This document shows positions 1 to 64,000 of a stretch of 64,000 bases of DNA, in pieces. Position numbers and translations under genes: made by a program. The notes beneath the pieces were generated by a model. That model was not told the origin of the DNA. It worked only from the letters and a program-made list of their open reading frames with translations, and searched no databases. This stretch comes from an uncultured Acidobacteriota bacterium (GTDB lineage Bacteria > Acidobacteriota > Terriglobia > Terriglobales > Acidobacteriaceae), in assembly GCA_963801615.1 (NCBI GenBank), contig CAWDFM010000004.1:58167-122166 (forward strand). Direction: 5' to 3'. The stretch's first letter is position 1. Each line of letters begins with the position of its first letter.

Positions 1-387
1 GTTCGCCATGCCGCGCCGGCCCTCGGTAAAGTGGGTGCCGATGATGTTGCAATAGGAGGGAAACGCTACCGATTCGCCGAGCCCCAGAATGACGCGAATG
101 ACCATCAGCGCGGCAAATCCATGCAGGAGTCCGGTTACCGCGGTAGCGCTCGACCATAAAAAGAACCCGGCCGCGAAGACCCACTTCACGTCAAAGCGGT
201 CTGCCAGCCATCCGGCAGGAATTTGCATGCAGCCGTAGGTCCAGAAGAATGCCGATAACAGCGTGCCCAGCTGCAGATCGGAGAGGTGAAGTTCCCCTTT
301 GATGAGTTCAGCGGCGATGGAGAGATTGCTGCGGTCGATGTAGTTGATAAGAACAGAGAGGGCCAGCAGGAATAACACCCGGTTCAT
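1..387 (-). CDS. MFS transporter (ACS/hexuronate-like), N-terminal part only; 3' end lies beyond window start
   Basis: Manual translation of the minus strand from ATG at 387: MNRVLFLLALSVLINYIDRSNLSIAAELIKGELHLSDLQLGTLLSAFFWTYGCMQIPAGWLADRF...GLGESVAFP. This is the typical MFS TM1-TM4 pattern. Open-ended, so absent from the ORF track. Confidence 0.75.
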   Translation of the reverse strand, partial: MNRVLFLLALSVLINYIDRSNLSIAAELIKGELHLSDLQLGTLLSAFFWTYGCMQIPAGWLADRFDVKWVFAAGFFLWSSATAVTGLLHGFAALMVIRVILGLGESVAFPSYCNIIGTHFTEGRRGMAN

Positions 388-646
388 GGCAGAACTGTGG
401 CCGGCGGGCGGCGCCAGTGCCTGATCCGCCTGAATCGCTCCGACCGCGCCATTCGCCGGGAGGGTTACCATGGCAAAACTGAGCAATTGTACGCTCGTAT
501 CTCAAAATGCCAGAGCGATATTGCCTTCGGCCGAAGGGGATTTCGAGTGGAGGAGTTACTACCTGAAGAAGGTCTTTGAAGGGGAACAGGCAACTGGATG
601 ATCCGGCGCCCGTATTGCAAATCTAGACGATTACAACGTTTCGAAA

Positions 647-1669
647 TCAAGAGAAGGTTGGCAGCTTCACCAGGTCGTTCTTGGGTACGGACTCCAGTGG
701 CTTGCCGGCCTTGAGCCAGGCGTGCAGTCCGCCGACGATGATGAAGGCGTTGAATCCTCTTTCCCGCAGTAGATGCGCCACCCGGGCGCTGGTCGCTTCG
801 CGCGTTCAAGTACAGTACAGATAAATCTCTGTGTCCTTGGAAAGGTTCTTGATCTCCTCGTCGAGATTGTTCGGTTCAATGCGGATGGACCCGTGGATCC
901 GCTCGGCGCCGATATCGTAGTACCCATGACTGCGGACGTCGACGATCTGAATCTTGTCCCCAGCTCCGGCAGCGATCCGGGCCGCAAGCTCTGAAACCTG
1001 AATCCTTGGCACAACGTTATAAACCCTGTACTTGATAAAGTGCCTGACCCAGTAAGCGGCGTAAATGATGATGGCGATGGCCACCAGCACTTCCATCACG
1101 CGGCCTGCCGCATAGAAGCTTCGTAAGGTGGCTGCCAGGAAATCGCGGCTCACGTAGCCCACCAGGATGTAAACGGTGGTGTAGAGCAGCGCTCCGGCGG
1201 AATCCAGCAAAATGAATTGTCCGAAGCGCATTTTCATGCTGCCAGAAAGCGGCGCAGCCATGGTGTTGAGGCCGGGTACGAACTTGGCAATGACCAGCGT
1301 GGCTTTTCCGCGCTTGTAAAACGATTCCGCGGCGCGGAGCATACAAGTCTCAGGATTCATGGAAAGCCGGCATAGCACTCTCAGAAGCGCCCATCCCGTA
1401 TAACGCCCCAACCAGAACTGAATGATGTCGCCGGCGAGCAGCGCAACGACGGCGGCCAAAAAGACATTGGTAGCTACCAGTGTGTGCGCGGCGATCGCCG
1501 CTCCCGCGGCAATCATTGCGATCGATGCAGGCAGGGGAAGGCCCATGGCCTGCCCGAACAAAAAGGCAAATGTCAGGACATAACCGTGGCGGGCCACCGT
1601 TGCAACCAGGTCATTCATAACTGCTTCGCTTTGATTCCCCGAGGTCAGAGGAAGGTTCAGTATAAACAA
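647..1669 (-). CDS. DedA-family membrane protein fused to a C-terminal rhodanese domain; reading frame interrupted by in-frame TGA at 806..808 (Sec candidate or pseudogene)
   Basis: ORF 806..1669 has a DedA-like TM core followed by the start of a rhodanese domain (IQIVDVRSHGYYDIGAERIHGSIRIEP...EIYLYCT). The same frame continues after the TGA for 52 codons (TREATSARVAHLLRERGFNAFIIVGGLHAWLKAGKPLESVPKNDLVKLPTFS) to TGA 647..649, which completes the rhodanese fold. The likely true start is ATG 1618 (MNDLVATV). Confidence 0.7.
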
Positions 1670-1702
1670 AAGCCGGACGGATCTGTTGCGGATCCGCCCG
1701 GC
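1662..1702 (-). terminator. Rho-independent terminator-like hairpin plus U-tract (minus strand)
   Basis: Stem gccggacggatc / gatccgcccggc pairs at 11 of 12 positions around a 7-nt loop. On the minus strand it is followed by ttttgtttata. It lies about 45 nt upstream of the probable DedA start. Confidence 0.55.
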
Positions 1703-2117
1703 TCGACCGTCGGAGGAGCGAGTCTCTCAGGAGAACTTCCTCGACAGGATGAGCGAAACAGCGGCTTGCACTCGAAGTCTCTCCGGCCCTGTCGGGCCGG
1801 CGCGTCGAAAAACCTGGGCGCCTTTTCGTCACAGGCTTCGACTGAAGCCGCTGTCCCTATTGACGCATGGTCCGCCGCGGAGAAGACCCCCAGCGACTTG
1901 CCTTTCCCAAGTGCTAAGGGGAGAGGAGTGAGGTTGATCTTCTGCCTCACCGCATGCCAGTGCGTCTCGTTAGCTTTCCGCTCTGGTGGACACCCTCGTC
2001 AACTGCCCGCATTTTCCGACCAGTCCGGTGGAAAATCTGTACCCGCCATCACGGTTCGAGGTGACCCCGGTCAAGTAGGAGAGGGTTTCCAGTTTGTGCC
2101 CCAGGTCACAACGTGAA

Positions 2118-2228
2118 CATGTAGGGACAGCCGCCCTCGGCTGTCCGGCCCGGCGAAGCCGGGCAGAGGCGCCACTCAACAGTCGAGCTTCGCTCGACCG
2201 GACAGCCGAGGGCGGCTGTCCCTACATG
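2118..2228. repeat. REP-like nested palindromic element, full copy 1
   Basis: Sequence: catgtagggacagccgccctcggctgtccgg-cccggcgaagccggg-...-tcgagcttcgctcga-ccggacagccgagggcggctgtccctacatg. Outer arms are inverted repeats and each arm is itself a hairpin. Near-identical copies occur at 16718..16828 and 21064..21174. Confidence 0.8.
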
Positions 2229-2310
2229 CCTCTTGCATTAGGGGGTAGCCGCAGAGCAGAGCAGGAATTTTTCACAATTCAACTTGTGCCATGGGGAAAC
2301 GTTGGAACCA

Positions 2311-3408
2311 CTATTTTTCGCGCGCGACCACAAACTCTGGGGCCCAGAGCAGGGCGCGTTTTATCTCGGAATCGGGGAAGGTGCAGATGGCTTTCCTGGC
2401 AGACTCGGCGTATTGGACGGCGCGTTTGCCGGCGGCTTCCACCGAACCATAACGCTCCAGAATCTGCAGGATGTGCGCGTGCGTCACACCGTTGAAAGCT
2501 CGTTCCTGGAGAATGGTCTGAACCTTTTGACGTTCCTCGGAGGTGCAGCGTTCCAACGCGTGAATCACGGCCATGGTCGCCTTGCCCTCGCGCAGGTCGC
2601 TGGCCACCGGCTTTCCCAGCACGTCTGGCGAAGCCGTGAGATCCAGAACGTCGTCCACTATCTGAAACGCCATGCCCAGATCGTGCCCATATTTCCCCAG
2701 AGCGCCTTCTTGCTCCGGAGTCGCGCCGCCGAGAATCGCTCCCAGCCGCATGCACACGGAGAACAGGCAAGCCGTCTTACGAAAAATCAAATCGAAATAC
2801 TCTTCCTGGGTTATCAACTTCCCCAGCTTTTCAATCTGGAGCAGTTCGCCCTCCACCATCATCTGGGTGAGTTCGATCAGGGTGTCGAGGATGCGGAAGT
2901 TCCGTTCCTGCACCGCCATCTTGAACGCCTGCATGTAAAGCCAATCTCCGGCTAAAACGCACTTGGAATTTCCCCATTGGGTATTGGCTGCGGGACGGCC
3001 GCGCCGGGTCTTGGCTTCGTCAATGATGTCGTCGTGAACCAGGGTGGCCGTATGAATGATTTCGACCACCGCACCCAGGCGAACTGCTCCTCGGCCCTGG
3101 TAATTGAAGAGTTTCGACGAAAGCAGCAGAAGGGCAGGACGGATTCTCTTGCCCCCGCCGGCGCGCAGATATTCCCCGATCTCGGTGATGGCGCGAACGC
3201 TGGAGACGGTGTCCCGTCCAAATTCATCTTCCAAGGCGACGAGATCGTCTCGGAGAAGATCGAATACTTCCTTGCCATTAATCGTCGCGGGCGCGCTCAA
3301 GTCGGACCTCAGACCTCGCGCCGTCAACTTCAGCCTGCGCTGAAGCCTGACGCCTGAGGTCAGCCTTTCAGTTCGTTCTGTAGTTCGTAAATTGCAAGTC
3401 GATACCAA
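2311..3408 (-). CDS. trans-polyprenyl diphosphate synthase (IspB-like; chain length not determinable)
   Basis: Both Asp-rich motifs are present: LVHDDIIDE and FQIVDDVLD. The annotated start overlaps yajQ by 41 nt, so the true start is probably a downstream non-ATG codon. Confidence 0.85.
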   Translation of the reverse strand: MVSTCNLRTTERTERLTSGVRLQRRLKLTARGLRSDLSAPATINGKEVFDLLRDDLVALEDEFGRDTVSSVRAITEIGEYLRAGGGKRIRPALLLLSSKLFNYQGRGAVRLGAVVEIIHTATLVHDDIIDEAKTRRGRPAANTQWGNSKCVLAGDWLYMQAFKMAVQERNFRILDTLIELTQMMVEGELLQIEKLGKLITQEEYFDLIFRKTACLFSVCMRLGAILGGATPEQEGALGKYGHDLGMAFQIVDDVLDLTASPDVLGKPVASDLREGKATMAVIHALERCTSEERQKVQTILQERAFNGVTHAHILQILERYGSVEAAGKRAVQYAESARKAICTFPDSEIKRALLWAPEFVVAREK

Positions 3409-3862
3409 AATCGTGTTGCTTCAGCGTGGCAATGACGTCTTGCAAGGTGTCGCGATCCTTGCTGCTGATTCTGACCAGATCTCCCTGAATGGAAGCCTGT
3501 GCTTTCTTCTTCGAGTCTTTCACCAGCTTTACGATCTCCCGCGCTTTTTCAATGGCGATACCTTGCTGCATGGTGGCGCGACGCTTCGAGGTACCTCCGG
3601 CGGCGGGTTCCACCGGACCGTAGGTCAGCGCTTTCAGCGAAACGCCGCGCTTTACTAACTTCTGCTGCAGTACGTCATTGACCGCTTTCAGCTTGTATTC
3701 GTCGGCCGAGTGCAGAACGATCGCGTCCTTCTCCAATTCGATATTGGACTTGGAGTCCTTGAGGTCAAAGCGCGTGTGGACCTCCTTCAGCGCCTGCTGG
3801 ATGGCGTTCGAGACCTCCTGCAAATCGACCTTGCTGACGACGTCGAAGCTGTTATCGGGCAT
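3368..3862 (-). CDS. yajQ: YajQ-family nucleotide/c-di-GMP-binding protein (UPF0234)
   Basis: 164 aa. MPDNSFDVVSKVDLQEVSNAIQQALKEVHTRFDLKDSK... has the length and N-terminus typical of YajQ. Confidence 0.85.
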   Translation of the reverse strand: MPDNSFDVVSKVDLQEVSNAIQQALKEVHTRFDLKDSKSNIELEKDAIVLHSADEYKLKAVNDVLQQKLVKRGVSLKALTYGPVEPAAGGTSKRRATMQQGIAIEKAREIVKLVKDSKKKAQASIQGDLVRISSKDRDTLQDVIATLKQHDFGIDLQFTNYRTN

Positions 3863-3920
3863 ACATTTCTAATCTTTCTGAAATAAAAGTAAGCTGAGAT
3901 GAGGGTATCAGAATTGCGGA

Positions 3921-4745
3921 TTAACGTGCCGGAACTTTGCTTTCATCCATTTCAGATATTTTGAAAAAATTGTAGAAATTGCGGGCGGTGAGTTCTCCTA
4001 CTTCGTCCATCGTAAGGCCACGCAATTCGCCCAGCTTACCGGCGGTTTCTTTCAAGTACGCAGGTTCGTTGCGCTTGCCACGGTGAGGGAGGGGGGCCAG
4101 ATAGGGGCAATCGGTCTCGATCAAGATCCTGTCCAAGGGCACTTGCAGGGCCGCATCACGAATCTGCTGTGCTTTTGGAAATGTCAAATTTCCGGCGAAG
4201 GAAATCATGAATCCCATATCCAGCGCGCGTTGGGCATGGGTCCACGTTCCCGTAAAACAATGCAAGATGCCCCCGATGCTTTTGGGAGCCCATTGTTCCT
4301 GTATCAACTGCAGGCAGTCTTGCCATGCGTTCTCGCTGTTCTCCGATGGACGGCAATGGATCACGACGGGAAGCTTGGCCGTGCCCGCGAGTTCCATCTG
4401 GCGAACAAACACCTCTTTCTGTGTATCGCGCGGCGAGTGGTCGTAATAATAGTCGAGTCCGATCTCTCCCCATGCGATCACTTTAGGATGGCGCGCCAGT
4501 CGCTCCATTTCGGAGTACGCATGATCGGACGCCAGCCGGGCTTCGTGGGGATGGATCCCGATGGTGGCATAGAGGAAGGGATATTTGTCTGCAAGGCGCA
4601 CGCCGGCATCGAGTTGCGGGGGGCCATCGCCATTCCCGATCGTCACCATGGTTCGCACTCCAGCGTCCCGGGCGCGCGCAATCACCTGCTCGCGATCGGA
4701 GTCGAACTGCTTGCCGTCAAGATGTGCGTGCGAGTCGACGAACAC
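3921..4745 (-). CDS. TatD-family metal-dependent hydrolase
   Basis: MFVDSHAHLD start motif, IGLDYYY, HCF and ETDCPYL motifs. Confidence 0.85.
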   Translation of the reverse strand: MFVDSHAHLDGKQFDSDREQVIARARDAGVRTMVTIGNGDGPPQLDAGVRLADKYPFLYATIGIHPHEARLASDHAYSEMERLARHPKVIAWGEIGLDYYYDHSPRDTQKEVFVRQMELAGTAKLPVVIHCRPSENSENAWQDCLQLIQEQWAPKSIGGILHCFTGTWTHAQRALDMGFMISFAGNLTFPKAQQIRDAALQVPLDRILIETDCPYLAPLPHRGKRNEPAYLKETAGKLGELRGLTMDEVGELTARNFYNFFKISEMDESKVPAR

Positions 4746-4766
4746 GGTTCCTCTGAGTGAAACGGG

Positions 4767-6803
4767 CTATTTCAGTCGCGCCCCTACGGGCACTTCTTCC
4801 AAAAAGCTGGCCAGCACTGGCTTGCCGTCTTCGAGTGACGCGGCCACAATCATGCCGTTGGATTCGTAACCGCGCAGCTTGCGCGGTGCAAGATTCGCGA
4901 CAATGACGACTTTGCGCCCGACCAGGGTCTCGGGCGCGTAAGCTTCGGCGATGCCCGCCAGGACCTGCCGAACCTCTGTCCCTATGTCGACTTCCAGGCG
5001 CAATAACTTGTCGGACTTCGGAACACGTTCGGCGACCTTTACCAGTCCAACGCGCAATTCCACTTTCGCGAAATCATCGATGGAAATCTTGTTTCCGTCT
5101 TGCGAAACAGCTGCGGCCGTAGGAGCCGCCGTGCCTAGCGCAATGGCTGGGGGCGCTGCCACTGGCGGGGTGTTGGGCGTGGCCGCACTCTGCTTCGACT
5201 GTTCCACTTCCGGCCCTCTTTGCTGCTCTTCCATCTGCTGCATCCTTTCAATCGCGCTTTTATCCGCGCGAGGAAATACCGGACTCACCTTGCCCAGCTT
5301 GGTCCCGAGCGGCAGTTGACCCCAGCTGAGTTGAGTGAGATCGAGCTTCTTGATGTCTCCCAAACCGAGCTGCTCCCAGATTTTCGTCGTCGCCTCAGGG
5401 ATAACCGGGTGGGCGAGCGCCGTGGCAATGCGCAAAGCCTCCGCCGACGTGTAGAGCACGGTGGCCAAACGCGCGCGGCTCTCGTCATCCTGCTTTTCGC
5501 CCAGCGACCAGGGTTCGTTCTCGACGATGTATTTATCGACGGCCGCGACCAATCCCCAGGCAGTCTCCAGCGCGCGGGAAAACTGAAATTGATCAAAGAA
5601 CGTTCCAGATTCGCGAATGGTTTTTCGCCCAACCTCCGCGATGGCGTCGTCGGCCGGCGTCCGGGCCACGGCATGCGATGGATACGGCACTTCTCCCCTG
5701 AAGTAGCGATTGATCATCGTCAAGGTACGGCTCGCCAGATTGCCCAGCCCGTTGGCAAGATCAGAGTTATAGCGTTGCACCAGGGCGTCAAAGGAAAACG
5801 ATCCGTCCTGGCCGAAAACGACCTCGCGCAACAGGAAGTAGCGCAGCGCATCCGCGCCCAGCACGTCGAGAATGGTCTCGGTCCGCACGATGTTCCCACG
5901 CGACTTCGACATCTTGCTTTCTTCAAACAGCAGCCAGCCATGCGCCACGATGGCCTTCGGCAGTTCCAGACCCGCCGCCATTAAGAAAGCCGGCCAGTAG
6001 ACACAGTGGAAGCGCACAATCTCTTTGCCGATCATGTGCACGTCCGCTGGCCAGTATTTCTTGAATGCCTCCTGCGCCCCGGCATGCGAAGATCCGTAGC
6101 CGATCGCGGTGATGTAATTGGCCAGCGCATCCAGCCAGACGTAAATCACGTGCTTGGGATCGTCCGGCACCGGAATGCCCCACGAGAATGTCGAGCGACT
6201 GATCGAAAGATCGCGCAGTCCCGAGCGCACGAACGAGATCACTTCATTGCGCCGCGTCTCTGGACGAATGAAATCGGGATTCGCATAGATCTCCAGCAGC
6301 TTGTCCTGGAACGCCGACAGCTTGAAGAAGTAATTTTCTTCATGCACGGTTTCCGTGATGCGGCCGCAGTTCGGGCAGGGATCGCCCGGCTGGGCGCCGT
6401 CGACGTACATCTCGTCGGAGACGCAGTATTGACCGGTGTACGAGCCCTTATAGATGTAGCCGTTGTCACGAATGCGGCGGAATAGTTCCTGAACCCGCTT
6501 CTTATGGCGCTCTTCGGTGGTGCGGATGTAGTCGTCATTGGAGATGCCCATCCGCTTCCACAAGTTGCGGAACTCCGCCGAGATTTCGTCGGCATACTGC
6601 TGCGGAGTTTTTCCGGCGGCCTGGGCCGCGCGCTCTATCTTTTGTCCGTGCTCATCGGTGCCGGTCAGGAAGAAAGTGTCGGCGCCCAGAAGTCGCTGCC
6701 TGCGCGCAACCGTATCGCAGGCGATGGTCGTATACGCATGCCCAATGTGCGGGCGCGCATTCACGTAGTAAATCGGGGTTGTGATGTAGAACTTTCTGTT
6801 CAT
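4767..6803 (-). CDS. metG: methionine--tRNA ligase with C-terminal tRNA-binding (Trbp111-like) domain
   Basis: Motifs PIYYVNARPHIGHAYT (HIGH), KMSKS and a CPNCG zinc knuckle. C-terminal DFAKVELRVGLV... Confidence 0.95.
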   Translation of the reverse strand: MNRKFYITTPIYYVNARPHIGHAYTTIACDTVARRQRLLGADTFFLTGTDEHGQKIERAAQAAGKTPQQYADEISAEFRNLWKRMGISNDDYIRTTEERHKKRVQELFRRIRDNGYIYKGSYTGQYCVSDEMYVDGAQPGDPCPNCGRITETVHEENYFFKLSAFQDKLLEIYANPDFIRPETRRNEVISFVRSGLRDLSISRSTFSWGIPVPDDPKHVIYVWLDALANYITAIGYGSSHAGAQEAFKKYWPADVHMIGKEIVRFHCVYWPAFLMAAGLELPKAIVAHGWLLFEESKMSKSRGNIVRTETILDVLGADALRYFLLREVVFGQDGSFSFDALVQRYNSDLANGLGNLASRTLTMINRYFRGEVPYPSHAVARTPADDAIAEVGRKTIRESGTFFDQFQFSRALETAWGLVAAVDKYIVENEPWSLGEKQDDESRARLATVLYTSAEALRIATALAHPVIPEATTKIWEQLGLGDIKKLDLTQLSWGQLPLGTKLGKVSPVFPRADKSAIERMQQMEEQQRGPEVEQSKQSAATPNTPPVAAPPAIALGTAAPTAAAVSQDGNKISIDDFAKVELRVGLVKVAERVPKSDKLLRLEVDIGTEVRQVLAGIAEAYAPETLVGRKVVIVANLAPRKLRGYESNGMIVAASLEDGKPVLASFLEEVPVGARLK

Positions 6804-7456
6804 GAGATAACTTGTGGCTTGTGCGCAAAAATGTAAGCTCGGCGGCTTTGATACTCCACGTTCGGCGCATAAGGATCACGCTCGATCACTTCGTCGATCT
6901 CGAATCCGGCCTCGCGCATATATCCCATCACTGTACGCGCGCTAAAGAATGTGAACTCGAGAGAAACGCCGCATCCCCAAACGTCCTCTTCCAGTTGCGA
7001 GACATCTTCGCCCAGGTGAAAAGCGATCAGCAACTGTCCGCCGGGTTGCAGGACGCGTCGCATCTCTCGTAGGGCTTGAGCAACTTCTGCGCCCGGCAAG
7101 TTTACGATGGCATAGAATGCGGCAATACCCGCCCACGTATTCTCTGCAAACGGCAGCGCCCGCATGTCACCCCAATGAAAATCAATCCCCGAATTTAATT
7201 CTCTCGCCCGCTGGAGCATTCCGTCGGACAGATCAACGCCGCAGACCTGAATCCCTCTCCCTCGCAGGTATCGCGCAACCTGCCCCGGGCCGCATCCCAG
7301 ATCGCACGCCATCCCGCGATCGGCGACGCTGTCGGCAAAGCGATCGAGCAGTTCCCGATCCAGCGGTTTATGCCGCAGTTCATCATAGATACGGCGTGCA
7401 TATTCATCGGCGATCGAGTCGTAGCCGGATTGCACGTCGGGGATGCTCTGGGTCAT
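6800..7456 (-). CDS. class I SAM-dependent methyltransferase
   Basis: Motif I is ACDLGCGPGQVARYL. 218 aa. Its stop overlaps the metG start by 4 nt. Confidence 0.75.
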   Translation of the reverse strand: MTQSIPDVQSGYDSIADEYARRIYDELRHKPLDRELLDRFADSVADRGMACDLGCGPGQVARYLRGRGIQVCGVDLSDGMLQRARELNSGIDFHWGDMRALPFAENTWAGIAAFYAIVNLPGAEVAQALREMRRVLQPGGQLLIAFHLGEDVSQLEEDVWGCGVSLEFTFFSARTVMGYMREAGFEIDEVIERDPYAPNVEYQSRRAYIFAHKPQVIS

Positions 7457-7467
7457 GCGATGCCGAC

Positions 7468-8826
7468 CTATTTCTGCCCGCCGCTGGCATACGCTCGCGA
7501 TGCTTCCTGCATGACGGTCTTCAGCGGGACGTGGTGTTCGGTCGCGATCCGGCGGCAGTCTTCATATTCCGGCGCATAGTTGGTGACCGTTCCGTTCATG
7601 CTTGCGATCTTGATGCGGACCTCGCCCCACTGGGTGCGAACATTTTCCCATCGCCGCGCCAGAGTCTGGCGGACTTCATGCCGCTGGCGCACGCCCAGGG
7701 TGGTAGTTTCGGCGAAAATCAGCTGCGTCAGTTTGATCGCGTCGGCGGATTGGCAGAGCACGGTCAGCAACGTTCCCGGGCGATTCTTCTTCATCTGCAC
7801 CGGCATGCCGAAGACGTCGAGTGCGCCTTCCTGCAGCAGGCGATCCAATACGTACCCAAACACTTGCGGGTTGAGATCGTCGAGGTTCGCTTCCAACACG
7901 GAGATGGTTTCGGAATTCACTTTGTCCAGCGGCTTGGCGGCCTCGCCAATCACCAGTCGAACGACATTCGGATTGCGCTCGAAATCCCGCGATCCCGCCC
8001 CGTATCCGGCTCTTTCGACCTTCATCGGCGGAAAAGGTTCGAAGCGTTGCGCCAGAATCTTTACGATCGCCGCGCCCGTAGGAGTGACCAACTCACCTTG
8101 TACTCCGGAGGAATACACCGGGGCGTCCCGGAGAAGTTCCAGTGTGGCTGGCGCAGGAACCGGGAAAGTCCCATGAGCACAGTGGACTGTCCCTCCACCG
8201 ACATTTAAGGGCGAGCATACAAATTCATCGACTGCGAGTGCCTCTGCGCCCACCGCCGCACACACGATGTCCACGATCGCATCGACCGCCCCAACTTCGT
8301 GGAAGTGGATCTCTTCGATGGGCACGTCATGAATCTTTGCTTCGGCTGCGCCCAGCGCTTCGAAAACGGAAGTCGCAGTATTCTTTGCCTTGTCAGAGAT
8401 CTTCGCAGCCGAGATGATCTTTCGGATTTCGTTCAACCCACGATGCGTGTGCCGGTGTGTATGCGTATGTGGCGCCGGCGGGGTTTCGTGACTATGCGCG
8501 TGGTCGGGCGAGTGGGAGTGCCCATGTTCATGATGATGCTCTTGGCGCTCTTGGGCTTGAATCAGGGCGGGCGCGGCCGCGTGAGCCGCGTTCTGCTTCG
8601 CCCAATACTCCTCGCGAGGCATATCCTTCTCGCCCTCAACCCAGACGTCCACCTTGGTCGCCGAAATCCCGCTGCGCACTACCCGCGAAATCTCCAGCTT
8701 CGCTCCCAGGCCGAGCGCAGCAACTGTGTCCTCGAGGAGGCGCGGAGAGACTCCGGCATCTACCAGAGCGCCGAGGAACATATCGCCGCTGATTCCAGAA
8801 AAACACTCGAGATACGCGATTCTCAT
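7468..8826 (-). CDS. larC: LarC-family nickel insertion protein (nickel-pincer cofactor biosynthesis)
   Basis: N-terminus MRIAYLECFSGISGDMFLGALVDAGV and an internal His-rich tract HHHEHGHSHSPDHAHSH. About 450 aa. Confidence 0.85.
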   Translation of the reverse strand: MRIAYLECFSGISGDMFLGALVDAGVSPRLLEDTVAALGLGAKLEISRVVRSGISATKVDVWVEGEKDMPREEYWAKQNAAHAAAPALIQAQERQEHHHEHGHSHSPDHAHSHETPPAPHTHTHRHTHRGLNEIRKIISAAKISDKAKNTATSVFEALGAAEAKIHDVPIEEIHFHEVGAVDAIVDIVCAAVGAEALAVDEFVCSPLNVGGGTVHCAHGTFPVPAPATLELLRDAPVYSSGVQGELVTPTGAAIVKILAQRFEPFPPMKVERAGYGAGSRDFERNPNVVRLVIGEAAKPLDKVNSETISVLEANLDDLNPQVFGYVLDRLLQEGALDVFGMPVQMKKNRPGTLLTVLCQSADAIKLTQLIFAETTTLGVRQRHEVRQTLARRWENVRTQWGEVRIKIASMNGTVTNYAPEYEDCRRIATEHHVPLKTVMQEASRAYASGGQK

Positions 8827-8928
8827 GGCGGAGATCTCATCATAGGGAACCGTGCTATCAGCGTCAAACCTGTGCGCCGCGCCGACTCTGTTAAAATCAC
8901 TGTTTCTCCAACAGGTTAGAGGGCGTCC

Positions 8929-10911
8929 TTGTATCGCTATCTAGAGCATCTTCTTGCCCAGCGCGTGCTGGAGTGTCTTGAGCGGCGTCATCCCGGGGTT
9001 ACCCTGCCGCGCGTCGTAATCGAACAGCCACCGCGGGTCGAGCTTGGCGACTTCGCTATTCCCATGTTTCCTTTTGCCAAGCCTCTGCGCTCGGCTCCCC
9101 TGAAGATTGCCGAAGTCATTCGGGCGGAGATGGGAGGCATGGAGGGAATTGCGGAGATGACGGTAACGCCTCCGGGCTACCTCAATGTGAGAATCGATCG
9201 GCCGTGGATGGCTGCGGCTCTCGCTTCCGATCGCAAGGAGCCCGGCGAAATTCCAGCCGGCAAGATCCTGGTCGAGCACTCCAGCATCAATCCCAACAAG
9301 GCCGCGCACATCGGACATCTTCGTAACGCCGTTCTAGGGGACACGTTCGTGCGTCTGCTGCGCTTCGCGGGAAGGGAAGTCGACGTTCAGAACTATATCG
9401 ACAATACGGGCGTACAGGTGGCAGACGTGGTGGTCGGATTTACCCATCTGGAGAAGAAGTCGCCCGCCCAGGTTGAGGCGCTGACGCGACAGCCCCGCTT
9501 CGATTACTACTGCTGGGATCTCTATGCTCGGGTCTCGCAGTGGTACGAGGCCAACCCGCAGGACAAGCAAATCCGGCCGCAGACCTTGCATGCAATCGAA
9601 GATGCCGCCAGCGAGACCGCAGGAGTGGCGGAGGTGATCTCCAATGCCGTGCTGCGCCGCCATCTGGAGACGATGGACCGGCTGGACATCGAATACGATT
9701 TCCTTCCGAGGGAGAGCGAAATTCTGCACCTGCACTTCTGGGATGCGGCTTTTAGCAAGCTGAAGGAAACTGCCGTGCTCACCTTCGAGAGCGAAGGCAA
9801 GAACAAAGGCTGCTGGGTGATGCGCAGGGCCGGAACTGCAAAGGCAGGCTCAGCAGAACTGGAAGCGGGAGAGCAAGACAAAATCAGTGAAGAAGATCAG
9901 AAGGTGATCGTGCGCTCCAATGGCACCGTGGGCTACGTTGGCAAAGATATCGCGTATCACATGTGGAAGTTCGGCTTGCTGGGACGCGACTTCGGCTACC
10001 GCAAGTTCTACCGCTATCCCAACAACCACGACTGCTGGATTTCTACGACCGACGGAGAAAAGGATCACCCGCACTTCGGAGACGTTGCGGAAATCTACAA
10101 CGTGATCGATGCCCGCCAGTCGGAAGCGCAGAACACTGTGATTGAAGCGCTGCGCGGACTAGGCCATGACGAGGCCGCCGATCACTACACCCATTTTTCC
10201 TACGAGATGGTGGCGCTGACGCCGCGATGCGCTGCCGAACTCGGCTACACACTGAGCGACGAGGATAAATCGCGCCCCTACATCGAGGTTAGCGGGCGCA
10301 AAGGTTTCGGGGTGAAGGCGGATGATCTGCTCGATCGCTTGATCGCCTCCGCCAAGAACGAAGTCGACTCGCGGCATCCTCAGTTAAGCGAGCCGGAGCG
10401 GTTAAAGATCGCTACGCAAATTTCCGTTGGCGCCCTCCGCTACTTCATGTTGAAGTACACCAAGCAATCGGTTATCGCATTCGACTTCAAAGATGCTCTC
10501 AGCTTTGAAGGCGAGACCGGCCCGTACGCGCAATATGCGGTGGTGCGCGCCAGCAGCATATTCCGCAAAGCTGGTCTGGAGCCGGATGAGTTCTCGCTGA
10601 AACTGGCACAGCCGGAACTGGCGGCTTCTTTCTCCGGAGAGGACGCAGATGAGATATGGGAGCTTTGGCTTGCCTCCTCGAAGACTTCTTCGGTGGTTGA
10701 GCAATGTATCGCGACAACCGAACCAGCTTATCTGGCGAAGCACGTGTTCCAGTTAGCACAGCTCTTCAACACGTTCTACCATCGTCATCCGATTCTCAGC
10801 GAGGCCGATGACGAGCGAAAACAGTTCTTGCTCGCCACCGTAGCTATAGTCCGTCGGGAACTGATCCGTGCGCTGGCTGTAATGGGGATCACGGTTCCGC
10901 ATGTGATGTAG
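8929..10911 (+). CDS. argS: arginine--tRNA ligase (long form)
   Basis: HSSINPNKAAHIGHLRNAVLGD (HIGH region) and a C-terminal anticodon-binding region ending PHVM. Apparent TTG start. Confidence 0.9.
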   Translation: MYRYLEHLLAQRVLECLERRHPGVTLPRVVIEQPPRVELGDFAIPMFPFAKPLRSAPLKIAEVIRAEMGGMEGIAEMTVTPPGYLNVRIDRPWMAAALASDRKEPGEIPAGKILVEHSSINPNKAAHIGHLRNAVLGDTFVRLLRFAGREVDVQNYIDNTGVQVADVVVGFTHLEKKSPAQVEALTRQPRFDYYCWDLYARVSQWYEANPQDKQIRPQTLHAIEDAASETAGVAEVISNAVLRRHLETMDRLDIEYDFLPRESEILHLHFWDAAFSKLKETAVLTFESEGKNKGCWVMRRAGTAKAGSAELEAGEQDKISEEDQKVIVRSNGTVGYVGKDIAYHMWKFGLLGRDFGYRKFYRYPNNHDCWISTTDGEKDHPHFGDVAEIYNVIDARQSEAQNTVIEALRGLGHDEAADHYTHFSYEMVALTPRCAAELGYTLSDEDKSRPYIEVSGRKGFGVKADDLLDRLIASAKNEVDSRHPQLSEPERLKIATQISVGALRYFMLKYTKQSVIAFDFKDALSFEGETGPYAQYAVVRASSIFRKAGLEPDEFSLKLAQPELAASFSGEDADEIWELWLASSKTSSVVEQCIATTEPAYLAKHVFQLAQLFNTFYHRHPILSEADDERKQFLLATVAIVRRELIRALAVMGITVPHVM

Positions 10912-10997
10912 AATCCCTTGCCAGTATTGAGCGGCCTTGCTGCTCCTTCCAACGCTCGAAGTGCGACGGCATATCGGGCGAGCATGGCTCGGGCAAG

Positions 10998-11029
10998 ACG
11001 GAGCGGCCGTCCCTACATGCATTTTGCAC
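10998..11029. repeat. REP-like element, partial copy (right arm only)
   Basis: gacggagcggccgtccctacatgcattttgcac shares the ccctacatgcattttgcac end with the copy at 21064..21184. Confidence 0.5.
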
Positions 11030-11227
11030 TACGGGATCGCCGGCAGCACGCTCGTGCACCAGGAAAATTATCGCGCGAGTGAACCCATCGACCACGCCCC
11101 ACCGGTAAGTTCACCATGGAATGACAGAGGCACGAGAAATAAAGTAAAGAGGCTTTCTCCGTGCTTCCGTGTCTCTGTGGTGAAATGTTCTCAGCAGCGC
11201 GTTGCTTCCACAAGTCAGGAGCACAGG

Positions 11228-13471
11228 ATGGAATTTACTCACCGGAAGTTTTTCCTATGCGTCGCTCTCGTGAGCCTCTGCTTTCTCGCTTCGACAATTT
11301 GGGTGTCGGCTCAAGACGGCCCGGCGGAGGCTCAAGCGAATCGCGTTGCGAAGCGTGCACGAGTGGGCTTGGCTCTGAGCGGCGGCGGTGCGCTGGGTCT
11401 GGCCGAGGTCGGCGTCATCCAGTGGATGGAAGAAAACCATATCCCAGTTGACCGGATCGCAGGCACGAGTATGGGCGCGATCATCGGCGCCATGTATGCC
11501 ACGGGAATGTCAGCGCCAGAGATGGTGGATTTCGCCGAGAAGGTCAATTGGGACCAAGCCCTTGCTCCGGAACCGGCCTATTCCCAGATTTCGTACCGCC
11601 GCAAGCAAGACCGCGGCGATTTTCTGATCCATGCACCACTCGGCCTGAAACATGGTCTCGCTGGTCCCAACGGCTACAACGCTGGGCAAGGTGTCGGGCT
11701 TCTCCTCGATCGCATTGCCTTTCGGGAGTCTGGAATCTCCAGCTTTGACGACCTCGTCATTCCGTTTCGTTGCGTGGCGACCGACATGCAAACCGGGGAT
11801 GCGGTAATTCTCCACGACGGCCCGCTGGCGCAGGCGGTGCGCGCCTCCATGGCCATCCCAGGCATGTTCACTCCCGTGCAAATCCAGGGACGCATGCTGG
11901 CCGATGGCGGCATGGTGCAAAACATCCCCGTTGAAACGGTCCGCAGCATTGATGCGGATGTGGTGATCGCGATCGAGCTTCGCCTCCCGCCCGGCGACAT
12001 CAAGGAACTGAACACGCTGACCGGCGTTCTTTCGCGCGCGGTCGACGTGATGATCATTCAAAACGAGCATCGCTCGCTTGAGCACGCCGACAGCAGAATC
12101 AGCGTGGACATGAAGGGCTTCTTTGTCGACGATTACGGCCGCGTGAAGGACCTGATCGCACTGGGATACAAAACTGCCGCAGGCGAATCCGCCGAGTTGC
12201 TGAAGTATGCCATTCAGGATCCCGCAGAGTGGCAGCGCTATCTGGATGAGCGCAAGGCCCGCAAGCGCCCGCCCATCAAGCAAGTCGACGCAATCGTCGT
12301 CAGCGGCGCCGATCGCGACGCCGACGATACCATTCGACACCGCCTCAGCGAGGATCTGGGCAAGCCTCTCCATCTTCCTACGTTGGAGAAGCAACTGACG
12401 CAGATTGCCGGCGAAGGGCAGTTCGATCACCTGGGCTACGAAGGTTTCGTACAGAATGGCGTCCCCGCGCTGCGCATCACCGCACATGAGAAAGCGTACG
12501 GCCCGCCATTTGTGGATTTGGCGGTGAATGTGGAAGGTTCAGGTGTCGCCGCATTCGACTTCTCCGCCGGGGCCCGCATCACATTTATGGATGTCGCTCA
12601 TCGCGGCGGCGAGTGGCGCAATGATCTTCTATTCGGCTCCAGCAATTTAGGGGCGAGCGAATACTACCAGCCCATCGGCCGCTCGCGTTTCTTTGTGGCT
12701 CCGTATGCATTTGCTTCCAAGTACGGACGAAACTCATTCACCGGCCTGACCCGCATCGCGATCTTCGGCGACGAGCGCGCGGGCGGCGGTTTCGACCTGG
12801 GATTCGAACCTAACTTGCGCAGTGAGGTTCGTATCGGATATGAAATCTTCGATGGAAAACTCGCTCCTCTTGTGGGCGCCGCAGGACTGCCTATTCTTCA
12901 CGGCAGCACGGGGCTGTTCCGCGCGCGCTATGTTTGGGATGGTCAGGACAGCCCCTCGGTGCCGAGCAAGGGAAGTCGCGTGGTCGCGATGGTTTCACGA
13001 GTGTTGCAGACTCCGGGCGTTTCGCATTCCATCGATCAACTGGATGTGCGGAGCTCCAATTTTGTGCCGCTCGGCAACAAGACGTCGCTGTTCTTCGATG
13101 TTGCCGGCGGATCGACGTTCCGTGGGCCCGCCGGACCGTTCCAGGTTTTCGAGCTCGGCGGACCGTTCCGGCTGGGCGCGTATTTCCCGGATGAATTCCT
13201 GGGCAATCATTATGTCTACTCGTCGTTCGGCTTCCGCCGAGAGTTCTACCGGCTGCCGCAGCTGGCAGGGAACAAAGTTTACTGGGGAGGATGGTACGAG
13301 GCTGGCTCGGCTTTCGGTACGGCAAGGGATGACCCTGGGCCGGTGGTGATCCGTGGCACATTCAATATCGGAGTTATCGCCGACACGGTTATCGGCCCAA
13401 TCACGCTCGCAGGCAGCGTAAGCCCCACAGGCCAGAGCCGGGTCAACTTCTCTATAGGACGCGCATTTTGA
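11228..13471 (+). CDS. patatin-like phospholipase fused to C-terminal Omp85-type beta-barrel (PlpD-like, type Vd autotransporter architecture)
   Basis: Signal peptide MEFTHRKFFLCVALVSLCFLASTIWVSAQ with aggag upstream. Patatin motifs GLALSGGGALG and GTSMG (GxSxG), plus DGG. C-terminal beta-rich region ends in F. Confidence 0.8.
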   Translation: MEFTHRKFFLCVALVSLCFLASTIWVSAQDGPAEAQANRVAKRARVGLALSGGGALGLAEVGVIQWMEENHIPVDRIAGTSMGAIIGAMYATGMSAPEMVDFAEKVNWDQALAPEPAYSQISYRRKQDRGDFLIHAPLGLKHGLAGPNGYNAGQGVGLLLDRIAFRESGISSFDDLVIPFRCVATDMQTGDAVILHDGPLAQAVRASMAIPGMFTPVQIQGRMLADGGMVQNIPVETVRSIDADVVIAIELRLPPGDIKELNTLTGVLSRAVDVMIIQNEHRSLEHADSRISVDMKGFFVDDYGRVKDLIALGYKTAAGESAELLKYAIQDPAEWQRYLDERKARKRPPIKQVDAIVVSGADRDADDTIRHRLSEDLGKPLHLPTLEKQLTQIAGEGQFDHLGYEGFVQNGVPALRITAHEKAYGPPFVDLAVNVEGSGVAAFDFSAGARITFMDVAHRGGEWRNDLLFGSSNLGASEYYQPIGRSRFFVAPYAFASKYGRNSFTGLTRIAIFGDERAGGGFDLGFEPNLRSEVRIGYEIFDGKLAPLVGAAGLPILHGSTGLFRARYVWDGQDSPSVPSKGSRVVAMVSRVLQTPGVSHSIDQLDVRSSNFVPLGNKTSLFFDVAGGSTFRGPAGPFQVFELGGPFRLGAYFPDEFLGNHYVYSSFGFRREFYRLPQLAGNKVYWGGWYEAGSAFGTARDDPGPVVIRGTFNIGVIADTVIGPITLAGSVSPTGQSRVNFSIGRAF

Positions 13472-13550
13472 AGCTTAGTTGTGGAGCGGCGGAGGGCTCG
13501 TCCGCCGCCCCCCGGACGAGGCGTCCGGGGCTCCACGTTCCAGCAGGCAG

Positions 13551-13594
13551 TCGAGCTTCGCTCGACTGGACAGCCCGGGGGCTGTCCCTACGTG
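13551..13594. repeat. REP-like element, partial copy
   Basis: tcgagcttcgctcgactggacagcccgggggctgtccctacgtg lies between the convergent patatin and ADH genes. Confidence 0.6.
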
Positions 13595-13601
13595 ACCATT
13601 G

Positions 13602-14657
13602 CTAGCGCAACGAAGCCATATCAATCACAAAGCGGTAGCGCACGTCGCTCTTCAGAACCCGCTCGTAGGCTTCATTCACTTTCTGAATCGGGACCATCTC
13701 TATATCGCAAGCGATGTTGTGCTTGCTGCAGAAATCCAGCATCTCCTGGATTTCCCGAATGCCGCCGATCTGCGATCCGGCGATGCTGCGTCGACGACTA
13801 GTCAAGGAGAACACTCCCAGAGGAATGTCTTTTTCTGGAAGTCCGACGACCACCATGGTTCCGTCAAGCTTCAGCAGGTCCAGATACTGTGTCCAATCCA
13901 GGCGCGCCGAAACTGTGTTGATGATGAGATCGAACGTTCCGGCCAACTTCGTAAATGTCTCAGGATCAGAGGTGGCGTAGAAATGATCTGCTCCCAGGCG
14001 TTTGCCATCTGCCTGCTTCTTCAGAGACTGGCTTAGCACAGAAACCTCAGCGCCCATCGCATGCGACAGCTTTACTCCCATGTGCCCCAGGCCGCCTAGT
14101 CCCACGATGGCGACGTTCTTTCCCGGTCCCGCGTTCCAATGCCGCAGCGGCGAGTAGAGTGTGATGCCGGCGCAAAGCAGTGGCGCACATGCCTCAAGGG
14201 GAAGGTTCTCGGGCATTCGCAGCACGTAGTTCTCATTGACGGTGATCTGGTCGGAATAGCCGCCATAGGTCGGCGCGCCTTCTTTATCGCGACCGTTGTA
14301 AGTCCAGACGGTTTGTACTCTGCAGTACTGTTCCAGCCCGGCCTTGCATTCGGGACAACTGCGGCACGAATCCACATAACAACCCACCCCAACCTTGTCG
14401 CCCACTTTATATTTCGAAACCTTGCCGCCCACGGCGTTCACAATTCCGGCAATTTCATGGCCCGGCACCATGGGGAAAATGGCTTCGTCCTGATATTCGC
14501 TCCACTCGTCCCGCGTCTGGTGGATGTCCGAGTGGCAAATGCCGCAATACTTGATGTCAATGACGACGTCGTAGTCTCGCGTTTCGCGGCGCTCGAAAGA
14601 ATAGGGCTTTAACGGATCTTTCGCTTTCAAAGCAGCATATCCCTTGCACTTGCTCAT
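13602..14657 (-). CDS. zinc-dependent NAD(P) alcohol dehydrogenase (CAD/YahK-like)
   Basis: CGICHSDIH catalytic zinc motif, structural zinc cluster [15 protein letters not shown], and GLGGLGHMG Rossmann motif. Confidence 0.9.
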
Positions 14658-14823
14658 GCTCTTGTATTCCTTTCAATGAACGATGAATGCCCGGTTAGAT
14701 GATCCTCTGAACGAATCGCTTCTGCAAACTAGGTTTAAGAGGCTGATTTCCTGGAGTTCCTTCGCCTTTGCCCCCTGATATATACTTCGCCCTCGGTCAT
14801 CTCAAGCCAGGTAAAACGATATC

Positions 14824-16707
14824 GTGCGTTCTTCGAACTTGCTGGTTTTTCCTTTTCTTCTGCTTGTCGTCGCAGCCGCCCCACAGACACCCTCCCAAAG
14901 TCCCACTAAGCCGCCGTTCAAGCTGCAGGAAGTTATGATTCCGGTGCGCGATGGCGTCCGCCTGCAAACGGCAATTCTCACTCCCGTGGACCAGCAGGGT
15001 CCGTTGCCCATTCTCTTCCGCCGCACGCCTTACGGGGTTCCTGAGAAACCGCTGGAGCAAATGCCCGCCTCGCTCAAAGAACTTGCCCAGGATGGCTACA
15101 TCTTCGTCATCCAGAACCTGCGGGGACGCTTCAAATCCGAAGGCAAGTTCGATCTGACCTCCTGGGTCGATCTCAACGATCCTAAAGCCACAAACGAGAC
15201 TACCGACGCCTACGACTCGATCGAATGGCTGCTGAAAAATGTTCCCAACAACAACGGCAAAGTCGGGATGTACGGTGTTTCTTACGATGGCCTGACAACC
15301 GCTCTTACCCTTCTGCATCCGCACCCGGCGCTGAAGGCGATCAGTGAGCAGGCCTCGCCGGTTGATCAGTGGATGAATGACGACGACCATCGCTATGGCG
15401 CCCTGCGGGAAAGCTACGATTTCGAATACGCGGTGATGGAGCAGGCGGATAAAAACAAGAACACCCATTTCGACTTCGACCTTTACGACACCTACGAGTG
15501 GTACCTGGATCTGGGACCGCTGTCCAACATCAATGCAAAGTATCTGCACGGCTCGATTCCTTACTGGAATTCAAGTGTCGATCACCCTGACTACGACGAG
15601 TTCTGGAAAAGGGAAGCGTGGGTCCGTCAACTTCATGCCTCGACCGTTCCGAACCTCAATGTTGCCGGATTCTGGGACCAGGAAGATCCATGGGGACCGT
15701 GGCAGATTTTTCGTCATGCCGAAGAGAGCGACCCGCAACACACCAACTTCATCGTGGCGGGTCCGTGGTACCACGGTGAGTGGCAGGCGCCCAAGGGCGA
15801 CAGCATCGGGCTGATTCCTTTCGCCGGACACGAGACCTCGCGCGAATTCCGCGAGAACATCGAAGCGCCATTCTTCCGTTACTACCTGCATGACAAGGGC
15901 GAAAAGCCGCAGTGGCAGGCCAGCACATTTCAGAGCGGATCCAACACCTGGCATACCTATCCCGTATGGCCGCCCAAAGAGGCCAAGACTACGAATCTGT
16001 ATCTCTACGCGGATGGAACTTTGTCGTTTACGGCTCCGGACTCGACCTCAGGCAAGAAGTTTCGCCAGTACGTATCCGATCCGGCAAACCCCGTGCCCTA
16101 TCGCACTCGACCGATTTCCCCGACGTATCCGGGTGGCGATTGGCGCACGTGGGAAGTGGCAGACCAGCGCTTCGTGGATAATCGTCCTGATGTTCTCTCC
16201 TTCGTCAGCGCGCCGCTCGATCACGATCTGACCATCACGGGCCCACTCGCGGCCGATCTCTTCGCCTCGACCTCGGGCACGGACGGCGACTTCGTCGTGA
16301 AATTGATCGACGTGTATCCGCAGGACGTGCAGAAGAATGAATGGAATCCCGACGAAGGTCCTAAGCCTGGCCAGTACGCGCAGTCGCTGAATGGGTACGA
16401 GTTGCCCATTGCCATGGAAGTCCGCCGCGGCCGTTATCTGGAGAGCTTTGAGACGCCGCATCCGCTCACAGCCAATAAGCCCACGGAATGGAGTGTGCCC
16501 CTTCGAGATCATGACCACGTGTTTCTCAAAGGACATCGCATCATGGTGCAGGTCCAATCGACGTGGTTCCCGGTGATCGATCGCAACCCGCAGAAATACG
16601 TTCCCAACATCTACCAGGCGAAAGCCACTGATTTCGTCTCCGCCACCCAGCGGATTTATTGTTCGCCGGAAATGCCGTCGCACATTGTGCTGCCCGTGAT
16701 CCCCTAG
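14824..16707 (+). CDS. CocE/NonD-family (S15, X-Pro dipeptidyl-peptidase-like) serine hydrolase, secreted
   Basis: Signal peptide, GMYGVSYDG nucleophile elbow, 627 aa with a C-terminal jelly-roll-like region. Confidence 0.85.
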   Translation: MRSSNLLVFPFLLLVVAAAPQTPSQSPTKPPFKLQEVMIPVRDGVRLQTAILTPVDQQGPLPILFRRTPYGVPEKPLEQMPASLKELAQDGYIFVIQNLRGRFKSEGKFDLTSWVDLNDPKATNETTDAYDSIEWLLKNVPNNNGKVGMYGVSYDGLTTALTLLHPHPALKAISEQASPVDQWMNDDDHRYGALRESYDFEYAVMEQADKNKNTHFDFDLYDTYEWYLDLGPLSNINAKYLHGSIPYWNSSVDHPDYDEFWKREAWVRQLHASTVPNLNVAGFWDQEDPWGPWQIFRHAEESDPQHTNFIVAGPWYHGEWQAPKGDSIGLIPFAGHETSREFRENIEAPFFRYYLHDKGEKPQWQASTFQSGSNTWHTYPVWPPKEAKTTNLYLYADGTLSFTAPDSTSGKKFRQYVSDPANPVPYRTRPISPTYPGGDWRTWEVADQRFVDNRPDVLSFVSAPLDHDLTITGPLAADLFASTSGTDGDFVVKLIDVYPQDVQKNEWNPDEGPKPGQYAQSLNGYELPIAMEVRRGRYLESFETPHPLTANKPTEWSVPLRDHDHVFLKGHRIMVQVQSTWFPVIDRNPQKYVPNIYQAKATDFVSATQRIYCSPEMPSHIVLPVIP

Positions 16708-16717
16708 TTCAAAATGT

Positions 16718-16828
16718 GTGGGGACAGCCGCCTCGGCTGTCCGGCCCGGCGAAGCCGGGCAGGGGCGCCACTCAACACCATAGTCGAGCTTCGCTCGACC
16801 GGACAGCCGAGGCGGCTGTCCCTACATG
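16718..16828. repeat. REP-like nested palindromic element, full copy 2
   Basis: Near-identical to 2118..2228. Lies between the convergent S15 peptidase and M1 aminopeptidase genes. Confidence 0.8.
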
Positions 16829-16885
16829 TCACAACAAAACGGCCCGAGAAAAAATCCCGGGCCGTATTTTGTTAGCTTACGAAGG

Positions 16886-19510
16886 TTACTTTCCGCCAGC
16901 GTTTCCATGCTGTCCCAGCCACGAAGCCAGTTGCGGTTCCTGTTGCGATTTCAAATCTACACAGTTGTTGATGCGCTCAATCGACTGCTTATATGTGCGT
17001 TCGGCGGCGGCGACCTTATGCGCGGCGAAGAAATCCGTGACCTGGTCGCGCATCCCGGAGTCGCAAAAAACGCTGGTCGCTCCGACAATTTGTGCGCTGG
17101 CGAACGGACCTCCTGCTTTCTCCAACTCGGGCCAGTGCTGGCGAATAAAATCCCATGCCAGTTTTTCTCCCGCTGGATTAGCGAGTACTCCAGTGACCAG
17201 TTGCAGAGCATCCTGCGAGCGCACCTCAGGGGAAACTGAAAATTCCAGGGTGCGCTGCAGCAACTTCGGATCGGTGAACTGCGGCAATGTGAAGAAATAT
17301 GTGTAGTACTCCTCCGGCGACTTCGTGCTCTTCAGAGCTGTCATCACACGGTCGTAGAACGCTGCATCGCCATTCAATGCCGCCAGAGCAAATGCGCCAC
17401 CGGCCAGTTCCTGATCCACGGAGGAAGGGTCGGCCAGGGCTTTATCCGCTATCTTACGGGCTTCAGCCAGAGCTTCGGGATCGCGCGCGTCATAGCCCGC
17501 TGCGTTGAAGAGCCGCGCCCGCAGGGTCCGTTGTTCGTCGCTTTCTCCCGGTTTCGGCTCCCATCCCACTTCCCTCATCGCCGGGGTAAGAAATTGCCGT
17601 AACCATTCGCGGTAGGAACTTCGATCGTTGTCACTGACCAGATAGCGCTGGATGTAGTCGAGCCTTCCCAGCACATCCTCCAGAACCGCGCGGTTTCGAT
17701 CCGACTGCAGCCCCTGCGCGAATGCGAGGTAATCGCCAACCGGTTCGCGACCTACGCGCACCGAAGCCCAGATGTCATTCTGCACTGAGATCCGCTCTGC
17801 TGGAGTCAGCTTGGTCTCGGCATCGGCGGCCAGCGCCCGAACCGCGTCCGGCTGATAGCCGACGCGGTAATAGCCCGTGGCTCCCGCGTTGGCCAGAACC
17901 CAGTTTGAGCATCCGGGCAAGGTGAACGTGGATTCTTTCCTGGTGAGCAGCTCACACTTCGGGGCAGCCTGCGGATTTGCCGAGCCCTTGAGGCAAAGCG
18001 GAATTTGCCACATTTGATCGTTGGCAGCCTCGAACTTCGCTCGATCAAAGTAGTAGCGCTGCTGACTCAAGCTGACATTCGTGGAAGTGCCAGAACATTG
18101 CGCCTTCACATTGACAATGGGAGCGCCGGCCTGCTGCACCCAGGTAGGCATGATCTTATCGACCGGCTTCTTGGAGGTTTTGGCCTGCGCATCCCAGAAG
18201 TCCGCCGCGGTGGCATTGCCATACTCGTGCTGTTTCACATACGAGTTCACGCCTGCACGGAACGTTTCCTCGCCCAGATAGGCTTCCAGCATCCGCAAAA
18301 CAGCGGCGGCTTTGCCGTAAGCGATGCCGTCAAACAGCTCCTGGATCTGCGCCGGAGTATCGGCGTCCTGGTGGATGGGGCGGGTATTTTCCAGCGCGTC
18401 CACGTTCAAAGTTCCGCCAGTGCCGCTAACGTCGTCGAGATCGTAGTTCCACTCCGGCTTCCACTTGGCGACAGGCTTGCTCGACATCCAGGTGGCGAAT
18501 CCTTCGTTCAGCCAAACGTCATCCCACCATTTCATCGTGACCAGATCGCCAAACCACATGTGGGCGATCTCGTGCGAAGTCACCGAGGCGATCGCCTTTT
18601 TTAGATCGACCGATCCTTGTTTCTCGTCGATGAGCAGAATGACCTCACGGAAGGTGATGCAACCTACGTTCTCCATGGCGCCGGCCGAAAAATCCGGCAG
18701 CCCGATCAGATCCAGCTTGCCGTAGGGATACTTGATTCCGAAGTAGTTGTTGTAGTAGCTGACGATGTATTTCGCCGCCTCCAGCGCGAATCTGCCCATC
18801 TCCTTCTTGCCGGGAGTGCTGTACACGCGAATGGGAATTCCGTCTACTGAGCCTTCCACATATTCGAAATTGCCCACTACGAGCGCCGCGAGATAGGAGG
18901 ACATCTTTGCCGTGGTCGCGAACTTCACCGTGTGCTTTTCACCCGGACCGGGTGTATCGGAAAGGACTTTGTAGTTGGAGATTGCCACTTGACCCTTGTC
19001 CGCAACCGCGCGGATATCGAAGGTGGCCTTGTAATCCGGTTCATCGAAGGAGGGATACGCGCGTCGCGCGTCGGTGGCTTCGAACTGAGTAGCCGCATAC
19101 TTTCGGCCCTGATCGTCCTTGCCGAGATACAAGCCGCGCATCTCGCTGTTTAGAATCCCGGTGTAGGTGATGTGTATCTTCGCGGTGCCCGCGGGCAGCG
19201 GCTTTTCGACCGTCAGCACCACCATTTCTTTATCTTTCTCCGGCGTTACTTTTGCCTTGTGGGTGGTGGCGCCGCTGGTGATGGTGACATCGTGGAAATC
19301 GATGTCTACGGCATTCAGAGTGACTTCGGAGGTCGGCTTCAAGACCTGGACTGTGATGGTCTCATCACCTTGAAACTTCGCATTCGCCAGATCAGGAGTG
19401 AAAGTGAGATTGTAGTTTTCCGGCCGGGCGATGCCCTCGGGCAAACGTTGCGCGATTGCCCACGAGAAGGTCAGCATCACAAACGCCAGGACTGCCAAAA
19501 GTCGCTTCAT
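16886..19510 (-). CDS. pepN: M1-family aminopeptidase (aminopeptidase N-like), secreted
   Basis: GAMEN exopeptidase motif, HEIAHMWFGDLVTMKWWDDVWLNEGFA (HExxH-18-E), signal peptide, and an ERAP1-like C-terminal domain. Confidence 0.9.
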   Translation of the reverse strand: MKRLLAVLAFVMLTFSWAIAQRLPEGIARPENYNLTFTPDLANAKFQGDETITVQVLKPTSEVTLNAVDIDFHDVTITSGATTHKAKVTPEKDKEMVVLTVEKPLPAGTAKIHITYTGILNSEMRGLYLGKDDQGRKYAATQFEATDARRAYPSFDEPDYKATFDIRAVADKGQVAISNYKVLSDTPGPGEKHTVKFATTAKMSSYLAALVVGNFEYVEGSVDGIPIRVYSTPGKKEMGRFALEAAKYIVSYYNNYFGIKYPYGKLDLIGLPDFSAGAMENVGCITFREVILLIDEKQGSVDLKKAIASVTSHEIAHMWFGDLVTMKWWDDVWLNEGFATWMSSKPVAKWKPEWNYDLDDVSGTGGTLNVDALENTRPIHQDADTPAQIQELFDGIAYGKAAAVLRMLEAYLGEETFRAGVNSYVKQHEYGNATAADFWDAQAKTSKKPVDKIMPTWVQQAGAPIVNVKAQCSGTSTNVSLSQQRYYFDRAKFEAANDQMWQIPLCLKGSANPQAAPKCELLTRKESTFTLPGCSNWVLANAGATGYYRVGYQPDAVRALAADAETKLTPAERISVQNDIWASVRVGREPVGDYLAFAQGLQSDRNRAVLEDVLGRLDYIQRYLVSDNDRSSYREWLRQFLTPAMREVGWEPKPGESDEQRTLRARLFNAAGYDARDPEALAEARKIADKALADPSSVDQELAGGAFALAALNGDAAFYDRVMTALKSTKSPEEYYTYFFTLPQFTDPKLLQRTLEFSVSPEVRSQDALQLVTGVLANPAGEKLAWDFIRQHWPELEKAGGPFASAQIVGATSVFCDSGMRDQVTDFFAAHKVAAAERTYKQSIERINNCVDLKSQQEPQLASWLGQHGNAGGK

Positions 19511-19605
19511 GGATTTCCCTCAAGAATTTGAATCCGTTTTACAGATCAGCAGGGCTGCAGTCACACGGTGCTTCTGCTCAGTACGGATGAGCGCCTCGAA
19601 AAGTT

Positions 19606-20934
19606 TCAATCTTCAGATGCAAGTATCCCATTCAAGATGGTATGGCAGCAGTGGTTTGCTCCGAACCAGTAAGGAATCTCGCGGTAATCATTGACTGCAA
19701 AGACGGCTAAATCGGCGTCCTTACCAGATTCGATGCTCCCTTTGCGATCGGCGAGCCGGAGCGCCCAGGCTCCATTGATCGTCGCTGCCGCGATCGCTTC
19801 CGCGGGCGACATTTTCATGTGCGTGCACGCCAGCGACATCGCCATAGACATGCTGATCGTGGGCGAAGTGCCCGGGTTGTAATCGGTGGCTAAGGCAACT
19901 GGAACTCCCGCATCGATCAGGCGCCGCGCGTTGGGATAATCTTTCAGTCCCAGGAAGTAATTGGCTCCGGGCACAAGCGTGGCGACCGTGTCGTTCTTTG
20001 CAAGTTGCTGGACATCGCTATCGCTCACGTGGTCCATATGATCGAACGATGCCGGCTGGAAACGTAAAAAGGGAACCAAACTGGTCTCGGAAAGCTGTCC
20101 CATATGCGCGCGAACTGCGAGCCCGTTTGCTTCAGCCGCAGCAAAAATCTGCTCGGTCTCCGCGGGCGTGAAAGCTCCGTTATCGCAAAACACGTCCACG
20201 AACTGAGCAAGCTTCTGCCTCGCTGCCCGAGGAATCATCTCTGTACAGACGAGCTCGACGTATTTTTGTGAGCAGCCCTGAAACTCTTTGGGGATAACAT
20301 GCGCGCCGAGCAGGGTAGAGACCGCAGTTCCGGGCCAGGTAGAAGCCGCGTCGCGAATGGCGGCGAGCGATTTCAATTCGGATTCCAGCGTCAGTCCGTA
20401 CCCGGATTTGGCTTCCACCGTGGTGGTTCCGTGCGCAGCCATGTCGTGCAGCGCAGTCAAAATCTTCTCCACCAGTTGTTTCTTCGGGGCATTGCGAACC
20501 GCCTCGAGGCTCGAGCGAATTCCACCGCCCGCGGAGGCGATTTCTTCGTAAGAAGCGCCTTCGATCCGCTTCTCGAAGTCGATCAAGCGCGGACTTACAA
20601 AGACCGGATGAGTATGGGAATCGACAAAGCCGGGCAGGACAACTTTGCCGCCGCAATCGATCTCGGTGACCCTCTTTCGATTCTTCTTGAGCCAGGGATC
20701 GCGCAGCGCATCTTTGGTCGAGCCTACGGAAACAATCTTTCCGCCAACGCAGAGAATCGCACCATCGTTGAGGATGCCAAGTTCCTGAAGATCGGAGCCG
20801 CGTCGCGGACCAGTCGAACCAGAGCGCATGGTTAGAAGCTCGCCTATATTGGCCAGGAGCAGTGGAGAAACGAGGTTCGCTCTTGTTTTCCGGAGGAGCA
20901 CTTGCCGCAGTTTAGCAGTGGGCGGATCTTTCAT
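19606..20934 (-). CDS. hutI: imidazolonepropionase
   Basis: GFVDSHTHPVF metal-binding motif, and VTSGYGL-like and ATDYNPG motifs typical of HutI amidohydrolases. Sits next to hutU. Confidence 0.9.
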   Translation of the reverse strand: MKDPPTAKLRQVLLRKTRANLVSPLLLANIGELLTMRSGSTGPRRGSDLQELGILNDGAILCVGGKIVSVGSTKDALRDPWLKKNRKRVTEIDCGGKVVLPGFVDSHTHPVFVSPRLIDFEKRIEGASYEEIASAGGGIRSSLEAVRNAPKKQLVEKILTALHDMAAHGTTTVEAKSGYGLTLESELKSLAAIRDAASTWPGTAVSTLLGAHVIPKEFQGCSQKYVELVCTEMIPRAARQKLAQFVDVFCDNGAFTPAETEQIFAAAEANGLAVRAHMGQLSETSLVPFLRFQPASFDHMDHVSDSDVQQLAKNDTVATLVPGANYFLGLKDYPNARRLIDAGVPVALATDYNPGTSPTISMSMAMSLACTHMKMSPAEAIAAATINGAWALRLADRKGSIESGKDADLAVFAVNDYREIPYWFGANHCCHTILNGILASED

Positions 20935-21063
20935 GGTTAGCTATCGTAAAGCCATTGCGCGGAATCTCTCTCCCCGAGAAAGAAGCCCAGCAGGAACCGA
21001 ACCTGGCTTCGTGGCTCGGACAACACGGAGCCGCCGGCGGAAGGTAAGTTTCAAGTGAATACG

Positions 21064-21174
21064 TTGGGACAGCCGCCTCGGCTGTCCGGGTCGAGCGAAG
21101 CTCGAGTTTGGTGCTCAGTGATCCCTCCGCCCGGCTTCGCCGGGCCGGACAGCCGAGGCGGCTGTCCCTACATG
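21064..21174. repeat. REP-like nested palindromic element, full copy 3 (internal module inverted relative to copies 1 and 2)
   Basis: Same outer arms (gggacagccgcctcggctgtcc ... ggacagccgaggcggctgtccctacatg). The internal hairpins tcgagcgaagctcga and cccggcttcgccggg appear in reverse order. Confidence 0.8.
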
Positions 21175-21183
21175 CATTTTGCA

Positions 21184-22890
21184 CTAGCCCATGGGAATCT
21201 TCACCTGCGCTTTTTTGGCGAACTCATTCGCCTCGTCATACCCCGCGTCCACGTGGCGGATGATTCCCATGCCTGGATCGGTGGTCAGCACGCGCTCGAT
21301 GCGCTTGGCCATCATGTCGGAACCATCGGCGACCGTGACTTGGCCTGCGTGCAGCGAGTAGCCGATGCCGACGCCTCCTCCGTTGTGAATGGAAACCCAG
21401 GACGCGCCAGCGGCGGTGTTCAGCAGGGCGTTGAGCAGCGGCCAGTCGGCGACCGCATCGGAGCCATCTTTCATCGCTTCGGTTTCGCGGAAGGGGGAAG
21501 CGACCGAGCCGCAGTCGAGATGATCGCGGCCGATCACGATGGGAGCCTTTAACTTGCCTGTCTTCACCAGATCGTTCATGGCCAATCCGAATTGCGCGCG
21601 CTCCCCGTAGCCAAGCCAGCAGATGCGCGCCGGCAATCCCTGGAACTTGATGCGCTTGCGTGCGAGGTCTATCCAGCGGCGCAGAATGCGGTTGTCGGGG
21701 AACAGTTCGAGCACCAGTTCGTCCGTGACATGAATATCCGACGGCTCGCCGGAAAGCGCCACCCAGCGGAACGGGCCGCGTCCTTCGCAGAACAGGGGAC
21801 GGATGTATGCGGGAACGAAGCCGGGAAAGTCGTACGCGTTCTTCACGCCACGCTGGAAGGCGAAGGTGCGGATATTGTTTCCGTAGTCGAAGGTAACCGA
21901 ACCCATTTTCTGCAAGCGCAGCATGCCTTCGACATGGCGTGCCATGGAATCGAGCGACTTCTCCTGATAGGCCTGCGGATCGCGCTTGCGTAGCTCCAGG
22001 GCCTGCTCGAGTGTCATGCCATTCGGCACGTATCCGTTCAGAGGATCATGCGCCGATGTCTGGTCCGTCAGAATGTCGGGAACCACGCCGCGCTGGGCGA
22101 GTTCGGGAATGATGTCGGCGCAATTTCCGACGAGCCCGACAGAAACATTCTCCTTCTTGCGCACGGCGTTCTTCAGGATGCGCAATGCCTCATCGAGAGT
22201 GGAGACCATGAAGTCGCAGTACCCGGTCTTCAGGCGCTTCTTGATGCGTTCGGGATCGACGTCAATGCCGAGAAAAGCAGCGCCTGTCATGGTTGCGGCG
22301 AGCGGCTGAGCTCCGCCCATTCCGCCCATTCCACCGCTGACGATTAGCTTTCCCGCGAGATCTCCGCCGAAATGCTTTTCGCCTGCAGCGGAGAAGGTCT
22401 CGAATGTTCCTTGCACGATGCCCTGCGAGCCGATGTAGATCCACGAGCCTGCGGTCATTTGGCCGTACATCATCAGGCCAGCGCGCTCGAGTTCGTTGAA
22501 CTTCTCCCAGTTCGACCAATGACCGACCAGGTTGGAGTTGGCGATGAGCACGCGGGGGGCGTGATCATGGGTCTTGAAAACGCCTACCGGTTTGCCCGAC
22601 TGCACCAGCAGAGTTTCGTCGTTGTCCAGCTTCTTCAACGTTTCGACGATGGCGCGATAGGCTTCCCAACTGCGCGCAGCGCGTCCGGTTCCGCCATAGA
22701 CGACAAGATCCTTGGGCCGTTCGGCGACTTCCTCGTCGAGGTTGTTCATGAGCATGCGCATGGCGGCTTCCTGCTGCCAGCCTTTGCAGGTGATCTGGTT
22801 CCCGCGAGGCGCGCGAATCGACGGGGAAGATTGGGTCAAGCTTTCGACGGGCATGAATTCATGGTACTGGCTGCGCGATGGGCAAGACAA
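21184..22890 (-). CDS. hutU: urocanate hydratase
   Basis: [32 protein letters not shown] (NAD site), 568 aa. Confidence 0.95.
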
Positions 22891-23105
22891 ATTCCTTCTG
22901 AAGACGGGATCGAAACAAATCCGGAAGCCGCATTTCCCCAGACCAATTTTCGATCAGCTTTAAGTTGGAATCCGGGGACCCGGAGACGATCCCTTCGCTC
23001 TCCCGGTCTAATGGAACGATAGCGTCGGGGGGATTGCGAGCTAGTCCACAGCGCAAGGACTTGCGGGCAATGTCTTGAGCCTAAACTACTTCTTTGTGAT
23101 TTTCA

Positions 23106-23318
23106 TCAGTGAACTTCTGCCGTTACATTCGCAACCTGCGTTACGTGCTCATCGAGCAAGATCAGGTCGTACTTAAACTCGATCACGCCCGATTTCTCGG
23201 GAGTGAATGTGAAATCGTAAGTCTCCCCCGGCGCGATGGTGAATGAAGCGGGGGTTGCAACGGATGGCAGGGGCACGAGGTCCGCGCCATCTTTCGCGAT
23301 AAGCTTCACGGAGAACAC
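23106..23318 (-). CDS. small hypothetical ORF, possibly a cupredoxin-fold fragment
   Basis: The 70-aa sequence VKLIAKDGADLVPLP...TIAPGETYDFTFTP resembles a ligand-less MCO middle domain. No clear RBS. Confidence 0.25.
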   Translation of the reverse strand: MFSVKLIAKDGADLVPLPSVATPASFTIAPGETYDFTFTPEKSGVIEFKYDLILLDEHVTQVANVTAEVH

Positions 23319-23401
23319 GATTATTCCTCAGATTTACCCCACTTTGAACTTATTACCCGTGAATCGCGCGGGATTGATTACTTCAGCCTCGTGTTCACGG
23401 A

Positions 23402-24451
23402 CTAAGAGTTTCCCCTGATTAGGCGAGCGGCCTCATGCAGTGTGTTGACGGCTTCCTCAGGTAGTTGCCCGCTAGTGTCGGGAGAGAGATTCAGCAGTAG
23501 GTTAGCGTTCCGCGTGCGGCAGTCTGCATATTCGCCTGCGATCTTGTCCGCACTCTGAGTCGCAAATCCGGGACGCCAGAGCCAACTATTCATGGGAGGC
23601 ATAGGCTTGTACGGCGGGCCAGTCGGTAACCACGCCTCCATCGGCATATAGCAGGTTTTCCCCTCGAAGTTGATGTGCGGGTCGTGGCCTTCAGGCGGTG
23701 GCAACTCATCCTCCCCGTTGATGACGTCGGTTGGCCAGCTTTTTGGCTCGCATATGCGCCCCAGGTTGCGCTTGCTTTGATAGTAAGCCTGATTCATCAC
23801 CACCATTCCGTGCGGGCTGAATGTTTTGATCAACTCATACAGTTCCCAGCGCTGATCACTTGAGAGTTTCCAGGTAATATCGAGTAGTTGGTACAGGGTG
23901 TTGGGATATTTCGTGTGCAACTCCGTTAGTTGCTGTTTGATCAGCTTGTAATAGCCCTCCTGCACCGGAATGTCCCAGTCGAACTTGCCCTCATTGTGCG
24001 GATCGAGGATGCAGTAATAGAAGCCGTGCTGGAGTCCGTATTCTTTGCACGCAGCCACAAATGCCGCCACAACATCGGTCTTGTTTGGACTTGCGGCGAC
24101 GTCGTAGTCGTAGTCTTTGGCGTCCCAAAGGCAAAAGCCCGACATATGTTTCGCAGTGAGCACGGCGTAGCGCGCGCCCAGGTCACGAGCGACGCGAATC
24201 CATTGCCGCACGTCGAGATTCGTTGGATTGTATGTGCTCGCCGGGACTCCACCGGTTTCGTAATCGTTCCCAGTGAAGGTATTCATGCTGAAGTGGAACG
24301 AGGCGCCGAATTGCAATTTCTCAAATTGGCGCAACCCGTGGGTGCGGTGCGTAGCAGGTTCGATTCGGCACGAAGATCCTTCGGCAATGCGCGGCAACAG
24401 AAGAGCCGAGGACGAGACCGCCAAGGCTTTAGTAAACTCCCGACGATTCAT
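23402..24451 (-). CDS. GH29-like alpha-L-fucosidase, Tat/Sec-exported
   Basis: MNRREFTKALAVSSSALLL signal, LTAKHMSGFCLWD and related GH29-like motifs. Confidence 0.7.
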   Translation of the reverse strand: MNRREFTKALAVSSSALLLPRIAEGSSCRIEPATHRTHGLRQFEKLQFGASFHFSMNTFTGNDYETGGVPASTYNPTNLDVRQWIRVARDLGARYAVLTAKHMSGFCLWDAKDYDYDVAASPNKTDVVAAFVAACKEYGLQHGFYYCILDPHNEGKFDWDIPVQEGYYKLIKQQLTELHTKYPNTLYQLLDITWKLSSDQRWELYELIKTFSPHGMVVMNQAYYQSKRNLGRICEPKSWPTDVINGEDELPPPEGHDPHINFEGKTCYMPMEAWLPTGPPYKPMPPMNSWLWRPGFATQSADKIAGEYADCRTRNANLLLNLSPDTSGQLPEEAVNTLHEAARLIRGNS

Positions 24452-24669
24452 TCTGACCCTTTAAGGGCGAAAGCGACATCGTAAACACTTTCCGCAGTCT
24501 GCGACTGCGCCGGCAAGTCGTCCTGCCACACCACTAATATAACTTTTTCCTGTCGAGGCGCTACCTGAAACCCTAAAGGAATACGTTGAGAAAACGTTTC
24601 GCGACTGGCGTCTGCAACTCGCTGAATCCAAGTGGCCGGATGGGCCCGGAAAAGCTCGTGAGCTAACAA
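24448..24669 (-). CDS. hypothetical small protein
   Basis: Its stop overlaps the fucosidase ATG (ATGA overlap), which suggests translational coupling. The start is non-ATG only. Confidence 0.3.
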   Translation of the reverse strand: MLAHELFRAHPATWIQRVADASRETFSQRIPLGFQVAPRQEKVILVVWQDDLPAQSQTAESVYDVAFALKGSE

Positions 24670-24697
24670 TAGAATTCCGAACGTCTACGTGGGCAAA

Positions 24698-24895
24698 TTA
24701 GCGTAATGCCGCGCTCGCCGTGGCGGCCTTGGCACGCTTGCTGTCACGGACCTGCTCAGTACTAAACTCGCGCCCGCAGACGCTGCAACGCCAGCCAGGA
24801 GTTGCAGCTTGGGCGAATCCTGGCCCTGTTTGCTGATTGGCGTGCCTGGCTCTCACCAGTTCGCTACCGCAATGTGGACACTGTCGTTCAATCAT
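24698..24895 (-). CDS. small zinc-ribbon protein
   Basis: 65 aa with CPHCG ... CSVCG. Confidence 0.45.
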   Translation of the reverse strand: MIERQCPHCGSELVRARHANQQTGPGFAQAATPGWRCSVCGREFSTEQVRDSKRAKAATASAALR

Positions 24896-24936
24896 AAGCT
24901 CAAGCTGAAGAAACTTCCTCCACGCTCTCGGGAGAG

Positions 24937-25794
24937 TTAATTGGCTGGATGGATCGCACGAGTCTCCTCAAGTGTGAGTCGGGAAGGATCGCAATAGCCG
25001 TACCCTTTCAGACAAGCCGAGTAATTCCGCTTGTGTTCGGCGTCAACCAGCATCTTAGCTTCAGTGGGGGACAGCTTGGCATAGTCACAAGTTTCCTCGC
25101 CATCCCTGCAGGACGCTAGGTTGCGCTGTCTTTCAGAGTACGCAGTTTGTTTCGCTTCCTCGGGAGTCAGTTTGGAGTGGTCGCATTCGCCCCAGTCGCT
25201 AACACAATTCCGCGCGTTGCGCACGTGTTCCGCGGCATTCGCATCCCTGGCTTGCGTAGGAGTTAACTGGGCTTGATCGCAAGTGCCGGAGCCATGTTCA
25301 CAATCGGATGCATTCAGTTGTCGAAGGGCGATATCCACTTCCACAGTTTCCGAAGGACTCAGTTTGGAGCGATCGCAGGTGGCCGATCCATCCTTGCAGG
25401 CGGCGAGATTGCTCTGTCCCTTCGCTGTGTCCATTTCGCGAGCCTCAAGCGGAGTCAATTTTGAGCGGTCACAGGATTGCATCCCGTCATTGCAGTCGGA
25501 CAGATTCCGCTGGTGATTGGCTACGGCCAAGGCAATAGTCTCTGGTTCAGTAAGGTTGGCAAGATCACAGGAAGAATAGCCATTCCTGCAATTCACAACA
25601 TTACGTCCGTGAGCGGCGAAGGTCACGTCGGACAATTGTGCTGCATTCAACTGGGATGGATCACACGACGCGCTGCCGGATTTGCAGGCCTCCAGATTTC
25701 GCGAGAGGTCAGAGGGCTGACCGACCGCCAAGAGCGGCCAAAGACTTAACCAGAAGGCTTGGACGCAAAGACATCTCCGCAAATTACCTACCAT
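24937..25794 (-). CDS. secreted tandem-repeat protein: 8 copies of a ~32-aa C-x6-C-D-x-S-x-L-[ST]-x-x-E module
   Basis: Probable start MVGNLRRCLCVQAFWLSLWPLLAVGQ (signal peptide). The upstream part of the tracked ORF runs into a palindromic repeat. Example repeat units: LEACKSGSASCDPSQLNAAQ..., VVNCRNGYSSCDLANLTEPE..., LSDCNDGMQSCDRSKLTPLE... Confidence 0.7.
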   Translation of the reverse strand: MVGNLRRCLCVQAFWLSLWPLLAVGQPSDLSRNLEACKSGSASCDPSQLNAAQLSDVTFAAHGRNVVNCRNGYSSCDLANLTEPETIALAVANHQRNLSDCNDGMQSCDRSKLTPLEAREMDTAKGQSNLAACKDGSATCDRSKLSPSETVEVDIALRQLNASDCEHGSGTCDQAQLTPTQARDANAAEHVRNARNCVSDWGECDHSKLTPEEAKQTAYSERQRNLASCRDGEETCDYAKLSPTEAKMLVDAEHKRNYSACLKGYGYCDPSRLTLEETRAIHPAN

Positions 25795-25820
25795 AATTTT
25801 GCACCTTCGCCCTGCACTCC

Positions 25821-25883
25821 CGTAGAGACGCAGCTTGCTGCGTCTTTCCTGCCAAGCGAGACGTAGCAAGCTACGTCTCTACG
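25821..25883. repeat. nested palindromic element, variant family (gtagagacg...cgtctctac)
   Basis: cgtagagacgcagcttgctgcgtct ... agacgtagcaagctacgtctctacg has the same architecture as the gtagggac...gtccctac family, with outer inverted repeats and each arm self-pairing. Confidence 0.6.
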
Positions 25884-25892
25884 ATAAAATTT

Positions 25893-25924
25893 CTGGAGCC
25901 GATGACCAGGATTGAACTGGTGGC
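25893..25924 (-). other. orphan tRNA 3'-end fragment (T-arm, acceptor 3' strand, discriminator, CCA)
   Basis: Minus strand reads ggcc-ACCAG-TTCAATC-CTGGT-CATCGGC-T-CCA. That is a perfect 5-bp T-stem, a canonical T-loop, a 7-nt acceptor strand and CCA. No matching 5' acceptor, D-arm or anticodon arm follows. Confidence 0.6.
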
Positions 25925-26225
25925 CTTAGGATATTGCGCTGACCGGAGCCCATTTCAGGTTCCGGCCAGCCAAACATCCAGGCAGGTCCTGACGCAACCA
26001 TTCCTTGTCGCCTTTTGCTTCAGGTTCTACGAAACTCAGCGACCATTATGAGCGCACGATGCCGGGATAGCTGGTCTGTATTGCTCACCTGAAGGCTAGA
26101 GTCCCTCGATATCGAGTCTGGCGAAGAATCTCAGATGTCGTTTAAAGCGAGCAATCTTGCACAGAATTGAGAGGCGCGATGTGCCATGGTTGATCTTGCA
26201 GAGTTAGTACGCTGGAGTTTCAATT

Positions 26226-26426
26226 ATGTCCTTCGCCCCGCATCCGTTTCTTGCCAGTCTTCGTAGTCTGCTTGCTTTCTGGGCCGCATCCCTGCGGAAG
26301 CTCCTCAAGATCGAACCACATGCTGGCGACTTCGCCACACAGCGGATCTGCCCGTTTTGCGGACTCATCACACCTCGGCACGAATCATGTTGTTTGGAAT
26401 GTGGCGGGGCGTTCAAAGCAGCTTAA
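26226..26426 (+). CDS. small zinc-ribbon protein
   Basis: 66 aa with CPFCG ... CCLECG and ggag upstream. Confidence 0.35.
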   Translation: MSFAPHPFLASLRSLLAFWAASLRKLLKIEPHAGDFATQRICPFCGLITPRHESCCLECGGAFKAA

Positions 26427-26739
26427 AGTGAGGGGATAGTGCAGATTCTACGCGCTGGCTTCGTATCCACTGTTTGAACGGACGGTGCAATGACTATATC
26501 TGTTCGTACCTGGACAGAACTGGCATGGCACTTCAACAACTTGTCTTGATGGCAATCCCAGCGTTCGCGAGACTGGTGTCCACCGACTTCAAGCATATAC
26601 ATGGGAGAGCCAGTCTTTGCTTCTATTCACAATTGCTCATAATTTCTAAGGGGCACCGGGACTGAGCAATTGTGACCGGACACGAAGGCCGCTGATTTCC
26701 TACCATTTCCCTAAAGGGCGTTACCTTGAGTGAGGCACA

Positions 26740-27024
26740 ATGAAAAGACACTATCTCCATCTTTCGGTTTATCGCTGCGAAAAGTGCCAGGGTCCAGTCG
26801 TGACTGGTTCGGTTGCCGTGCGCCAAAACGAAATATCAAAAGAGACCGAGAAAAAAGAGATCGGGGCGGCCTGCCTCTCGTGCGGCTCCCGACAAAGCAC
26901 AGCGACCGAGGGAGCGGATGCCCGTCACTTGATGCCAATGGAGTGGCCGCCAGTCGATAGCATCAAGACTTCTAGTCTGACCACCGCTTTCGTGGAAGCA
27001 CTCAATCGCGCAGAACTGCTTTGA
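26740..27024 (+). CDS. small zinc-ribbon protein
   Basis: 94 aa with CEKCQG ... CLSCGS and gagg 5 nt upstream of the ATG. Confidence 0.4.
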   Translation: MKRHYLHLSVYRCEKCQGPVVTGSVAVRQNEISKETEKKEIGAACLSCGSRQSTATEGADARHLMPMEWPPVDSIKTSSLTTAFVEALNRAELL

Positions 27025-27075
27025 GGGTTAAAGGCCAAGACGCAGGGAGTGCTTACTGAAGACGACTTCAAGAGA

Positions 27076-27819
27076 TTAGGGACGGAGTCTTAAGTCTTGG
27101 GACATCTGAGTTTTCCGGTGACCCTTTTTGCCTCGAACTCTAGTCGTGGAGAAAACGACATTGAGCAGGGAACTGTGTACCTGCAGAGCGCCTTCCGAGC
27201 CGCCGGCGTAGTGAATGAAGCCCAGCTTGCGGAATCGATTCATGAAGAAGCTGACGCGCGAACGAGTGGTCCCCACCATCTCGGCCAGCGTTTCCTGGCT
27301 GATCTTGGGAACCACGGTTTCGGGGATGCCTTCCTTGCCGAAGCGAGCGAGCAGTAGCAGCACGCGGGCCAGACGCTTCTCGCTGGAGTTGAACAGTTGG
27401 TCAACCAGATCCTCTTCGTATCGGATATTGCGCGCCAGCAAATACGCTACAAACATTTCGGAAAGCGCAGGTTCGCGATGCAGGGCATCCATCATCGTCT
27501 TCTTTTCCACCCGAAGAATCTCGCAATCTGTCATGGCCGCTGCGGAGCCCATTCGTAACAGCTGACCAGCCAGTGATCCTTCCCCAAAAAAATTTCCCTG
27601 GTTCACGATCGCGATCGTGGCTTCTTTGCCGATCTTGGATACAACGGTGAGCCTCACTTTGCCTTTTTGCACATAGAAGATAGCGTCCGCCTCGTCGCCC
27701 TGCGCGAAAATCGCCTGCTTTTTGGCGACCGCCAGGATCTTCCTGCCATCGCCGATGGTGGCGAGGAAAGTGTCGGGGTCGAATCCGCCGTTCTTCTTGA
27801 GTGCGGTGGAAGGGGGCAT
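27076..27819 (-). CDS. Crp/Fnr-family transcriptional regulator
   Basis: cNMP-binding beta-roll (IFAQGDEADAIFYVQKGKVRLTV...FFGEGSL) and C-terminal HTH (ETLAEMVGTTRSRVSFFMNRFRKLGFI). Start taken at MPPSTALKK (248 aa) rather than the track start at 27987. Confidence 0.85.
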   Translation of the reverse strand: MPPSTALKKNGGFDPDTFLATIGDGRKILAVAKKQAIFAQGDEADAIFYVQKGKVRLTVVSKIGKEATIAIVNQGNFFGEGSLAGQLLRMGSAAAMTDCEILRVEKKTMMDALHREPALSEMFVAYLLARNIRYEEDLVDQLFNSSEKRLARVLLLLARFGKEGIPETVVPKISQETLAEMVGTTRSRVSFFMNRFRKLGFIHYAGGSEGALQVHSSLLNVVFSTTRVRGKKGHRKTQMSQDLRLRP

Positions 27820-27985
27820 CTTCTGCAAGTATAGTCTCCGTGAACTGAAGTCGCATAAATCGATTTCAGCCCCTGAGTCCGTAACCAGTGCAGGCGAGTG
27901 GCATCTGGCAGCAAGAGTGGTCACTTTTGAGCAGTTTTTGTTCTCCCGTAAGTCCAACATTACAGCAAATAGGAAACCCTTACTC

Positions 27986-28417
27986 ATGCCACCAACCGTT
28001 CAAGTCGGCGCGATTCTCATGAAGGACTGGCCTGGGATGAAGAAGCTGCTTGGGCTGGAGAGTGAGCCCTATTCAGGACAATGGACTCTGCTCAAGGCTT
28101 TAGACGTCTCTGCTCTAGATCGCAAAATCCATGCTGCCGGGTGGAATTTCTTTTTCATGGCGACCGAAGTCAAGACGATGTTCTTTGGCTCGCTTGGAGC
28201 AGCGAAGGTACAAAGTGCCTTGAAGCGGATTCTAGAGAAGGTGAAGCAGCAGCACTTCAATGGTCTTGAGGTTACCGCAATCGTTACCCGGCATTTCCTC
28301 GGAGTGCCGTACGTGACCGTGTCCGCGCATTCTCGCCATATGCAACAGAGTTGCTGCCTGGATACCGCGGTCGCGCGGCAATCGCTGCAACGCGATGCGG
28401 AATGGGCTCGAGGATGA
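27986..28417 (+). CDS. hypothetical protein (divergent from the Crp gene)
   Basis: 143 aa from MPPTVQV. No recognisable domain. Its stop overlaps the next ATG. Confidence 0.5.
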   Translation: MPPTVQVGAILMKDWPGMKKLLGLESEPYSGQWTLLKALDVSALDRKIHAAGWNFFFMATEVKTMFFGSLGAAKVQSALKRILEKVKQQHFNGLEVTAIVTRHFLGVPYVTVSAHSRHMQQSCCLDTAVARQSLQRDAEWARG

Positions 28418-28893
28418 GCGCAGATTCCGCTACAGAGAGTCGACTTATGAACCCTGATACGAATCAAAGTCTCGATCGAACGCTGGAGTCTGCAATTGTT
28501 GTGTCCTGGCTAGATCTCACGCATGGCGCCCAATCTGGCTTGATTCACGTCGAATACGGCTTTGCTCCAACTGGCACACTGGATTACCTGAAGGTCTGGT
28601 CGTCCATCGCACGAGGTCATTGGCTTCTGGCTTGTGAGTATTGGACCTCAGCGAACACCTTTCACAGCACCGGCGTGCGCTTCGATAACGGATACGAATC
28701 CGCAGGACTGGCTCACATTTTGGAGTTTGTGATGCAACACCAGAATTCGTTTGTGCTTCCCCCGAACCTGGGCCGGCAAGGGCTACTGCAGATTTCGACG
28801 CCAACGGTGGAAGAGAGCACAGCAGCCGCGGCACTGATAAATGAAGTCTTTCACCATCTCACTTCCACGTTTGCAGAACCCGCGGTCGCCTGA
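28414..28893 (+). CDS. hypothetical protein
   Basis: 159 aa from MSADSATE. ATGA overlap with the preceding ORF. Confidence 0.5.
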   Translation: MSADSATESRLMNPDTNQSLDRTLESAIVVSWLDLTHGAQSGLIHVEYGFAPTGTLDYLKVWSSIARGHWLLACEYWTSANTFHSTGVRFDNGYESAGLAHILEFVMQHQNSFVLPPNLGRQGLLQISTPTVEESTAAAALINEVFHHLTSTFAEPAVA

Positions 28894-28908
28894 AAGTCCC
28901 CGCAGCAC

Positions 28909-29049
28909 TCATTTCTCCGAGCCCACCAAACGGCGGTCGCGATGCGGATCCGTGCGGGGCAGCCCCGTGCTAAGCTCGCATTTTTCTCCAGGTTTTGCGC
29001 CACACGTCGGGCATCGAACCGATAACGCTTGTTTCTTTTTGGCCTTCAT
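28909..29049 (-). CDS. 46-aa zinc-finger protein (C-P-x-C-x-A-x-P-G-x-x-C type)
   Basis: Manual translation: MKAKKKQALSVRCPTCGAKPGEKCELSTGLPRTDPHRDRRLVGSEK. Too short for the ORF track. A paralogue lies at 56042..56266. Confidence 0.45.
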   Translation of the reverse strand: MKAKKKQALSVRCPTCGAKPGEKCELSTGLPRTDPHRDRRLVGSEK

Positions 29050-29080
29050 GGTTACACAATGCACCGTTGCTCGTGAATAA

Positions 29081-29100
29081 GATGGTCAATTGTGACCATC
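29081..29100. promoter_or_regulatory. operator-like palindrome gatGGTCAattgTGACCatc
   Basis: 8-bp perfect arms with a 4-nt spacer, between divergent ORFs (29049 minus, 29209 plus). A related site lies at 29788..29807. Confidence 0.4.
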
Positions 29101-29208
29101 GCGAAAGCCTCCGCGAGGCGCATCATTGTTCTATAGCAGCAAGGCAGCGGAAATTGTAGCCAGGGGGCTGCGTCCTTTCCCGTTGAAGCTTTGCTCAGGA
29201 GCGATGCC

Positions 29209-29427
29209 ATGTTCAATTTCTTAGCTACCGACGCAGGTAAGTCCTACGAGCCGCGACCGGCGCACCCCGGGCAACCAGAAGATTCCGACGGCGCCAAACA
29301 GCCACCGCTATCTGGAACTCCATATAGGCCTTACTCCGAGAAGCCTGCGCTGCCTGAGCTTCCTTACAAGCCCTACGCCGAGCCGCCTGCGCAAGAGGCT
29401 CCTTACGAGCCTTACAAAGGCATATAG
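29209..29427 (+). CDS. Pro/Tyr-rich small hypothetical protein
   Basis: MFNFLATDAGK... with repeated P-Y-x-P-Y units. aggag lies 8 nt upstream. Confidence 0.3.
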   Translation: MFNFLATDAGKSYEPRPAHPGQPEDSDGAKQPPLSGTPYRPYSEKPALPELPYKPYAEPPAQEAPYEPYKGI

Positions 29428-29518
29428 TCGCGGGACTCATATCCACTACTACGGTGAACGAAATGAGAAGGGGCTTTCTCGCTTCGATTGTTTCCACTAG
29501 AGGCAAACAGGAGAAATC

Positions 29519-29725
29519 ATGACCAACACGAAGTTTGTTGTAAGGGTGAGCCAGGGCACGCGCGCCCCTGCATACGTGCAGCGGTTCGATCGGCTGCCTG
29601 CCCAGATGACGACCAACCGCAAGCTGGCACTGATAATGGGAAAACTCACGGCGGAAGACGCGGCTAAAGCCATCGGAAATTCTCGGTGTGTTCCGGAGTT
29701 AGTCCCCGTACATGTCAATGCCTAG
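29519..29725 (+). CDS. hypothetical small protein
   Basis: 68 aa with a caggagaaatc RBS directly upstream of the ATG. Confidence 0.4.
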   Translation: MTNTKFVVRVSQGTRAPAYVQRFDRLPAQMTTNRKLALIMGKLTAEDAAKAIGNSRCVPELVPVHVNA

Positions 29726-29787
29726 AAGACGCCGACCCCGCGCCGCGGGCAGAAGCAGTCCTTCAATCTGCAGCGCGTTTAGGAGCA

Positions 29788-29807
29788 ACTGGTCAATTTT
29801 GACCAGT
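29788..29807. promoter_or_regulatory. operator-like palindrome acTGGTCAAttTTGACCAgt
   Basis: 9-bp perfect arms. It shares the GGTCAATTnnTGACC core with 29081..29100 and lies upstream of the GT4 fusion gene. Confidence 0.4.
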
Positions 29808-29983
29808 CCCACATACACTGTTGTTGAATACTGACGAGAGAAGAAGTCCACCGGTGGACGCAACACTAATGCCAAAAGCCGAACGCGGCGAGCCCAGCTA
29901 TCCGGGTCTTGACGCACGGCGATAGCTTGCACACGATCGGGAGAGCGACCGTTGTTGCTGTTTCTCACCAGGTTAGGAAGACA

Positions 29984-32392
29984 ATGTCGCTACCAAAAAC
30001 ACTGCTACCACCCAAGGCTCTCCTCACATTCGTCAGCCCAAGCCCGGTCGTAGGAGAAGGTGCTGCAGCACTTCGCTCACCACTAAAATCCCAGTCATCC
30101 CTGCCGAGCCGTATCGCCGTGATCGGGAATTATCTTCCACGACATTGCGGAATCGCGACGTTTACTACGGACCTGTGCAGCGCCATTTCCGCGGAGTACG
30201 GGACTGCTCGACTGTTGGCTCTCCCGGTCAACGATACCGAAGAAGGTTACGACTATCCGGCCCGGGTGCGATGGTCGCTCGCCCAGGACGATGTGAAATC
30301 GTATGAGGAAGCCGCCGCATTCCTGAACTTCAACAACATCGACATGGTATGCCTGCAGCACGAGTATGGAATTTTCGGCGGTCCAGCCGGAAGCCATATC
30401 TTGCATTTGCTGCGCGGTCTGAAAATGCCGGTCGTCACCACGCTGCACACGGTTTTGCGCGAGCCCAATCCTGACCAGTTGCTGGTGATGGAAGAGATCG
30501 CGGAACTCTCCGACCGGCTCATTGTGATGAGCCAACTCTCGTCCCAGTTTGTGCAGGAGGTTTTCAAGGTCCCTGGCAACAAGATTGATATGGTGCCGCA
30601 TGGAGTTCCAGACCTACCCTTCCTGGATCCAAATTTCTACAAAGACCGATTTGGCGTGGAAGGCAAGGCGGTGCTCCTCACGTTCGGACTGCTCTCCCCG
30701 AACAAGGGAGTCGAAAACGTGATTCAGGCACTGCCGCAGATTCTGTCCAAGCACAAGAATGTAACCTACATTGTCGCGGGTGCGACCCATCCTCACATCC
30801 TGCGCCGCGAGGGCGACAAGTATCGGGCCAGCCTGCAGGCCTTGGCGAAGGAAATCGGAGTGGAATCGAACGTGATCTTCCATAACCGTTTCGTCAGTCC
30901 TGAAGAAATGGTTGAGTTCATCGGTGCCGCCGACATTTACATTACCCCGTACCGCCATGAGGCGCAGGTGGTTTCCGGAACGCTCGCCTATGCGTTAGGT
31001 GCAGGCAAAGCGATCATTTCCACCCCGTACTGGCACGCGCTCGAGTTGTTGGACGATCGCAGAGGCGCGCTGGTTCCGTTCCAGAATCCCGATGCGATTG
31101 CGCATAAGACGATCGAACTTCTGGATACTCCCGCCATTCGTCACGCCATGCGCAAACGCGCTTACCTGTTCGCGCGGGAGATGGTGTGGAAGCGGGTGGC
31201 GCAAGGTTATATGGAAAGTTTTTCGCGCGTTCGAACCGATCGAATGGAGACTCCAAAAGTCCAGTTCTCCGCCCGCCTGACTGAAAAGTCGCCAGGTCGA
31301 TTGCCTCAGTTGAAACTGACTCACTTGCATCGTCTGACCGATGACACTGGAATGCTGCAGCACGCGATCTTCACGATCCCCAATCGTAAAGAGGGCTATA
31401 CCACCGATGACAATGCCCGGGCTCTGATCTTCTCACTGCTGCTGGAGCAAATAGAGAACGATGGACGACCAGAGGATCAGGCGGGAAGTGCCGATTCATC
31501 TGCCTCAGATTCCGCTGGGCTGTATCTCGCGTTTCTGGAACATGCGTTCAATTCCGCGAGGGGGAGGTTCAAGAACTTTCTCCGCTATGATCGCCGGTGG
31601 AACGAGGCTGTCGGATCCGAAGATTGTCATGGACGGGCATTGTGGGCGCTTGGAACAGTTCTAGGCCGATCGCAGAATCACGGACTGAGGGGCGCTGCCG
31701 GGCGTCTTTTTGAATTCTCTCTCCCTGCCGCGGTTGAATTCAGCAGCCCGCGTGCCTGGGCATATGCCTTGCTCGGCATTCAGGAATATCTCACCTCGTA
31801 CCCCGGAGATCGCGATGCACAGAAAGTACAATCTGCCCTCAGTCGCCGTCTTCTCGAAATGTATAAGTCAATCCGACAACCAGATTGGAAGTGGTTCGAG
31901 AGCGTTCTAGCTTACGGCAACGCCAGGCTATCGCAATCCATGCTGGTTGTAGGTTCAGCTTGCTCCGACGATGGGATGGTTTCCGTCGGCCTCGAATCTC
32001 TGGATTGGCTGCTGCAAATGCAACGCTGCGAAACCAACGGCCACTTTGTTCCGATTGGTTCGCAAGGGTTTTATCGCCAGAATGGCGAGAAGGCCCGCTT
32101 TGACCAGCAGCCACTTGAAGCCGCTGGCGCGGTTTCTGCTTGTTTGCAAGCATACCGGGTAACGGGGGACAGTCGCTGGCGCAAAGAAGCCTGGTCGGCT
32201 TTCAACTGGTTCCTCGGCGACAACGATCTACAACTGCCTCTTTATGATTCCGCGTCCGGCGGCTGTCGCGACGGCCTGCATCCCGACCGCGCCAACGAAA
32301 ACCAGGGAGCAGAATCAACGCTGTCTTTCCTGATGGCACTTCTCGAAATGCGCGCTCTGCAAGAGCCTGAACAAAAGGAAATCTTTTCATGA
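29984..32392 (+). CDS. GT4-family glycosyltransferase fused to a C-terminal alpha/alpha-barrel-like domain
   Basis: N-terminal IAVIGNYLPRHCGIATFTTDL and a GT-B fold with an E-x7-E-like region. C-terminal half has TDDNARALIF...HGRALWALG...AWAYALLG helix-repeat signatures. Start taken at MSLPKTLL. Confidence 0.8.
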   Translation: MSLPKTLLPPKALLTFVSPSPVVGEGAAALRSPLKSQSSLPSRIAVIGNYLPRHCGIATFTTDLCSAISAEYGTARLLALPVNDTEEGYDYPARVRWSLAQDDVKSYEEAAAFLNFNNIDMVCLQHEYGIFGGPAGSHILHLLRGLKMPVVTTLHTVLREPNPDQLLVMEEIAELSDRLIVMSQLSSQFVQEVFKVPGNKIDMVPHGVPDLPFLDPNFYKDRFGVEGKAVLLTFGLLSPNKGVENVIQALPQILSKHKNVTYIVAGATHPHILRREGDKYRASLQALAKEIGVESNVIFHNRFVSPEEMVEFIGAADIYITPYRHEAQVVSGTLAYALGAGKAIISTPYWHALELLDDRRGALVPFQNPDAIAHKTIELLDTPAIRHAMRKRAYLFAREMVWKRVAQGYMESFSRVRTDRMETPKVQFSARLTEKSPGRLPQLKLTHLHRLTDDTGMLQHAIFTIPNRKEGYTTDDNARALIFSLLLEQIENDGRPEDQAGSADSSASDSAGLYLAFLEHAFNSARGRFKNFLRYDRRWNEAVGSEDCHGRALWALGTVLGRSQNHGLRGAAGRLFEFSLPAAVEFSSPRAWAYALLGIQEYLTSYPGDRDAQKVQSALSRRLLEMYKSIRQPDWKWFESVLAYGNARLSQSMLVVGSACSDDGMVSVGLESLDWLLQMQRCETNGHFVPIGSQGFYRQNGEKARFDQQPLEAAGAVSACLQAYRVTGDSRWRKEAWSAFNWFLGDNDLQLPLYDSASGGCRDGLHPDRANENQGAESTLSFLMALLEMRALQEPEQKEIFS

Positions 32393-33396
32393 CCGTTCCC
32401 GTAGAAAAGCAGACCAGCCTGCTGAGCACACGCTTCGAGCCACTGCTTCATCGCCATCCTGCAAACCCCATTCTAACGAGTAAGGACTGGCCATATCCCA
32501 TCAACAGCGTCTTCAACGCAGGCGCAACGTTGCTCGCGGATGGCACGACCCTGTTGCTCTGCCGGGTGGAAGATCGCCGTGGTTTGTCACACTTCTGTGC
32601 CGCGCGTTCTCGCAACGGAGTCGATGCATGGCGGATCGATAGTCAGCCCACCTTGATGGCAGACCCGAAGAATTATCCTGAAGAGATCTGGGGTATTGAG
32701 GATCCTCGCATCACCTTCGTCCCCGAACTACAGCAATACGTTGTCACCTACACCTCCTATTCGCGCGGTGGGCCGGGCGTGTCGCTGGCCCTTACCAAAG
32801 ACTTCCGCACCTTCGAACGATATGGCGTGATTATGCCGCCCGACGACAAGGACTCCGCCCTTCTGCCTCGGAGAATCGACGGATGCTGGGCTCTGATTCA
32901 TCGTCCCATGACGACGCTCGGGTCCCACATGTGGATTTCTTACTCTCCCGACTTGCGCTATTGGGGCCGGCACAGGCTCATGCTGGAAGCTCGCCGCGGT
33001 GCCTGGTGGGATGCCAACAAGATCGGGCTGTCACCGCCACCCATCGAGACTTCCCGCGGATGGCTGGTGTTCTATCACGGCGTCCGGCACACGCCCGCCG
33101 GCTGTCTGTACCGATTGGGCTTGGCCCTCTTCGATCTGGAGCATCCGGAGAAATGCTTGTTACGAGGGGACTCGTGGATCTTTGGACCAGAGACGGAGTA
33201 CGAGCGTCGTGGCGACGTCGATGATGTCGTGTTTCCCTGTGGCTACACAATCGACGCCGATGGCGATGCGCTCAACATTTATTACGGGGCTGCGGATTGC
33301 GCGATTGCCCTGGCTCGTGCCAGTGTAAAATCGTTACTCGATTGGCTCGACGTTAACGGAAGTTGCGAACGTCGCCAGCGCGCGCAGGATCTATGA
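32389..33396 (+). CDS. GH130-family glycoside phosphorylase/hydrolase (beta-mannoside-type fold)
   Basis: NPILTSKDWPYPINSVFNAGA, WGIEDPRITF and YYGAADCAIALA motifs. Overlaps the upstream gene by 4 nt. Confidence 0.8.
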   Translation: MTVPVEKQTSLLSTRFEPLLHRHPANPILTSKDWPYPINSVFNAGATLLADGTTLLLCRVEDRRGLSHFCAARSRNGVDAWRIDSQPTLMADPKNYPEEIWGIEDPRITFVPELQQYVVTYTSYSRGGPGVSLALTKDFRTFERYGVIMPPDDKDSALLPRRIDGCWALIHRPMTTLGSHMWISYSPDLRYWGRHRLMLEARRGAWWDANKIGLSPPPIETSRGWLVFYHGVRHTPAGCLYRLGLALFDLEHPEKCLLRGDSWIFGPETEYERRGDVDDVVFPCGYTIDADGDALNIYYGAADCAIALARASVKSLLDWLDVNGSCERRQRAQDL

Positions 33397-33569
33397 AATC
33401 GCTTCTTTGGATTTTCCAGTTTTTCTTTGGCTGCCGACATCGTCATCAGAGCCGGGTGTTCACTATCAAACACCGTACATACAAGGTCTGCTTCGACTGT
33501 GGACGGGAATTCGACTTGCCCGATGCACGCGTGCCCGTGCAATCCAGATCCTCTCGGGCCGCTGCTTAG
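33393..33569 (+). CDS. small Cys/His protein (C-x-H ... C-x-x-C)
   Basis: MKSLLWIFQFFFGCRHRHQSRVFTIKHRTYKVCFDCGREFDLP. ATGA overlap with the GH130 stop. Confidence 0.5.
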   Translation: MKSLLWIFQFFFGCRHRHQSRVFTIKHRTYKVCFDCGREFDLPDARVPVQSRSSRAAA

Positions 33570-33837
33570 GCGCTGCTTAGGAACGGACTCTGAGCCTCGA
33601 CACTAAAGTTTCGTGTGTCGATCCAGTTCTTGCGTCGCAACGTTGATTTTACATGTGAGCTATCTTGCTCAGACGCTCCCGCCCACGTGTGTCATTCTTG
33701 ATTATCTCCTGACGTGTGTAGACGGAACCGCGAAGCTGAATCGCAGCTCCTTCCCGGATCTCGCAGGCGACCTGGGATATGCCACCATCAAGATTTCTAT
33801 CGCGCAATCGGCAGACATTCTGCCCTAAGGAGATATC

Positions 33838-35505
33838 GTGAAAACGAAGCTGATTCTGATAGCTGGAATGATCCTCAGTCTGGGCGCATGGGCGCAGACT
33901 AACTCGCAAACCACCGAAGCCGTCGAACCGTTAAGCCCTATGCCCACCTTCCATGTGACTGTCACTAGCAGGAGTGTGCAGGCGGTCAACTACAAGCACC
34001 GTGGCGGAGCCTCCAAACTCGATTTCGCGGGCACGGACCTAATGCCTGCGGCGAGTGGCCAAGCCAAAGTGGAAAGCAAGAAAGGCTACACCGAAATCGA
34101 AGTGGAGTTTGGCAATCTGCAAAAGCCCACGACTTTCGGCAATGAGTATCTGACCTACATCTTATGGGCAATATCGCCGGAAGGCCGCGCAGTCAATCTG
34201 GGCGAGGTTCTGGTCGGCGACAATCATCGCAGCAAACTGGACGTGACCACGGATCTCCAGGCTTTCGCGCTGATCGTTACCGCGGAGCCTTACTATGCCG
34301 TGCGCCAACCCAGCAATGTTGTCGTGATCGAGAATGTCGTTCGGGAAGACACCAAGGGAACAACGGAAACGGTTAATGCAAAATATGAACTGCTGGAGCG
34401 CGGCGGCTACATTCCCACCGGATACAAGTTTGACCGCGTAGTTTTGAATGCGAAGTTGCCACTGGAATTTTTTGAGGCGCGCAATGCGCTCCGCATCGCT
34501 CAATCTGAGGGAGCCGAACAGTACGCCGGCGACAGCTATCAACGCGCAGTGCAATTGATGGACAAGGCGGATGGCTATGCCATAGAAAAGAATGTTCCGA
34601 AAAAACAACTGATCGCAATTTCCCGCGAGGCCGTACAAACTGCGGAAGATGCCCGTGCGATTGCTGTTCAGAAGATGAATGATGTGCGCCTCGCTAACGA
34701 ACGCCAGGCTTCTGCGGATGCACAGGCGCAAACTCAGAGTCAGGCCGATGAGGCGACGCGGCGCAAGGAACAAGCCGAGTCCGACGCTGCAAAAGCTGAA
34801 GCTGCCAAAATTCAGGCCGAATCCGACACCGTGAATGCGCAAGCTGCCAAGGCTCAGGCTGAAGCAGATTCGGCGAAGGCACGGACTGACGCCACTGATG
34901 CACAGGCGGCAACGGCGAAGGCCCAATCAGACATGGCTGCTAACCAGGCTTTGTCCGCAACCGCACTTTCGGCCGCCCAGGCGGACGCAGACCAATCGCG
35001 GGCGGATACGCTGAAGGCGCAGCAATCCGCGCAACAGGCGGAAGCTGACAAGGCAGCCCTGCGCATGAAGCTGTCCGAGCAACTGAATTCTGTCCTTCAG
35101 ACTCGCGATACGGCGCGCGGCCTCATCGTCAGCATGTCCGAGGTCCTGTTTGATACTGGGAAGTATTCGCTGAAGCCGGGAGCACGCGAGAAGCTGGCGA
35201 AAGTGGCCGGAATCCTGCTGGCATACCCGGGGCTCAACATCGAAGTCGGCGGCTACACCGACAATGTCGGCGGCGATGCTATGAATCAGACGCTGTCGGA
35301 GAATCGTGCCGGTTCCGTGCGCGACTACCTGGTGCAGCAGGGCGTACCGACGAATTCGGTTTCATCCCGAGGTTTCGGCAACAGCCTGCCAGTGGCTTCC
35401 AACGCTAACTCCGCCGGGCGGCAGCAGAACCGCAGAGTCGAACTTCTGGTCTCCGGCGAAGCCATCGGCAACCCTGTGAACCCAACTACAGGAAGCTTGC
35501 GCTAG
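33838..35505 (+). CDS. OmpA-family protein with long Ala/Gln-rich coiled-coil linker
   Basis: GTG start with a signal peptide. C-terminal OmpA-like domain (FDTGKYSLKPGA...GYTDNVGGDAMNQTLSENRAGSVRDYL...NRRVELLV). Confidence 0.85.
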   Translation: MKTKLILIAGMILSLGAWAQTNSQTTEAVEPLSPMPTFHVTVTSRSVQAVNYKHRGGASKLDFAGTDLMPAASGQAKVESKKGYTEIEVEFGNLQKPTTFGNEYLTYILWAISPEGRAVNLGEVLVGDNHRSKLDVTTDLQAFALIVTAEPYYAVRQPSNVVVIENVVREDTKGTTETVNAKYELLERGGYIPTGYKFDRVVLNAKLPLEFFEARNALRIAQSEGAEQYAGDSYQRAVQLMDKADGYAIEKNVPKKQLIAISREAVQTAEDARAIAVQKMNDVRLANERQASADAQAQTQSQADEATRRKEQAESDAAKAEAAKIQAESDTVNAQAAKAQAEADSAKARTDATDAQAATAKAQSDMAANQALSATALSAAQADADQSRADTLKAQQSAQQAEADKAALRMKLSEQLNSVLQTRDTARGLIVSMSEVLFDTGKYSLKPGAREKLAKVAGILLAYPGLNIEVGGYTDNVGGDAMNQTLSENRAGSVRDYLVQQGVPTNSVSSRGFGNSLPVASNANSAGRQQNRRVELLVSGEAIGNPVNPTTGSLR

Positions 35506-35588
35506 AACAAATATTGGCAAAAAGGGGGCCAAGGCGGTGCAATCTCGGTGAGGCTGCACCGCCTCTTGAACAAAAAGAAAGTAAAGAC

Positions 35589-35744
35589 ATGCTGGGAACT
35601 ATCTTGATTGTGATTTTGATTTGCGCGCTTCTCGGCGCGCTACCGCGCTGGTGGCACAGTAAGGATTGGGGTTATGCCCCGACCCGTGGTTTAGGTATCG
35701 TGCTTGTTATCGTAGTGGTTCTACTGGTTGTGGGACGCATCTAG
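35589..35744 (+). CDS. DUF3309-like small membrane protein
   Basis: MLGTILIVILICALLGALPRWWHSKDWGYAPTRGLGIVLVIVVVLLVVGRI. Confidence 0.6.
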   Translation: MLGTILIVILICALLGALPRWWHSKDWGYAPTRGLGIVLVIVVVLLVVGRI

Positions 35745-37070
35745 ATGATCAGCCACACCGCGATCTTTATTCGCGCGAGCGCCCGCGGTTGGCGCCGCTT
35801 CGTTATCGCTGCCGCGGCAATTGTTCTCGCCGTCCTCATCTGCAGCGACGCCTCCTCCGCGTACTCCGTCCTGACCCACGAGGAAATCGTAGATCTGTTG
35901 TGGACTGCCGAGATCCGGCCCCTGCTCCTGCAACGTTATCCCGGACTGTCGGAGGAGCAGATCACCGAAGCCCATGCCTACGCCTACGGAGGCGCGGTCA
36001 TTCAGGATCTGGGCTATTACCCGTTCGGCAGCACAGGGTTCAGCGACCTGGTGCACTACGTTCGCAGCGGAGACTTTGTTCGCGAACTGCTGCTCGAAAG
36101 TGAGGATGTCGACGAGTACGCGTTCGCGCTGGGCGCACTGTCGCACTATGCCTCGGATATCGCGGGGCATCCGGCAGTCAACCAGGCAGTCGCCATCGAG
36201 TATCCCAAGCTACGCGCAAAATATGGTAAGTCCGTCCGCTATGCCCAGGATAGGACCGCTCACCTCAAAACGGAGTTCGGATTTGACACCGTGCAGGTTG
36301 CAAAGAATCGCTATGCGTCGCAGCAGTATCACGATTTCATTGGCTTCCAAGTGTCCAAATCTTTACTGGAACGGGTATTTCCTGTGGTCTATGGAATGCA
36401 GTTGAAAGACGTGCTGACCCATGAAGACTTGGCGATCGGCTCGTATCGGTTCGCGGTAAGCCGGATGATTCCTGAGATGACCCAGGTCGCGCTGCAAACA
36501 CATAAAAAGGAACTGGTGCGCGAGACTCCGAATTTCGCGAAGCGGAAGTTCCTCTATCGTCTATCGCGCTCCGATTACGAAAAGCAGTGGGGAAAAGACT
36601 ACAAAAAGCCCGGCGTGGGCACCCGCATCTTATCGACGCTCTTGCGATACATGCCGAAAGTCGGTCCCTTCAAAGGCTTGGCGTTCAATAATCCGACTCC
36701 CAAAACTGAGGATCTCTATTTCAAAAGCATCAATAGGACGGTCGACCAGTATCGGGTCTTTCTCGAGCAAGTGCGCAACGACAAACTTGTCCTTCCCAAC
36801 TGCGATCTCGACAGTGGGCTGCCGACCACGGCTGGGGAATACTCGCTCACGGACAGCGCGTACGCGAAGTTGCTGGTTCAATTGTCGGACCGAAAGTTCA
36901 ATCTCACATCGCCGGAACTGCGCGACAACATCCTGCAGTTCTACTCAGCGGCCTGGGCCGCGAGCGAAACGAAAAAAGATCCGGCTCATTGGCATAGTGT
37001 GCTGACGTCTCTGGATCAACTAGGATCCGCAGTGTTGATTTCGACGCGCCTCGGTGGTTCTAGCAAATAG
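35745..37070 (+). CDS. zinc-dependent phospholipase C-like protein
   Basis: Signal/anchor, then YSVLTHEEIVD and HYASDIAGHPAVN His/Asp motifs. Confidence 0.65.
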   Translation: MISHTAIFIRASARGWRRFVIAAAAIVLAVLICSDASSAYSVLTHEEIVDLLWTAEIRPLLLQRYPGLSEEQITEAHAYAYGGAVIQDLGYYPFGSTGFSDLVHYVRSGDFVRELLLESEDVDEYAFALGALSHYASDIAGHPAVNQAVAIEYPKLRAKYGKSVRYAQDRTAHLKTEFGFDTVQVAKNRYASQQYHDFIGFQVSKSLLERVFPVVYGMQLKDVLTHEDLAIGSYRFAVSRMIPEMTQVALQTHKKELVRETPNFAKRKFLYRLSRSDYEKQWGKDYKKPGVGTRILSTLLRYMPKVGPFKGLAFNNPTPKTEDLYFKSINRTVDQYRVFLEQVRNDKLVLPNCDLDSGLPTTAGEYSLTDSAYAKLLVQLSDRKFNLTSPELRDNILQFYSAAWAASETKKDPAHWHSVLTSLDQLGSAVLISTRLGGSSK

Positions 37071-37257
37071 AGTGTCGGAAGCGCAGCCCAGACGCGCGCC
37101 ATATTTGGCCGGCTGGAAAAGCACAAGGCGATTCATCCCAGTGCTGTGGAACGATGATGGCCAGGGAGGAGTTGAACCGCCGCCAGCCTTTTCAGGGCTG
37201 CGCACTAATGCCTACCATCCCTTCCGATGGAGTCTCTTGCCGAATGCAATTTGTTCT

Positions 37258-37533
37258 TTATCCCTTGCCATCTCGCTGTTTTGCAGATCGCGATAGTGTT
37301 GTTTCCAACTTCTTTAGGGTCGCCAGCGAGTGAGCCGCGGATTCGCGCTCCTGAATGTTACTCTTCAGCTGCAACAACTCACCCAGACGTCCCATGACAA
37401 CGGCCTTGGCTTCTTTTACCCGGTCTGGAAAGTCATCGGGCGGGATGTCTATCAGACCAGCTTCGAGAAGCGATGTCCAAACTCGTTGTTTCTCGGACTT
37501 CTCACCAGATGGGCACACGGCTCTAAACTCCAT
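37258..37533 (-). CDS. hypothetical protein
   Basis: 91-aa ORF in a minus-strand run of unknown genes. Confidence 0.35.
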   Translation of the reverse strand: MEFRAVCPSGEKSEKQRVWTSLLEAGLIDIPPDDFPDRVKEAKAVVMGRLGELLQLKSNIQERESAAHSLATLKKLETTLSRSAKQRDGKG

Positions 37534-37585
37534 TTCTATTGTGACCTAAGCGGCCATTGGAAGTGAAACGCCGGGTCACTCCGCG

Positions 37586-37969
37586 TCAGGCGCTTTTCTC
37601 CTGCGAATGCTTGAACCTGAGATAGGTGTAGGCCAGATACTGGTTCAGTTCGGCCCAGAAAGACTGCTCCTTATCGCGGGGATCCAATCCCGCTTCGGCC
37701 ATGGAAACCAGCCGGGTTTCCCAAGCTTCCCGTTCCGCCTGCGTGACCTCTTCAGCGTTGCGCCAAACTGGCGGTTCAGGGTGATCCAAGACCTTGTGCT
37801 CCGGAATCACTCGTCCATCGTCAAGAATGAAATCGCGCCACACCAACCCCCAGCGCACTTCTTTCACGACCCCAGTTCTTAAACTATCGGCCGATTCAAA
37901 CGTGACTATTTGGCCCTCTTGGGGAGGCCAACTCGTGGGGGAGGATGCTTGCTTCGCCGTGGGTCTCAT
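37586..37969 (-). CDS. hypothetical protein
   Basis: 127-aa ORF with no recognisable domain. Confidence 0.4.
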   Translation of the reverse strand: MRPTAKQASSPTSWPPQEGQIVTFESADSLRTGVVKEVRWGLVWRDFILDDGRVIPEHKVLDHPEPPVWRNAEEVTQAEREAWETRLVSMAEAGLDPRDKEQSFWAELNQYLAYTYLRFKHSQEKSA

Positions 37970-37994
37970 CCGTTGACACCTGCTGCAGCAACTC

Positions 37995-38861
37995 TCAATT
38001 GCGCTCTTCTCGTTGGGGTTTACGGCCGACGATTTGCGAGCGCTTTACAAACGGTTTAGGCCATGAGCCCCGAGATAAAACGCGATCTACAGCTCCCTCC
38101 ACCATTGAGAGAAATGCACTATCCCCACTTTGGATCGGCGCCGCTAACGCGACATTCAGAATGTCCATCCGTGGGGCCACTTCGAGCACAGGTATCGATT
38201 CGGTGGAACGGCTCAGGTACATAACCCAAAGAAGAGTAACGCCGTTATATGCAGCACTCTTGATGAGACTAATGACCGCAGCGCCTCGATCACCAAAGTA
38301 CATCACAATGCTGACCAGCGTCAGTTCGATGGTTGCGAAGAGCCCGAATCCGAGCGCGATTCCGAATACGTGTTGGCGCCAGCAATTTCTGAGAAGCCGG
38401 CAAAGGATCAGCAAGAGGAAGAAGAGCCCACATTGCATTACGCGTACGCTGCGGTCGAAGGCCAAAACGACCGAGATCACCCTGTCGGAACTGGTCTGTT
38501 GCGTCGAGAAAGCATTCACGATTGAAAGCACAAGCAATAGTCCACAGGACCATCTGAATATAAGGGACGTTAGCCTTTGAATACCTCCATAGCCCTTAAG
38601 TAGATTGTGCAAAATTTCATCCATCACGGTGACGGACAACAGTACGCTGATAGCGTTGCCGGTCCAGTATGCATCAAAGTAGTTTTCTTGATAGCCGCGG
38701 TAGATTCCGAAAAGAACTCCTGATTTCACAACTTGAAAAACGATGTAGGAGAAAAATCGCGGAAGGACCACGTGCAATCTGCGCTGGGTCATGAAGATCA
38801 GAAGCGTGATCTGGAGCACCGGACCCACGAGCCAAATCACGTACATCGTTATCCCATTCAT
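37995..38861 (-). CDS. polytopic membrane protein, unknown function
   Basis: 288 aa with about 7 or more hydrophobic segments. Confidence 0.6.
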   Translation of the reverse strand: MNGITMYVIWLVGPVLQITLLIFMTQRRLHVVLPRFFSYIVFQVVKSGVLFGIYRGYQENYFDAYWTGNAISVLLSVTVMDEILHNLLKGYGGIQRLTSLIFRWSCGLLLVLSIVNAFSTQQTSSDRVISVVLAFDRSVRVMQCGLFFLLLILCRLLRNCWRQHVFGIALGFGLFATIELTLVSIVMYFGDRGAAVISLIKSAAYNGVTLLWVMYLSRSTESIPVLEVAPRMDILNVALAAPIQSGDSAFLSMVEGAVDRVLSRGSWPKPFVKRSQIVGRKPQREERN

Positions 38862-38959
38862 GCCTTTTGTCCCCCAGAGCCGAAAAGCATACTTCTCCCC
38901 CGGCAGCTCCGCAAGACTTTTATCGAGGCCGCCCTCTTCTATTCAGTTGTCCGGGAACC

Positions 38960-39133
38960 TTACTTGCAGGCCTTCCCGCGGCACAAGGGCATCGGGTCGC
39001 TACCGTCAGCCACTAGTACGATTTGTTCTGCTCCCAGGCGAGGCTTAACGGCCCGGTCAGCGCTTTGTGAGATTCCGCAATAAATACCGGCCAAGGCCAA
39101 CACCATCAGCAACATCTCGACTCTTTTCTTCAT
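38960..39133 (-). CDS. 57-aa secreted/anchored small protein
   Basis: Manual translation: MKKRVEMLLMVLALAGIYCGISQSADRAVKPRLGAEQIVLVADGSDPMPLCRGKACK. aggaga RBS upstream. Confidence 0.35.
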   Translation of the reverse strand: MKKRVEMLLMVLALAGIYCGISQSADRAVKPRLGAEQIVLVADGSDPMPLCRGKACK

Positions 39134-39825
39134 GGGGGAGTTCTCCTGGCGCAGAGTTCACGCCGGGCGAAGTATATGCCTCCCCGAGGCACGTATGCGC
39201 CCGGGAGCTGTGGATAACTTCTGATTTCTCGAACAGCTTCAGGAAAGGGCGACGCCGAGATGAGAAAGTGCACGCCTATTTTGCTCGCGCGCGTGCGGGA
39301 ACTCGTAAATGGAGGATCTTCGGGGCGACGGCCGGGCACATTGTGGCTATGTCCGGGAGGTAGAGCACGAACAACCTCGCCTCTGCAGACCACTTCACCC
39401 GTCGACAAGCCTGTGATTTCCGGTGGCAGCACGAGATTAATTTCAAGCTGCTACGGCCGCAGCACCGTCCGCTGTTTCGAGCACTGTGTAACCTCGGTTC
39501 TGCAGGTAGTGGCGAGACAGGTACATACACCTTCCAGACGAGCATTGGTTTGTGATTCAGCTCACACCCACTGGTGATCAACTGCAAAAGAAAGCTCTTC
39601 ATTCACTGGCTTTCGAATCCTGTGCACAGCACAATTCTATTTTCCATTCGGCAGCTTACCAAGAATACTGAAGACGCTGATCGACGAACCAAACTCGGCT
39701 AAATCTCGCGAAAACATACACATGGAATCGGCAGGTATTTTTCTCCGCATCCTGATGCAGGGCAGAGTTCGCCGAGCGCCGTTATGGTGCTCTCCCGGAA
39801 CAGCTATTCGCACCACTTTTGAAAT

Positions 39826-39856
39826 AGTGATTGAAATCACATTCAAGTGTGATTTC
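39826..39856. promoter_or_regulatory. two overlapping palindromes, one CRP/FNR-type (aGTGA-N6-TCACa)
   Basis: aGTGAttgaaaTCACa at 39826..39841 overlaps gaaatcaca-ttcaag-tgtgatttc at 39833..39856. They lie about 105 to 135 nt upstream of the Cyc2-like gene. Confidence 0.4.
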
Positions 39857-39961
39857 TGACCCGGCGCAGCGTCCACCAGGACCTGCTAGTATCGCTTTCA
39901 CCTTGGGAACTGGACTAGAGGCCAATATACCTCTCGAAATCATGGTCAGGAGACGATTTAC

Positions 39962-41317
39962 ATGAGGAAACTGGGGATATTCCTGCTTACGGTCATTCCG
40001 GTTGTGATTCTGTTGTCGGTGGCGGCTCTGAACCCGCCGAAGGTGGAGGCGGTTCCGAGTTATGCGCGGCAAACCGGATTAGCTTGCAGTGGCTGCCATT
40101 ACACTCCTCCGGAGCTAAATCCGGCGGGACGCAGATTCAAGTTGTTGGGATATGTAGACAAAGCGGATGAGACGAAGGTGGTGAAAGCCGATCCGGGGAA
40201 AAAGCGAGCGCCGCTCGATCTGCTGTCCTCATTACCCCTTTCCGCCTGGCTGGAGACTTCGTTCACTTCCACGAAATCAACCGTGCCCGGAACACAGAAT
40301 GGCAGCATTGAAATTCCCCAAGATGTATCCTTATTCATCTCCGGCGCCTGGACCACTCACGTGGGCAGTTTCATGCAAATGACTTACGACACGCAGGACG
40401 ATCACTTCAGTATGGATAACACAGACGTCCGCTACGCGAATAAGACCACGGTTGGGGGTAAGGAACTCGTATTCGGTCTGAACCTCAACAACAATCCCAC
40501 CATAGAAGATCTTTGGAATAGCACACCGGGATGGGGTTATCCGTTCGTGGCCGATGATTTTGCTCCGACTCCCACGGCTGCGCCCATCGTTGCCAGTTTG
40601 GGCCAGGATGTCGCGGGTTTCGGTGGCTATGCCATGTGGAACAACCACTTGTATGCCGACGCGACGTTCTACCGGTCCGCACACGTCGGAGGAACTCAGC
40701 CGACGGACGGAGTCGATTTTGGCTACAACATCCGCGGCCTGGCTCCGTACTGGCGAGTGGCATGGCAGCAGTTGACGGGAAAGACGCAGTACGAGTTCGG
40801 CACTTACGGCATGCACATGCGTTCCAGCCCGGGGGCCATTACCGGCCTGGAAGATAACTACACCGACTGGGCGATCGACACTCAGATCGATCGGACCTTG
40901 TTCAGAACCGACGTGCTTTCGCTGCGTGGCTCGTACATCCGCGAAAATTCGAATCTCGTCGCCAGCACCGCCTTGGGTGCGGCATCGGCGGGCAGTCATC
41001 ATTTGAATACTCTTTTCGCCAACGCCGAATACCATTTTGGCAATCGCGCGTCGGGCGCTTTGGGTTGGTTCGACACGAGCGGCACGGTTGACCCCCTCCT
41101 CTTTACTCAGGCGGCGGTGAGCGGAAGCGCCAATGGGGATCCGAGGGGCTCGGGTTACATCGCGAACTTCTCGTACTGGCCGTGGCAGAACCTGCAACTC
41201 TCGGCGCAGTACACCGGATACACCCGCTTCAATGGCGGCAGCACGAACTACGATGCCGCCGGCCGCAATGCAAGCGGGAACAACACCGTCTACCTGGTAG
41301 CAAGATTCATTTTCTGA
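39962..41317 (+). CDS. fused monoheme cytochrome c / outer-membrane beta-barrel protein (Cyc2-like architecture)
   Basis: Signal/anchor, then PSYARQTGLACSGCH with a single CxxCH at 40084..40098. This is followed by about 400 aa of an alternating beta-strand-like sequence ending ...VYLVARFIF (C-terminal aromatic residue). Confidence 0.75.
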   Translation: MRKLGIFLLTVIPVVILLSVAALNPPKVEAVPSYARQTGLACSGCHYTPPELNPAGRRFKLLGYVDKADETKVVKADPGKKRAPLDLLSSLPLSAWLETSFTSTKSTVPGTQNGSIEIPQDVSLFISGAWTTHVGSFMQMTYDTQDDHFSMDNTDVRYANKTTVGGKELVFGLNLNNNPTIEDLWNSTPGWGYPFVADDFAPTPTAAPIVASLGQDVAGFGGYAMWNNHLYADATFYRSAHVGGTQPTDGVDFGYNIRGLAPYWRVAWQQLTGKTQYEFGTYGMHMRSSPGAITGLEDNYTDWAIDTQIDRTLFRTDVLSLRGSYIRENSNLVASTALGAASAGSHHLNTLFANAEYHFGNRASGALGWFDTSGTVDPLLFTQAAVSGSANGDPRGSGYIANFSYWPWQNLQLSAQYTGYTRFNGGSTNYDAAGRNASGNNTVYLVARFIF

Positions 41318-41365
41318 TGCAGACACAGATATTCCACTAGGCAAATGCAAAAGGAGAACAAGGCC

Positions 41366-41947
41366 ATGAGATGCAAAGGATTCGTACTGATGCTGGTGGT
41401 GAGTGCGTTGGGCGTGGCAGCTTCGGCGGGCGATATCGAGGGTAAGGTCAGCGGCATGAAAGGGAAGTCGGTAGTTTATGTCGATGCCATTGCAGGCAAG
41501 ACATTTCCCGCTCCCAAGGATCATCCAGTGATGGATCAAAAGGGACTGATGTTTGTCCCGCACATTATGCCGGTTCAGCAGGGGACCACGGTGGAGTTCC
41601 TGAACAGCGACACGGTACAGCATAACGTGTTCTGGACCGCGATCGGCTCAGATAAGAAGGCCGGACACAATCTTGGAACGTGGCCGAAGGGCGAGAAGCG
41701 CCCCTACACGTTCGACAAGCCTGGTGTCGTGCCGGTGCTCTGCAATGTTCATCCGGAGATGGCGGGATACGTCGTTGTCAGCCCTACCCCGTACTTCGCC
41801 GAAACGGATGACAGCGGAAGCTACAAGATCAAAGACGTTCCCGACGGCAGCTACACGGTCACAGTTTTTCATGAAGGTGCGAAGAACCAATCCAAGCCCG
41901 TGACGGTTGCTGGCGGCGGCAAGGCGGATTTCACCCTGACCAAGTAA
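41366..41947 (+). CDS. periplasmic type-1 copper protein (amicyanin-type cupredoxin) with C-terminal CarboxypepD_reg-like domain
   Basis: Signal peptide MRCKGFVLMLVVSALGVAASAG. Ligands are QHNV (His) and C-N-V-H-P-E-M (C-x2-H-x2-M). C-terminal DDSGSYKIKDVPDGSYTVTV. aaggag RBS. Confidence 0.8.
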   Translation: MRCKGFVLMLVVSALGVAASAGDIEGKVSGMKGKSVVYVDAIAGKTFPAPKDHPVMDQKGLMFVPHIMPVQQGTTVEFLNSDTVQHNVFWTAIGSDKKAGHNLGTWPKGEKRPYTFDKPGVVPVLCNVHPEMAGYVVVSPTPYFAETDDSGSYKIKDVPDGSYTVTVFHEGAKNQSKPVTVAGGGKADFTLTK

Positions 41948-41957
41948 GTAGAACAGG

Positions 41958-41996
41958 TGCGGGGAGTGTGACCGCCGCTCCCCGCATTTGGTTTTA
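41958..41996 (+). terminator. intrinsic terminator/attenuator-like hairpin inside the cluster
   Basis: 9-bp stem tgcggggag/ctccccgca, 11-nt loop, followed by tttggtttta. Confidence 0.5.
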
Positions 41997-42043
41997 CGCA
42001 TTTTGGGACGTGTCGACGTGCAGGCAAAGGGACAGAAACCGCG

Positions 42044-43999
42044 ATGCTGAAGCGCTTCAAGAACAAGAAGGTCGACGCCGATTGGCTGCACACGAATTTC
42101 CCCTGCATGATGGCCTGTCCGGCGCACACCAATGCCGGGCGCTATGTAGGCCTGATTGCCGAGGGACGGTTCGAAGAAGCCTACCGGCTGGCGCGTGATC
42201 CGAATCCGCTGGCCAGCATTTGCGGGAGAGTCTGTGCGCATCCTTGCGAAACGGCGTGCAGGCGCGGCGAGATCGACCGGCCAATTTCCATTCGCGCCCT
42301 GAAGAGGTTTCTCACCGAGCAGTACGGGCCCGAATCGAAACGCCCTCTCAACATCAACGAAGGGCGCGCTCAGAAAAAACTTCCTTACAAAGTAGCGGTA
42401 GTCGGCGGCGGGCCAGTAGGGCTCTCCGCAGCCCATGATCTGGCGCTCATGGGATATGCGGTCACTATTTTCGAAGCTGCGCCCGTCGCGGGGGGAATGC
42501 TGTACCTGGGCATTCCGGAATACCGTTTACCCCGCGACGTGGTCGAAGCGCAGGTGCGAGAGATCCTCGAAACTGGAGACATCACCCTCAAGTTGAACCA
42601 GGCGGCCGGACGCGACTTCAAGATTTCTGATCTGCGGCAGCAAGGGTTCGATGCGCTGCTGGTCGCCGTTGGTGCGCACCGCAGCCGGGACTTGAGCATC
42701 CCGGGCGTCGATCTCGATGGCGTTCACAAGGGGATCGATTTTCTTCTGAACGTAAATCTTGGCTACAAGTTCACGATCGGTAAGAAGGTGATTGTGATTG
42801 GCGGCGGCAATGTCGCCATGGATGTGGCTCGTTCGGCAGCGCGCGAAGTTGTGAAACAGCATGCGGGCGGAGTCGAAGACGTCGAGCCCTCGGCCGAGAA
42901 TGTCTCCGCCGTTGCCACAAAGGAAATGGTCGATATCTCTCTGTCCGCATTGCGCATGGGCGCGCAAGAAGTCAACCTCGTCTGCCTGGAGCGGCGCTAT
43001 GAGATGCCGGCGGCTTTGGAAGAGATTGAAGAGGCCGAGGAAGAGGGCATTCGAATTCATCCCGGCTTCGGGCCCAAGCGGGTTGTCGGAAAAGACGGGA
43101 AGGTAGCGGCTCTCGAGGTGCTCAAGACCAAGTGGGTCTTTGATCAGAACGGTCGCTTCAATCCTGCGTTCTACGAGAACAGCGAGAGCCAGATCGAGTG
43201 CGACACCATCATCATGGCGATCGGGCAGGCGCCCCGGCTCGACTTTCTAACTCCGGAAGATAAGGTTGAGATTTCGCCTCGCGGCCTGATTGCGGTGAAC
43301 CCGCAGACGCTGATGACTTCCGCAGCGGGAATTTTTGCCGGAGGCGATTGCGTGTTTGGACCGCGGTTGATTATCGACAGCGTCGGTGACGGGAAGCGCG
43401 CAGCCGTTGGGATTGATGAATTCCTGCGGGGCGGAAAGCACCCTGAGCCGATCATTGAGGTCGAAATTCTCAAGCGGCATGCCATGCCGTTGGGCTATTT
43501 AGATATCGATCGGCAGCCCGTACCCATGCTTCCTCTCGAACGGCGCACGGGCGTGACCGAGGTTGAGATCGGTTACAACGCAACCTCGGCCATGGTCGAG
43601 GCCCAGCGCTGCCTGCACTGCTGGACGAACACAATCTTCGAAGGCACTCCGGAAGACGGAAGCATGTGCATCCTCTGCGGCGGCTGCGTCGATGTTTGTC
43701 CAGAGAATTGCCTGGAACTGGTGTCGCTTGATCGCATCGGCTTCGAACCGGAAGCGGTGCAGCACATTCGTGAGAACCAGGAATGTTTTGGAGTGGAGTT
43801 CGACGAAGTGGCGGCTGATGAACTTGGAGTAGTGATGGGGGCAGCCATGTTGAAGGACGAAACTCGGTGTATCCGTTGTGGCCTATGCGCCATGCGGTGT
43901 CCGGTGGGGACGATCACGATGGAATCGTACAACCTGGTTCCGGCGGAGCCGACGGGATTGATCTCAGTGGCCGCAATTGGGGCCGGATTGCAGAGGTAG
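42044..43999 (+). CDS. GltD-like FAD/NAD(P)-binding oxidoreductase with N-terminal FeS region and C-terminal 2x[4Fe-4S] ferredoxin domain
   Basis: CMMACPAH...CGRVCAHPCETAC, then the dinucleotide motifs VAVVGGGPVGLSAAHDL and VIVIGGGNVAMD. C-terminal CILCGGCVDVCP and CIRCGLCAMRCP. Confidence 0.85.
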   Translation: MLKRFKNKKVDADWLHTNFPCMMACPAHTNAGRYVGLIAEGRFEEAYRLARDPNPLASICGRVCAHPCETACRRGEIDRPISIRALKRFLTEQYGPESKRPLNINEGRAQKKLPYKVAVVGGGPVGLSAAHDLALMGYAVTIFEAAPVAGGMLYLGIPEYRLPRDVVEAQVREILETGDITLKLNQAAGRDFKISDLRQQGFDALLVAVGAHRSRDLSIPGVDLDGVHKGIDFLLNVNLGYKFTIGKKVIVIGGGNVAMDVARSAAREVVKQHAGGVEDVEPSAENVSAVATKEMVDISLSALRMGAQEVNLVCLERRYEMPAALEEIEEAEEEGIRIHPGFGPKRVVGKDGKVAALEVLKTKWVFDQNGRFNPAFYENSESQIECDTIIMAIGQAPRLDFLTPEDKVEISPRGLIAVNPQTLMTSAAGIFAGGDCVFGPRLIIDSVGDGKRAAVGIDEFLRGGKHPEPIIEVEILKRHAMPLGYLDIDRQPVPMLPLERRTGVTEVEIGYNATSAMVEAQRCLHCWTNTIFEGTPEDGSMCILCGGCVDVCPENCLELVSLDRIGFEPEAVQHIRENQECFGVEFDEVAADELGVVMGAAMLKDETRCIRCGLCAMRCPVGTITMESYNLVPAEPTGLISVAAIGAGLQR

Positions 44000-44011
44000 C
44001 TCGGGGCACTT

Positions 44012-44503
44012 ATGGAAGAAGAGAAGAAAGTGGAGTTGGAGAGTGATCTAAATCGGCGGCAGTTTTTCCTGAAGATGGGCCTGGGCTCGCTCACTATTGC
44101 GGCTGCGGGAACCGCAGCATTTGCGTATCAATATTTGGAACCCAACGTGTTATTCGAGCCCTCTCCGGTTGTGAATGCCGGGAAGCCTGATCGATATCCG
44201 CTCGATTCCGTGACCCTGGATGTGAATTCCGGGATTTACATCATTCACACGCAAGAGGGCTATTTCTCTCTCAGCGCGGTGTGCACGCACCTGGGATGTC
44301 TCACGGCATGGAAGCCGGAACTCAACATGATTGCCTGTCCGTGTCATGGCAGCAAGTTCGCGCAGAGCGGGAAGAAGATTGAAGGCCCGGCTCCTAAGCC
44401 GCTTCCGTGGAAGCGGATCTGGCTCAATGACGATGGCGACCTGCTGGTGGATCGTTCGACCGATGTCCCGCCGCTGGCGCGGGATTCCTTTGTGAGGGTC
44501 TGA
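44012..44503 (+). CDS. Rieske [2Fe-2S] subunit, Tat-exported
   Basis: [10 protein letters not shown] Tat motif. Cluster boxes CTHLGC and CPCHGS. Confidence 0.9.
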
Positions 44504-44504
44504 A

Positions 44505-45347
44505 ATGGCGAAAACGGTAGACCAGTATTTTGACGGCTTGCGCGAGACGCGTGTTTGGCGGTCCATTTTCCGCAGCGGGACGGGGTCGAGCACGCTGAAG
44601 CGGGCGCTGGCCATTCAGCAAAACGTGTTCCTGCACCTGTTCTCGACCAAAGTGCGCACGCGCATGTTGAGCTTCAGCGCCACCTGGTATCTAGGGACAC
44701 TGACGCTCGGCACATTTCTGATTCTGGTTGCGACCGGTATTCCCCTGATGCTTTATTACCATCCCTCGGCGCCGCAGGCGTACGCGGACACGAAAGATCT
44801 TCAGTTCGTGGTTTCTTCCGGATTATTTCTGCGCAACCTTCACCGCTGGTCTGCGCACGCGATGGTGTTTCTCGTCTTCGCGCACATGTTCAAAGTGTTT
44901 TATCGCGGCGCCTATCGCCCTCCGAGGGAATTCAACTGGGTGATCGGCATTGTTCTTCTCCTTATCACTCTGCTGCTCAGCTACACCGGATATCTGCTGC
45001 CGTGGGATCAATTAGCGTATTGGGCCATCACGGTGGGATCGAACATCGCATCCGCGGTTCCGGTAATCGGAGACAAGATTCACTTCCTTCTGCTCGGCGG
45101 GAACGCCGTCAATGCAAATGCACTGCTTCGGTTCTACGTGCTGCACTGCATGATTCTGCCGCTGGTAGCGATGTTCTTTGTCGCGATTCATTTCTGGCGC
45201 ATTCGCAAAGATGGCGGACTTTACGCTCATTCCAGTGAGCCTGCGGTTCTGCGAGGAAAGGCCAACAACACTGGGAGCGAGATTCCCACTTCTCGCAAAG
45301 GCAGCGAGAAGTGGGGCACCCAGGCGGAAGCCACGGAGGCGAAATAG
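44505..45347 (+). CDS. cytochrome b, N-terminal four-helix part (b6-like)
   Basis: Helix B has [18 protein letters not shown] (His pair 14 positions apart). Helix D has [18 protein letters not shown] (His pair 15 positions apart). [10 protein letters not shown] motif present. Confidence 0.9.
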
Positions 45348-45349
45348 CT

Positions 45350-46057
45350 ATGGCCGAAAGCAAAGACTTCATCGCCGGCGTGGATTCGAATGCCAAGAAG
45401 TCTCCGCGCCGCATTGTGTTCATCACACGGCGTACTTCTGCGCAGGTGAAGGTAGAGACGGAAGATCAGGTGCAAACCTTCCCAGAGGTCTTGTTTCGCG
45501 CGGCCGTTGCGATTCAGTTGCTGGCTATCGTCCTGGTGTGGACCGCGCTGCTGTTCAATGCGCCTCTGGAAGGACTGGCCGATCCCTCGCACACTCCGAA
45601 TCCCGCGAAGGCACCGTGGTACTTTCTGGGGCTGCAGGAGATGCTGCATTATTTCCCGCCAGTGGTCGCGGGGGTCCTGGTCCCCGGCTTAGTCGTGATG
45701 GCGCTGATCGTCATTCCATATTTCAAGGTCAACATCGAGGCTGACGGATTCTTTCTGAGGGACCGGCAGAAGCGGCTGATGATCTTCTACGCGGTGACTG
45801 CGTTACTCGTCATTTTCCTCGGGTTGTTCCACGTGCTCGTGGGATTGATACCGACGCTGATCATGGCCGGGTTGATGCTACTGGCTGCGCAGAGTTCTCC
45901 CCAGTCTCCATCCGCGTTCCGGCGGTATCTAGCAGAACGGCCGCTTTCCTATTGGGTGATGACCTGGTTCTTATTCGAACTGGTGGTGCTTACGGCCATC
46001 GGTACGTTCTTCCGCGGTCCAGGGTGGTCGTTTATCTGGCCGTGGCAAGGTTCATAA
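45350..46057 (+). CDS. cytochrome b C-terminal part (subunit IV-like)
   Basis: NPAKAPWYFLGLQEMLHYFPP (PEWY-equivalent region) plus additional TM helices. Confidence 0.8.
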   Translation: MAESKDFIAGVDSNAKKSPRRIVFITRRTSAQVKVETEDQVQTFPEVLFRAAVAIQLLAIVLVWTALLFNAPLEGLADPSHTPNPAKAPWYFLGLQEMLHYFPPVVAGVLVPGLVVMALIVIPYFKVNIEADGFFLRDRQKRLMIFYAVTALLVIFLGLFHVLVGLIPTLIMAGLMLLAAQSSPQSPSAFRRYLAERPLSYWVMTWFLFELVVLTAIGTFFRGPGWSFIWPWQGS

Positions 46058-46070
46058 GGGTGCGGCGATC

Positions 46071-48155
46071 ATGAAACGAAAAATTACGTCGCTGTGGCAG
46101 AAGTTGTTTGGAGACAGCGTGCGGGCGTTTGGCGTCGTCAGCCTGATTTTCCTGGCGTCCATGGCGGTGGCCCCCTCCAAGAATTTCTTCAGCGAGTGGA
46201 GACATTATCAGCGGGGTTATCTGAGGATGATTCGCAATCGCAGCGAAGCCAACACGCTGCGGCGGCATTTCCAGGGTGGGATCCAGCAGATCTGGCTGCC
46301 CGAGTTGGGCGAGGTGGATCGTTGCACGAGCTGCCACGTGGGATTGAAAGAAGGCGCGCTGGCCGATGTCGCCACTCAGCCCTACCGCCCACATCCTGCC
46401 ATTCCACACAAAGGGGAGCAGTTCGGATGCACCGTCTGTCATCGGGGACAAGGCGCGGCCACCACGGTGGAAGAGGCACACAACAGCACGCTGGCCTGGG
46501 AGCAGCCAATTCTGCCCGCGAAATACATCGAGTCTTCCTGCGGTGAGTGCCATCGCGGCCCATTGCCGGGCACCCCTCAACTAAATCAGGGCCGAAATCT
46601 GCTGTCTCGGGAAGGATGCGTACACTGCCACACCGTCAAGCTGCCCGACGGCAGCACGATGAAAGCCACGGATAATCCCCCGTCGCTCTCGCATGTTGCC
46701 GATAAGACTACGCGCGAATGGATTTTTGCCTGGCTGAAGGATCCGCAGTCTTATGCCTCGACAGCCACGATGCCGAACTTCAAGCTAAAGGACGAGGACG
46801 CGCGAGATATCTCTGCATTCCTCATCGCGAACAGCACCCCAGTGCAGGGGGACGCCCTTACGCTCGGGGCGAAAGCGTCGTCTGACCCGAGCGCTGGAGC
46901 AAGTCTCTATGGAGAATCTTTCTGCGCAACCTGTCATGCGGTGCAGAATGCCGCCGGCAACATGGTGGGTGGAGACGTTGGACCAGAGTTGACGCGCGTG
47001 GGCAGCAAAGTGAAGGCCGAGTGGGTGCAGGGCTGGCTGAAGAATCCGCGCGTCTACAATCCGGCCACCGCGATGTCGCATTACCGCTTCACGGATGCGC
47101 AGATTGCGACGCTATCTGGATTCCTGCTGGGCAAAGCGGATTCCGATCTCCTGGCAAATGTGCACCTCGAAGCGGCAACACCCGAGCAGATCACGCACGG
47201 CAAACGGCTGGTATCAGATTACGGCTGCGACGCATGCCATGAAATCGCGGGCATCAAGAAGCCGGAGAACTTTGCGCCGGAACTCAGCCGGATTGGCGGC
47301 AAGCCCGTTACGCAACTGATCTTCTTGCCCGGCATGCCGCACACGCTCCCAGATTACATCGCGGGCAAGATTAAACAGCCACGGGCGTTTGCTCCCGGGC
47401 TGAAGATGCCGCAATACACGTTCACTGCGGCACAGATTGACTCGCTTACAACCGCTCTGCTGTCGTTGAATGAACGCTCGTATACGCTGCCGCCGTCACT
47501 CGCGGTGGCGGCCAAGCCGGAATCCGATTACCAGCCGGCGGGCAAGCCCGGAAAGCTGATGACTGATCTGGCCTGTTTCAGCTGCCACCGCATCAACGGT
47601 CACGGGTCCGAGATGGCTCCCGACCTGACTTGGGAAGGCAGCTCGGTACAGCGGGAGTGGCTGGTGCAGTTCCTGAAAAATCCTGGGACGCTGCGTCCGG
47701 CGTTGATTCGCCGCATGCCGCGCTTCAACTTTACGGATGCCGAAATCAATGAGCTCACTGACTACATCATGACCGTGTATCAGAGTCCGGCCGTGGATCG
47801 CGATTCCATGCCTCTGAGCGGATATCCGCAGGGGCAAATCGAACTCGGCAAGCAACTGTTTTACGGCAAGTATGCGTGCCAGGGATGCCACATTGTCGAT
47901 AGCAAAACCGACAAGGGCTACATCGGACCCACGCTGTCGCATGTTGGGTCGCGGCTTACTGCGGCTTGGATCTATCAATGGCTGAAGAATCCGCAAGCCC
48001 TCCGGCCGGGAACGCTGGAGCCGAATCGCGCCATGAGCGACGAGGATGCGCGGGCGCTGACCGCGTTCTTGATTTCGCAAAAAGGGGAGAAGTTGCCCGG
48101 TGCCGCAAAGGCCGCGAGAAGCGGGGCCGCCAAGCCGGAGGTCGCAAAGAGATGA
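46071..48155 (+). CDS. membrane-anchored octaheme cytochrome c
   Basis: N-terminal TM helix. Eight CxxCH motifs counted by hand: CTSCH, CTVCH, CGECH, CVHCH, CATCH, CDACH, CFSCH, CQGCH. The last four sit in class-I-like repeats (W..WLKNP). Confidence 0.85.
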   Translation: MKRKITSLWQKLFGDSVRAFGVVSLIFLASMAVAPSKNFFSEWRHYQRGYLRMIRNRSEANTLRRHFQGGIQQIWLPELGEVDRCTSCHVGLKEGALADVATQPYRPHPAIPHKGEQFGCTVCHRGQGAATTVEEAHNSTLAWEQPILPAKYIESSCGECHRGPLPGTPQLNQGRNLLSREGCVHCHTVKLPDGSTMKATDNPPSLSHVADKTTREWIFAWLKDPQSYASTATMPNFKLKDEDARDISAFLIANSTPVQGDALTLGAKASSDPSAGASLYGESFCATCHAVQNAAGNMVGGDVGPELTRVGSKVKAEWVQGWLKNPRVYNPATAMSHYRFTDAQIATLSGFLLGKADSDLLANVHLEAATPEQITHGKRLVSDYGCDACHEIAGIKKPENFAPELSRIGGKPVTQLIFLPGMPHTLPDYIAGKIKQPRAFAPGLKMPQYTFTAAQIDSLTTALLSLNERSYTLPPSLAVAAKPESDYQPAGKPGKLMTDLACFSCHRINGHGSEMAPDLTWEGSSVQREWLVQFLKNPGTLRPALIRRMPRFNFTDAEINELTDYIMTVYQSPAVDRDSMPLSGYPQGQIELGKQLFYGKYACQGCHIVDSKTDKGYIGPTLSHVGSRLTAAWIYQWLKNPQALRPGTLEPNRAMSDEDARALTAFLISQKGEKLPGAAKAARSGAAKPEVAKR

Positions 48156-48886
48156 AGCACTTTGCTTCGGAAGTAACAATTCTGAGTATGGCTTTGCTGG
48201 CTACTTCCTGTTCGCACAAATCCGTGTCGACGCCGGTTATTAAGCCTACAGCGTTCGGCGCCGCGATCGTTGAGTCCAGCGGAGGCAAGCAGCTGGCACA
48301 GACGGGTGCGTTGTTGGCGCAACCCGTGGTCGTGCTGGTCAACGACGCGCAGGGAACGGGCGTTTCTGGCGCGCTCGTCGATTTCGAGGCCGCGCCTGGA
48401 GTGACATTTGATCCTGCCAGCGCGCTGACCGATTCCAGTGGCCAAGTCACCACCAACGTATCCCTTGGCGGGATGGCTGGCCGCTACCAGATCACGGCTT
48501 CTACCTTCGACAAGTCGCACAGAAAAGTGGAATTGAAAATCGAAGAGATCGCGCTTGGTTATCAGCAGGCGCTGGGCAGGCATCTCAACGATCAGTACTG
48601 CGATCGCTGCCACAACGCCGAATCCACTGTCGAACGCGTTTCCAATTACGACAACCTGGAGGTCAAGCCGCATCCGTTCACCGAAGGGTCTACGCTGAAC
48701 AAGATGAGCGACGCAGATCTCACAGCTATCATCATTTATGGAGGACCAGCCCTTAGCAAGTCAGCGCTGATGCCGGGCTGGGGGAACACGCTCAGCAGCG
48801 CCGATGTGCAGGCGCTCATTTCCTATATCCGGGCGATTTCCGATCCTCCATCCCGAAGCGCTGGCCCGGTTTACGCGAAGAATTAG
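48152..48886 (+). CDS. lipoprotein with Ig-like (Big_1-type) domain and C-terminal monoheme cytochrome c
   Basis: Lipobox LLATSC, VVVLVNDAQGTGVSGALVDF...SSGQVTTNV, then CDRCH ... MPGWG. ATGA overlap with the octaheme gene. Confidence 0.8.
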   Translation: MKHFASEVTILSMALLATSCSHKSVSTPVIKPTAFGAAIVESSGGKQLAQTGALLAQPVVVLVNDAQGTGVSGALVDFEAAPGVTFDPASALTDSSGQVTTNVSLGGMAGRYQITASTFDKSHRKVELKIEEIALGYQQALGRHLNDQYCDRCHNAESTVERVSNYDNLEVKPHPFTEGSTLNKMSDADLTAIIIYGGPALSKSALMPGWGNTLSSADVQALISYIRAISDPPSRSAGPVYAKN

Positions 48887-48993
48887 TTCTGTTCGCGTTC
48901 CATTGTTCGGGTGCTTTGATTCGACCGTCGCTCCCCTCATTTCTTTGCCGCTGCGGTGGCGTCAGTGTGGTTCAGCACGGCGATCCGCTCCTC

Positions 48994-51900
48994 TTATGCT
49001 GCGGGTGCAGATTCCTGTCGCGACAGATCTCTTTCTCGCAGCCAAGTGAAGATCACCGGAGTCACAATCAGAACATGCAGTAGGGAGCTGACCATGCCTC
49101 CGAGCACAGGGGTTGCGAGTGGCTTCATCACTTCAGCGCCGGTGCGGGTAGACCACATAATCGGTAAGAGCCCTGCTACAACCGTGGATACGGTCATGAT
49201 CTTGGGACGTAAACGCAACAAGGCGCCTTCCATAACCGCTTCACGCAATCCCTGTACCGTCAGTCCGCCCATCGCGGCTCGCTTTCGCTCCACCGCCTCT
49301 TCCAAATAGATAACCATCACTACACCGGTCTGCACCGCGGTGCCGAACAGGGCGATGAAGCCGACCCAAACGGCAACGGAGAAGTTGTACCCAAGCAGCT
49401 TCAGGAGAAACACTCCGCCGCTCAATGCAAAAGGTACGGCGAGGATCACGTGCGAGGCCTCTTTGAACGAGTTGTAGGTTTTGTAGAGCAGAAGAAAGAT
49501 GATCAGGAATACGACTGGAATGACGAGTTCAAGCCTTTTTTTGGCACTAATCTGGTTCTCGTACTGGCCACTCCACTCGATGTAGTAGCCTGGCGGCATT
49601 TTCACTTCGCGGGCGACAGCATGCTGCGCCTCGTCCACGAACCGGCCAACGTCGCGGCCGCGCACGTTCATCAGCACACTTCCTCGCAGCAAACCGTTTT
49701 CGCTGCTGATCATGGATGGCCCCATCACCACGCCAAGGTCTGCTACTTCTCCAAGAGGAATCTGAGCGCCGTTGCTGGCCGTGACCAGTACGTTGTTTCG
49801 CAACTGTTCGGGATTTTCGCGGAAATCAGGGGAGTAACGAACTCTGACGGGTAGACGTTGGCGACCGTCAATTGCGGTGGTAAGGTTCTTGCCGCCAATC
49901 GCGGTCTCGATCACGTCCTGCACGTCGCCGACGTTTATACCGTAGCGCGCGGCGGCTTCGCGATTCACCTTGATTTCCAGGTACGGAGCGCCGGTGATGC
50001 GCTCGGCATAGAGGTCAGCGACACCAGGAACCGGCCGCAGAGCCCGTTCGATTTCAGTCTCCTTCTGTTCGATGGTCGCGAGGTCGTTGCCAAAGACCTT
50101 TACTCCGACCTGCGTGCGAATGCCGGTCGAGAGCATGTCGATGCGGTTGCGGATGGGCTGGGTCCAGATGTTGGTCACACCCGGCAGACGGAGCTTCTCG
50201 TCCAGCCTTTGCAGGATCGTTTCTTTGGTGGCGCCAGCGGGCCATTTGTCCTTAGGCTTGAAGTTGATGACGGTTTCAGTCATGTTCACTGGCGCGGGAT
50301 CGATGGCGCTTTCTGCGCGACCGATTTTGCCAACGACGCTATCGACCAGCGGATCTTGCGCAATGATTTTGTCCTGCCACCGAAGAATCTCGGTTGCCTT
50401 GGTGAGCGAAATGCTCGGGTCGGTAATCGGCATGAACAGCGCAGTCTCTTCGTCGAGTGGCGGCATGAACTCCGAGCCGATCGTGGTGGCCAGCCAGAGC
50501 GCCGAGGCAAAGATTGCAACTGCCGCACTCAAAGTCACAATCCTGTGCTTTAAAGCCCAGCGCAGTACGGGTTTGTAGATCATTCCCAAGGCGTGCATCA
50601 CGGGATTCGCGTCCTCGCGGTGCAGCTTTCCACGGATCAGGAAGGTGCAAAGCACCGGGACCAAGGTGACCGCGATGAACGTAGAGCACACCATGGCGAA
50701 AGTTTTGGTAAAGGCCAGAGGGTGAAACATCTTGCCTTCCATCCCAGTCAGTGCAAACACGGGTACGAATGCCAAAATGATGATGGTCATGGCGAAGAAA
50801 ATCGGTCGACCGACTAATTTGGCTGCTTCGAGCGTGATCTGGCTAATCGCTGACTTGTATTCGCCATGTTCTTCGTAATAACGCTCTGCGTGCCGCAGCA
50901 CGTTTTCAGTCATCACGATGCCAGCATCGACCAACACTCCAATCGCAATGGCGATCCCTCCGAGTGACATGATGTTGGAAGAGATGTCCGCGTAGTGCAT
51001 GAAAAGAAATGATCCAAGTACCGCAAGCGGCAATGGCAGAGTCACAATGAGGATGCTGCGGAAGTGCCACAGGAAGATCACGTGCGCGAGCGTGACCAGA
51101 GCGATCTCTTCGAACAGCGCCGACTTTAGCGTGTTCACAGCATGAACGATCAAAGTACTGCGGTCGTAAAAAGGAACGATGTGGACACCTTTAGGTAGCC
51201 CTGGCTCGAGCGCTGCAAGTTTCGTTTTGATCCCGCTAATAACCTCCTGCGCGTTCGCCCCGTTGCGGATGACGACCACTCCGCCCACAACATCCTTGCC
51301 GTCCTTGTCGAGAACGCCGCGGCGGAATTCCGGTCCCAAATGGACGTTGGCAACGTTGCGGATGTAGACCGGTGTGCCACCCGTGGCGGTGAGGACGATA
51401 TTCTCAAGGTCGGCCGGCGAGCCAATCAAGCCAATCCCGCGGACTGCCATCTCCTGGTCGCTTGCTTCAATCACTTTTGCGCCAACATTGGTGTTACTGC
51501 GCTGGACGCCGTCGATTATGGTGCGCAAAGGAATGTTGTAGGCGCGCAGTTTGATAGGATCAACGTCGATCTGATATTGGCGTACCCAACCGCCAATGCT
51601 GGCCACTTCTGCCACGCCGGAAACAGAATTCAGCTGGTACTTGATGAACCAGTCCTGAAGGGAGTGCAGGGTTCCGCCGTCGTAGGGGCCCTCGACCGTG
51701 TACCAGAAAACTTGGCCCACGCCGGTTGCATCCGGACCTAGAACAGGTACGACTCCTTCCGGCAGGAAAGCCGATGCCAGGTTCAGCCGCTCCAAGACCC
51801 GTGTGCGCGCAAAATAGGGGTCAATCTTGTCCTGGAAAATGATGTTGATCATTGAGAAACCCAAGGCCGAGGAGGAGCGCACGTCTCTCACTCCCGCCAG

Positions 51901-52125
51901 ACCTTGCAAGTTCACAGTCAACGGATACGTGATCTGGTCTTCCACTTCCTGAGGACTGCGGCCTGCCCAGTCGGTGTAGACAATCACTTGGTTCTCGCTG
52001 AGATCAGGAATGGCGTCGATTGGCGTCCTTAGGAGTGCCCAGTAACCCCAAACAGCCAGCAGCGCGTAAGCCAGCAAAATGAGGCCGCGGTTCTTGAGCG
52101 AAAATTCAATGAGCCGATTGATCAT
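48994..52125 (-). CDS. CusA/CzcA-family heavy-metal efflux RND transporter
   Basis: 1043 aa. [24 protein letters not shown]-terminus and 12-TM HME-RND organisation. Confidence 0.95.
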
Positions 52126-52137
52126 AATTTCTCCTCA

Positions 52138-53727
52138 TCACTGCGCATTCAGCCGGGCGCGGTAGCTGCCTAGAAGTTGCCCGTTGCGGCTGGCATTAAC
52201 TTCGACATTCCAAGAGCCTGCCGACGGGACCTTGATGGTGCCCACGTACTCTGAGCCCTTCCATGTGAGGGCGGTCGAAGCACGCATCTCGGCCATTCCC
52301 ATTGCTGGCATCGCCGGCATAATCAGCGTGACCTTTATTTCCGCATCACTCACGGGCCTTCCGGAAGCCTCGAGCGCGGTCACGTGCAACGTGGCGTCGG
52401 AATTGCCACGTGGTGTTTGCGGATCGCAACGGAAGGTCAGCTTCATCTGAGATACAACCGGGGCTTGCGCCTGACCTTGGTCCGCCTGACCATGATCGAA
52501 TTCTTTCGATCCACCATAGAGTCCAGTCATGCCGCCGCTGATCCTGGTTTGTGAATCGATCAGGAAATTACCCTGACTGACAATGCGTTCGCCTTCTTTG
52601 ACTCCAGAGAGCACTGGGTAGTAGTCGTTGCCAGGCATTCCGAGTTGCACCTCTCGGCCTTCGAATTCCCCATTGCCTTTAGCTACGTAAACGATCTTGC
52701 GCATACCCGTATCGAGAACAGCCGAGCGGGGTATGGCCAGGACGTCGCGTGCTGCCGGTGCAGCAAACTTGACTTGCACGAACATGCCGGGACGCAATCG
52801 CATGTTGGGATTCGGAACCTGGATTCGAGCCGAGGCAGTGCGGGTCTGAGGGTTGATGGAAGTATCGAGAAATCCCACTCGCCCATGCAGGGTAGCGCCG
52901 GGTAGTGAGTCCGAAGTGATCTCAACGTTCTGGCCGGTATGCACAGCGGGCAAATCGGGCTGGTACACGTCGGCCTTTACCCAAATCGTGCTCAAGTCGA
53001 CCACGGTAAAAAGGACTTCGCCTGCGTTTACGTATTGCCCTTGGGTAACCTTGCGTTCGCTCACGATGCCGCTCACGGAGGCATAAATGGGGAGTTCGAT
53101 CTGCGGTTTCTCCGACGATGCGATCTCATCAAGCTGCGGTGGAGTGAGTCCCCAAAGTTCGAGCCGGCGGCGGCTGGCGGTTACGAGATCTTCGGCCCCT
53201 GCGACTGCAAGGGGCTCGGCGCTTTTGGCCAGACGCCTTTGGTTCTCGATCGCGAGCCTGTACTCTTCAGCGGCGGAAAACACTTCCGGACTGTAAAGCG
53301 ATGCGATGATCTGACCACGACGCACTTGCTGGCCCGTGAAATCCAGGTTGAGTTTGTCGATGCGGCCACCGATGCGGGCACTGATCGAAGCCAGTTGGGT
53401 TTCCGGTTCGTCTACTTTGGCGACAGTCATCAGAGCGCGTTGAAGGTTACGTCGCCTGACTTCGACCGTTTCGACACCAATGTCCTTCTGTTCTTTCTGG
53501 TCGAGTTGAATACTGGAAACCGAGGAGTCAGCCTGGGCTTGCTCATGTTCTGCTCTTCGAGACGTGGTTTGGTCTAACGGTGTCTCGTACTCGGGAATCT
53601 GGCCTTCTTGAGTCTGGGCAGCGCTACGCTCGGGTTGCCAAAGGCGAGTCGCGCCGTACACGACGAAGGCCAGCACCAGCCCGAGAGCGAGTCCTGTGCC
53701 AAGAAGTTTCTTTTCATGATGTGTCAT
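52138..53727 (-). CDS. efflux RND periplasmic adaptor (CusB-like) with extra C-terminal Met-rich YtkA/FixH-like domain
   Basis: The adaptor core (barrel-sandwich/lipoyl motifs) is followed by ...LTFRCDPQTPRG...IMPAMPAMGMAEMRAS...GSWNVEVNA. Confidence 0.9.
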   Translation of the reverse strand: MTHHEKKLLGTGLALGLVLAFVVYGATRLWQPERSAAQTQEGQIPEYETPLDQTTSRRAEHEQAQADSSVSSIQLDQKEQKDIGVETVEVRRRNLQRALMTVAKVDEPETQLASISARIGGRIDKLNLDFTGQQVRRGQIIASLYSPEVFSAAEEYRLAIENQRRLAKSAEPLAVAGAEDLVTASRRRLELWGLTPPQLDEIASSEKPQIELPIYASVSGIVSERKVTQGQYVNAGEVLFTVVDLSTIWVKADVYQPDLPAVHTGQNVEITSDSLPGATLHGRVGFLDTSINPQTRTASARIQVPNPNMRLRPGMFVQVKFAAPAARDVLAIPRSAVLDTGMRKIVYVAKGNGEFEGREVQLGMPGNDYYPVLSGVKEGERIVSQGNFLIDSQTRISGGMTGLYGGSKEFDHGQADQGQAQAPVVSQMKLTFRCDPQTPRGNSDATLHVTALEASGRPVSDAEIKVTLIMPAMPAMGMAEMRASTALTWKGSEYVGTIKVPSAGSWNVEVNASRNGQLLGSYRARLNAQ

Positions 53728-55124
53728 CAGCGCACCTCCGGAGTGATCTGAGGAAGAGAAGCTTGAGGGCCGGTTGTGTTCGATTCGTGTCCGTCCCGTG
53801 GCAGGGAAGTTCCCACCGCACGTTCGAGATCGGCGATTCGCGATTCCAGTTCGGATGCGGAGCGGTAGTAATCGAGTTCAACTTCGAGGGCCGTGTTCTG
53901 GCTGTCGAGCAAGTTGAGGAAGTCGGTGCGGTCGACCTGATAAGCAGCAACCGTTGACTTTAATGTTGCCTGTGCCTGGGGACGAAGCGTCTGGTTGTAA
54001 AGATCAACGAGGCGCTTCGCAGACTGCGCGCGAATCAGAGCATCCTGGATTTCCTGGAAGACGATCGCCCGTTGGTTTTCGTACTCTGCTCTTTCAGCCG
54101 AGACCTCCGCTTGGGCTTCGGCGATCTCCGCGTCGTGGCGCCCTCGATTCAGCCAGGGCAACGTGACAGCGACCTCCGCCATATAGGTGTTGCGATAACG
54201 GGCGCCGTCCGGCATGAGCATATAGCCAGCGCTCAGGTTGTAGTCAGGCGTGTAGGATTTCTCGGCCAGTTTGGTGCGGGCCTCACCTTGCCGCACGCCT
54301 GAAGATGCCATCGCCAACTCGGGCCGATTCTCCAAAGCGGTCTTTTCCAGGTCTAAGAGTGCGGGGAGCTTTTGCGGCGGCGAATAATCGCCCTGAAGTT
54401 CCAGTGGAGATGCGGGGTCTCGTCCCAGGAGTGTATTCAGTCGGGCGCGCGCGAGACCGCCGTCCTGTTCGAGCATCACCAGGTGCTCGACAAGTTTAGT
54501 AAGTGCAATCTGCGCTTTCAGCACGTCCTGCTGCGGAACGCGACCGACAACATACTTGATCCGCGCCGACTCGGAGGACTCGCGAGCCAGCGCCGCCTGC
54601 TCGTCATGCAGCAGGAGTTCGTCTTGATTGCGGAGGAGGTCATAGAATGTCTTCCGAACTTCAGCCGTGACATCGCGCTTTTTGGCGTCCAGTTCCGCTT
54701 TGACCTGCTCCACTCCCTCCGAGGCGAGTTGAGTGCGCAGGGCCCGCTTACCCGGACCGGGCAGTGACTGATTGAACATGAACATGTGCTGCGTCTGGTT
54801 CAGATCCCATGGCCTGGCGAGTGGTGTGCCCCAACCGCGATACATGAATTCGGGGTCGCTCAACGACCCAGCGCTGCGCACCCGTGTCTCGGCGATTGCG
54901 ACGCGACGCATAGCTACCCGGATTTCGAAATTGTTTGCCAACGCAGCTGCTTCGAGTTCGTTAAGACTCATGGGCGGCGTGGACGACCGAGGGTGCTGAT
55001 GCTCCTGCGCCAGAAGGCCAGTCACACCAGACAGGGGATCGACATTGGCGGGGGGCTCATTGGCAAAGCCCACGGCACCGCTGAAGGCAATCAGCAGGCA
55101 AATACTTACACGTAGAACTTTCAT
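53727..55124 (-). CDS. TolC/CusC-family outer-membrane efflux protein
   Basis: Start taken at MKVLRVSICLLIAFSGAVGFA, with ggagg RBS. Two OEP repeats. Confidence 0.85.
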   Translation of the reverse strand: MKVLRVSICLLIAFSGAVGFANEPPANVDPLSGVTGLLAQEHQHPRSSTPPMSLNELEAAALANNFEIRVAMRRVAIAETRVRSAGSLSDPEFMYRGWGTPLARPWDLNQTQHMFMFNQSLPGPGKRALRTQLASEGVEQVKAELDAKKRDVTAEVRKTFYDLLRNQDELLLHDEQAALARESSESARIKYVVGRVPQQDVLKAQIALTKLVEHLVMLEQDGGLARARLNTLLGRDPASPLELQGDYSPPQKLPALLDLEKTALENRPELAMASSGVRQGEARTKLAEKSYTPDYNLSAGYMLMPDGARYRNTYMAEVAVTLPWLNRGRHDAEIAEAQAEVSAERAEYENQRAIVFQEIQDALIRAQSAKRLVDLYNQTLRPQAQATLKSTVAAYQVDRTDFLNLLDSQNTALEVELDYYRSASELESRIADLERAVGTSLPRDGHESNTTGPQASLPQITPEVR

Positions 55125-55234
55125 TGCTCCTCCGTAAACAGTTAACGAGTCGAGGGATAGGAGGCATGTTGCTGCCAGCCGCACCAAAGGCGCAGCAAGG
55201 CAGGGCACGACTTCATCCGGGCAATGAAAGTTGT

Positions 55235-55612
55235 CTAGATTCTCAAAACAGAATTACAGCCGGGGGACAGTTCCGGTGGTGGAGCGTGAAGAAATGAGAG
55301 GTGGGCGCGCACGGTTACAGCGGGCAATGCTCCTGAGGAGGCGACTGGTGGTAACACAGCAATTGTGAGGGGACGAACCGGTCCGGCAGCCTGCGCCTGG
55401 GGAAGAACAGTGTTCGTCGGTGCCTGAGCCTTGCAGCACGAGTGACTGGCCGGCATCATGGAACTTCCACACTGCTCCGCCATGTGGTGGCAGCACTCCC
55501 GTTCCGCGGGAGTCATCGTCGCACCTGGCAGAACACACGCCATGGCTGGCGTGATGGCCCACAGAAGGGCAATCGTCAGCAGGGCGCATGCTCGAGTTCT
55601 AGTCACTCTCAT
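55235..55612 (-). CDS. secreted Cys/His/Met-rich small protein upstream of the efflux operon
   Basis: Signal peptide, then ERECCHHMAEQCGSSMMPASHSCC. Confidence 0.5.
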   Translation of the reverse strand: MRVTRTRACALLTIALLWAITPAMACVLPGATMTPAERECCHHMAEQCGSSMMPASHSCCKAQAPTNTVLPQAQAAGPVRPLTIAVLPPVASSGALPAVTVRAHLSFLHAPPPELSPGCNSVLRI

Positions 55613-55694
55613 AAGTGTACTGCGTTTTCTGACGGCTATGGATGAGTTCTCGCTTCAAACAAAATAATGTTACGTCGAGCTGGACGACAACTGC

Positions 55695-55710
55695 TGTGAC
55701 GGAAATCACA
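55695..55710. promoter_or_regulatory. perfect CRP-type palindrome TGTGA-N6-TCACA
   Basis: tgtgacggaaatcaca lies 83 nt upstream of the 55612 start codon and directly before the Crp-like gene remnant. Confidence 0.5.
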
Positions 55711-55767
55711 GCCCAAGGAAGGGTGTGGCGAGGAATCGCCAATCTTGTCGTCAATCTTTAATAGAGT

Positions 55768-55897
55768 CTGTTGCTATCCGGCGCTCGGCCATTTTTGGAT
55801 CAGCCGTTCAATTCGAGCGAGAAGAGGCTGGACCGGATCCTTTTGCTACACGCTCGTTTGGCAAGGAGGCACGCCCGAGACGGTCGTCCCCAAGATC
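55768..55897 (+). pseudogene. decayed fragment of a Crp/Fnr-family regulator gene
   Basis: Three frames in succession read LDQPFNSSEKRLDRILLLHAR / FGKEA / PETVVPKI. These match DQLFNSSEKRLARVLLLLARFGKEGIPETVVPKI of the intact regulator at 27076..27819. Frameshifts are present and both the beta-roll and the HTH are missing. Confidence 0.55.
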
Positions 55898-56041
55898 TTT
55901 TGGAATGTCCAAGTCACATTCGCAAACCGACCGTCATAAAACAAAACATGCAACCTGTTCGAGCCTGCCTCGGTAGGCGCCGCTCATATCTACGCCAGCA
56001 GTTCTCGGCTCGCGCTAATCGGTCGGCAATCAGGCTATCCG

Positions 56042-56266
56042 CTACGACCGCAGAGTGACGGGTGTTGCTGCCGCCATGCATAGCTCTCGGTAGCGGATTT
56101 TGCGAACCGTGTGTGTAATCCCCAAAAAGCCGGGGGCCATAAAGCATGTCCGTCCAGCGGGCGAATGACATTGCGGGCAATCGACGGTCAGTTCAGGATG
56201 TCCCTTGCGGATACCTTTTCTTGCTTGCTTTGCGTTGGGCCACAGTTGTACGCCAGGCGTCGCCAT
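56042..56266 (-). CDS. small zinc-finger protein, paralogue of 28909..29049 (possibly decaying)
   Basis: MATPGVQLWPNAKQARKGIRKGHPELTVDCPQCHSPAGRTCFMAPGFLGITHTVRKIR... shares the C-P-x-C-x-[AS]-x-[PA]-G-x-x-C ... H..R pattern. Confidence 0.35.
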   Translation of the reverse strand: MATPGVQLWPNAKQARKGIRKGHPELTVDCPQCHSPAGRTCFMAPGFLGITHTVRKIRYRELCMAAATPVTLRS

Positions 56267-57019
56267 GCACATCCTCCAGATACTTTGCATTATTAGTTCA
56301 GTAAGGTAGTTGCGATGTACGCTCATTCGTCGTCTGAGTAACGTGAGACGTACGCACGGCCCCTACGTCGTGCCCCCTGGGGAGGGAAGTGGGTTACGCG
56401 AGAATAACAGTGGTGGAGTGGAAGATAGACATGTAGCAGCGCGAATTTGCACTCAAATTACAAACTTAACAATCGGCAATGAAGAGTACTTCACTATTCG
56501 ACTACGCATAATAGCGCTCGACCATTACATGACTTCATTCCCATGCCAACTGTATCCAGTAGCGACGGATAGTCGAATGCGCCTGCCCATACCAACGCTG
56601 TAGTCGCACGTATTTAACATTTATTACTTGTATAGACATAGTGTTAAGTTTGTTAAACCTTCGCAAAATCAGCGTGCGGAGCTTAGATATTTGCTGTTGA
56701 ACAAAATCGGTAACCGCAAGCCCGCATAAGCTCAGCTCACTTCACGACTGAAGTTGCGACTCGTGAGTGTAGCAGCGGCATTCGGCGCTCCCCCCAAGTG
56801 CTAAGTCGGCCGCTGACTGAAGTAGTGGGGATCCATAACAAAGCATCATGAACGGTAATTAGAGCTGGATGCGGCGGCTCAACGCAGGCACATCTAGCTA
56901 TCGCTGAATGTCTGTGCACGGTTACAGCTCGCAAAGTGTCCGGTACCGTGCACCGCAAACAGCACTTATCGTCCCGAGCGCGGTGTGCGCCCGCAAGTAA
57001 GCCAGGAGGCTACACGGTC

Positions 57020-58621
57020 ATGAGGAAGATGTCATCAATCTATCTCTCCCTAGTTCTGGTCGTGGTTGCGACCGTCGCCGCAAGCGGCCAGTCGTTCCAG
57101 GTCCAGTGTCCAACCAGCACGATCACCCACCCGTCGGCACTCCACGACAACAATTCGGAACCTGCCTATACCGCTCCGACGACTCTTGCCACAGGCGCCG
57201 CTGGATATCTGGCGCCGACAGCGAACGTGAACGGCGCGATCAAGTGCCAGCAGATTTCGGGCGGCGACGGTTTCGCGTCGATGGGCGACGGCACCCAGAC
57301 GTATCTGTTTGCCTTCGGTCCTCTGTCGGGATTGGCAGACATGTCGAAAGGGCTGCCCGGCACACAGTTCCCGGACGTATTCAATACGGTCGCGCCTCCG
57401 TTGTTGCCCGGTGATCCGGCCACGTCTGACGGCGCACGTCAGTCCCCGTATTCCTTCGGTGACCCCTCGTTGTTCACTTATAACGGCGCCGTCGGACTGG
57501 CTCCTGACTTGGACGCCATCGCGGCTGGTTCTTGCACCGCTCCATGCCTCGATGGGCACGTCGATCCGCGGCCGATCATGGATGTTGGCGTCATGAATGG
57601 CAACATACCGGCGCCTCTGATGGCGATTGATGAAGATGACGAGTTCTTCCTTACTCTGTCGAACGTCGGCCAAGTTATGCGCCCGGACCTGTTCGAGCAG
57701 CACACGGTTCACTTTCATGGCTATCCCAATGCTTCCGCCTTCTATGACGGCGTGCCGGACGCTTCGGTCGCCATTAACATCGGGGGCAGCTTCACCTATT
57801 ACTATCTGGCGCCCGATGCGGGCACGTACTTCTGGCACTGCCACATCACGCCCCCAGAGCACTTACAGATGGGCATGGTGGGCCAGCTTTATGTGCGGCC
57901 GCGTCAGAATCGAGTCCCAGGCACTACGAGGCTTTATGCCGCACTCCAGCAACAGCAACTGGATCCGCGCACGAAATGCGATTCCACTGACATCCTCTGC
58001 AGCAATCCACTGCCGGCGGTGGATACAGGTGCGACAGGGGGGGCCAAGTACGCCTACAACGATGGCGACGGCACGACCAGATACGACGTCGAGTATCCCC
58101 TCCAGATCCACGGCTTCGATCCAAATTTCCACTTTGTCGGCATGACTTTCAATCCGGAAGGCTTTACGGAGATGAAGGACAAGTACTTCTTGCTGAACGG
58201 CCGCAGTTATCCCGACACCGTGCATGAAGGGCCGCTGGCGACGCAGACGACGGATGGCTCCTTGCATTACGCGCAGCCGATGTCTGCGATCATCAACATT
58301 CCGGCCGGTGGAAGGGCGCTCCTGCGCATTGCGGACCTGGACGTCACGGAATATCAGACGCTGGCCTCGCTGGGCATCCCGATGCAGGTAATCGCGCTCA
58401 ATGCCAAGCTGCTGCGCGACCAGTCGGGAAACAACCTCTATTACAACACCAACTCGATCACGTTGGCGGGCGGCGAATCACTCGACGTGATTCTGGATGC
58501 CAGCGACAAAGACAAGTATCCCTCCGGTAGCGTGTTTTATCTCTACACCCCCAATCTTGACCACTTGTCGAACGATGCCGAGAACTTCGGTGGCCTGATG
58601 ACCGAAGTCCGGATCAATTAG
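57020..58621 (+). CDS. multicopper-oxidase-like subunit A: T1 site plus half of the trinuclear-cluster ligands in its first cupredoxin domain
   Basis: Signal peptide MRKMSSIYLSLVLVVVATVAASGQ. Motifs HTVHFHG (H-x-x-H-x-H) and WHCHITPPEHLQMGM (H-C-H...H...M). The second cupredoxin domain has no ligand motifs. aggagg RBS. Confidence 0.85.
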   Translation: MRKMSSIYLSLVLVVVATVAASGQSFQVQCPTSTITHPSALHDNNSEPAYTAPTTLATGAAGYLAPTANVNGAIKCQQISGGDGFASMGDGTQTYLFAFGPLSGLADMSKGLPGTQFPDVFNTVAPPLLPGDPATSDGARQSPYSFGDPSLFTYNGAVGLAPDLDAIAAGSCTAPCLDGHVDPRPIMDVGVMNGNIPAPLMAIDEDDEFFLTLSNVGQVMRPDLFEQHTVHFHGYPNASAFYDGVPDASVAINIGGSFTYYYLAPDAGTYFWHCHITPPEHLQMGMVGQLYVRPRQNRVPGTTRLYAALQQQQLDPRTKCDSTDILCSNPLPAVDTGATGGAKYAYNDGDGTTRYDVEYPLQIHGFDPNFHFVGMTFNPEGFTEMKDKYFLLNGRSYPDTVHEGPLATQTTDGSLHYAQPMSAIINIPAGGRALLRIADLDVTEYQTLASLGIPMQVIALNAKLLRDQSGNNLYYNTNSITLAGGESLDVILDASDKDKYPSGSVFYLYTPNLDHLSNDAENFGGLMTEVRIN

Positions 58622-58631
58622 GAGCGCAGCA

Positions 58632-60194
58632 ATGAGGGCGATGAACATGAAAAAAGCGATCTCGAAAACACAAGTGCTTCTGGCAACGATGGTGGCAGTG
58701 ACTTGGTTGTTTACTGCCATGGCCCATGCTGCGGTTCCCGGGATAACCGGCCCGACGTTCAACCTGACGGCGCGGCCGGCTTACATCAGCCAGCCCGACG
58801 GATCAGCTGTTTATTCCTGGGGATACGGCTGCAGTGTCGCGCCGAGCGGTTTTGCTCCGGCTCTCACCGGCGCCACGTGCCCAACCATGCAAGTTCCCGG
58901 GCCTACGCTGATCGTCACGCAAGGAGCGACGGTCATCGTAAAGCTCACGAATAATCTGCCCGATGCAGCCGGGAACACATCAATTCTGTTCCCCGGATTT
59001 CAGGTGACCGCAACCGACGGTGTAAATGGGCTGCTGACGCGAGAGGCGGGCCGCGCGACGTCAAACGATACGGTGACCTACACCTTCGTTGCCTCGACTC
59101 CGGGCACACACGCCTACTACAGCGGAACTCAAGGCGACCTGCAGGTCGAGATGGGCTTATATGGGGCAATCATTGTCCTCCCCTCGAGTACCCCGGCCGC
59201 CTGCGATTCGGGAGTGCATGCTTCCAACGGGATGGCGCAGAGCCGCTGGGGCGAAACCGATTTCCGGCTCGCCCACGCAGCGTACAACCACCCGGGAGCT
59301 TGCTACGACCGGGAATACCTCTTCCAGTACTCCGAAATGGATCCCAGGATTCACCGACAAGCCGAAGAGCAGTCCACCAGGGGCTGTACTGGTTGCATGA
59401 ACGTTGCCACCGAGCCTTATGTTCCAGCCTATTTCATGATCAACGGGCGCTCGATGCCGGACCTCATGGATCCAAACTATGCCAGGGAATATCCGCACCA
59501 ACCTTACAACGGCAATCCGCACATGCATCCGGGTGAGTTGACGCTGCTGCGCATCATCGGCACCGGGCGTTGGCAACACCCCTTCCACGAGCACGGCAAC
59601 CACGTACGCATTCTGGCGCGCGATGGCAATTTGATTCTCAGCGCGACCGACGCTAACAGTCTCGCCGGACCTCTGCTGTTCACCACGACTACGACTCCCG
59701 GCCTCACGATGGACGGAATTTACTACTGGACCGGCAAAGGTCTGAACTGGGATCCGTATGGTCACAACGCAGTCTCCGGATCCACCCTGCCTTGCACCCC
59801 GGACGCTAATGGCTACAACACGAGTGCTTACAATGCGATCAATTACTTCGAGTGGTGCCAGGATCACAACAAGCCTTTGCAGACTCATCCGTTCGGCGAC
59901 GTCGCAGGCGGCGGTCCGGCGACTCTGCCTGATCCCAACATCTTGGCGAACGGTCCCTGGTTCGGCGGCAGTCCCTATCTGGGGCCGGAGGCAACGGTGC
60001 GCGCTGTCGGCAACACCGGCACCACGCCGCCGTCCGGCACGGTGGCGAATGCACCTGATGCAGAAGCTGGCTTTGCCTTCATGTGGCACTCGCACAATGA
60101 GCGCGAAATCACCACCAACAACATTTTCCCGGGCGGAATGCTGATGATGATGCTGGTCGATTCCCGGGAATTTGTCATCGACGAGTCCAACTAA
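58632..60194 (+). CDS. multicopper-oxidase-like subunit B: ligand-less first domain; last domain carries H-x-x-H-x-H and H-S-H (no T1 Cys)
   Basis: Signal peptide. The first domain has FPGF and AYYSG where HxHG and WYHSH would be expected. The C-terminal domain has QHPFHEHGNH and FMWHSHNEREI. aggag RBS. Confidence 0.85.
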   Translation: MRAMNMKKAISKTQVLLATMVAVTWLFTAMAHAAVPGITGPTFNLTARPAYISQPDGSAVYSWGYGCSVAPSGFAPALTGATCPTMQVPGPTLIVTQGATVIVKLTNNLPDAAGNTSILFPGFQVTATDGVNGLLTREAGRATSNDTVTYTFVASTPGTHAYYSGTQGDLQVEMGLYGAIIVLPSSTPAACDSGVHASNGMAQSRWGETDFRLAHAAYNHPGACYDREYLFQYSEMDPRIHRQAEEQSTRGCTGCMNVATEPYVPAYFMINGRSMPDLMDPNYAREYPHQPYNGNPHMHPGELTLLRIIGTGRWQHPFHEHGNHVRILARDGNLILSATDANSLAGPLLFTTTTTPGLTMDGIYYWTGKGLNWDPYGHNAVSGSTLPCTPDANGYNTSAYNAINYFEWCQDHNKPLQTHPFGDVAGGGPATLPDPNILANGPWFGGSPYLGPEATVRAVGNTGTTPPSGTVANAPDAEAGFAFMWHSHNEREITTNNIFPGGMLMMMLVDSREFVIDESN

Positions 60195-60219
60195 CTACTG
60201 AGGAACTGAGGAGAGAGCG

Positions 60220-63200
60220 ATGCGATTCAACTGTCCCAAAGCGACTATAAGAACAACGGTACTGGCGGTATTGGTTCTCCTCCTTGGAGCGAGTTGGGCC
60301 GTCGCCCAGCAGCAGATCAATCTGACCGCGGGACCGACCAGCATTACCTTGCCCGATGGCTCGGTGGTCTCGATGTGGGGCTACAGCTGCGGCGCGGTCG
60401 TGACAGGTTCACTTGCGACGTGCGCCAAGTCGAACCCCACGGCGGCCGGCTGGTCGCCCGTGGTGATTACGGTGCCCACGGGGGAGACCCTGCAGGTTAA
60501 ACTCACGAACAGCCTGACGTTCGGCGCCAACGGTGTACCTACTTCGTTGACCATCGTAGGTCAGTTGGGCGGCGGCCTCGGAGCAACGCCGATCCGCACA
60601 GCGAGTCCCGATCACGCTGTGCAAGGCGCCACATGGCCGGTCGCGGACCCCACCACAACGAATACTCCGCCACCCCAGGAGCAACGCGTGCAGTCGTTCT
60701 CCACGGAAGTGGCAGCGGGAGCGACGACCAGTCTGACGTGGACAACGCCTCGCGCTGGCACGTACCTGCTGGAGTCGGGCACGCACCCCTCCATTCAGGG
60801 TCCCATGGGCCTGTACGGCATGGTGGTGGTGACCGACGCCACCACCGGTACTGCGTACCCAGCAGCCGGGACGACACCAGCCGTGACTTACAACGCGGAT
60901 GCATCATTCCTGTTCAGTGAAATCGACCCGGTCCAAAACAACGCGGTCAATACCGCGGTCAATACGGATGGTTTCAGCGAAACCATGGTGTGGTCGGGGC
61001 AAGCAGGCGGTTGCGGCAATCCGAGTTCAGCTACCTATCATCAATGCTATCCGCCGGCCGTGAACTATACGCCGGTCTATTACCTCATCAACGGAGTCGC
61101 TTTCGACAGGACCCATGCTACGACTTCGCTGTTCCCGACCACGCCCGCAACTGGAGTTGCTGGAACCGTGTTGGTGCGCTTGGTGAATGCGGGTTTGCGG
61201 ATGCACATCCCGTCGATTGTTGGCGCGCAAACTGGGACCCCCGCAGTCTCAGGCCTCGGATTGATTGCGGAAGACGGCAACCCCCTCCCCGGCGTTCGCC
61301 GCGTACAAAATGAAGTATTCATGGCCGCGGGCAAGACCTACGATGTGATTTTGAACGTACCGGCCGCCGCCGCGACCGCCCTCCCAATTTTCGATCGGGA
61401 AGGCAGTTTGTCGGGCAACAAGACTGAGCGTGATGCTGGCATGCTGGCCTACATCAGCGTCAACGGCGCGGGACTTCCGGATGGAGTTCCTGGACTCGGG
61501 GCTGTTGCGGAAGCCAATCCGGATACTTATAACGCCTTGCTTTCGGGCAAGACCCTGACGGTATCGGATCCAGCCAAAGGCTTGATTGCGAATGACGTCA
61601 ATGTTTATGGCGTCCATGTCTCAGGCACGGCGCCAGCCGGGCTGGTTCTCAACACGGACGGGACCTTTGCCTATACCGGCCCCACGACTAGCTTTACGTA
61701 TTGCGCGAACAACTCAACAACTGCGTGCGCTCTGGTGACACTGGGCGCGGCGGAGATGGAAGGAGCGTCGGGCATTACCTGCACCGTCCCCACACCTACG
61801 TACACATCGAATGTGGCAACGACTTTGAGCATCAAGCCCCCAGGCGTCCTCGCCTTCTGTAAGGACGCGGCGGGCTATCCTCTGACCGTCGCCGCGTCCC
61901 CCGCTCCCGTTCTTGTTGGCGGATCGGTTGTCATGGACGCGAATGGTGGGTTCAACGCGACCGTTGCTGCCTCGGGCTCGCACGACTTAACTTTTACGCC
62001 CCAGAACTCTCAGGGGACCAATGGGAGCCTAGCGACGGCCACGCTCGTCTTCCCGACGGCCAGTGGTCTTCAGGTAACGCTGGTTGATGGACAAACCAAG
62101 GCTCCACTTTCTTCTCAGGACTACCGTTGGATTATTGAGGAAGACCGCACCTTCTATGTCGACCCCAATTGCCAAACGAACCCCGCGCCAGCGAACTGCT
62201 CTCGAACTCCCCAGGGAACCCCCGCCATATTTGGGACGAACTTCCACACCAGCTACATGCCAGTCGTAGCGCAGGGCTGCATAGGGACGATTTCCTGCGA
62301 AACCGGCCAGACCGTCCTCGGATCGCCCGCGGTGTGCGACATTGGCAACGGCATTTGCCATCCTGGATCAACCAAGGCCGCGCTGGATCCCAGCCAGGTC
62401 GTTCTAGATCCGGCCAAGCACTACTACATCTCCGTCCTGCCGGGCGATGCTATGGACCCGGGACATGCTATGGGCGGCGCTCAGATCGCGAACGCCTGCA
62501 CCCCGGCGCCGCCAGCAACCACGTGCACCGGCACTTTCGCACCCGTAACAGTTCTGGTCGAGCCTGAGAACCAGCCACCAGCTAAGGTCTCGGCGTTCGT
62601 GTTCGAAGACGATCATCCACTCAACGGCGAGCATGATGCCAGCGGCGGAATCGACACCTTGGCGCCCAACGAGCCCGGCCTGGGAGGGTTCAACATCACC
62701 ATCGTGGACCTGGTGGGCATGTCGGGCGACTCTGCCGGACAGATAACCTACGACGAGTTCGGCCAGCCTTTGTCGAACGCGCTGGCGGGAAGCATCGACC
62801 CGGTCACGAAGCTGGACGCGTGCCCGATCACGGCAAATCCGAACACAGGATTTGACGGCGCCACCAGCGATACCGGCATCACCGGCGTAGTCCCGGTCTG
62901 CCCGAAGTACGAGGCGGATGGCGTCACTCTGTCGCCACTGGCGGGGCAGGCAATCGTCGCGAACATGCCCCCCGGGAGGTACGGCATCATAGCCACACCC
63001 GCAGCTGACCGAATTGCGGCCGGCGAGGAATGGCTGCAAACCAACACTCTGGACGGTGGCAAGGATCACGAAGCTTTCATCAAGGCAGGTGAGCCTGCGT
63101 ACTTCCAGGAGTTCGGTCCGGGATCATTCCACGTCTCCATCGGCTTTGCCAATCCGCAGTTCATCAAAGATCAAGGAACTGCGCTTTGCAACGGCCTCGG

Positions 63201-64000
63201 CGCGCCAGCGTGTACCCAGTCTGTGACCGGGGTGGTAACGGGCGCACGCATGAGTCGCCCGTCGGACGAGAGACTGTACGGCAGCGGTTCGCGCGATACC
63301 TTTGGTTACACCCAGTGCTATGCCAGCTTAGGTAGCCCGGATGGCGCTGATATCTCGTTCGCCAAGTGCGATCCTGTCAGCGGGGCGTTTACGTTGAACG
63401 GAGTGCCGGCCGGGGACTGGAGACTTACCATCTTCGACCAGTGGAACGATCAGATCGTCGACGGGATTTCGACCCCGGTCCGCGTGGGCGGCGGCACTAA
63501 CACCACTTTGTGCCACGGGTCGAGTTCCAGTGGCACGACCTGCGACTTGGGAGAAATCGGAGTTCACGGGTGGAAGAACAACCTCTCTACCCGCACATTC
63601 TTTGACCTCAACGGGGATGGCGTATCTCAGGACAGCGAACAGGGTCTGTCACTGGTACCGACCAACATACGGTACCGTGACGGCAGCATCTCCAACCTCA
63701 ACAGCACCGATCTGGAAGGCTTCGCCGGCTTCAACGAAGTCTTTCCAATCTTCAATTGGTACGTGATGGAAACGGATTCGACCCGCTATAAGAACACGGG
63801 GACGCACGTAATCAACGATGCGGGCGGTCCGGTTGACGGTTCCACCGGCCCCTATGGGTGCGGACAAAACGGCTACCCGGCGTGCGGGATTGCCACCTCA
63901 ATGCTGAACATGGCCAGGACCGCTGAGGATTTCTCTGTGCCTTTGGCCCTCCGGGTTCCGGGCGCAAGGTATTGCGCCAATGCAGATTGTCCTACTGGCG
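60220..64000 (+). CDS. very large secreted protein (over 1260 aa, 3' end beyond window): two ligand-less MCO-like cupredoxin domains plus long extension with SdrD-B/Cna-B-like segments
   Basis: Manual translation from ATG 60220 (gaggagagag RBS) stays open to the window end. The N-terminus is paralogous to subunit B (ITLPDGSVVSMWGYSC..., GTYLLESGTHPSIQGPMGLYGMVVV, YYLINGVAFD), with MHIPSIVG in place of HPFHEHG. Later segments read FEDDHPLNGEHDA and FFDLNGDGVSQDSEQG. Confidence 0.8.
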   Translation, partial: MRFNCPKATIRTTVLAVLVLLLGASWAVAQQQINLTAGPTSITLPDGSVVSMWGYSCGAVVTGSLATCAKSNPTAAGWSPVVITVPTGETLQVKLTNSLTFGANGVPTSLTIVGQLGGGLGATPIRTASPDHAVQGATWPVADPTTTNTPPPQEQRVQSFSTEVAAGATTSLTWTTPRAGTYLLESGTHPSIQGPMGLYGMVVVTDATTGTAYPAAGTTPAVTYNADASFLFSEIDPVQNNAVNTAVNTDGFSETMVWSGQAGGCGNPSSATYHQCYPPAVNYTPVYYLINGVAFDRTHATTSLFPTTPATGVAGTVLVRLVNAGLRMHIPSIVGAQTGTPAVSGLGLIAEDGNPLPGVRRVQNEVFMAAGKTYDVILNVPAAAATALPIFDREGSLSGNKTERDAGMLAYISVNGAGLPDGVPGLGAVAEANPDTYNALLSGKTLTVSDPAKGLIANDVNVYGVHVSGTAPAGLVLNTDGTFAYTGPTTSFTYCANNSTTACALVTLGAAEMEGASGITCTVPTPTYTSNVATTLSIKPPGVLAFCKDAAGYPLTVAASPAPVLVGGSVVMDANGGFNATVAASGSHDLTFTPQNSQGTNGSLATATLVFPTASGLQVTLVDGQTKAPLSSQDYRWIIEEDRTFYVDPNCQTNPAPANCSRTPQGTPAIFGTNFHTSYMPVVAQGCIGTISCETGQTVLGSPAVCDIGNGICHPGSTKAALDPSQVVLDPAKHYYISVLPGDAMDPGHAMGGAQIANACTPAPPATTCTGTFAPVTVLVEPENQPPAKVSAFVFEDDHPLNGEHDASGGIDTLAPNEPGLGGFNITIVDLVGMSGDSAGQITYDEFGQPLSNALAGSIDPVTKLDACPITANPNTGFDGATSDTGITGVVPVCPKYEADGVTLSPLAGQAIVANMPPGRYGIIATPAADRIAAGEEWLQTNTLDGGKDHEAFIKAGEPAYFQEFGPGSFHVSIGFANPQFIKDQGTALCNGLGAPACTQSVTGVVTGARMSRPSDERLYGSGSRDTFGYTQCYASLGSPDGADISFAKCDPVSGAFTLNGVPAGDWRLTIFDQWNDQIVDGISTPVRVGGGTNTTLCHGSSSSGTTCDLGEIGVHGWKNNLSTRTFFDLNGDGVSQDSEQGLSLVPTNIRYRDGSISNLNSTDLEGFAGFNEVFPIFNWYVMETDSTRYKNTGTHVINDAGGPVDGSTGPYGCGQNGYPACGIATSMLNMARTAEDFSVPLALRVPGARYCANADCPTG

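Follow-up and report, generated by a model that had tools for sequence, protein, structure and literature searches.

Organization of the gene cluster

The window (the whole stretch of acidobacterial DNA that was analysed, 64,000 nucleotides in length) contains a tightly packed run of forward-strand genes in which an iron–sulfur flavoprotein, P0001, precedes a Rieske protein, a cytochrome b, a subunit IV-like membrane protein and two c-type cytochromes. The features of this run and of the region directly upstream, including the motifs within P0001, are as follows.

39962-41317, + strand: protein with a signal peptide and one CxxCH motif, no Pfam match; present upstream in 16 of 24 close loci
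41345-41947, + strand: secreted cupredoxin with a CarboxypepD_reg-like C-terminal domain; kept directly upstream in 24 of 24 close loci
41948-41997, + strand: strong hairpin and, after it, a U-rich stretch, in the interval between the cupredoxin and flavoprotein genes (-32.4 kcal/mol, z -6.75)
42044-43999, + strand: P0001, a predicted GltD/NfnB-like FeS-FAD-NAD(H) flavoprotein ('GltDFd') of 651 aa (open ORF, Pfam)
42104-42259, + strand: N-terminal cluster region of P0001, C21-x3-C25-P and C64/C68/C72
42404-42421, + strand: FAD Rossmann motif GGGPVG, P0001 residues 121-126
42800-42817, + strand: dinucleotide Rossmann motif GGGNVA, P0001 residues 253-258
43607-43621, + strand: R-C-L-H-C, P0001 residues 522-526, the displaced first half of the canonical GltD first-cluster motif
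43667-43903, + strand: ferredoxin domain of P0001, CILCGGCVDVCP (residues 542-553) and CIRCGLCAMRCP (609-620), from Pfam and Cys motifs
44012-44503, + strand: Rieske [2Fe-2S] protein, 163 aa, with the twin-arginine leader NRRQFF and the boxes CTHLGC and CPCHGSKF
44505-45347, + strand: four-helix b6-type cytochrome b, 280 aa, with the four canonical haem His and an N-terminal His44
45350-46057, + strand: subunit IV-like membrane protein of 235 aa, counted from the ATG at 45350; four or more hydrophobic segments
46071-48155, + strand: membrane-anchored octahaem cytochrome c, 694 aa, eight CxxCH motifs (Pfam, motif count)
48152-48886, + strand: lipoprotein combining an Ig-like (Big_1) domain with a single class-I cytochrome c domain

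From the P0001 gene through the lipoprotein cytochrome c gene, the intergenic gaps are 12, 1, 2, 13 and -4 nt, the last being an overlap of the lipoprotein ATG with the stop of the octahaem gene (ATGA). The original prediction, which set the flavoprotein gene immediately upstream of the Rieske gene at a distance of 12 nt, agrees with the positions of the P0001 stop (TAG, 43997-43999) and the Rieske start (ATG, 44012). A promoter scan ahead of the P0001 gene returned nothing useful. The hairpin at 41948-41997 is a possible attenuator or terminator, and because it lies between the cupredoxin and flavoprotein genes, the upstream genes may form a separate unit. Among these, the 39962-41317 product may be a Cyc2-like cytochrome-porin. 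In the subunit IV-like protein, four segments pass the hydropathy threshold, and a long one among them (approximately residues 149-190) could be two helices.

The host genome encodes two NuoD-type genes and three haem-copper oxidases, lacks RuBisCO and looks like that of an aerobic heterotroph; with this combination, there is no obvious need for an additional NADH-making route. It also encodes two separate canonical GltD-like paralogues, in both of which the N-terminal motif is intact.

Anatomy of the flavoprotein and its membrane partners

Pfam domains in P0001 comprise Fer4_20 (residues 19-93), Pyr_redox_2 (115-449) and Fer4/Fer4_7 (542-625), and the motifs they contain indicate four FeS cluster sites, FAD and a dinucleotide fold. 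By sequence and by fold, P0001 is most similar to the NADPH-binding, GltD-like module of the electron-bifurcating Bfu-type enzymes NfnABC/StnABC and to NfnB, with sequence E values from 2e-91 to 4e-70 and Foldseek E values down to 2e-48 against NfnABC/StnABC and NfnB-type structures (query-normalised TM 0.57-0.66). Most of the architecture in the original prediction was recovered, namely the two Rossmann motifs for FAD and NAD(P)H (GGGPVG at 121 and GGGNVA at 253), the C-terminal domain with two C-x2-C-x2-C-x3-C-P motifs (at 542 and 609) and a placement on the cytoplasmic side. The Kyte-Doolittle value stays at or below 1.6 in every 19-residue window, and the N-terminal sequence, MLKRFKNKKVDADW, does not resemble a signal; P0001 thus has neither a transmembrane segment nor a signal peptide, and is predicted to be a soluble, cytoplasmic protein.

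The N-terminal Cys clusters described as typical of GltD were found in part. C21-x3-C25-P, the second half of the first GltD-type cluster motif, is in place, as are C64, C68 and C72, the three invariant Cys of the FAD-adjacent cluster, but the leading R-C-x-x-C has moved to residues 522-526, after the flavin domains, where R-C-L-H-C is invariant throughout the family. The first-cluster motif of GltD is permuted in P0001, being split between residues 522-526 and 21-26. Family-wide invariant residues are C21, C25, C64, C68, C72, K87, C523 and C526 together with the eight ferredoxin Cys; C60 is not among them. Furthermore, residues 314-316 of P0001 are C-L-E where NADPH-binding relatives have Y-R-R, a position tallied on an alignment. 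Because C-L-E replaces Y-R-R after the dinucleotide fold, a preference for NADH over NADPH is suggested, and the site probably takes NAD(H) rather than NADPH.

Cytoplasmic-side features in cytochrome b, which had been suggested as a check, were also found in part. His44 (nt 44634-44636) is invariant in 41 of 41 linked proteins, on par with the four haem ligands, whereas the Cys of the 'LHC' motif was rejected as an extra ligand, since the residue that follows His214, a Cys here, is replaced by Val in many of the linked proteins. We likewise rejected His44 as a specific docking marker for the flavoprotein: the motif is also present in a paralogous, flavoprotein-less Rieske/cytochrome b cluster of the same genome (C7), and it is therefore a trait of the subfamily. 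The C-terminal extension of cytochrome b, a candidate docking site, was discarded as not conserved. At the position where a haem c_n Cys would be, cytochrome b has Tyr62.

A PDB sequence search with the window's Rieske protein returned Kuste4569 of Kuenenia as the best match (9rk4; E 4e-23, 39% over 102 aa) and Kustd1480 as the second (9rk3; E 2e-18, 44% over 77 aa), both outranking all b6f Rieske proteins; these entries are assigned to Kuenenia Rieske proteins (PMC12954380). Box II reads CPCHGSxF in 37 of 43 linked Rieske proteins, with the same Ser/Phe pair as Kustd1480, for which a potential of +335 mV was measured (PMC12954380). Since its Rieske protein is closest to the 9rk4 and 9rk3 proteins, the P0001 cluster represents, in an acidobacterium (Ca. 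Sulfotelmatobacter-like), a kind of complex that has already been described (Kartal 2013; de Almeida 2016; Dibrova 2013, 2017; Hauser 2025).

Conserved linkage and proposed routes of electron transfer

The synteny of the flavoprotein gene with the Rieske/cytochrome b genes is kept in all 24 close loci and extends well beyond them. Homologue searches, cluster look-ups and a contig scan placed the family in Acidobacteriota, Nitrospinota, Nitrospirota, Myxococcota, Desulfomonilaceae, Bacteroidota/Ignavibacteriae and Thermodesulfobacteriota, the last as one further branch, while full-length relatives at 40-58% identity come from Nitrospinota, Nitrospirota, Myxococcota, Desulfomonilaceae, Bacteroidota, Ignavibacteriae and Pyrinomonadaceae. 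In a tree built from a diverse metagenome sample, the proteins of approximately 600-650 aa with two ferredoxin motifs form one clade (SH-aLRT 99), and Rieske/cytochrome b genes lie beside or close to the flavoprotein gene in 47 of its 50 scorable members, which span several phyla. Two of the others adjoin CcoG and one stands alone; four more members, on truncated contigs, could not be scored. None of the long fusion proteins of the sister clade in the same sample has this linkage. Gene orders vary (flavoprotein–Rieske–cytochrome b, or flavoprotein–cytochrome b–subunit IV–Rieske) and the adjacency persists. Approximately 17% of the sampled acidobacterial species genomes carry the flavoprotein-bearing Rieske/cytochrome b design.

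We consider it very probable that P0001 is a subunit of the Rieske/cytochrome b complex. The explanation we favour overall, with moderate confidence, is that it transfers electrons on the cytoplasmic side, as a subunit of a membrane complex of the Rieske/cytochrome b6 type whose most likely reaction is a bifurcating one. The membrane core of such a complex would be a dimer of the Rieske protein, the four-helix cytochrome b and subunit IV, with the octahaem and lipoprotein cytochromes c on the periplasmic side and the ferredoxin domain of the flavoprotein docked on the cytoplasmic face of cytochrome b. Judging from the motifs, the wire within P0001 would start at two ferredoxin-type [4Fe-4S] clusters (Cys 542/545/548/552 and 609/612/615/619), pass through a [4Fe-4S] cluster to which C523/C526 and C21/C25 would contribute and a three-Cys cluster held by C64/C68/C72 with the invariant K87, and end at FAD and then the dinucleotide site, probably for NAD(H) by its C-L-E.

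Quinol would be oxidised at the Qo site, as Kartal et al. 2013 and Hauser et al. 2025 hypothesised. The first electron would travel downhill through the Rieske protein and the c haems to a high-potential acceptor (the cupredoxin, then an oxidase or an extracellular acceptor), while the second would pass through the b haems, perhaps with an extra haem on His44, into the FeS wire and on to NAD+; the passage of b-haem electrons to NAD(P)+ is itself a published hypothesis (Kartal 2013; Hauser 2025, PMC12954380). The sum would be a Rieske-type electron bifurcation that makes NADH. For the forward, NAD+-reducing direction taken as a separate claim, our estimate falls slightly short of an even chance. 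Several points weigh against the favoured explanation, among them the hairpin, the three clade members whose gene does not directly adjoin cytochrome b (L093, L094 and L142), the occurrence of the His44 motif in the C7 cluster, the missing haem c_n Cys and the lack of a visible demand for another source of NADH.

Electrons could instead enter through the flavoprotein, which would oxidise NAD(P)H and feed the FeS wire, the b haems and finally an n-side quinone or the c haems, making the complex a built-in, non-pumping NAD(P)H:quinone or NAD(P)H:cytochrome c reductase. We regard this as unlikely, but it draws on several observations. The wire is reversible in principle, pyridine nucleotide is the usual electron source of the GltD, NfnB and DPD relatives, and the aerobic heterotrophic appearance of the host is compatible with such a role. 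In addition, the flavoprotein gene of Bacteroidota and Pyrinomonadaceae lies within cbb3 oxidase gene clusters, as would suit a donor-to-oxidase chain. The option is discussed by Hauser et al., who regard it as energetically wasteful (PMC12954380). The two complex-I-type NuoD genes already in the genome also speak against it, as does the Ser/Phe Rieske type, which matches the +335 mV protein and so fits bifurcation, although neither point is decisive.

In a confurcating arrangement, Fe(II) electrons arriving via the Cyc2-like protein, the cupredoxin and the c haems would join NADH electrons at Qo and reduce quinone. The frequency of the Cyc2-like gene and the constancy of the cupredoxin gene upstream (16 and 24 of 24 close loci, respectively) are consistent with this idea, as are the weaker Cyc2-like matches that adjoin more distant family members and the reversal of the bc1 complex by Acidithiobacillus during iron oxidation (pet operon, PMC10654088). 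However, many family members have no Cyc2 neighbour and the hairpin may uncouple the upstream genes. NADH would moreover be spent on lifting Fe(II) electrons into the quinone pool with no evident gain, because the three haem-copper oxidases could take these electrons directly. We judge this arrangement improbable.

The idea that P0001 is a soluble enzyme with a different partner, merely co-regulated with the respiratory genes, likewise has a poor chance of being correct; it might donate electrons to the cupric reductase CcoG in cbb3 maturation or act on a ferredoxin. It would account for one subclade (L092, L094 and L142) in which the gene sits between ccoNO and DsbD-like/ccoG/ccoI genes, with L094 and L142 directly adjoining the latter, and for L093, where the flavoprotein gene stands alone. 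Yet the array of L092 also includes Rieske/cytochrome b genes, the window's clade and most others abut such genes, nearly all of their sampled flanks are free of CcoG, and the distant locus L144 shows only a weak CcoG-like match. The linkage also outlasts changes in gene order. Furthermore, according to the accounts of de Almeida 2016 given in PMC5600118 and PMC12954380, cytochrome b and the oxidoreductase of Kuenenia, a subunit of homologous kind, belong to one membrane complex in which all subunits co-migrate.

It is extremely improbable that P0001 is an ordinary GltD or NfnB-type transhydrogenase subunit, despite the common fold (Fer4_20 and Pyr_redox_2) and the database names 'glutamate synthase beta subunit-like' and 'formate dehydrogenase beta subunit', as no GltB, NfnA, NfnB or NfnC partner gene is adjacent, canonical GltD-like paralogues exist elsewhere in the genome, and the extra ferredoxin domain, permuted motif and Rieske/cytochrome b linkage mark a separate clade. 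All GltD and Nfn equivalog models remain far under cut-off (TIGR01317, 200 bits versus 448, and TIGR01318, 241 versus 483, for GltD; TIGR01316, 301 versus 472, for NfnB), and the highest-scoring NCBIfam model, the generic PRK12771, reaches 454 bits where 516 are required. The scores against the GltD models, the split motif and the lack of GltB rule out a glutamate synthase subunit in particular.

Relation to known complexes

To our knowledge, anammox bacteria are nearly the only setting in which Rieske/cytochrome b complexes bearing an NAD(P) reductase have been considered, and the reaction of these complexes has yet to be measured. Anammox bacteria are hard to handle, and a distinct, widespread clade offers more organisms in which the disputed bifurcation can be tested, the design being spread over Acidobacteria, Nitrospirota, Nitrospinota, Bacteroidota, Ignavibacteriae, Myxococcota and Desulfobacterota/Thermodesulfobacteriota. 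The analysis also supplies sequence markers, namely the permutation of the first-cluster motif, an invariant His in cytochrome b and CLE in place of YRR, and it sets right two misleading database names, 'glutamate synthase beta' and 'formate dehydrogenase beta'. Literature searches found no acidobacterial description of a flavoprotein-bearing Rieske/cytochrome b complex and no experimental structure of a whole one.

A broader proposal, which we put forward tentatively and with more doubt than conviction, is that soil Acidobacteria and many non-anammox phyla run a Rieske-type, quinol-driven bifurcation that reduces NAD+ directly, and so represent a widespread, uncharacterised class of 'quinol:NAD+/cytochrome c oxidoreductase'. 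If this were true, the enzyme would take the place of reverse complex I, the high-potential electron would leave through a cupredoxin/Cyc2-type outer-membrane route or an oxidase, and in most lineages it would have switched to NADH and would work without haem c_n.

The closest described counterparts are the R/b-3 (Kuste4569-4574) and R/b-2 (Kustd1480-1485) clusters of Kuenenia stuttgartiensis (PMC12954380), which share with the window a Rieske protein, a b6-type cytochrome b, an enlarged separate subunit IV, a GltD/NfnB-like flavoprotein and a multihaem cytochrome c replacing cytochrome f/c1, although the gene order differs. By its description, the Kuenenia flavoprotein likewise has four cluster sites, the FAD-adjacent one with three Cys and a conserved Lys (PMC12954380), and NfnABC is the best structural relative of both proteins (9bov_A for P0001; 9bp5 for Kuenenia, PMC12954380). 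AlphaFold3 models place the Kuenenia oxidoreductase under the b haems (PMC12954380). In residue number, His44 is close to His43 of Kuste4571, a proposed inter-monomer ligand of an extra haem b (PMC12954380). Subunit IV of the Kuenenia type has five rather than three transmembrane helices, compared with the four segments in the scan of the window's protein. Unlike Kuenenia, the host is an aerobic-type soil acidobacterium and not an anammox planctomycete, and its cytochrome b has Tyr62 whereas the Kuenenia models use a haem c_n Cys. The periplasmic partners differ as well; those of the window are a cupredoxin, a Cyc2-like protein and a lipoprotein cytochrome c with an Ig domain, and an HAO-like octahaem enzyme is absent.

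The linkage quantified here is the one that Dibrova and colleagues noted between short subfamily G cytochromes b and large, NAD(P)-binding, Cys-rich proteins (Dibrova 2013; 2017, PMC5600118), the likeness to subfamily G being by description. They reported such proximity in planctomycetes and 'in many other cases' (PMC5600118); the main text of the 2017 paper mentions neither Acidobacteria nor a Cyc2/cupredoxin context.

Among soluble enzymes, NfnABC/StnABC (9bov, 9n5u, 8oh5) and NfnB/NfnI-L (4ylf_B, 5jca_L) have the same FeS–FAD–dinucleotide core as P0001. In NfnABC/StnABC/NfnB, the ferredoxin-like domains and R-C-x-x-C precede this core, whereas in P0001 they follow it; NfnB/Bfu-type proteins have Y-R-R, in contrast to the C-L-E of P0001, whose partners would be those of a membrane Rieske/cytochrome b complex.

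Similarly, residues 61-237 of the window's cytochrome b align to residues 34-210 of b6 from cytochrome b6f (1vf5, 4ogq) with an E value of 5e-46, and the split b6/subunit IV arrangement is common to both. Unlike b6f, the window has no haem c_n Cys and no cytochrome f; its subunit IV is larger, a flavoprotein gene is present, and the N-terminus of its cytochrome b is 27 residues longer than that of b6 and bears the invariant His.

Architecture of the flavoprotein and its gene cluster

The flavoprotein under study, P0001, combines a GltD/NfnB-like core with a C-terminal ferredoxin domain and lies in a compact run of redox genes.

Genes and elements of the cluster and its surroundings (window coordinates)
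39962-41317, +: gene for a putative Cyc2-like, porin-like protein; signal peptide, single CxxCH
41345-41947, +: secreted cupredoxin, upstream of the P0001 gene
41948-41997: hairpin with U-rich tail between the cupredoxin and P0001 genes; -32.4 kcal/mol, z = -6.75
42044-43999, +: P0001; open reading frame, 651 aa
44012-44503, +: Rieske protein with twin-arginine leader
44505-45347, +: four-helix b6-type cytochrome b
45350-46057, +: subunit IV-like protein; start at ATG 45350 probable
46071-48155, +: octahaem cytochrome c, membrane-anchored
ATG 48152, +: lipoprotein with an Ig-like domain and one cytochrome c domain, overlapping the octahaem gene stop
48994-55208, -: RND-type efflux operon of the CusCBA kind; convergent, downstream

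The reading frame, Cys clusters, two Rossmann motifs and extra C-terminal ferredoxin domain described in the original prediction are all found in P0001. Pfam places Fer4_20 at residues 19-93, Pyr_redox_2 at 115-449 and 4Fe-4S ferredoxin families at 542-625; the Rossmann glycine motifs are GGGPVG at 121 and GGGNVA at 253, and C-x2-C-x2-C-x3-C-P occurs twice, at 542 and 609. The proposed absence of a signal peptide or transmembrane segment agrees with a polar N-terminus and with a whole-protein hydropathy scan in which no 19-residue window reached a Kyte-Doolittle mean of at least 1.6. The predicted 12-nt gap to the Rieske gene is likewise present, between the P0001 stop ending at 43999 and the Rieske ATG at 44012.

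The description of the N-terminal Cys clusters as GltD-type stood only in part. Both GltD-like paralogs of the window's genome open with the canonical R-C-x-x-C-x4-C-x3-C-P, whereas the P0001 N-terminus holds the second half only (C21-x3-C25-P), the R-C-L-H-C half being displaced to 522-526, directly ahead of the ferredoxin domain. Across 22-24 divergent family members, C21, C25, C64, C68, C72 and K87 are invariant, as are R522-C523-L524-x-C526 and all eight ferredoxin Cys. We infer that the first FeS cluster would be built from both ends of the core, which would align the ferredoxin domain with the electron wire. This is a permutation of Bfu-type enzymes, in which R-C-x-x-C and the ferredoxin elements precede the core rather than follow it. 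The FAD-adjacent cluster has just three invariant Cys and an invariant Lys, matching the description of the Kuenenia proteins by Hauser et al. (PMC12954380). An AlphaFold2 model of P0001 is confident overall (pLDDT 83, pTM 0.83), with low confidence at both ends (seven N-terminal and 16 C-terminal residues), in a variable insertion at 270-305 and at 591-596; cluster geometry is read here from the motifs and not from model coordinates. The closest relatives in both sequence and fold are NfnABC (9bov), StnABC (8oh5) and NfnI-L (5jca).

Given the strong hairpin at 41948-41997, the cupredoxin and Cyc2-like genes may be partly uncoupled transcriptionally from the P0001 cluster; the hairpin may act as an attenuator that sets different levels of the outer and periplasmic carriers and of the membrane complex. 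The Cyc2-like protein has no Pfam match. The longest subunit IV reading frame begins at a GTG overlapping the end of cytochrome b (45311-45350 region), but translation more likely begins at the ATG at 45350, 3 nt past the stop of cytochrome b. The efflux operon encodes a pump of the AcrB family, an adaptor that resembles HlyD/CusB and has a YtkA/FixH-like domain at its C-terminus, and an outer-membrane factor, and probably exports Cu/Ag beside this copper- and haem-rich redox cluster.

Linkage to Rieske/cytochrome b genes across lineages

A genome scan found a close relative of P0001 encoded in 446 stretches, and the close relatives (89-96% identity) belong to Ca. Sulfotelmatobacter, Acidobacteriaceae and Terriglobales MAGs. 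The order cupredoxin, flavoprotein, Rieske, cytochrome b, subunit IV, octahaem cytochrome c, lipoprotein cytochrome c is kept in all 24 of 24 close loci, and the Cyc2-like gene is present in 16 of these. Matches to the Cyc2-like protein, weak to strong, also lie beside distant family members (L097, L099, L103, L109, L113 and L149), in one distant locus downstream rather than upstream. The window's genome encodes one P0001-type flavoprotein, two ordinary GltD-like paralogs and three cytochrome b genes. Across Acidobacteriota, the family occurs in 52 of 301 species genomes and 38 of 186 genera, patchily even inside the window's own family. An exhaustive search of 50%-identity representatives recovered many full-length relatives (~600-650 aa, 40-58% identity), those named being from Nitrospinota, Nitrospirota, Myxococcota, Desulfomonilaceae, Bacteroidota, Ignavibacteriae, Pyrinomonadaceae and Blastocatellia; one further branch was traced from a metagenome locus to Thermodesulfobacteriota.

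Linkage was assessed in 80 metagenome loci chosen for diversity, not at random: the stop-to-stop ORFs of their flanks were scored by phmmer with queries taken from the window's proteins and from cbb3-related proteins. The short proteins that carry two ferredoxin motifs group as a single clade in a maximum-likelihood tree (54 rows, SH-aLRT 99). Rieske and/or cytochrome b genes share the locus in 47 of these rows, mostly directly adjacent. Two of the remainder lie beside DsbD-like/CcoG/CcoI genes, one is alone and four are on contigs too short to judge. The sister clade (31 rows, mostly fusion proteins of > 900 aa) has no Rieske/cytochrome b neighbours, and the linkage label requires 4 changes on the tree, where shuffled labels require 18.6 on average. 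Gene order varies by lineage (flavoprotein-Rieske-cytochrome b, or flavoprotein-cytochrome b-subunit IV-Rieske) while adjacency is maintained, which speaks for a functional connection, not coincidence. The cluster runs on into cbb3 oxidase genes in Bacteroidota, and the Pyrinomonadaceae flavoprotein gene is flanked by ccoNO and ccoG/ccoI within an array that also includes Rieske/cytochrome b. Database names within the family ('glutamate synthase beta subunit-like', 'formate dehydrogenase (NADP+) beta subunit', 'formate dehydrogenase major subunit', 'FAD-dependent oxidoreductase') in no case reflect this linkage.

Cytochrome b and dinucleotide signatures

Residues 61-237 of the window's cytochrome b align with b6 residues 34-210, placing Tyr62 at the position of b6 Cys35, the covalent haem c_n ligand. 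This Cys is kept in just 3 of 41 linked cytochromes b, those encoded in the same loci as P0001-family flavoproteins, so that the flavoprotein linkage does not depend on haem c_n; the Kuenenia models, by contrast, use this haem. The N-terminus is 27 residues longer than that of b6 and carries an [F/L]-L-H motif. An 'LHC' ligand had been suggested in cytochrome b, and its Cys is not conserved among linked cytochromes b; the search for an extra cytoplasmic-side feature did reveal an N-terminal His44, invariant (41/41) on a par with the four canonical haem ligands and compatible with the extra haem proposed for Kuenenia. The C-terminal extension is not conserved among the linked proteins.

The same N-terminal motif (FLHLHP) is found in a paralogous cluster on contig 7 of the window's genome (166000-184000; locus L175, about 6445-13427), ordered ferrochelatase, Rieske, b6-type cytochrome b, large subunit IV and a 1095-aa multihaem cytochrome c, with a CarboxypepD_reg-domain protein gene also downstream. 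No flavoprotein gene is found in this cluster, making the His motif a subfamily trait; both complexes might share the genome's one flavoprotein, or the motif may play a different part.

As a general rule for Rossmann folds, NAD is preferred where strand 2 ends in an acidic residue and NADP where basic residues stand there. The NADPH-binding relatives NfnA, NfnI-L (NADP(H) bound) and Xfn carry Y-R-R after the second Rossmann strand, where P0001 has C-L-E, which under this rule suggests NADH rather than NADPH. When all sampled proteins are aligned, 49 of the 54 members of the Rieske-linked clade show [C/S/A]-L-E and 27 of the 31 sister-clade proteins show Y-R-R. Within the Rieske-linked clade, Y-R-R is confined to three rows: L095 (assigned to Thermodesulfobacteriota), L096 and L098. 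These form the most basal branch of the family, retaining NADPH-type Y-R-R; L095 and L098, the two with a readable cytochrome b, also retain the CxGG haem c_n motif. Nearly all other branches lack both, L127 retaining CxGG alone, and the two losses may be linked.

Proposed function and comparison with anammox complexes

P0001 is probably the cytoplasmic subunit of a Rieske/cytochrome b complex. As to its reaction, we rank first, tentatively, the published bifurcation scheme, on the basis of the Rieske type and the Kuenenia parallel. The complex would oxidise quinol and split the electron pair: the c haems and cupredoxin would receive one electron, and the second would travel via the b haems and the FeS wire to NAD+. 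Ranked below bifurcation are P0001 as an NAD(P)H input module, and the complex as an entry point where electrons from Fe(II) are confurcated. The window's genome has three haem-copper oxidase subunit I genes, two NuoD-type genes and no RuBisCO large-subunit homolog, and its gene content suggests a heterotroph that has complex I and lives aerobically or microaerobically. Nothing in this genome points to a pressing need for reverse electron flow, which weakens any simple physiological story and leaves the reaction direction a proposal. Also below bifurcation stands a soluble enzyme for another partner, such as CcoG. In a subclade of Pyrinomonadaceae type (L092, L094 and L142), ccoNO and DsbD-like/ccoG/ccoI genes flank the flavoprotein gene on either side, and there the protein could possibly donate electrons to the cupric reductase CcoG in cbb3 oxidase maturation. 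A glutamate synthase or Nfn subunit fails on family scores, on the intact N-terminal motif and on Y-R-R (C-L-E instead).

The proposed complex has its closest known counterpart in the Kuenenia stuttgartiensis complexes Kuste4569-4574 and Kustd1480-1485, which comprise a Rieske protein, b6-like cytochrome b, enlarged subunit IV, multihaem cytochromes c and a putative cytoplasmic NAD(P) oxidoreductase, and for which Qo-site bifurcation to reduce NAD(P)+ was proposed (PMC12954380). De Almeida 2016, as cited there, found complexes containing both cytochrome b and the oxidoreductase subunit to be highly expressed, with all subunits co-migrating (PMC12954380). In AlphaFold3 models of the Kuenenia complexes, the space between the b haems and FAD is occupied by four FeS clusters and by a new haem b with cytochrome b His43/His62 as ligands (PMC12954380). 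NfnABC is the top structural relative of P0001 (as 9bov) and, according to Hauser et al., of Kuste4570 (as 9bp5; PMC12954380), a likeness through a common relative.

The window's Rieske protein matches 9rk4 (Kuste4569; E = 4e-23, 39% identity over 102 residues) and 9rk3 (Kustd1480; E = 2e-18, 44% over 77 residues), the crystallised Rieske proteins of the two Kuenenia complexes (PDB codes from PMC12954380), as its top two sequence matches among all solved structures, above every b6f Rieske. Its Rieske box carries the Ser/Phe pair of Kustd1480, whose measured potential is +335 mV (PMC12954380); the pair occurs in 37 of 43 linked Rieske proteins.

In the literature we found no description of the acidobacterial complex and no experimental structure of a whole flavoprotein-bearing Rieske/cytochrome b complex. 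Nor have we seen described that the GltD motif is permuted, that His44 is invariant and also present in a paralog lacking the flavoprotein, that haem c_n is generally lost or that YRR has changed to CLE. The complex type itself is already described, from anammox bacteria and from the comparative genomics of Dibrova et al., in which short cytochromes b of one subfamily adjoin such oxidoreductase genes 'in many other cases' (PMC5600118), and the cluster studied here is a new member of it in Acidobacteria.

Follow-up and report, generated by a model that had tools for sequence, protein, structure and literature searches.

The window, a 64,000-nucleotide stretch of DNA from an uncultured Acidobacteriota bacterium, contains three adjacent forward-strand genes that we call A, B and C (Table 1). 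Gene B starts 10 nt past the TAG stop of gene A (ORF coordinates), 25 nt separate B from C, and a scan of positions 55500-60400 revealed no terminator-like site. The three are separate open reading frames with their own stops and ribosome-binding sites, so that six cupredoxin domains on one polypeptide are not encoded here. Proteins A and B both have hydrophobic N-terminal leaders (read by eye, without a predictor). CusCBA copper-handling genes lie near the trio in the window.

Both A and B score above the curated cut-offs of PF07732 and PF07731 (Pfam Cu-oxidase_3/_2 over residues 189-296 of A; Cu-oxidase_3 at residues 87-185 and Cu-oxidase_2 at residues 297-334 of B), and the segment orthologous to C in a related locus, L084, matches the Pfam Cu-oxidase family PF00394 (4e-8). 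By these matches and the fold of B, the proteins have the cupredoxin-fold domains of the multicopper oxidase (MCO) superfamily. Members of the family are currently labelled only as generic 'multicopper oxidase' or 'hypothetical'.

Table 1. Positions of genes, leader and motifs of the A-B-C unit within the window
Feature	Positions	Strand	Basis
Shine-Dalgarno of gene A, AGGAGG	57004-57009	+	sequence reading; 10 nt ahead of ATG at 57020
Gene A, 533 aa, two cupredoxin domains	57020-58621	+	Pfam, PDB relatives, hhalign
Probable Sec signal peptide of A, MRKMSSIYLSLVLVVVATVAAS, without twin-arginine motif	57020-57085	+	judged by eye
A motif H228-T-V-H231-F-H233-G	57701-57721	+	aligned to HTIHWHG of 3G5W and 2ZWN domain 1
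A motif WHCHITPPEHLQMGM, W-H273-C274-H275-ITPPE-H281-LQ-M284-G-M286	57833-57877	+	aligned to YHCHVNVNEHVTMRGM of 3G5W
A domain 2, lost H-x-x-H-x-H position, YQTLASLG	58352-58375	+	hhalign sets YQTLASLG over HPFHEHG of B
A domain 2, lost second H-x-H position, Y509-T-P511	58544-58552	+	hand alignment to B H486-S-H488 via shared GG(L/M)M strand
Shine-Dalgarno of gene B, AGGAG	58620-58624	+	sequence reading; overlaps TAG stop of A
Gene B, 520 aa, two cupredoxin domains	58632-60194	+	Pfam, AF2 model, Foldseek
B domain 1, degenerate motif SILFPGF in H-x-x-H-x-H-G position	58980-59000	+	aligned to HTIHFHG of 3GDC, HTVHFHG of A
B domain 1, degenerate motif HAYYSGTQ in W-H-C-H position	59109-59132	+	PDB profile alignment, hhalign
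B extra motif H297-M-H299	59520-59528	+	H-x-H scan
B motif H316-P-F-H319-E-H321-G-N-H324	59577-59603	+	aligned to HAIHTHGH of 3G5W, HAMHSHGH of 2ZWN domain 2
B motif W-H486-S487-H488, WHSH	60084-60095	+	FMWHSH aligned to FIFHDH of 2ZWN/3G5W domain 2
Shine-Dalgarno of gene C, GAGGAG	60208-60213	+	sequence reading
Gene C, third subunit and giant extension, >1260 aa inside the window	60220-64000, cut by window end	+	translation
C N-terminal module, ~residues 30-420, two cupredoxin-like domains, no copper ligand	60307-61479	+	BLASTP vs B

Copper ligands of the three proteins

The best PDB relatives of A in phmmer and hmmsearch comparisons are two-domain MCOs (2dMCOs) of type C, namely 3G5W, 3GDC and 2ZWN. 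From the alignment to these solved enzymes we infer that H228 is a ligand of the T1 copper and that H231 and H233 are ligands of the trinuclear cluster; likewise, C274, H281 and M286 would be the T1 Cys, His and axial Met, and H273 and H275, beside the Cys, would be cluster His. All ligands of A (the T1 set and two H-x-H motifs) are located in its first cupredoxin domain, and the confinement of T1 to the N-terminal domain, as seen in type-C 2dMCOs, is thus true of A. A His-Cys-His(-Met) T1 site occurs in neither B nor C. In domain 2 of A, no conserved His was found at the interface motif positions, as judged from A orthologues and hhalign; at the second lost position the A family alignment keeps T510 and P511 throughout and Y509 in nearly all sequences. 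Domain 1 of A also has an insertion of ~85 residues. As AF2 gave no usable model of A (pLDDT 44), the two-domain fold of A rests on profile alignment only.

The AF2 model of B (pLDDT 81.5, pTM 0.84) shows two cupredoxin domains in the arrangement of 2dMCOs and copper nitrite reductases (NirK), and A aligns to B over both domains. In a Foldseek comparison with the PDB, the best matches of the model were 2ZWN (TM 0.72) and 3G5W (0.69), the TM values being normalised on the target, with the whole target chain aligned. Domain 1 of B has only degenerate motifs. Homologues of the trio form a window clade and a divergent clade with only about 36-51% identity between them, and in the latter the HAYYSGTQ position of B is mostly Y-H-S-G, which we infer from its sequence to be a vestige of H-C-H. 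In domain 2, whose two motifs are separated by an insertion of ~100 residues, the alignment to solved 2dMCOs suggests that H319 and H321 are cluster ligands and that H486 and H488 form the second cluster-ligand pair. Because domain 2 of type-C 2dMCOs never carries T1 (2ZWN has H-D-H), the H-S-H of B is an ordinary domain-2 cluster motif. The extra motif H297-M-H299 is invariant in the window clade; in divergent-clade B, H297 is R or M in 67/81 sequences and H299 is kept in 58/81. As H297 is not conserved there, we do not count H297-M-H299 as a ligand motif of the family.

The N-terminal module of C aligns with B at 27% identity over 361 columns (BLASTP, E 1e-11). No H-x-H was found in the 1260 aa of C inside the window, and 64/76 and 37/39 C orthologues are without any H-x-H. 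The extension that follows is Ig/cadherin-like and adhesin-like (Pfam Big_9, Cadherin_4/5 and SdrD_B). Over the loci C ranges from about 350 to 2950 aa with variable architecture; called full-length orthologues have 2948, 2938, 1988 and 2055 aa, and at about 350-450 aa, as in some loci, C has essentially no tail. Conservation of the N-terminal module within the window clade exceeds that of the remaining C only slightly. In some relatives a long extension is located on the N-terminus of A rather than on C.

Can any one of these chains complete an MCO site? The H-x-H totals are two in A, three in B (two conserved) and none in C, which means that eight His in four H-x-H motifs are absent from every single chain and that A and B together have exactly four conserved motifs. 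The type-C trait of domain-1 and domain-2 cluster ligands on each chain is absent from all three. The A and B family profiles align in hhalign (Prob 99.5, E 7e-23), with HTVHFHG of A paired with TSILFPGF of B and WHCH of A with YYSG of B. The domains without ligands are domain 2 of A (A.D2), domain 1 of B (B.D1) and both domains of C (C.D1 and C.D2). This ligand distribution, the paralogy of the chains and the fold of B are shown by the data, as are the conservation and synteny described below. As A and B each keep half of the site and C keeps none, the enzyme can probably work only as a mixed complex.

An earlier note, made before any database search, had given A the T1 site and four cluster His in domain 1 with none in domain 2, and B a ligand-free domain 1 with four cluster His in its last domain. 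Both assignments held in PDB profile alignments and hhalign, and the alignment to known MCOs put the motifs exactly on the ligand positions of type-C 2dMCOs. Its description of genes 10 nt apart, each with its own ribosome-binding site and signal peptide, also held (the leaders by eye only). The claim that Ser replaces the T1 Cys in B failed, as there is no T1 in this domain of type-C enzymes to be replaced. A hidden H-x-H could have refuted the note; the one found, H297-M-H299 of B, is not a family-wide ligand. That neither chain builds the cluster alone and that the halves are complementary is supported by ligand mapping, invariance, adjacency and the fold of B, while interaction and activity are inferred.

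Conservation, synteny and distribution

In A, the residues H228, H231, H273, C274, H275, H281 and M286 are invariant in 136/136 sequences and H233 is kept in 82/83 window-clade and 53/53 divergent-clade sequences, so that 135/136 sequences keep all eight ligands. In B, H316, H319, H321, H486, S487 and H488 are invariant in 75/75 window-clade and 81/81 divergent-clade sequences, i.e. the four cluster His, H316 and S487 are kept in 156/156, at identities that fall to about 36-43%. Thus, the twelve ligand residues are conserved over ~290 sequences at 36-90% identity, with H233 in one A as the sole exception. Non-ligand His (37, 180, 364, 416 and 515 of A; 297, 324 and 378 of B) vary. Such invariance of the ligand columns over hundreds of orthologues is far beyond chance.

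The gene order A-B-C was present in 83/83 genome loci and 81/81 divergent metagenome loci, scored wherever the contig permitted checking; A-B adjacency was strict in these 164 loci with zero counterexamples, and C followed B in every locus reaching that far, in both clades. The genes flanking the trio differ among loci. In locus L167, the gene after an A-like one (HWH, HCH) encodes a single protein of 1156 aa that consists of a B module (HPH, HSH) and a ligand-free second module, with no separate C after it; this is a natural B-C fusion in one lineage, and no other kind of fusion was seen. Copper-handling neighbours were seen in other loci as well, SCO1/SenC in L084 and L085 and CopCD in L167. 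Synteny by itself also fits a looser functional partnership.

The family is very large: at 90% identity its A-like and its B-like members each form more than 7,600 clusters (both lower bounds), and at least 504 relatives were confirmed in a species-representative genome collection. It is often multi-copy and occurs in several phyla. We regard the A-B-C arrangement as very common in soil bacteria.

Comparison with known copper enzymes

MCOs are classified as two-, three- and six-domain enzymes, and to our knowledge there is no MCO class in which the ligands come from more than one gene product. The best sequence and fold matches for A and B are type-C 2dMCOs (the Nitrosomonas europaea blue copper oxidase 3G5W, the metagenomic mgLAC 2ZWN and the Arthrobacter enzyme 3GDC). 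These enzymes likewise have chains of two cupredoxin domains and, as in A, a T1 site in the first; their domain 1 carries H-x-x-H-x-H and H-C-H, as in A, and their domain 2 carries H-x-x-H-x-H and H-x-H, as in B. Their trinuclear cluster is built between two protomers, the same as we propose for A and B. However, known 2dMCOs are described as trimers built from one gene product (homotrimers, where this is specified) that carry all four H-x-H motifs on each chain, and such a trimer has three T1 sites and three clusters (PMC13151041). In contrast, A, B and C are three genes with two, two and no conserved motifs, respectively, with large insertions and a giant tail, and this split allows at most one cluster and one T1 per assembly.

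Ceruloplasmin and hephaestin are pseudo-threefold six-domain rings with one cluster at one interface and two other interfaces that are copper-free. By analogy, this is the end architecture predicted for A-B-C. However, six-domain MCOs are single polypeptides of a different lineage with T1 in even-numbered domains, whereas A-B-C would have three polypeptides of bacterial type-C ancestry and a single T1, placed in an odd-numbered domain, the first.

NirK, which gave significant sequence and fold matches, is a trimer of two-domain cupredoxin chains; its T1 site is in domain 1 and its catalytic copper at the D1/D2' interface. This catalytic site is a mononuclear T2, whereas A and B taken together carry all eight His of an MCO. 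The first NirK motif carries Asp (H-x-x-D-x-H). An identity as NirK was rejected: the TIGR02376 score was 33.6 against a cut-off of 296, domain 2 of A lacks conserved interface His, and H-T-V-H-F-H of A has His at the position of this Asp (judged by motif spacing only). CopA/PcoA (TIGR01480, 37-40 bits, cut-off 479) and CueO (NF008205, 13-27, cut-off 525) were rejected as well, since neither curated NCBIfam model was matched over its full length.

Two multi-subunit systems also differ from the trio. Bacillus Mnx (MnxG with MnxE3F3) is a multi-subunit bacterial MCO from adjacent genes (PMC5622069). MnxG is a complete six-domain MCO and its accessory subunits are small, non-MCO proteins that are not known to donate cluster ligands, whereas A-B-C splits the catalytic site itself between paralogous MCO chains. 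The 'alpha-alpha-alpha-prime heterotrimer' of Nitrosopumilus maritimus Nmar_1354 (9CCK) is a 2dMCO trimer with non-identical protomers (PMC11761707); its protomers come from the same gene, differ in whether a pendant domain has been lost by proteolysis and, unlike A-B-C, have all ligands on each chain.

No match to the split-ligand arrangement was found among the solved structures, curated families and literature searched, and the claim of the earlier note that the arrangement is undescribed has held so far. The cluster at a subunit interface that it inferred calls for an amendment: this is normal in 2dMCO homotrimers, and the novelty is that the halves lie on different gene products. The A-B heteromer it proposed as the unit is supported in part, on indirect evidence. 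The co-occurrence survey found the pair together in all 164 loci and never apart, and the conserved unit is the trio.

A predicted A-B-C assembly and its alternatives

How could three incomplete paralogues form one enzyme? In 2dMCO homotrimers each cluster sits where domain 1 of a protomer meets domain 2 of the adjacent one. We lean towards a model in which A, B and the N-terminal module of C are paralogous subunits that arose from a type-C 2dMCO by complementary ligand loss and form an A-B-C ring. A would retain the whole domain-1 contribution, T1 (His228, Cys274, His281, Met286) and cluster His 231, 233, 273 and 275; B would retain only the domain-2 contribution, cluster His 319, 321, 486 and 488, and C none. 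The three proteins, exported by Sec, would form one ring with six cupredoxin domains outside the cytoplasm. The T1 copper of A would take up the electrons, which would pass via the Cys274-His273/His275 bridge to a single trinuclear cluster at the A.D1/B.D2 interface, where O2 would be reduced to water; the B.D1/C.D2 and C.D1/A.D2 interfaces would be purely structural and without copper. In an ordered A-B-C ring the domains facing copper-free interfaces are exactly the four that lack ligands, which supports the ring, and as the ligand-free paralogue C is always present, a heterotrimeric ring is likelier than a simple A-B dimer. The Ig/cadherin-like tail of C may tether the oxidase to the cell surface or to a substrate outside the cell. 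The reducing substrate is possibly an extracellular metal ion or a phenolic, but this is a guess. Many bacterial MCOs use Tat, whereas the leaders of A and B look Sec-type, which means that metallation of the complex would have to happen outside the cytoplasm. The stoichiometry might differ from 1:1:1. Assembly, ring order, copper content, oxidase activity and localisation are all inferred, without contact or activity data.

The strongest alternative, which remains possible, is that a catalytic A-B heteromer (a dimer or higher oligomer) shares the cluster and that C stays outside a six-domain ring, acting in docking, chaperoning or substrate binding, for example, or binding the A-B core in another geometry. 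Ligand complementarity fits this reading equally well; C is far larger and more variable in architecture, and its N-terminal module in the window clade barely stands out in conservation. Against it, B is followed at each locus of both clades by a two-domain paralogue without ligands, even when this is only ~350-450 aa long, and such a module is fused to B in L167. Moreover, the solved 2dMCOs and NirKs closest to B in structure assemble as three-fold complexes, and in an open A-B pair two domain faces would lack a partner.

It is unlikely that A and B form separate homo-oligomers with non-canonical copper sites, co-transcribed only for a shared pathway. A3 would then have T1 and a four-His mono- or binuclear site, like a nitrite reductase or an electron carrier, and B3 a four-His site without T1. 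In favour of this reading, domain 1 of A also scores against copper nitrite reductases, in which T2 copper sits at the D1/D2' interface with three His, and A and B each come with a separate leader and ribosome-binding site. However, H231-F-H233 of A is H-x-H rather than the D-x-H of NirK (by motif spacing only), and domain 2 of A would bring no conserved His to the interface motif positions. A B homotrimer would pair its ligand-bearing D2 with a ligand-free D1 and have no electron entry, and exact complementarity in paralogues never found apart is unexpected for independent enzymes. Least likely by far are non-catalytic structural or adhesive cupredoxin-fold proteins like the copper-free SufI/FtsP, with the motifs as relics: four of the six domains including those of C are copper-free, C is adhesin-like and SufI (2UXT) is among the fold matches, but relic ligands decay, yet here twelve ligands stay conserved while nearby His vary.

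Returning to the A-B-C ring, a bolder reading is that the trio is an obligate heterotrimeric MCO, a six-domain ring with one T1 and one cluster shared by two polypeptides, i.e. an unfused ceruloplasmin-like architecture with a giant surface tether, abundant in Acidobacteriota and other soil and sediment phyla and possibly a major extracellular oxidase; taken as a joint claim, it could as easily fail as hold. If the model is true, A-B-C would be a new MCO quaternary class, with the cluster split over two gene products and a third pseudo-subunit closing the ring, and a clean natural case of subfunctionalisation through complementary loss. It would also be an observable unfused intermediate for the origin of six-domain oxidases from two-domain trimers; classical models place such a stage between 2dMCO homotrimers and six-domain oxidases. 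For soil metagenome surveys, scoring A or B as stand-alone laccases would be misleading, and the substrate, be it metals, humics or lignin-derived phenolics, could matter to soil carbon or metal cycling.

Ligand motifs of A and B

A, B and C, the adjacent genes of the putative split multicopper oxidase (MCO) operon, are co-directional, with spacers of 10 nt (A-B) and 25 nt (B-C). The usual MCO needs four H-x-H motifs (eight His) for the trinuclear cluster; counted over the whole proteins, A has two, B three and C none. Pfam MCO cupredoxin domains were found at residues 189-296 of A and at 87-185 and 297-334 of B. The earlier note had reported ligand motifs in A and in B and had concluded that each protein carries only half of a site; the motifs were indeed found at the places it gave (see the table), and B carries SILFPGF and HAYYSGTQ at the usual first-domain ligand positions.

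The closest solved structures to A and B were the type-C two-domain MCOs (2dMCOs) 3G5W, 3GDC and 2ZWN, followed by two-domain nitrite reductases. A H228/H231/H233 aligned on HTIHWHG, and A H273-C274-H275...H281...M286 on YHCH..H..M, both in domain 1 of the solved type-C enzymes, while B H316/H319/H321 aligned on domain-2 HAIHTHG (3G5W) or HAMHSHG (2ZWN) and B H486/H488 on domain-2 FHDH of 2ZWN. A profile-profile comparison of the two families matched A 195-496 to B 87-368 (Prob 99.5, E 7e-23); as this match spans both domains, A and B are homologous across both. The ligand motifs of either protein sit opposite ligand-free stretches of the other: A HTVHFHG opposite B TSILFPGF, A WHCH opposite B YYSG, A YQTLASLG opposite B HPFHEHG and, aligned by hand, A Y509-T-P511 opposite B H486-S-H488. 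Both comparisons thus upheld the ligand split between A and B. The claim that the T1 (blue-copper) Cys of B had been replaced by Ser failed: domain 2 of the type-C enzymes has no T1 site originally, so that the H-S-H of B is an ordinary cluster motif and not a mutated T1 site.

The AF2 model of A was unusable (mean pLDDT 44, pTM 0.27; shallow alignment of 72 homologues at >=78% identity), whereas that of B, with a deeper alignment, was confident (pLDDT 81.5, pTM 0.84). Foldseek against the PDB ranked 2ZWN first for the B model (TM 0.72 on target) and 3G5W next (0.69), and B is accordingly a 2dMCO-type subunit with insertions. Later matches were two-domain MCOs and NirKs (7RAB, 9CCK, Geobacillus NirK), with some three-domain MCOs interleaved from rank ~7.

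Could hidden extra H-x-H motifs, which the earlier note had said would refute its reading, complete either protein? We compared 83 A and 75 B sequences from the window clade (close genome loci) with 53 A and 81 B sequences from the divergent clade (metagenome loci); identity between the clades is 36-51% for A and 36-46% for B. H228, H231, H273, C274, H275, H281 and M286 of A were invariant (136/136), H233 was kept in 135/136, and H316, H319, H321, H486, S487 and H488 of B were invariant in all 156 sequences. Further His that are invariant within the window clade, B H297 among them, are not kept in the divergent clade, and the objection failed. B H297-M-H299, invariant in the window clade only, and the clade-specific A His 37, 180, 364, 416 and 515 were rejected as family ligands. 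A H371 and B H241, a homologous and conserved pair, stand at the start of domain 2, where their role is likely structural. The sole A with H233S (locus L081) is paired with a B that keeps both motifs (HPFHEH, WHSH); this case, possibly a sequencing error, is uninformative on co-decay of A and B.

Gene C and conservation of the three-gene order

Over its first ~400 residues C is a paralogue of B (27% identity, 361 columns, E 1e-11), and the segment orthologous to this module at L084, a related locus, matches Pfam Cu-oxidase (4e-8). At the motif positions C has PTSLTIVGQL, YLLESGTH and LRMHIPSIVG, with all ligands missing, and any H-x-H was lacking in 64/76 and 37/39 C orthologues of two sequence sets. 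The remainder of C forms a very long extension with bacterial Ig, cadherin-like and SdrD-B-like domains and conserved Cys pairs, full-length orthologues reaching ~2000-2950 aa. The haem motif CxxCH was absent from 79/79 C sequences examined.

Read by eye, the leaders of A, B and C are hydrophobic and without a twin-arginine motif. No terminator-like site was found in 55500-60400, hence none between the three genes; promoter-like matches in the same interval were at chance level only, and there were no Rfam matches in 55500-57100. The 1.4 kb gap upstream of A, which contains an AT-rich stretch (~56600-56700), may be the regulatory region of the operon.

Searches with A and B each retrieved >7,600 clusters as a lower bound; identity to the query was >=76% throughout the top 120 clusters. 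In a scan of one genome per species, at least 504 relatives were confirmed, of which the best 80 were mostly Acidobacteriota (Terriglobia, Bryobacterales, Sulfotelmatobacter, Acidoferrales), with Binatia, Steroidobacteraceae, Gallionellaceae, Verrucomicrobiae, Dongiaceae and Limnocylindria among the other labels. The nearest relative is a Terriglobia MAG (identity 88% for A, 92% for B and 84% for C); an exact match to the window B was absent from the assembly index. By tblastn, A, B and C occurred in that order in 83/83 loci as far as the contig reaches, while the flanking genes varied. An exhaustive B search gave divergent full-length orthologues (35-50% identity), and their alignment pulled 80 further metagenome loci; where the contig allows, an A-like gene precedes B and a ligand-free B/C-like gene follows it, with no counterexample. 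In both locus sets the A-B pair, whose co-occurrence the earlier note had wished to see surveyed, stayed together as far as the contigs reach, with C as a constant third member.

In the divergent clade A is shorter (~410-500 aa) and the third subunit often has just 350-880 aa; in five divergent loci A makes up the C-terminal end of a larger protein (2075-2376 aa) and C is short. From these short third subunits and A-borne extensions we conclude that the conserved core consists of three two-domain modules and that the giant extension is movable, the tether having shifted between subunits (C-terminus of C versus N-terminus of A).

In several genomes the complete operon is present in two or three copies, sometimes in tandem (L043/L062); Acidobacteria bacterium AB60 has three (L060, L066, L083), and L035, L039 and L069 are further multi-copy loci. 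Transposase or integrase genes lie beside some copies (L001; an integrase cluster in 8 loci). Identity of ~70-80% was seen between MAGs assigned to different phyla, which suggests horizontal transfer or binning errors.

Coordinates of the operon, its motifs and the neighbouring features (window positions unless a locus of a relative is named)
Feature	Position	Strand	Remarks
Gene A	57020-58621	+	533 aa; ribosome-binding site AGGAGG at 57004-57009
Gene B	58632-60194	+	520 aa; AGGAG at 58620-58624, overlapping the stop of A
Gene C	60220 to beyond 64000	+	>1260 aa inside the window; GAGGAG at 60208-60213
A HTVHFHG	57701-57721	+	exact position check
A WHCHITPPEHLQMGM	57833-57877	+	exact position check
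B HPFHEHGNH	59577-59603	+	exact position check
B WHSH	60084-60095	+	exact position check
Gap upstream of A	55613-57019		no convincing ORF
CusCBA-like heavy-metal RND efflux operon	48994-55612	-	upstream of and divergent from the oxidase operon
CusB-like adaptor	52138-53727		C-terminal YtkA/FixH-like domain
Small secreted Cys/His-rich ORF	55235-55612		CCHHMAEQC...SHSCC; no Pfam match
Respiratory-type gene cluster	41345-48886	+
Natural B-C fusion	L167:4021-8716		two-gene version of the three-module system
A with giant N-terminal extension	L087:3449-9910; L099:3562-9945; L114:2918-9142; L155:2-7129; L157:3458-9919
Recurrent secretion/regulation neighbours	e.g. L032:1522-3819, L079:2442-4889, L026:6926-8923		upstream 10 kb of L004-L083
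Repeated accessory set	L084:16326-22919; L085:564-6356		beside some operons

Genomic neighbours

The CusCBA-like operon includes a 1043-aa putative pump ORF and a 493-aa ORF, which we take to be a TolC-like outer-membrane factor. A copper-resistance reading based on this adjoining operon was rejected, as the flanking genes differ between loci and the association is not conserved. Near some loci there are SCO1/SenC, CopCD or CusCBA genes. T2SS-like neighbours recur as well: in 24 loci a GspE-like secretion ATPase joined to a receiver domain, and in 12 a secretin that ends in a cohesin domain. None of these associations is universal; they fit extracytoplasmic copper handling. Other recurrent neighbours are a histidine kinase (24 loci) and LuxR-type (11) and Crp-type (10) regulators, and the recurrent secretion and regulator genes might form a dedicated module for the oxidase complex.

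The repeated accessory set contains small hypothetical proteins, a LolA-like protein and SCO1/SenC, to which L084 adds a 674-aa beta-helix/TSP3 protein and a ~525-aa cytochrome-c-like protein; L003 has a comparable cytochrome-like gene, of 543 aa, just upstream. The respiratory-type cluster encodes a plastocyanin-like domain fused to CarboxypepD_reg, a Fer4_20/Pyr_redox_2 flavoprotein, a Rieske protein and a split cytochrome b, as well as a multihaem cytochrome c of 694 aa and a protein that combines Big_1 with cytochrome c.

A proposed A-B-C heterotrimer and known oxidases

In the 2dMCO trimer the cluster is built by residues of two protomers (PMC13151041). On this geometry an ordered A-B-C ring would have three interfaces between the first domain (D1) of one chain and the second (D2) of its neighbour: A.D1/B.D2 would hold the full set of eight His, with Cys274 connecting the T1 site to the cluster, and B.D1/C.D2 and C.D1/A.D2 would be without ligands. 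What speaks most strongly for a defined heterotrimer is that the domains predicted at the empty interfaces and those that lack ligands are the same four. B-C contact is supported by a Rosetta-stone case, a natural B-C fusion at L167, where one 1156-aa protein, P0490, comes after a 410-aa A-like gene (HWH, HCH) and combines a B module (HPH, HSH) with a further module that has no ligands; a separate C is absent and CopC/CopD come next. The A-like leader at this locus looks Tat-like (DRKQFL).

A cluster shared by A and B in some form, either the ring or an A-B core without C in the ring, is likely, with assembly and activity inferred. The complete A-B-C ring with an A/B cluster, inferred without direct evidence of chain contact, is the favoured reading, held with moderate confidence. 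The evidence supports the obligate A-B heteromer of the earlier note and adds a third subunit to the enzyme, whose assembly and activity remain inferences.

The A-B-C system would work like the type-C 2dMCO trimer but does not meet the defining feature of 2dMCOs, all four motifs on each chain. It is predicted to resemble ceruloplasmin in outcome, one cluster in a six-domain ring, but lacks the single polypeptide chain by which six-domain MCOs are defined. The Mnx complex differs from A-B-C in that MnxG is by itself a complete MCO. The Nmar_1354 'heterotrimer' is one partly proteolysed gene product (PMC11761707), whereas A-B-C comprises three genes. Identification of A or B as NirK, CopA or CueO was rejected, as both fall below the curated cut-offs; all curated NCBIfam models were far below cut-off, and the A/B family is therefore without a dedicated annotation. 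No close relative of the A-B-C proteins was found in the PDB. In the full-text literature searched (heteromeric/split MCOs, acidobacterial MCOs, 2dMCO types, six-domain evolution, mnxG operon), split or heteromeric bacterial MCOs were not described, in line with the earlier note, which was aware of no such description. In a 2026 paper 2dMCOs still appear only as trimers built from one gene product, in types A, B and C (PMC13151041).
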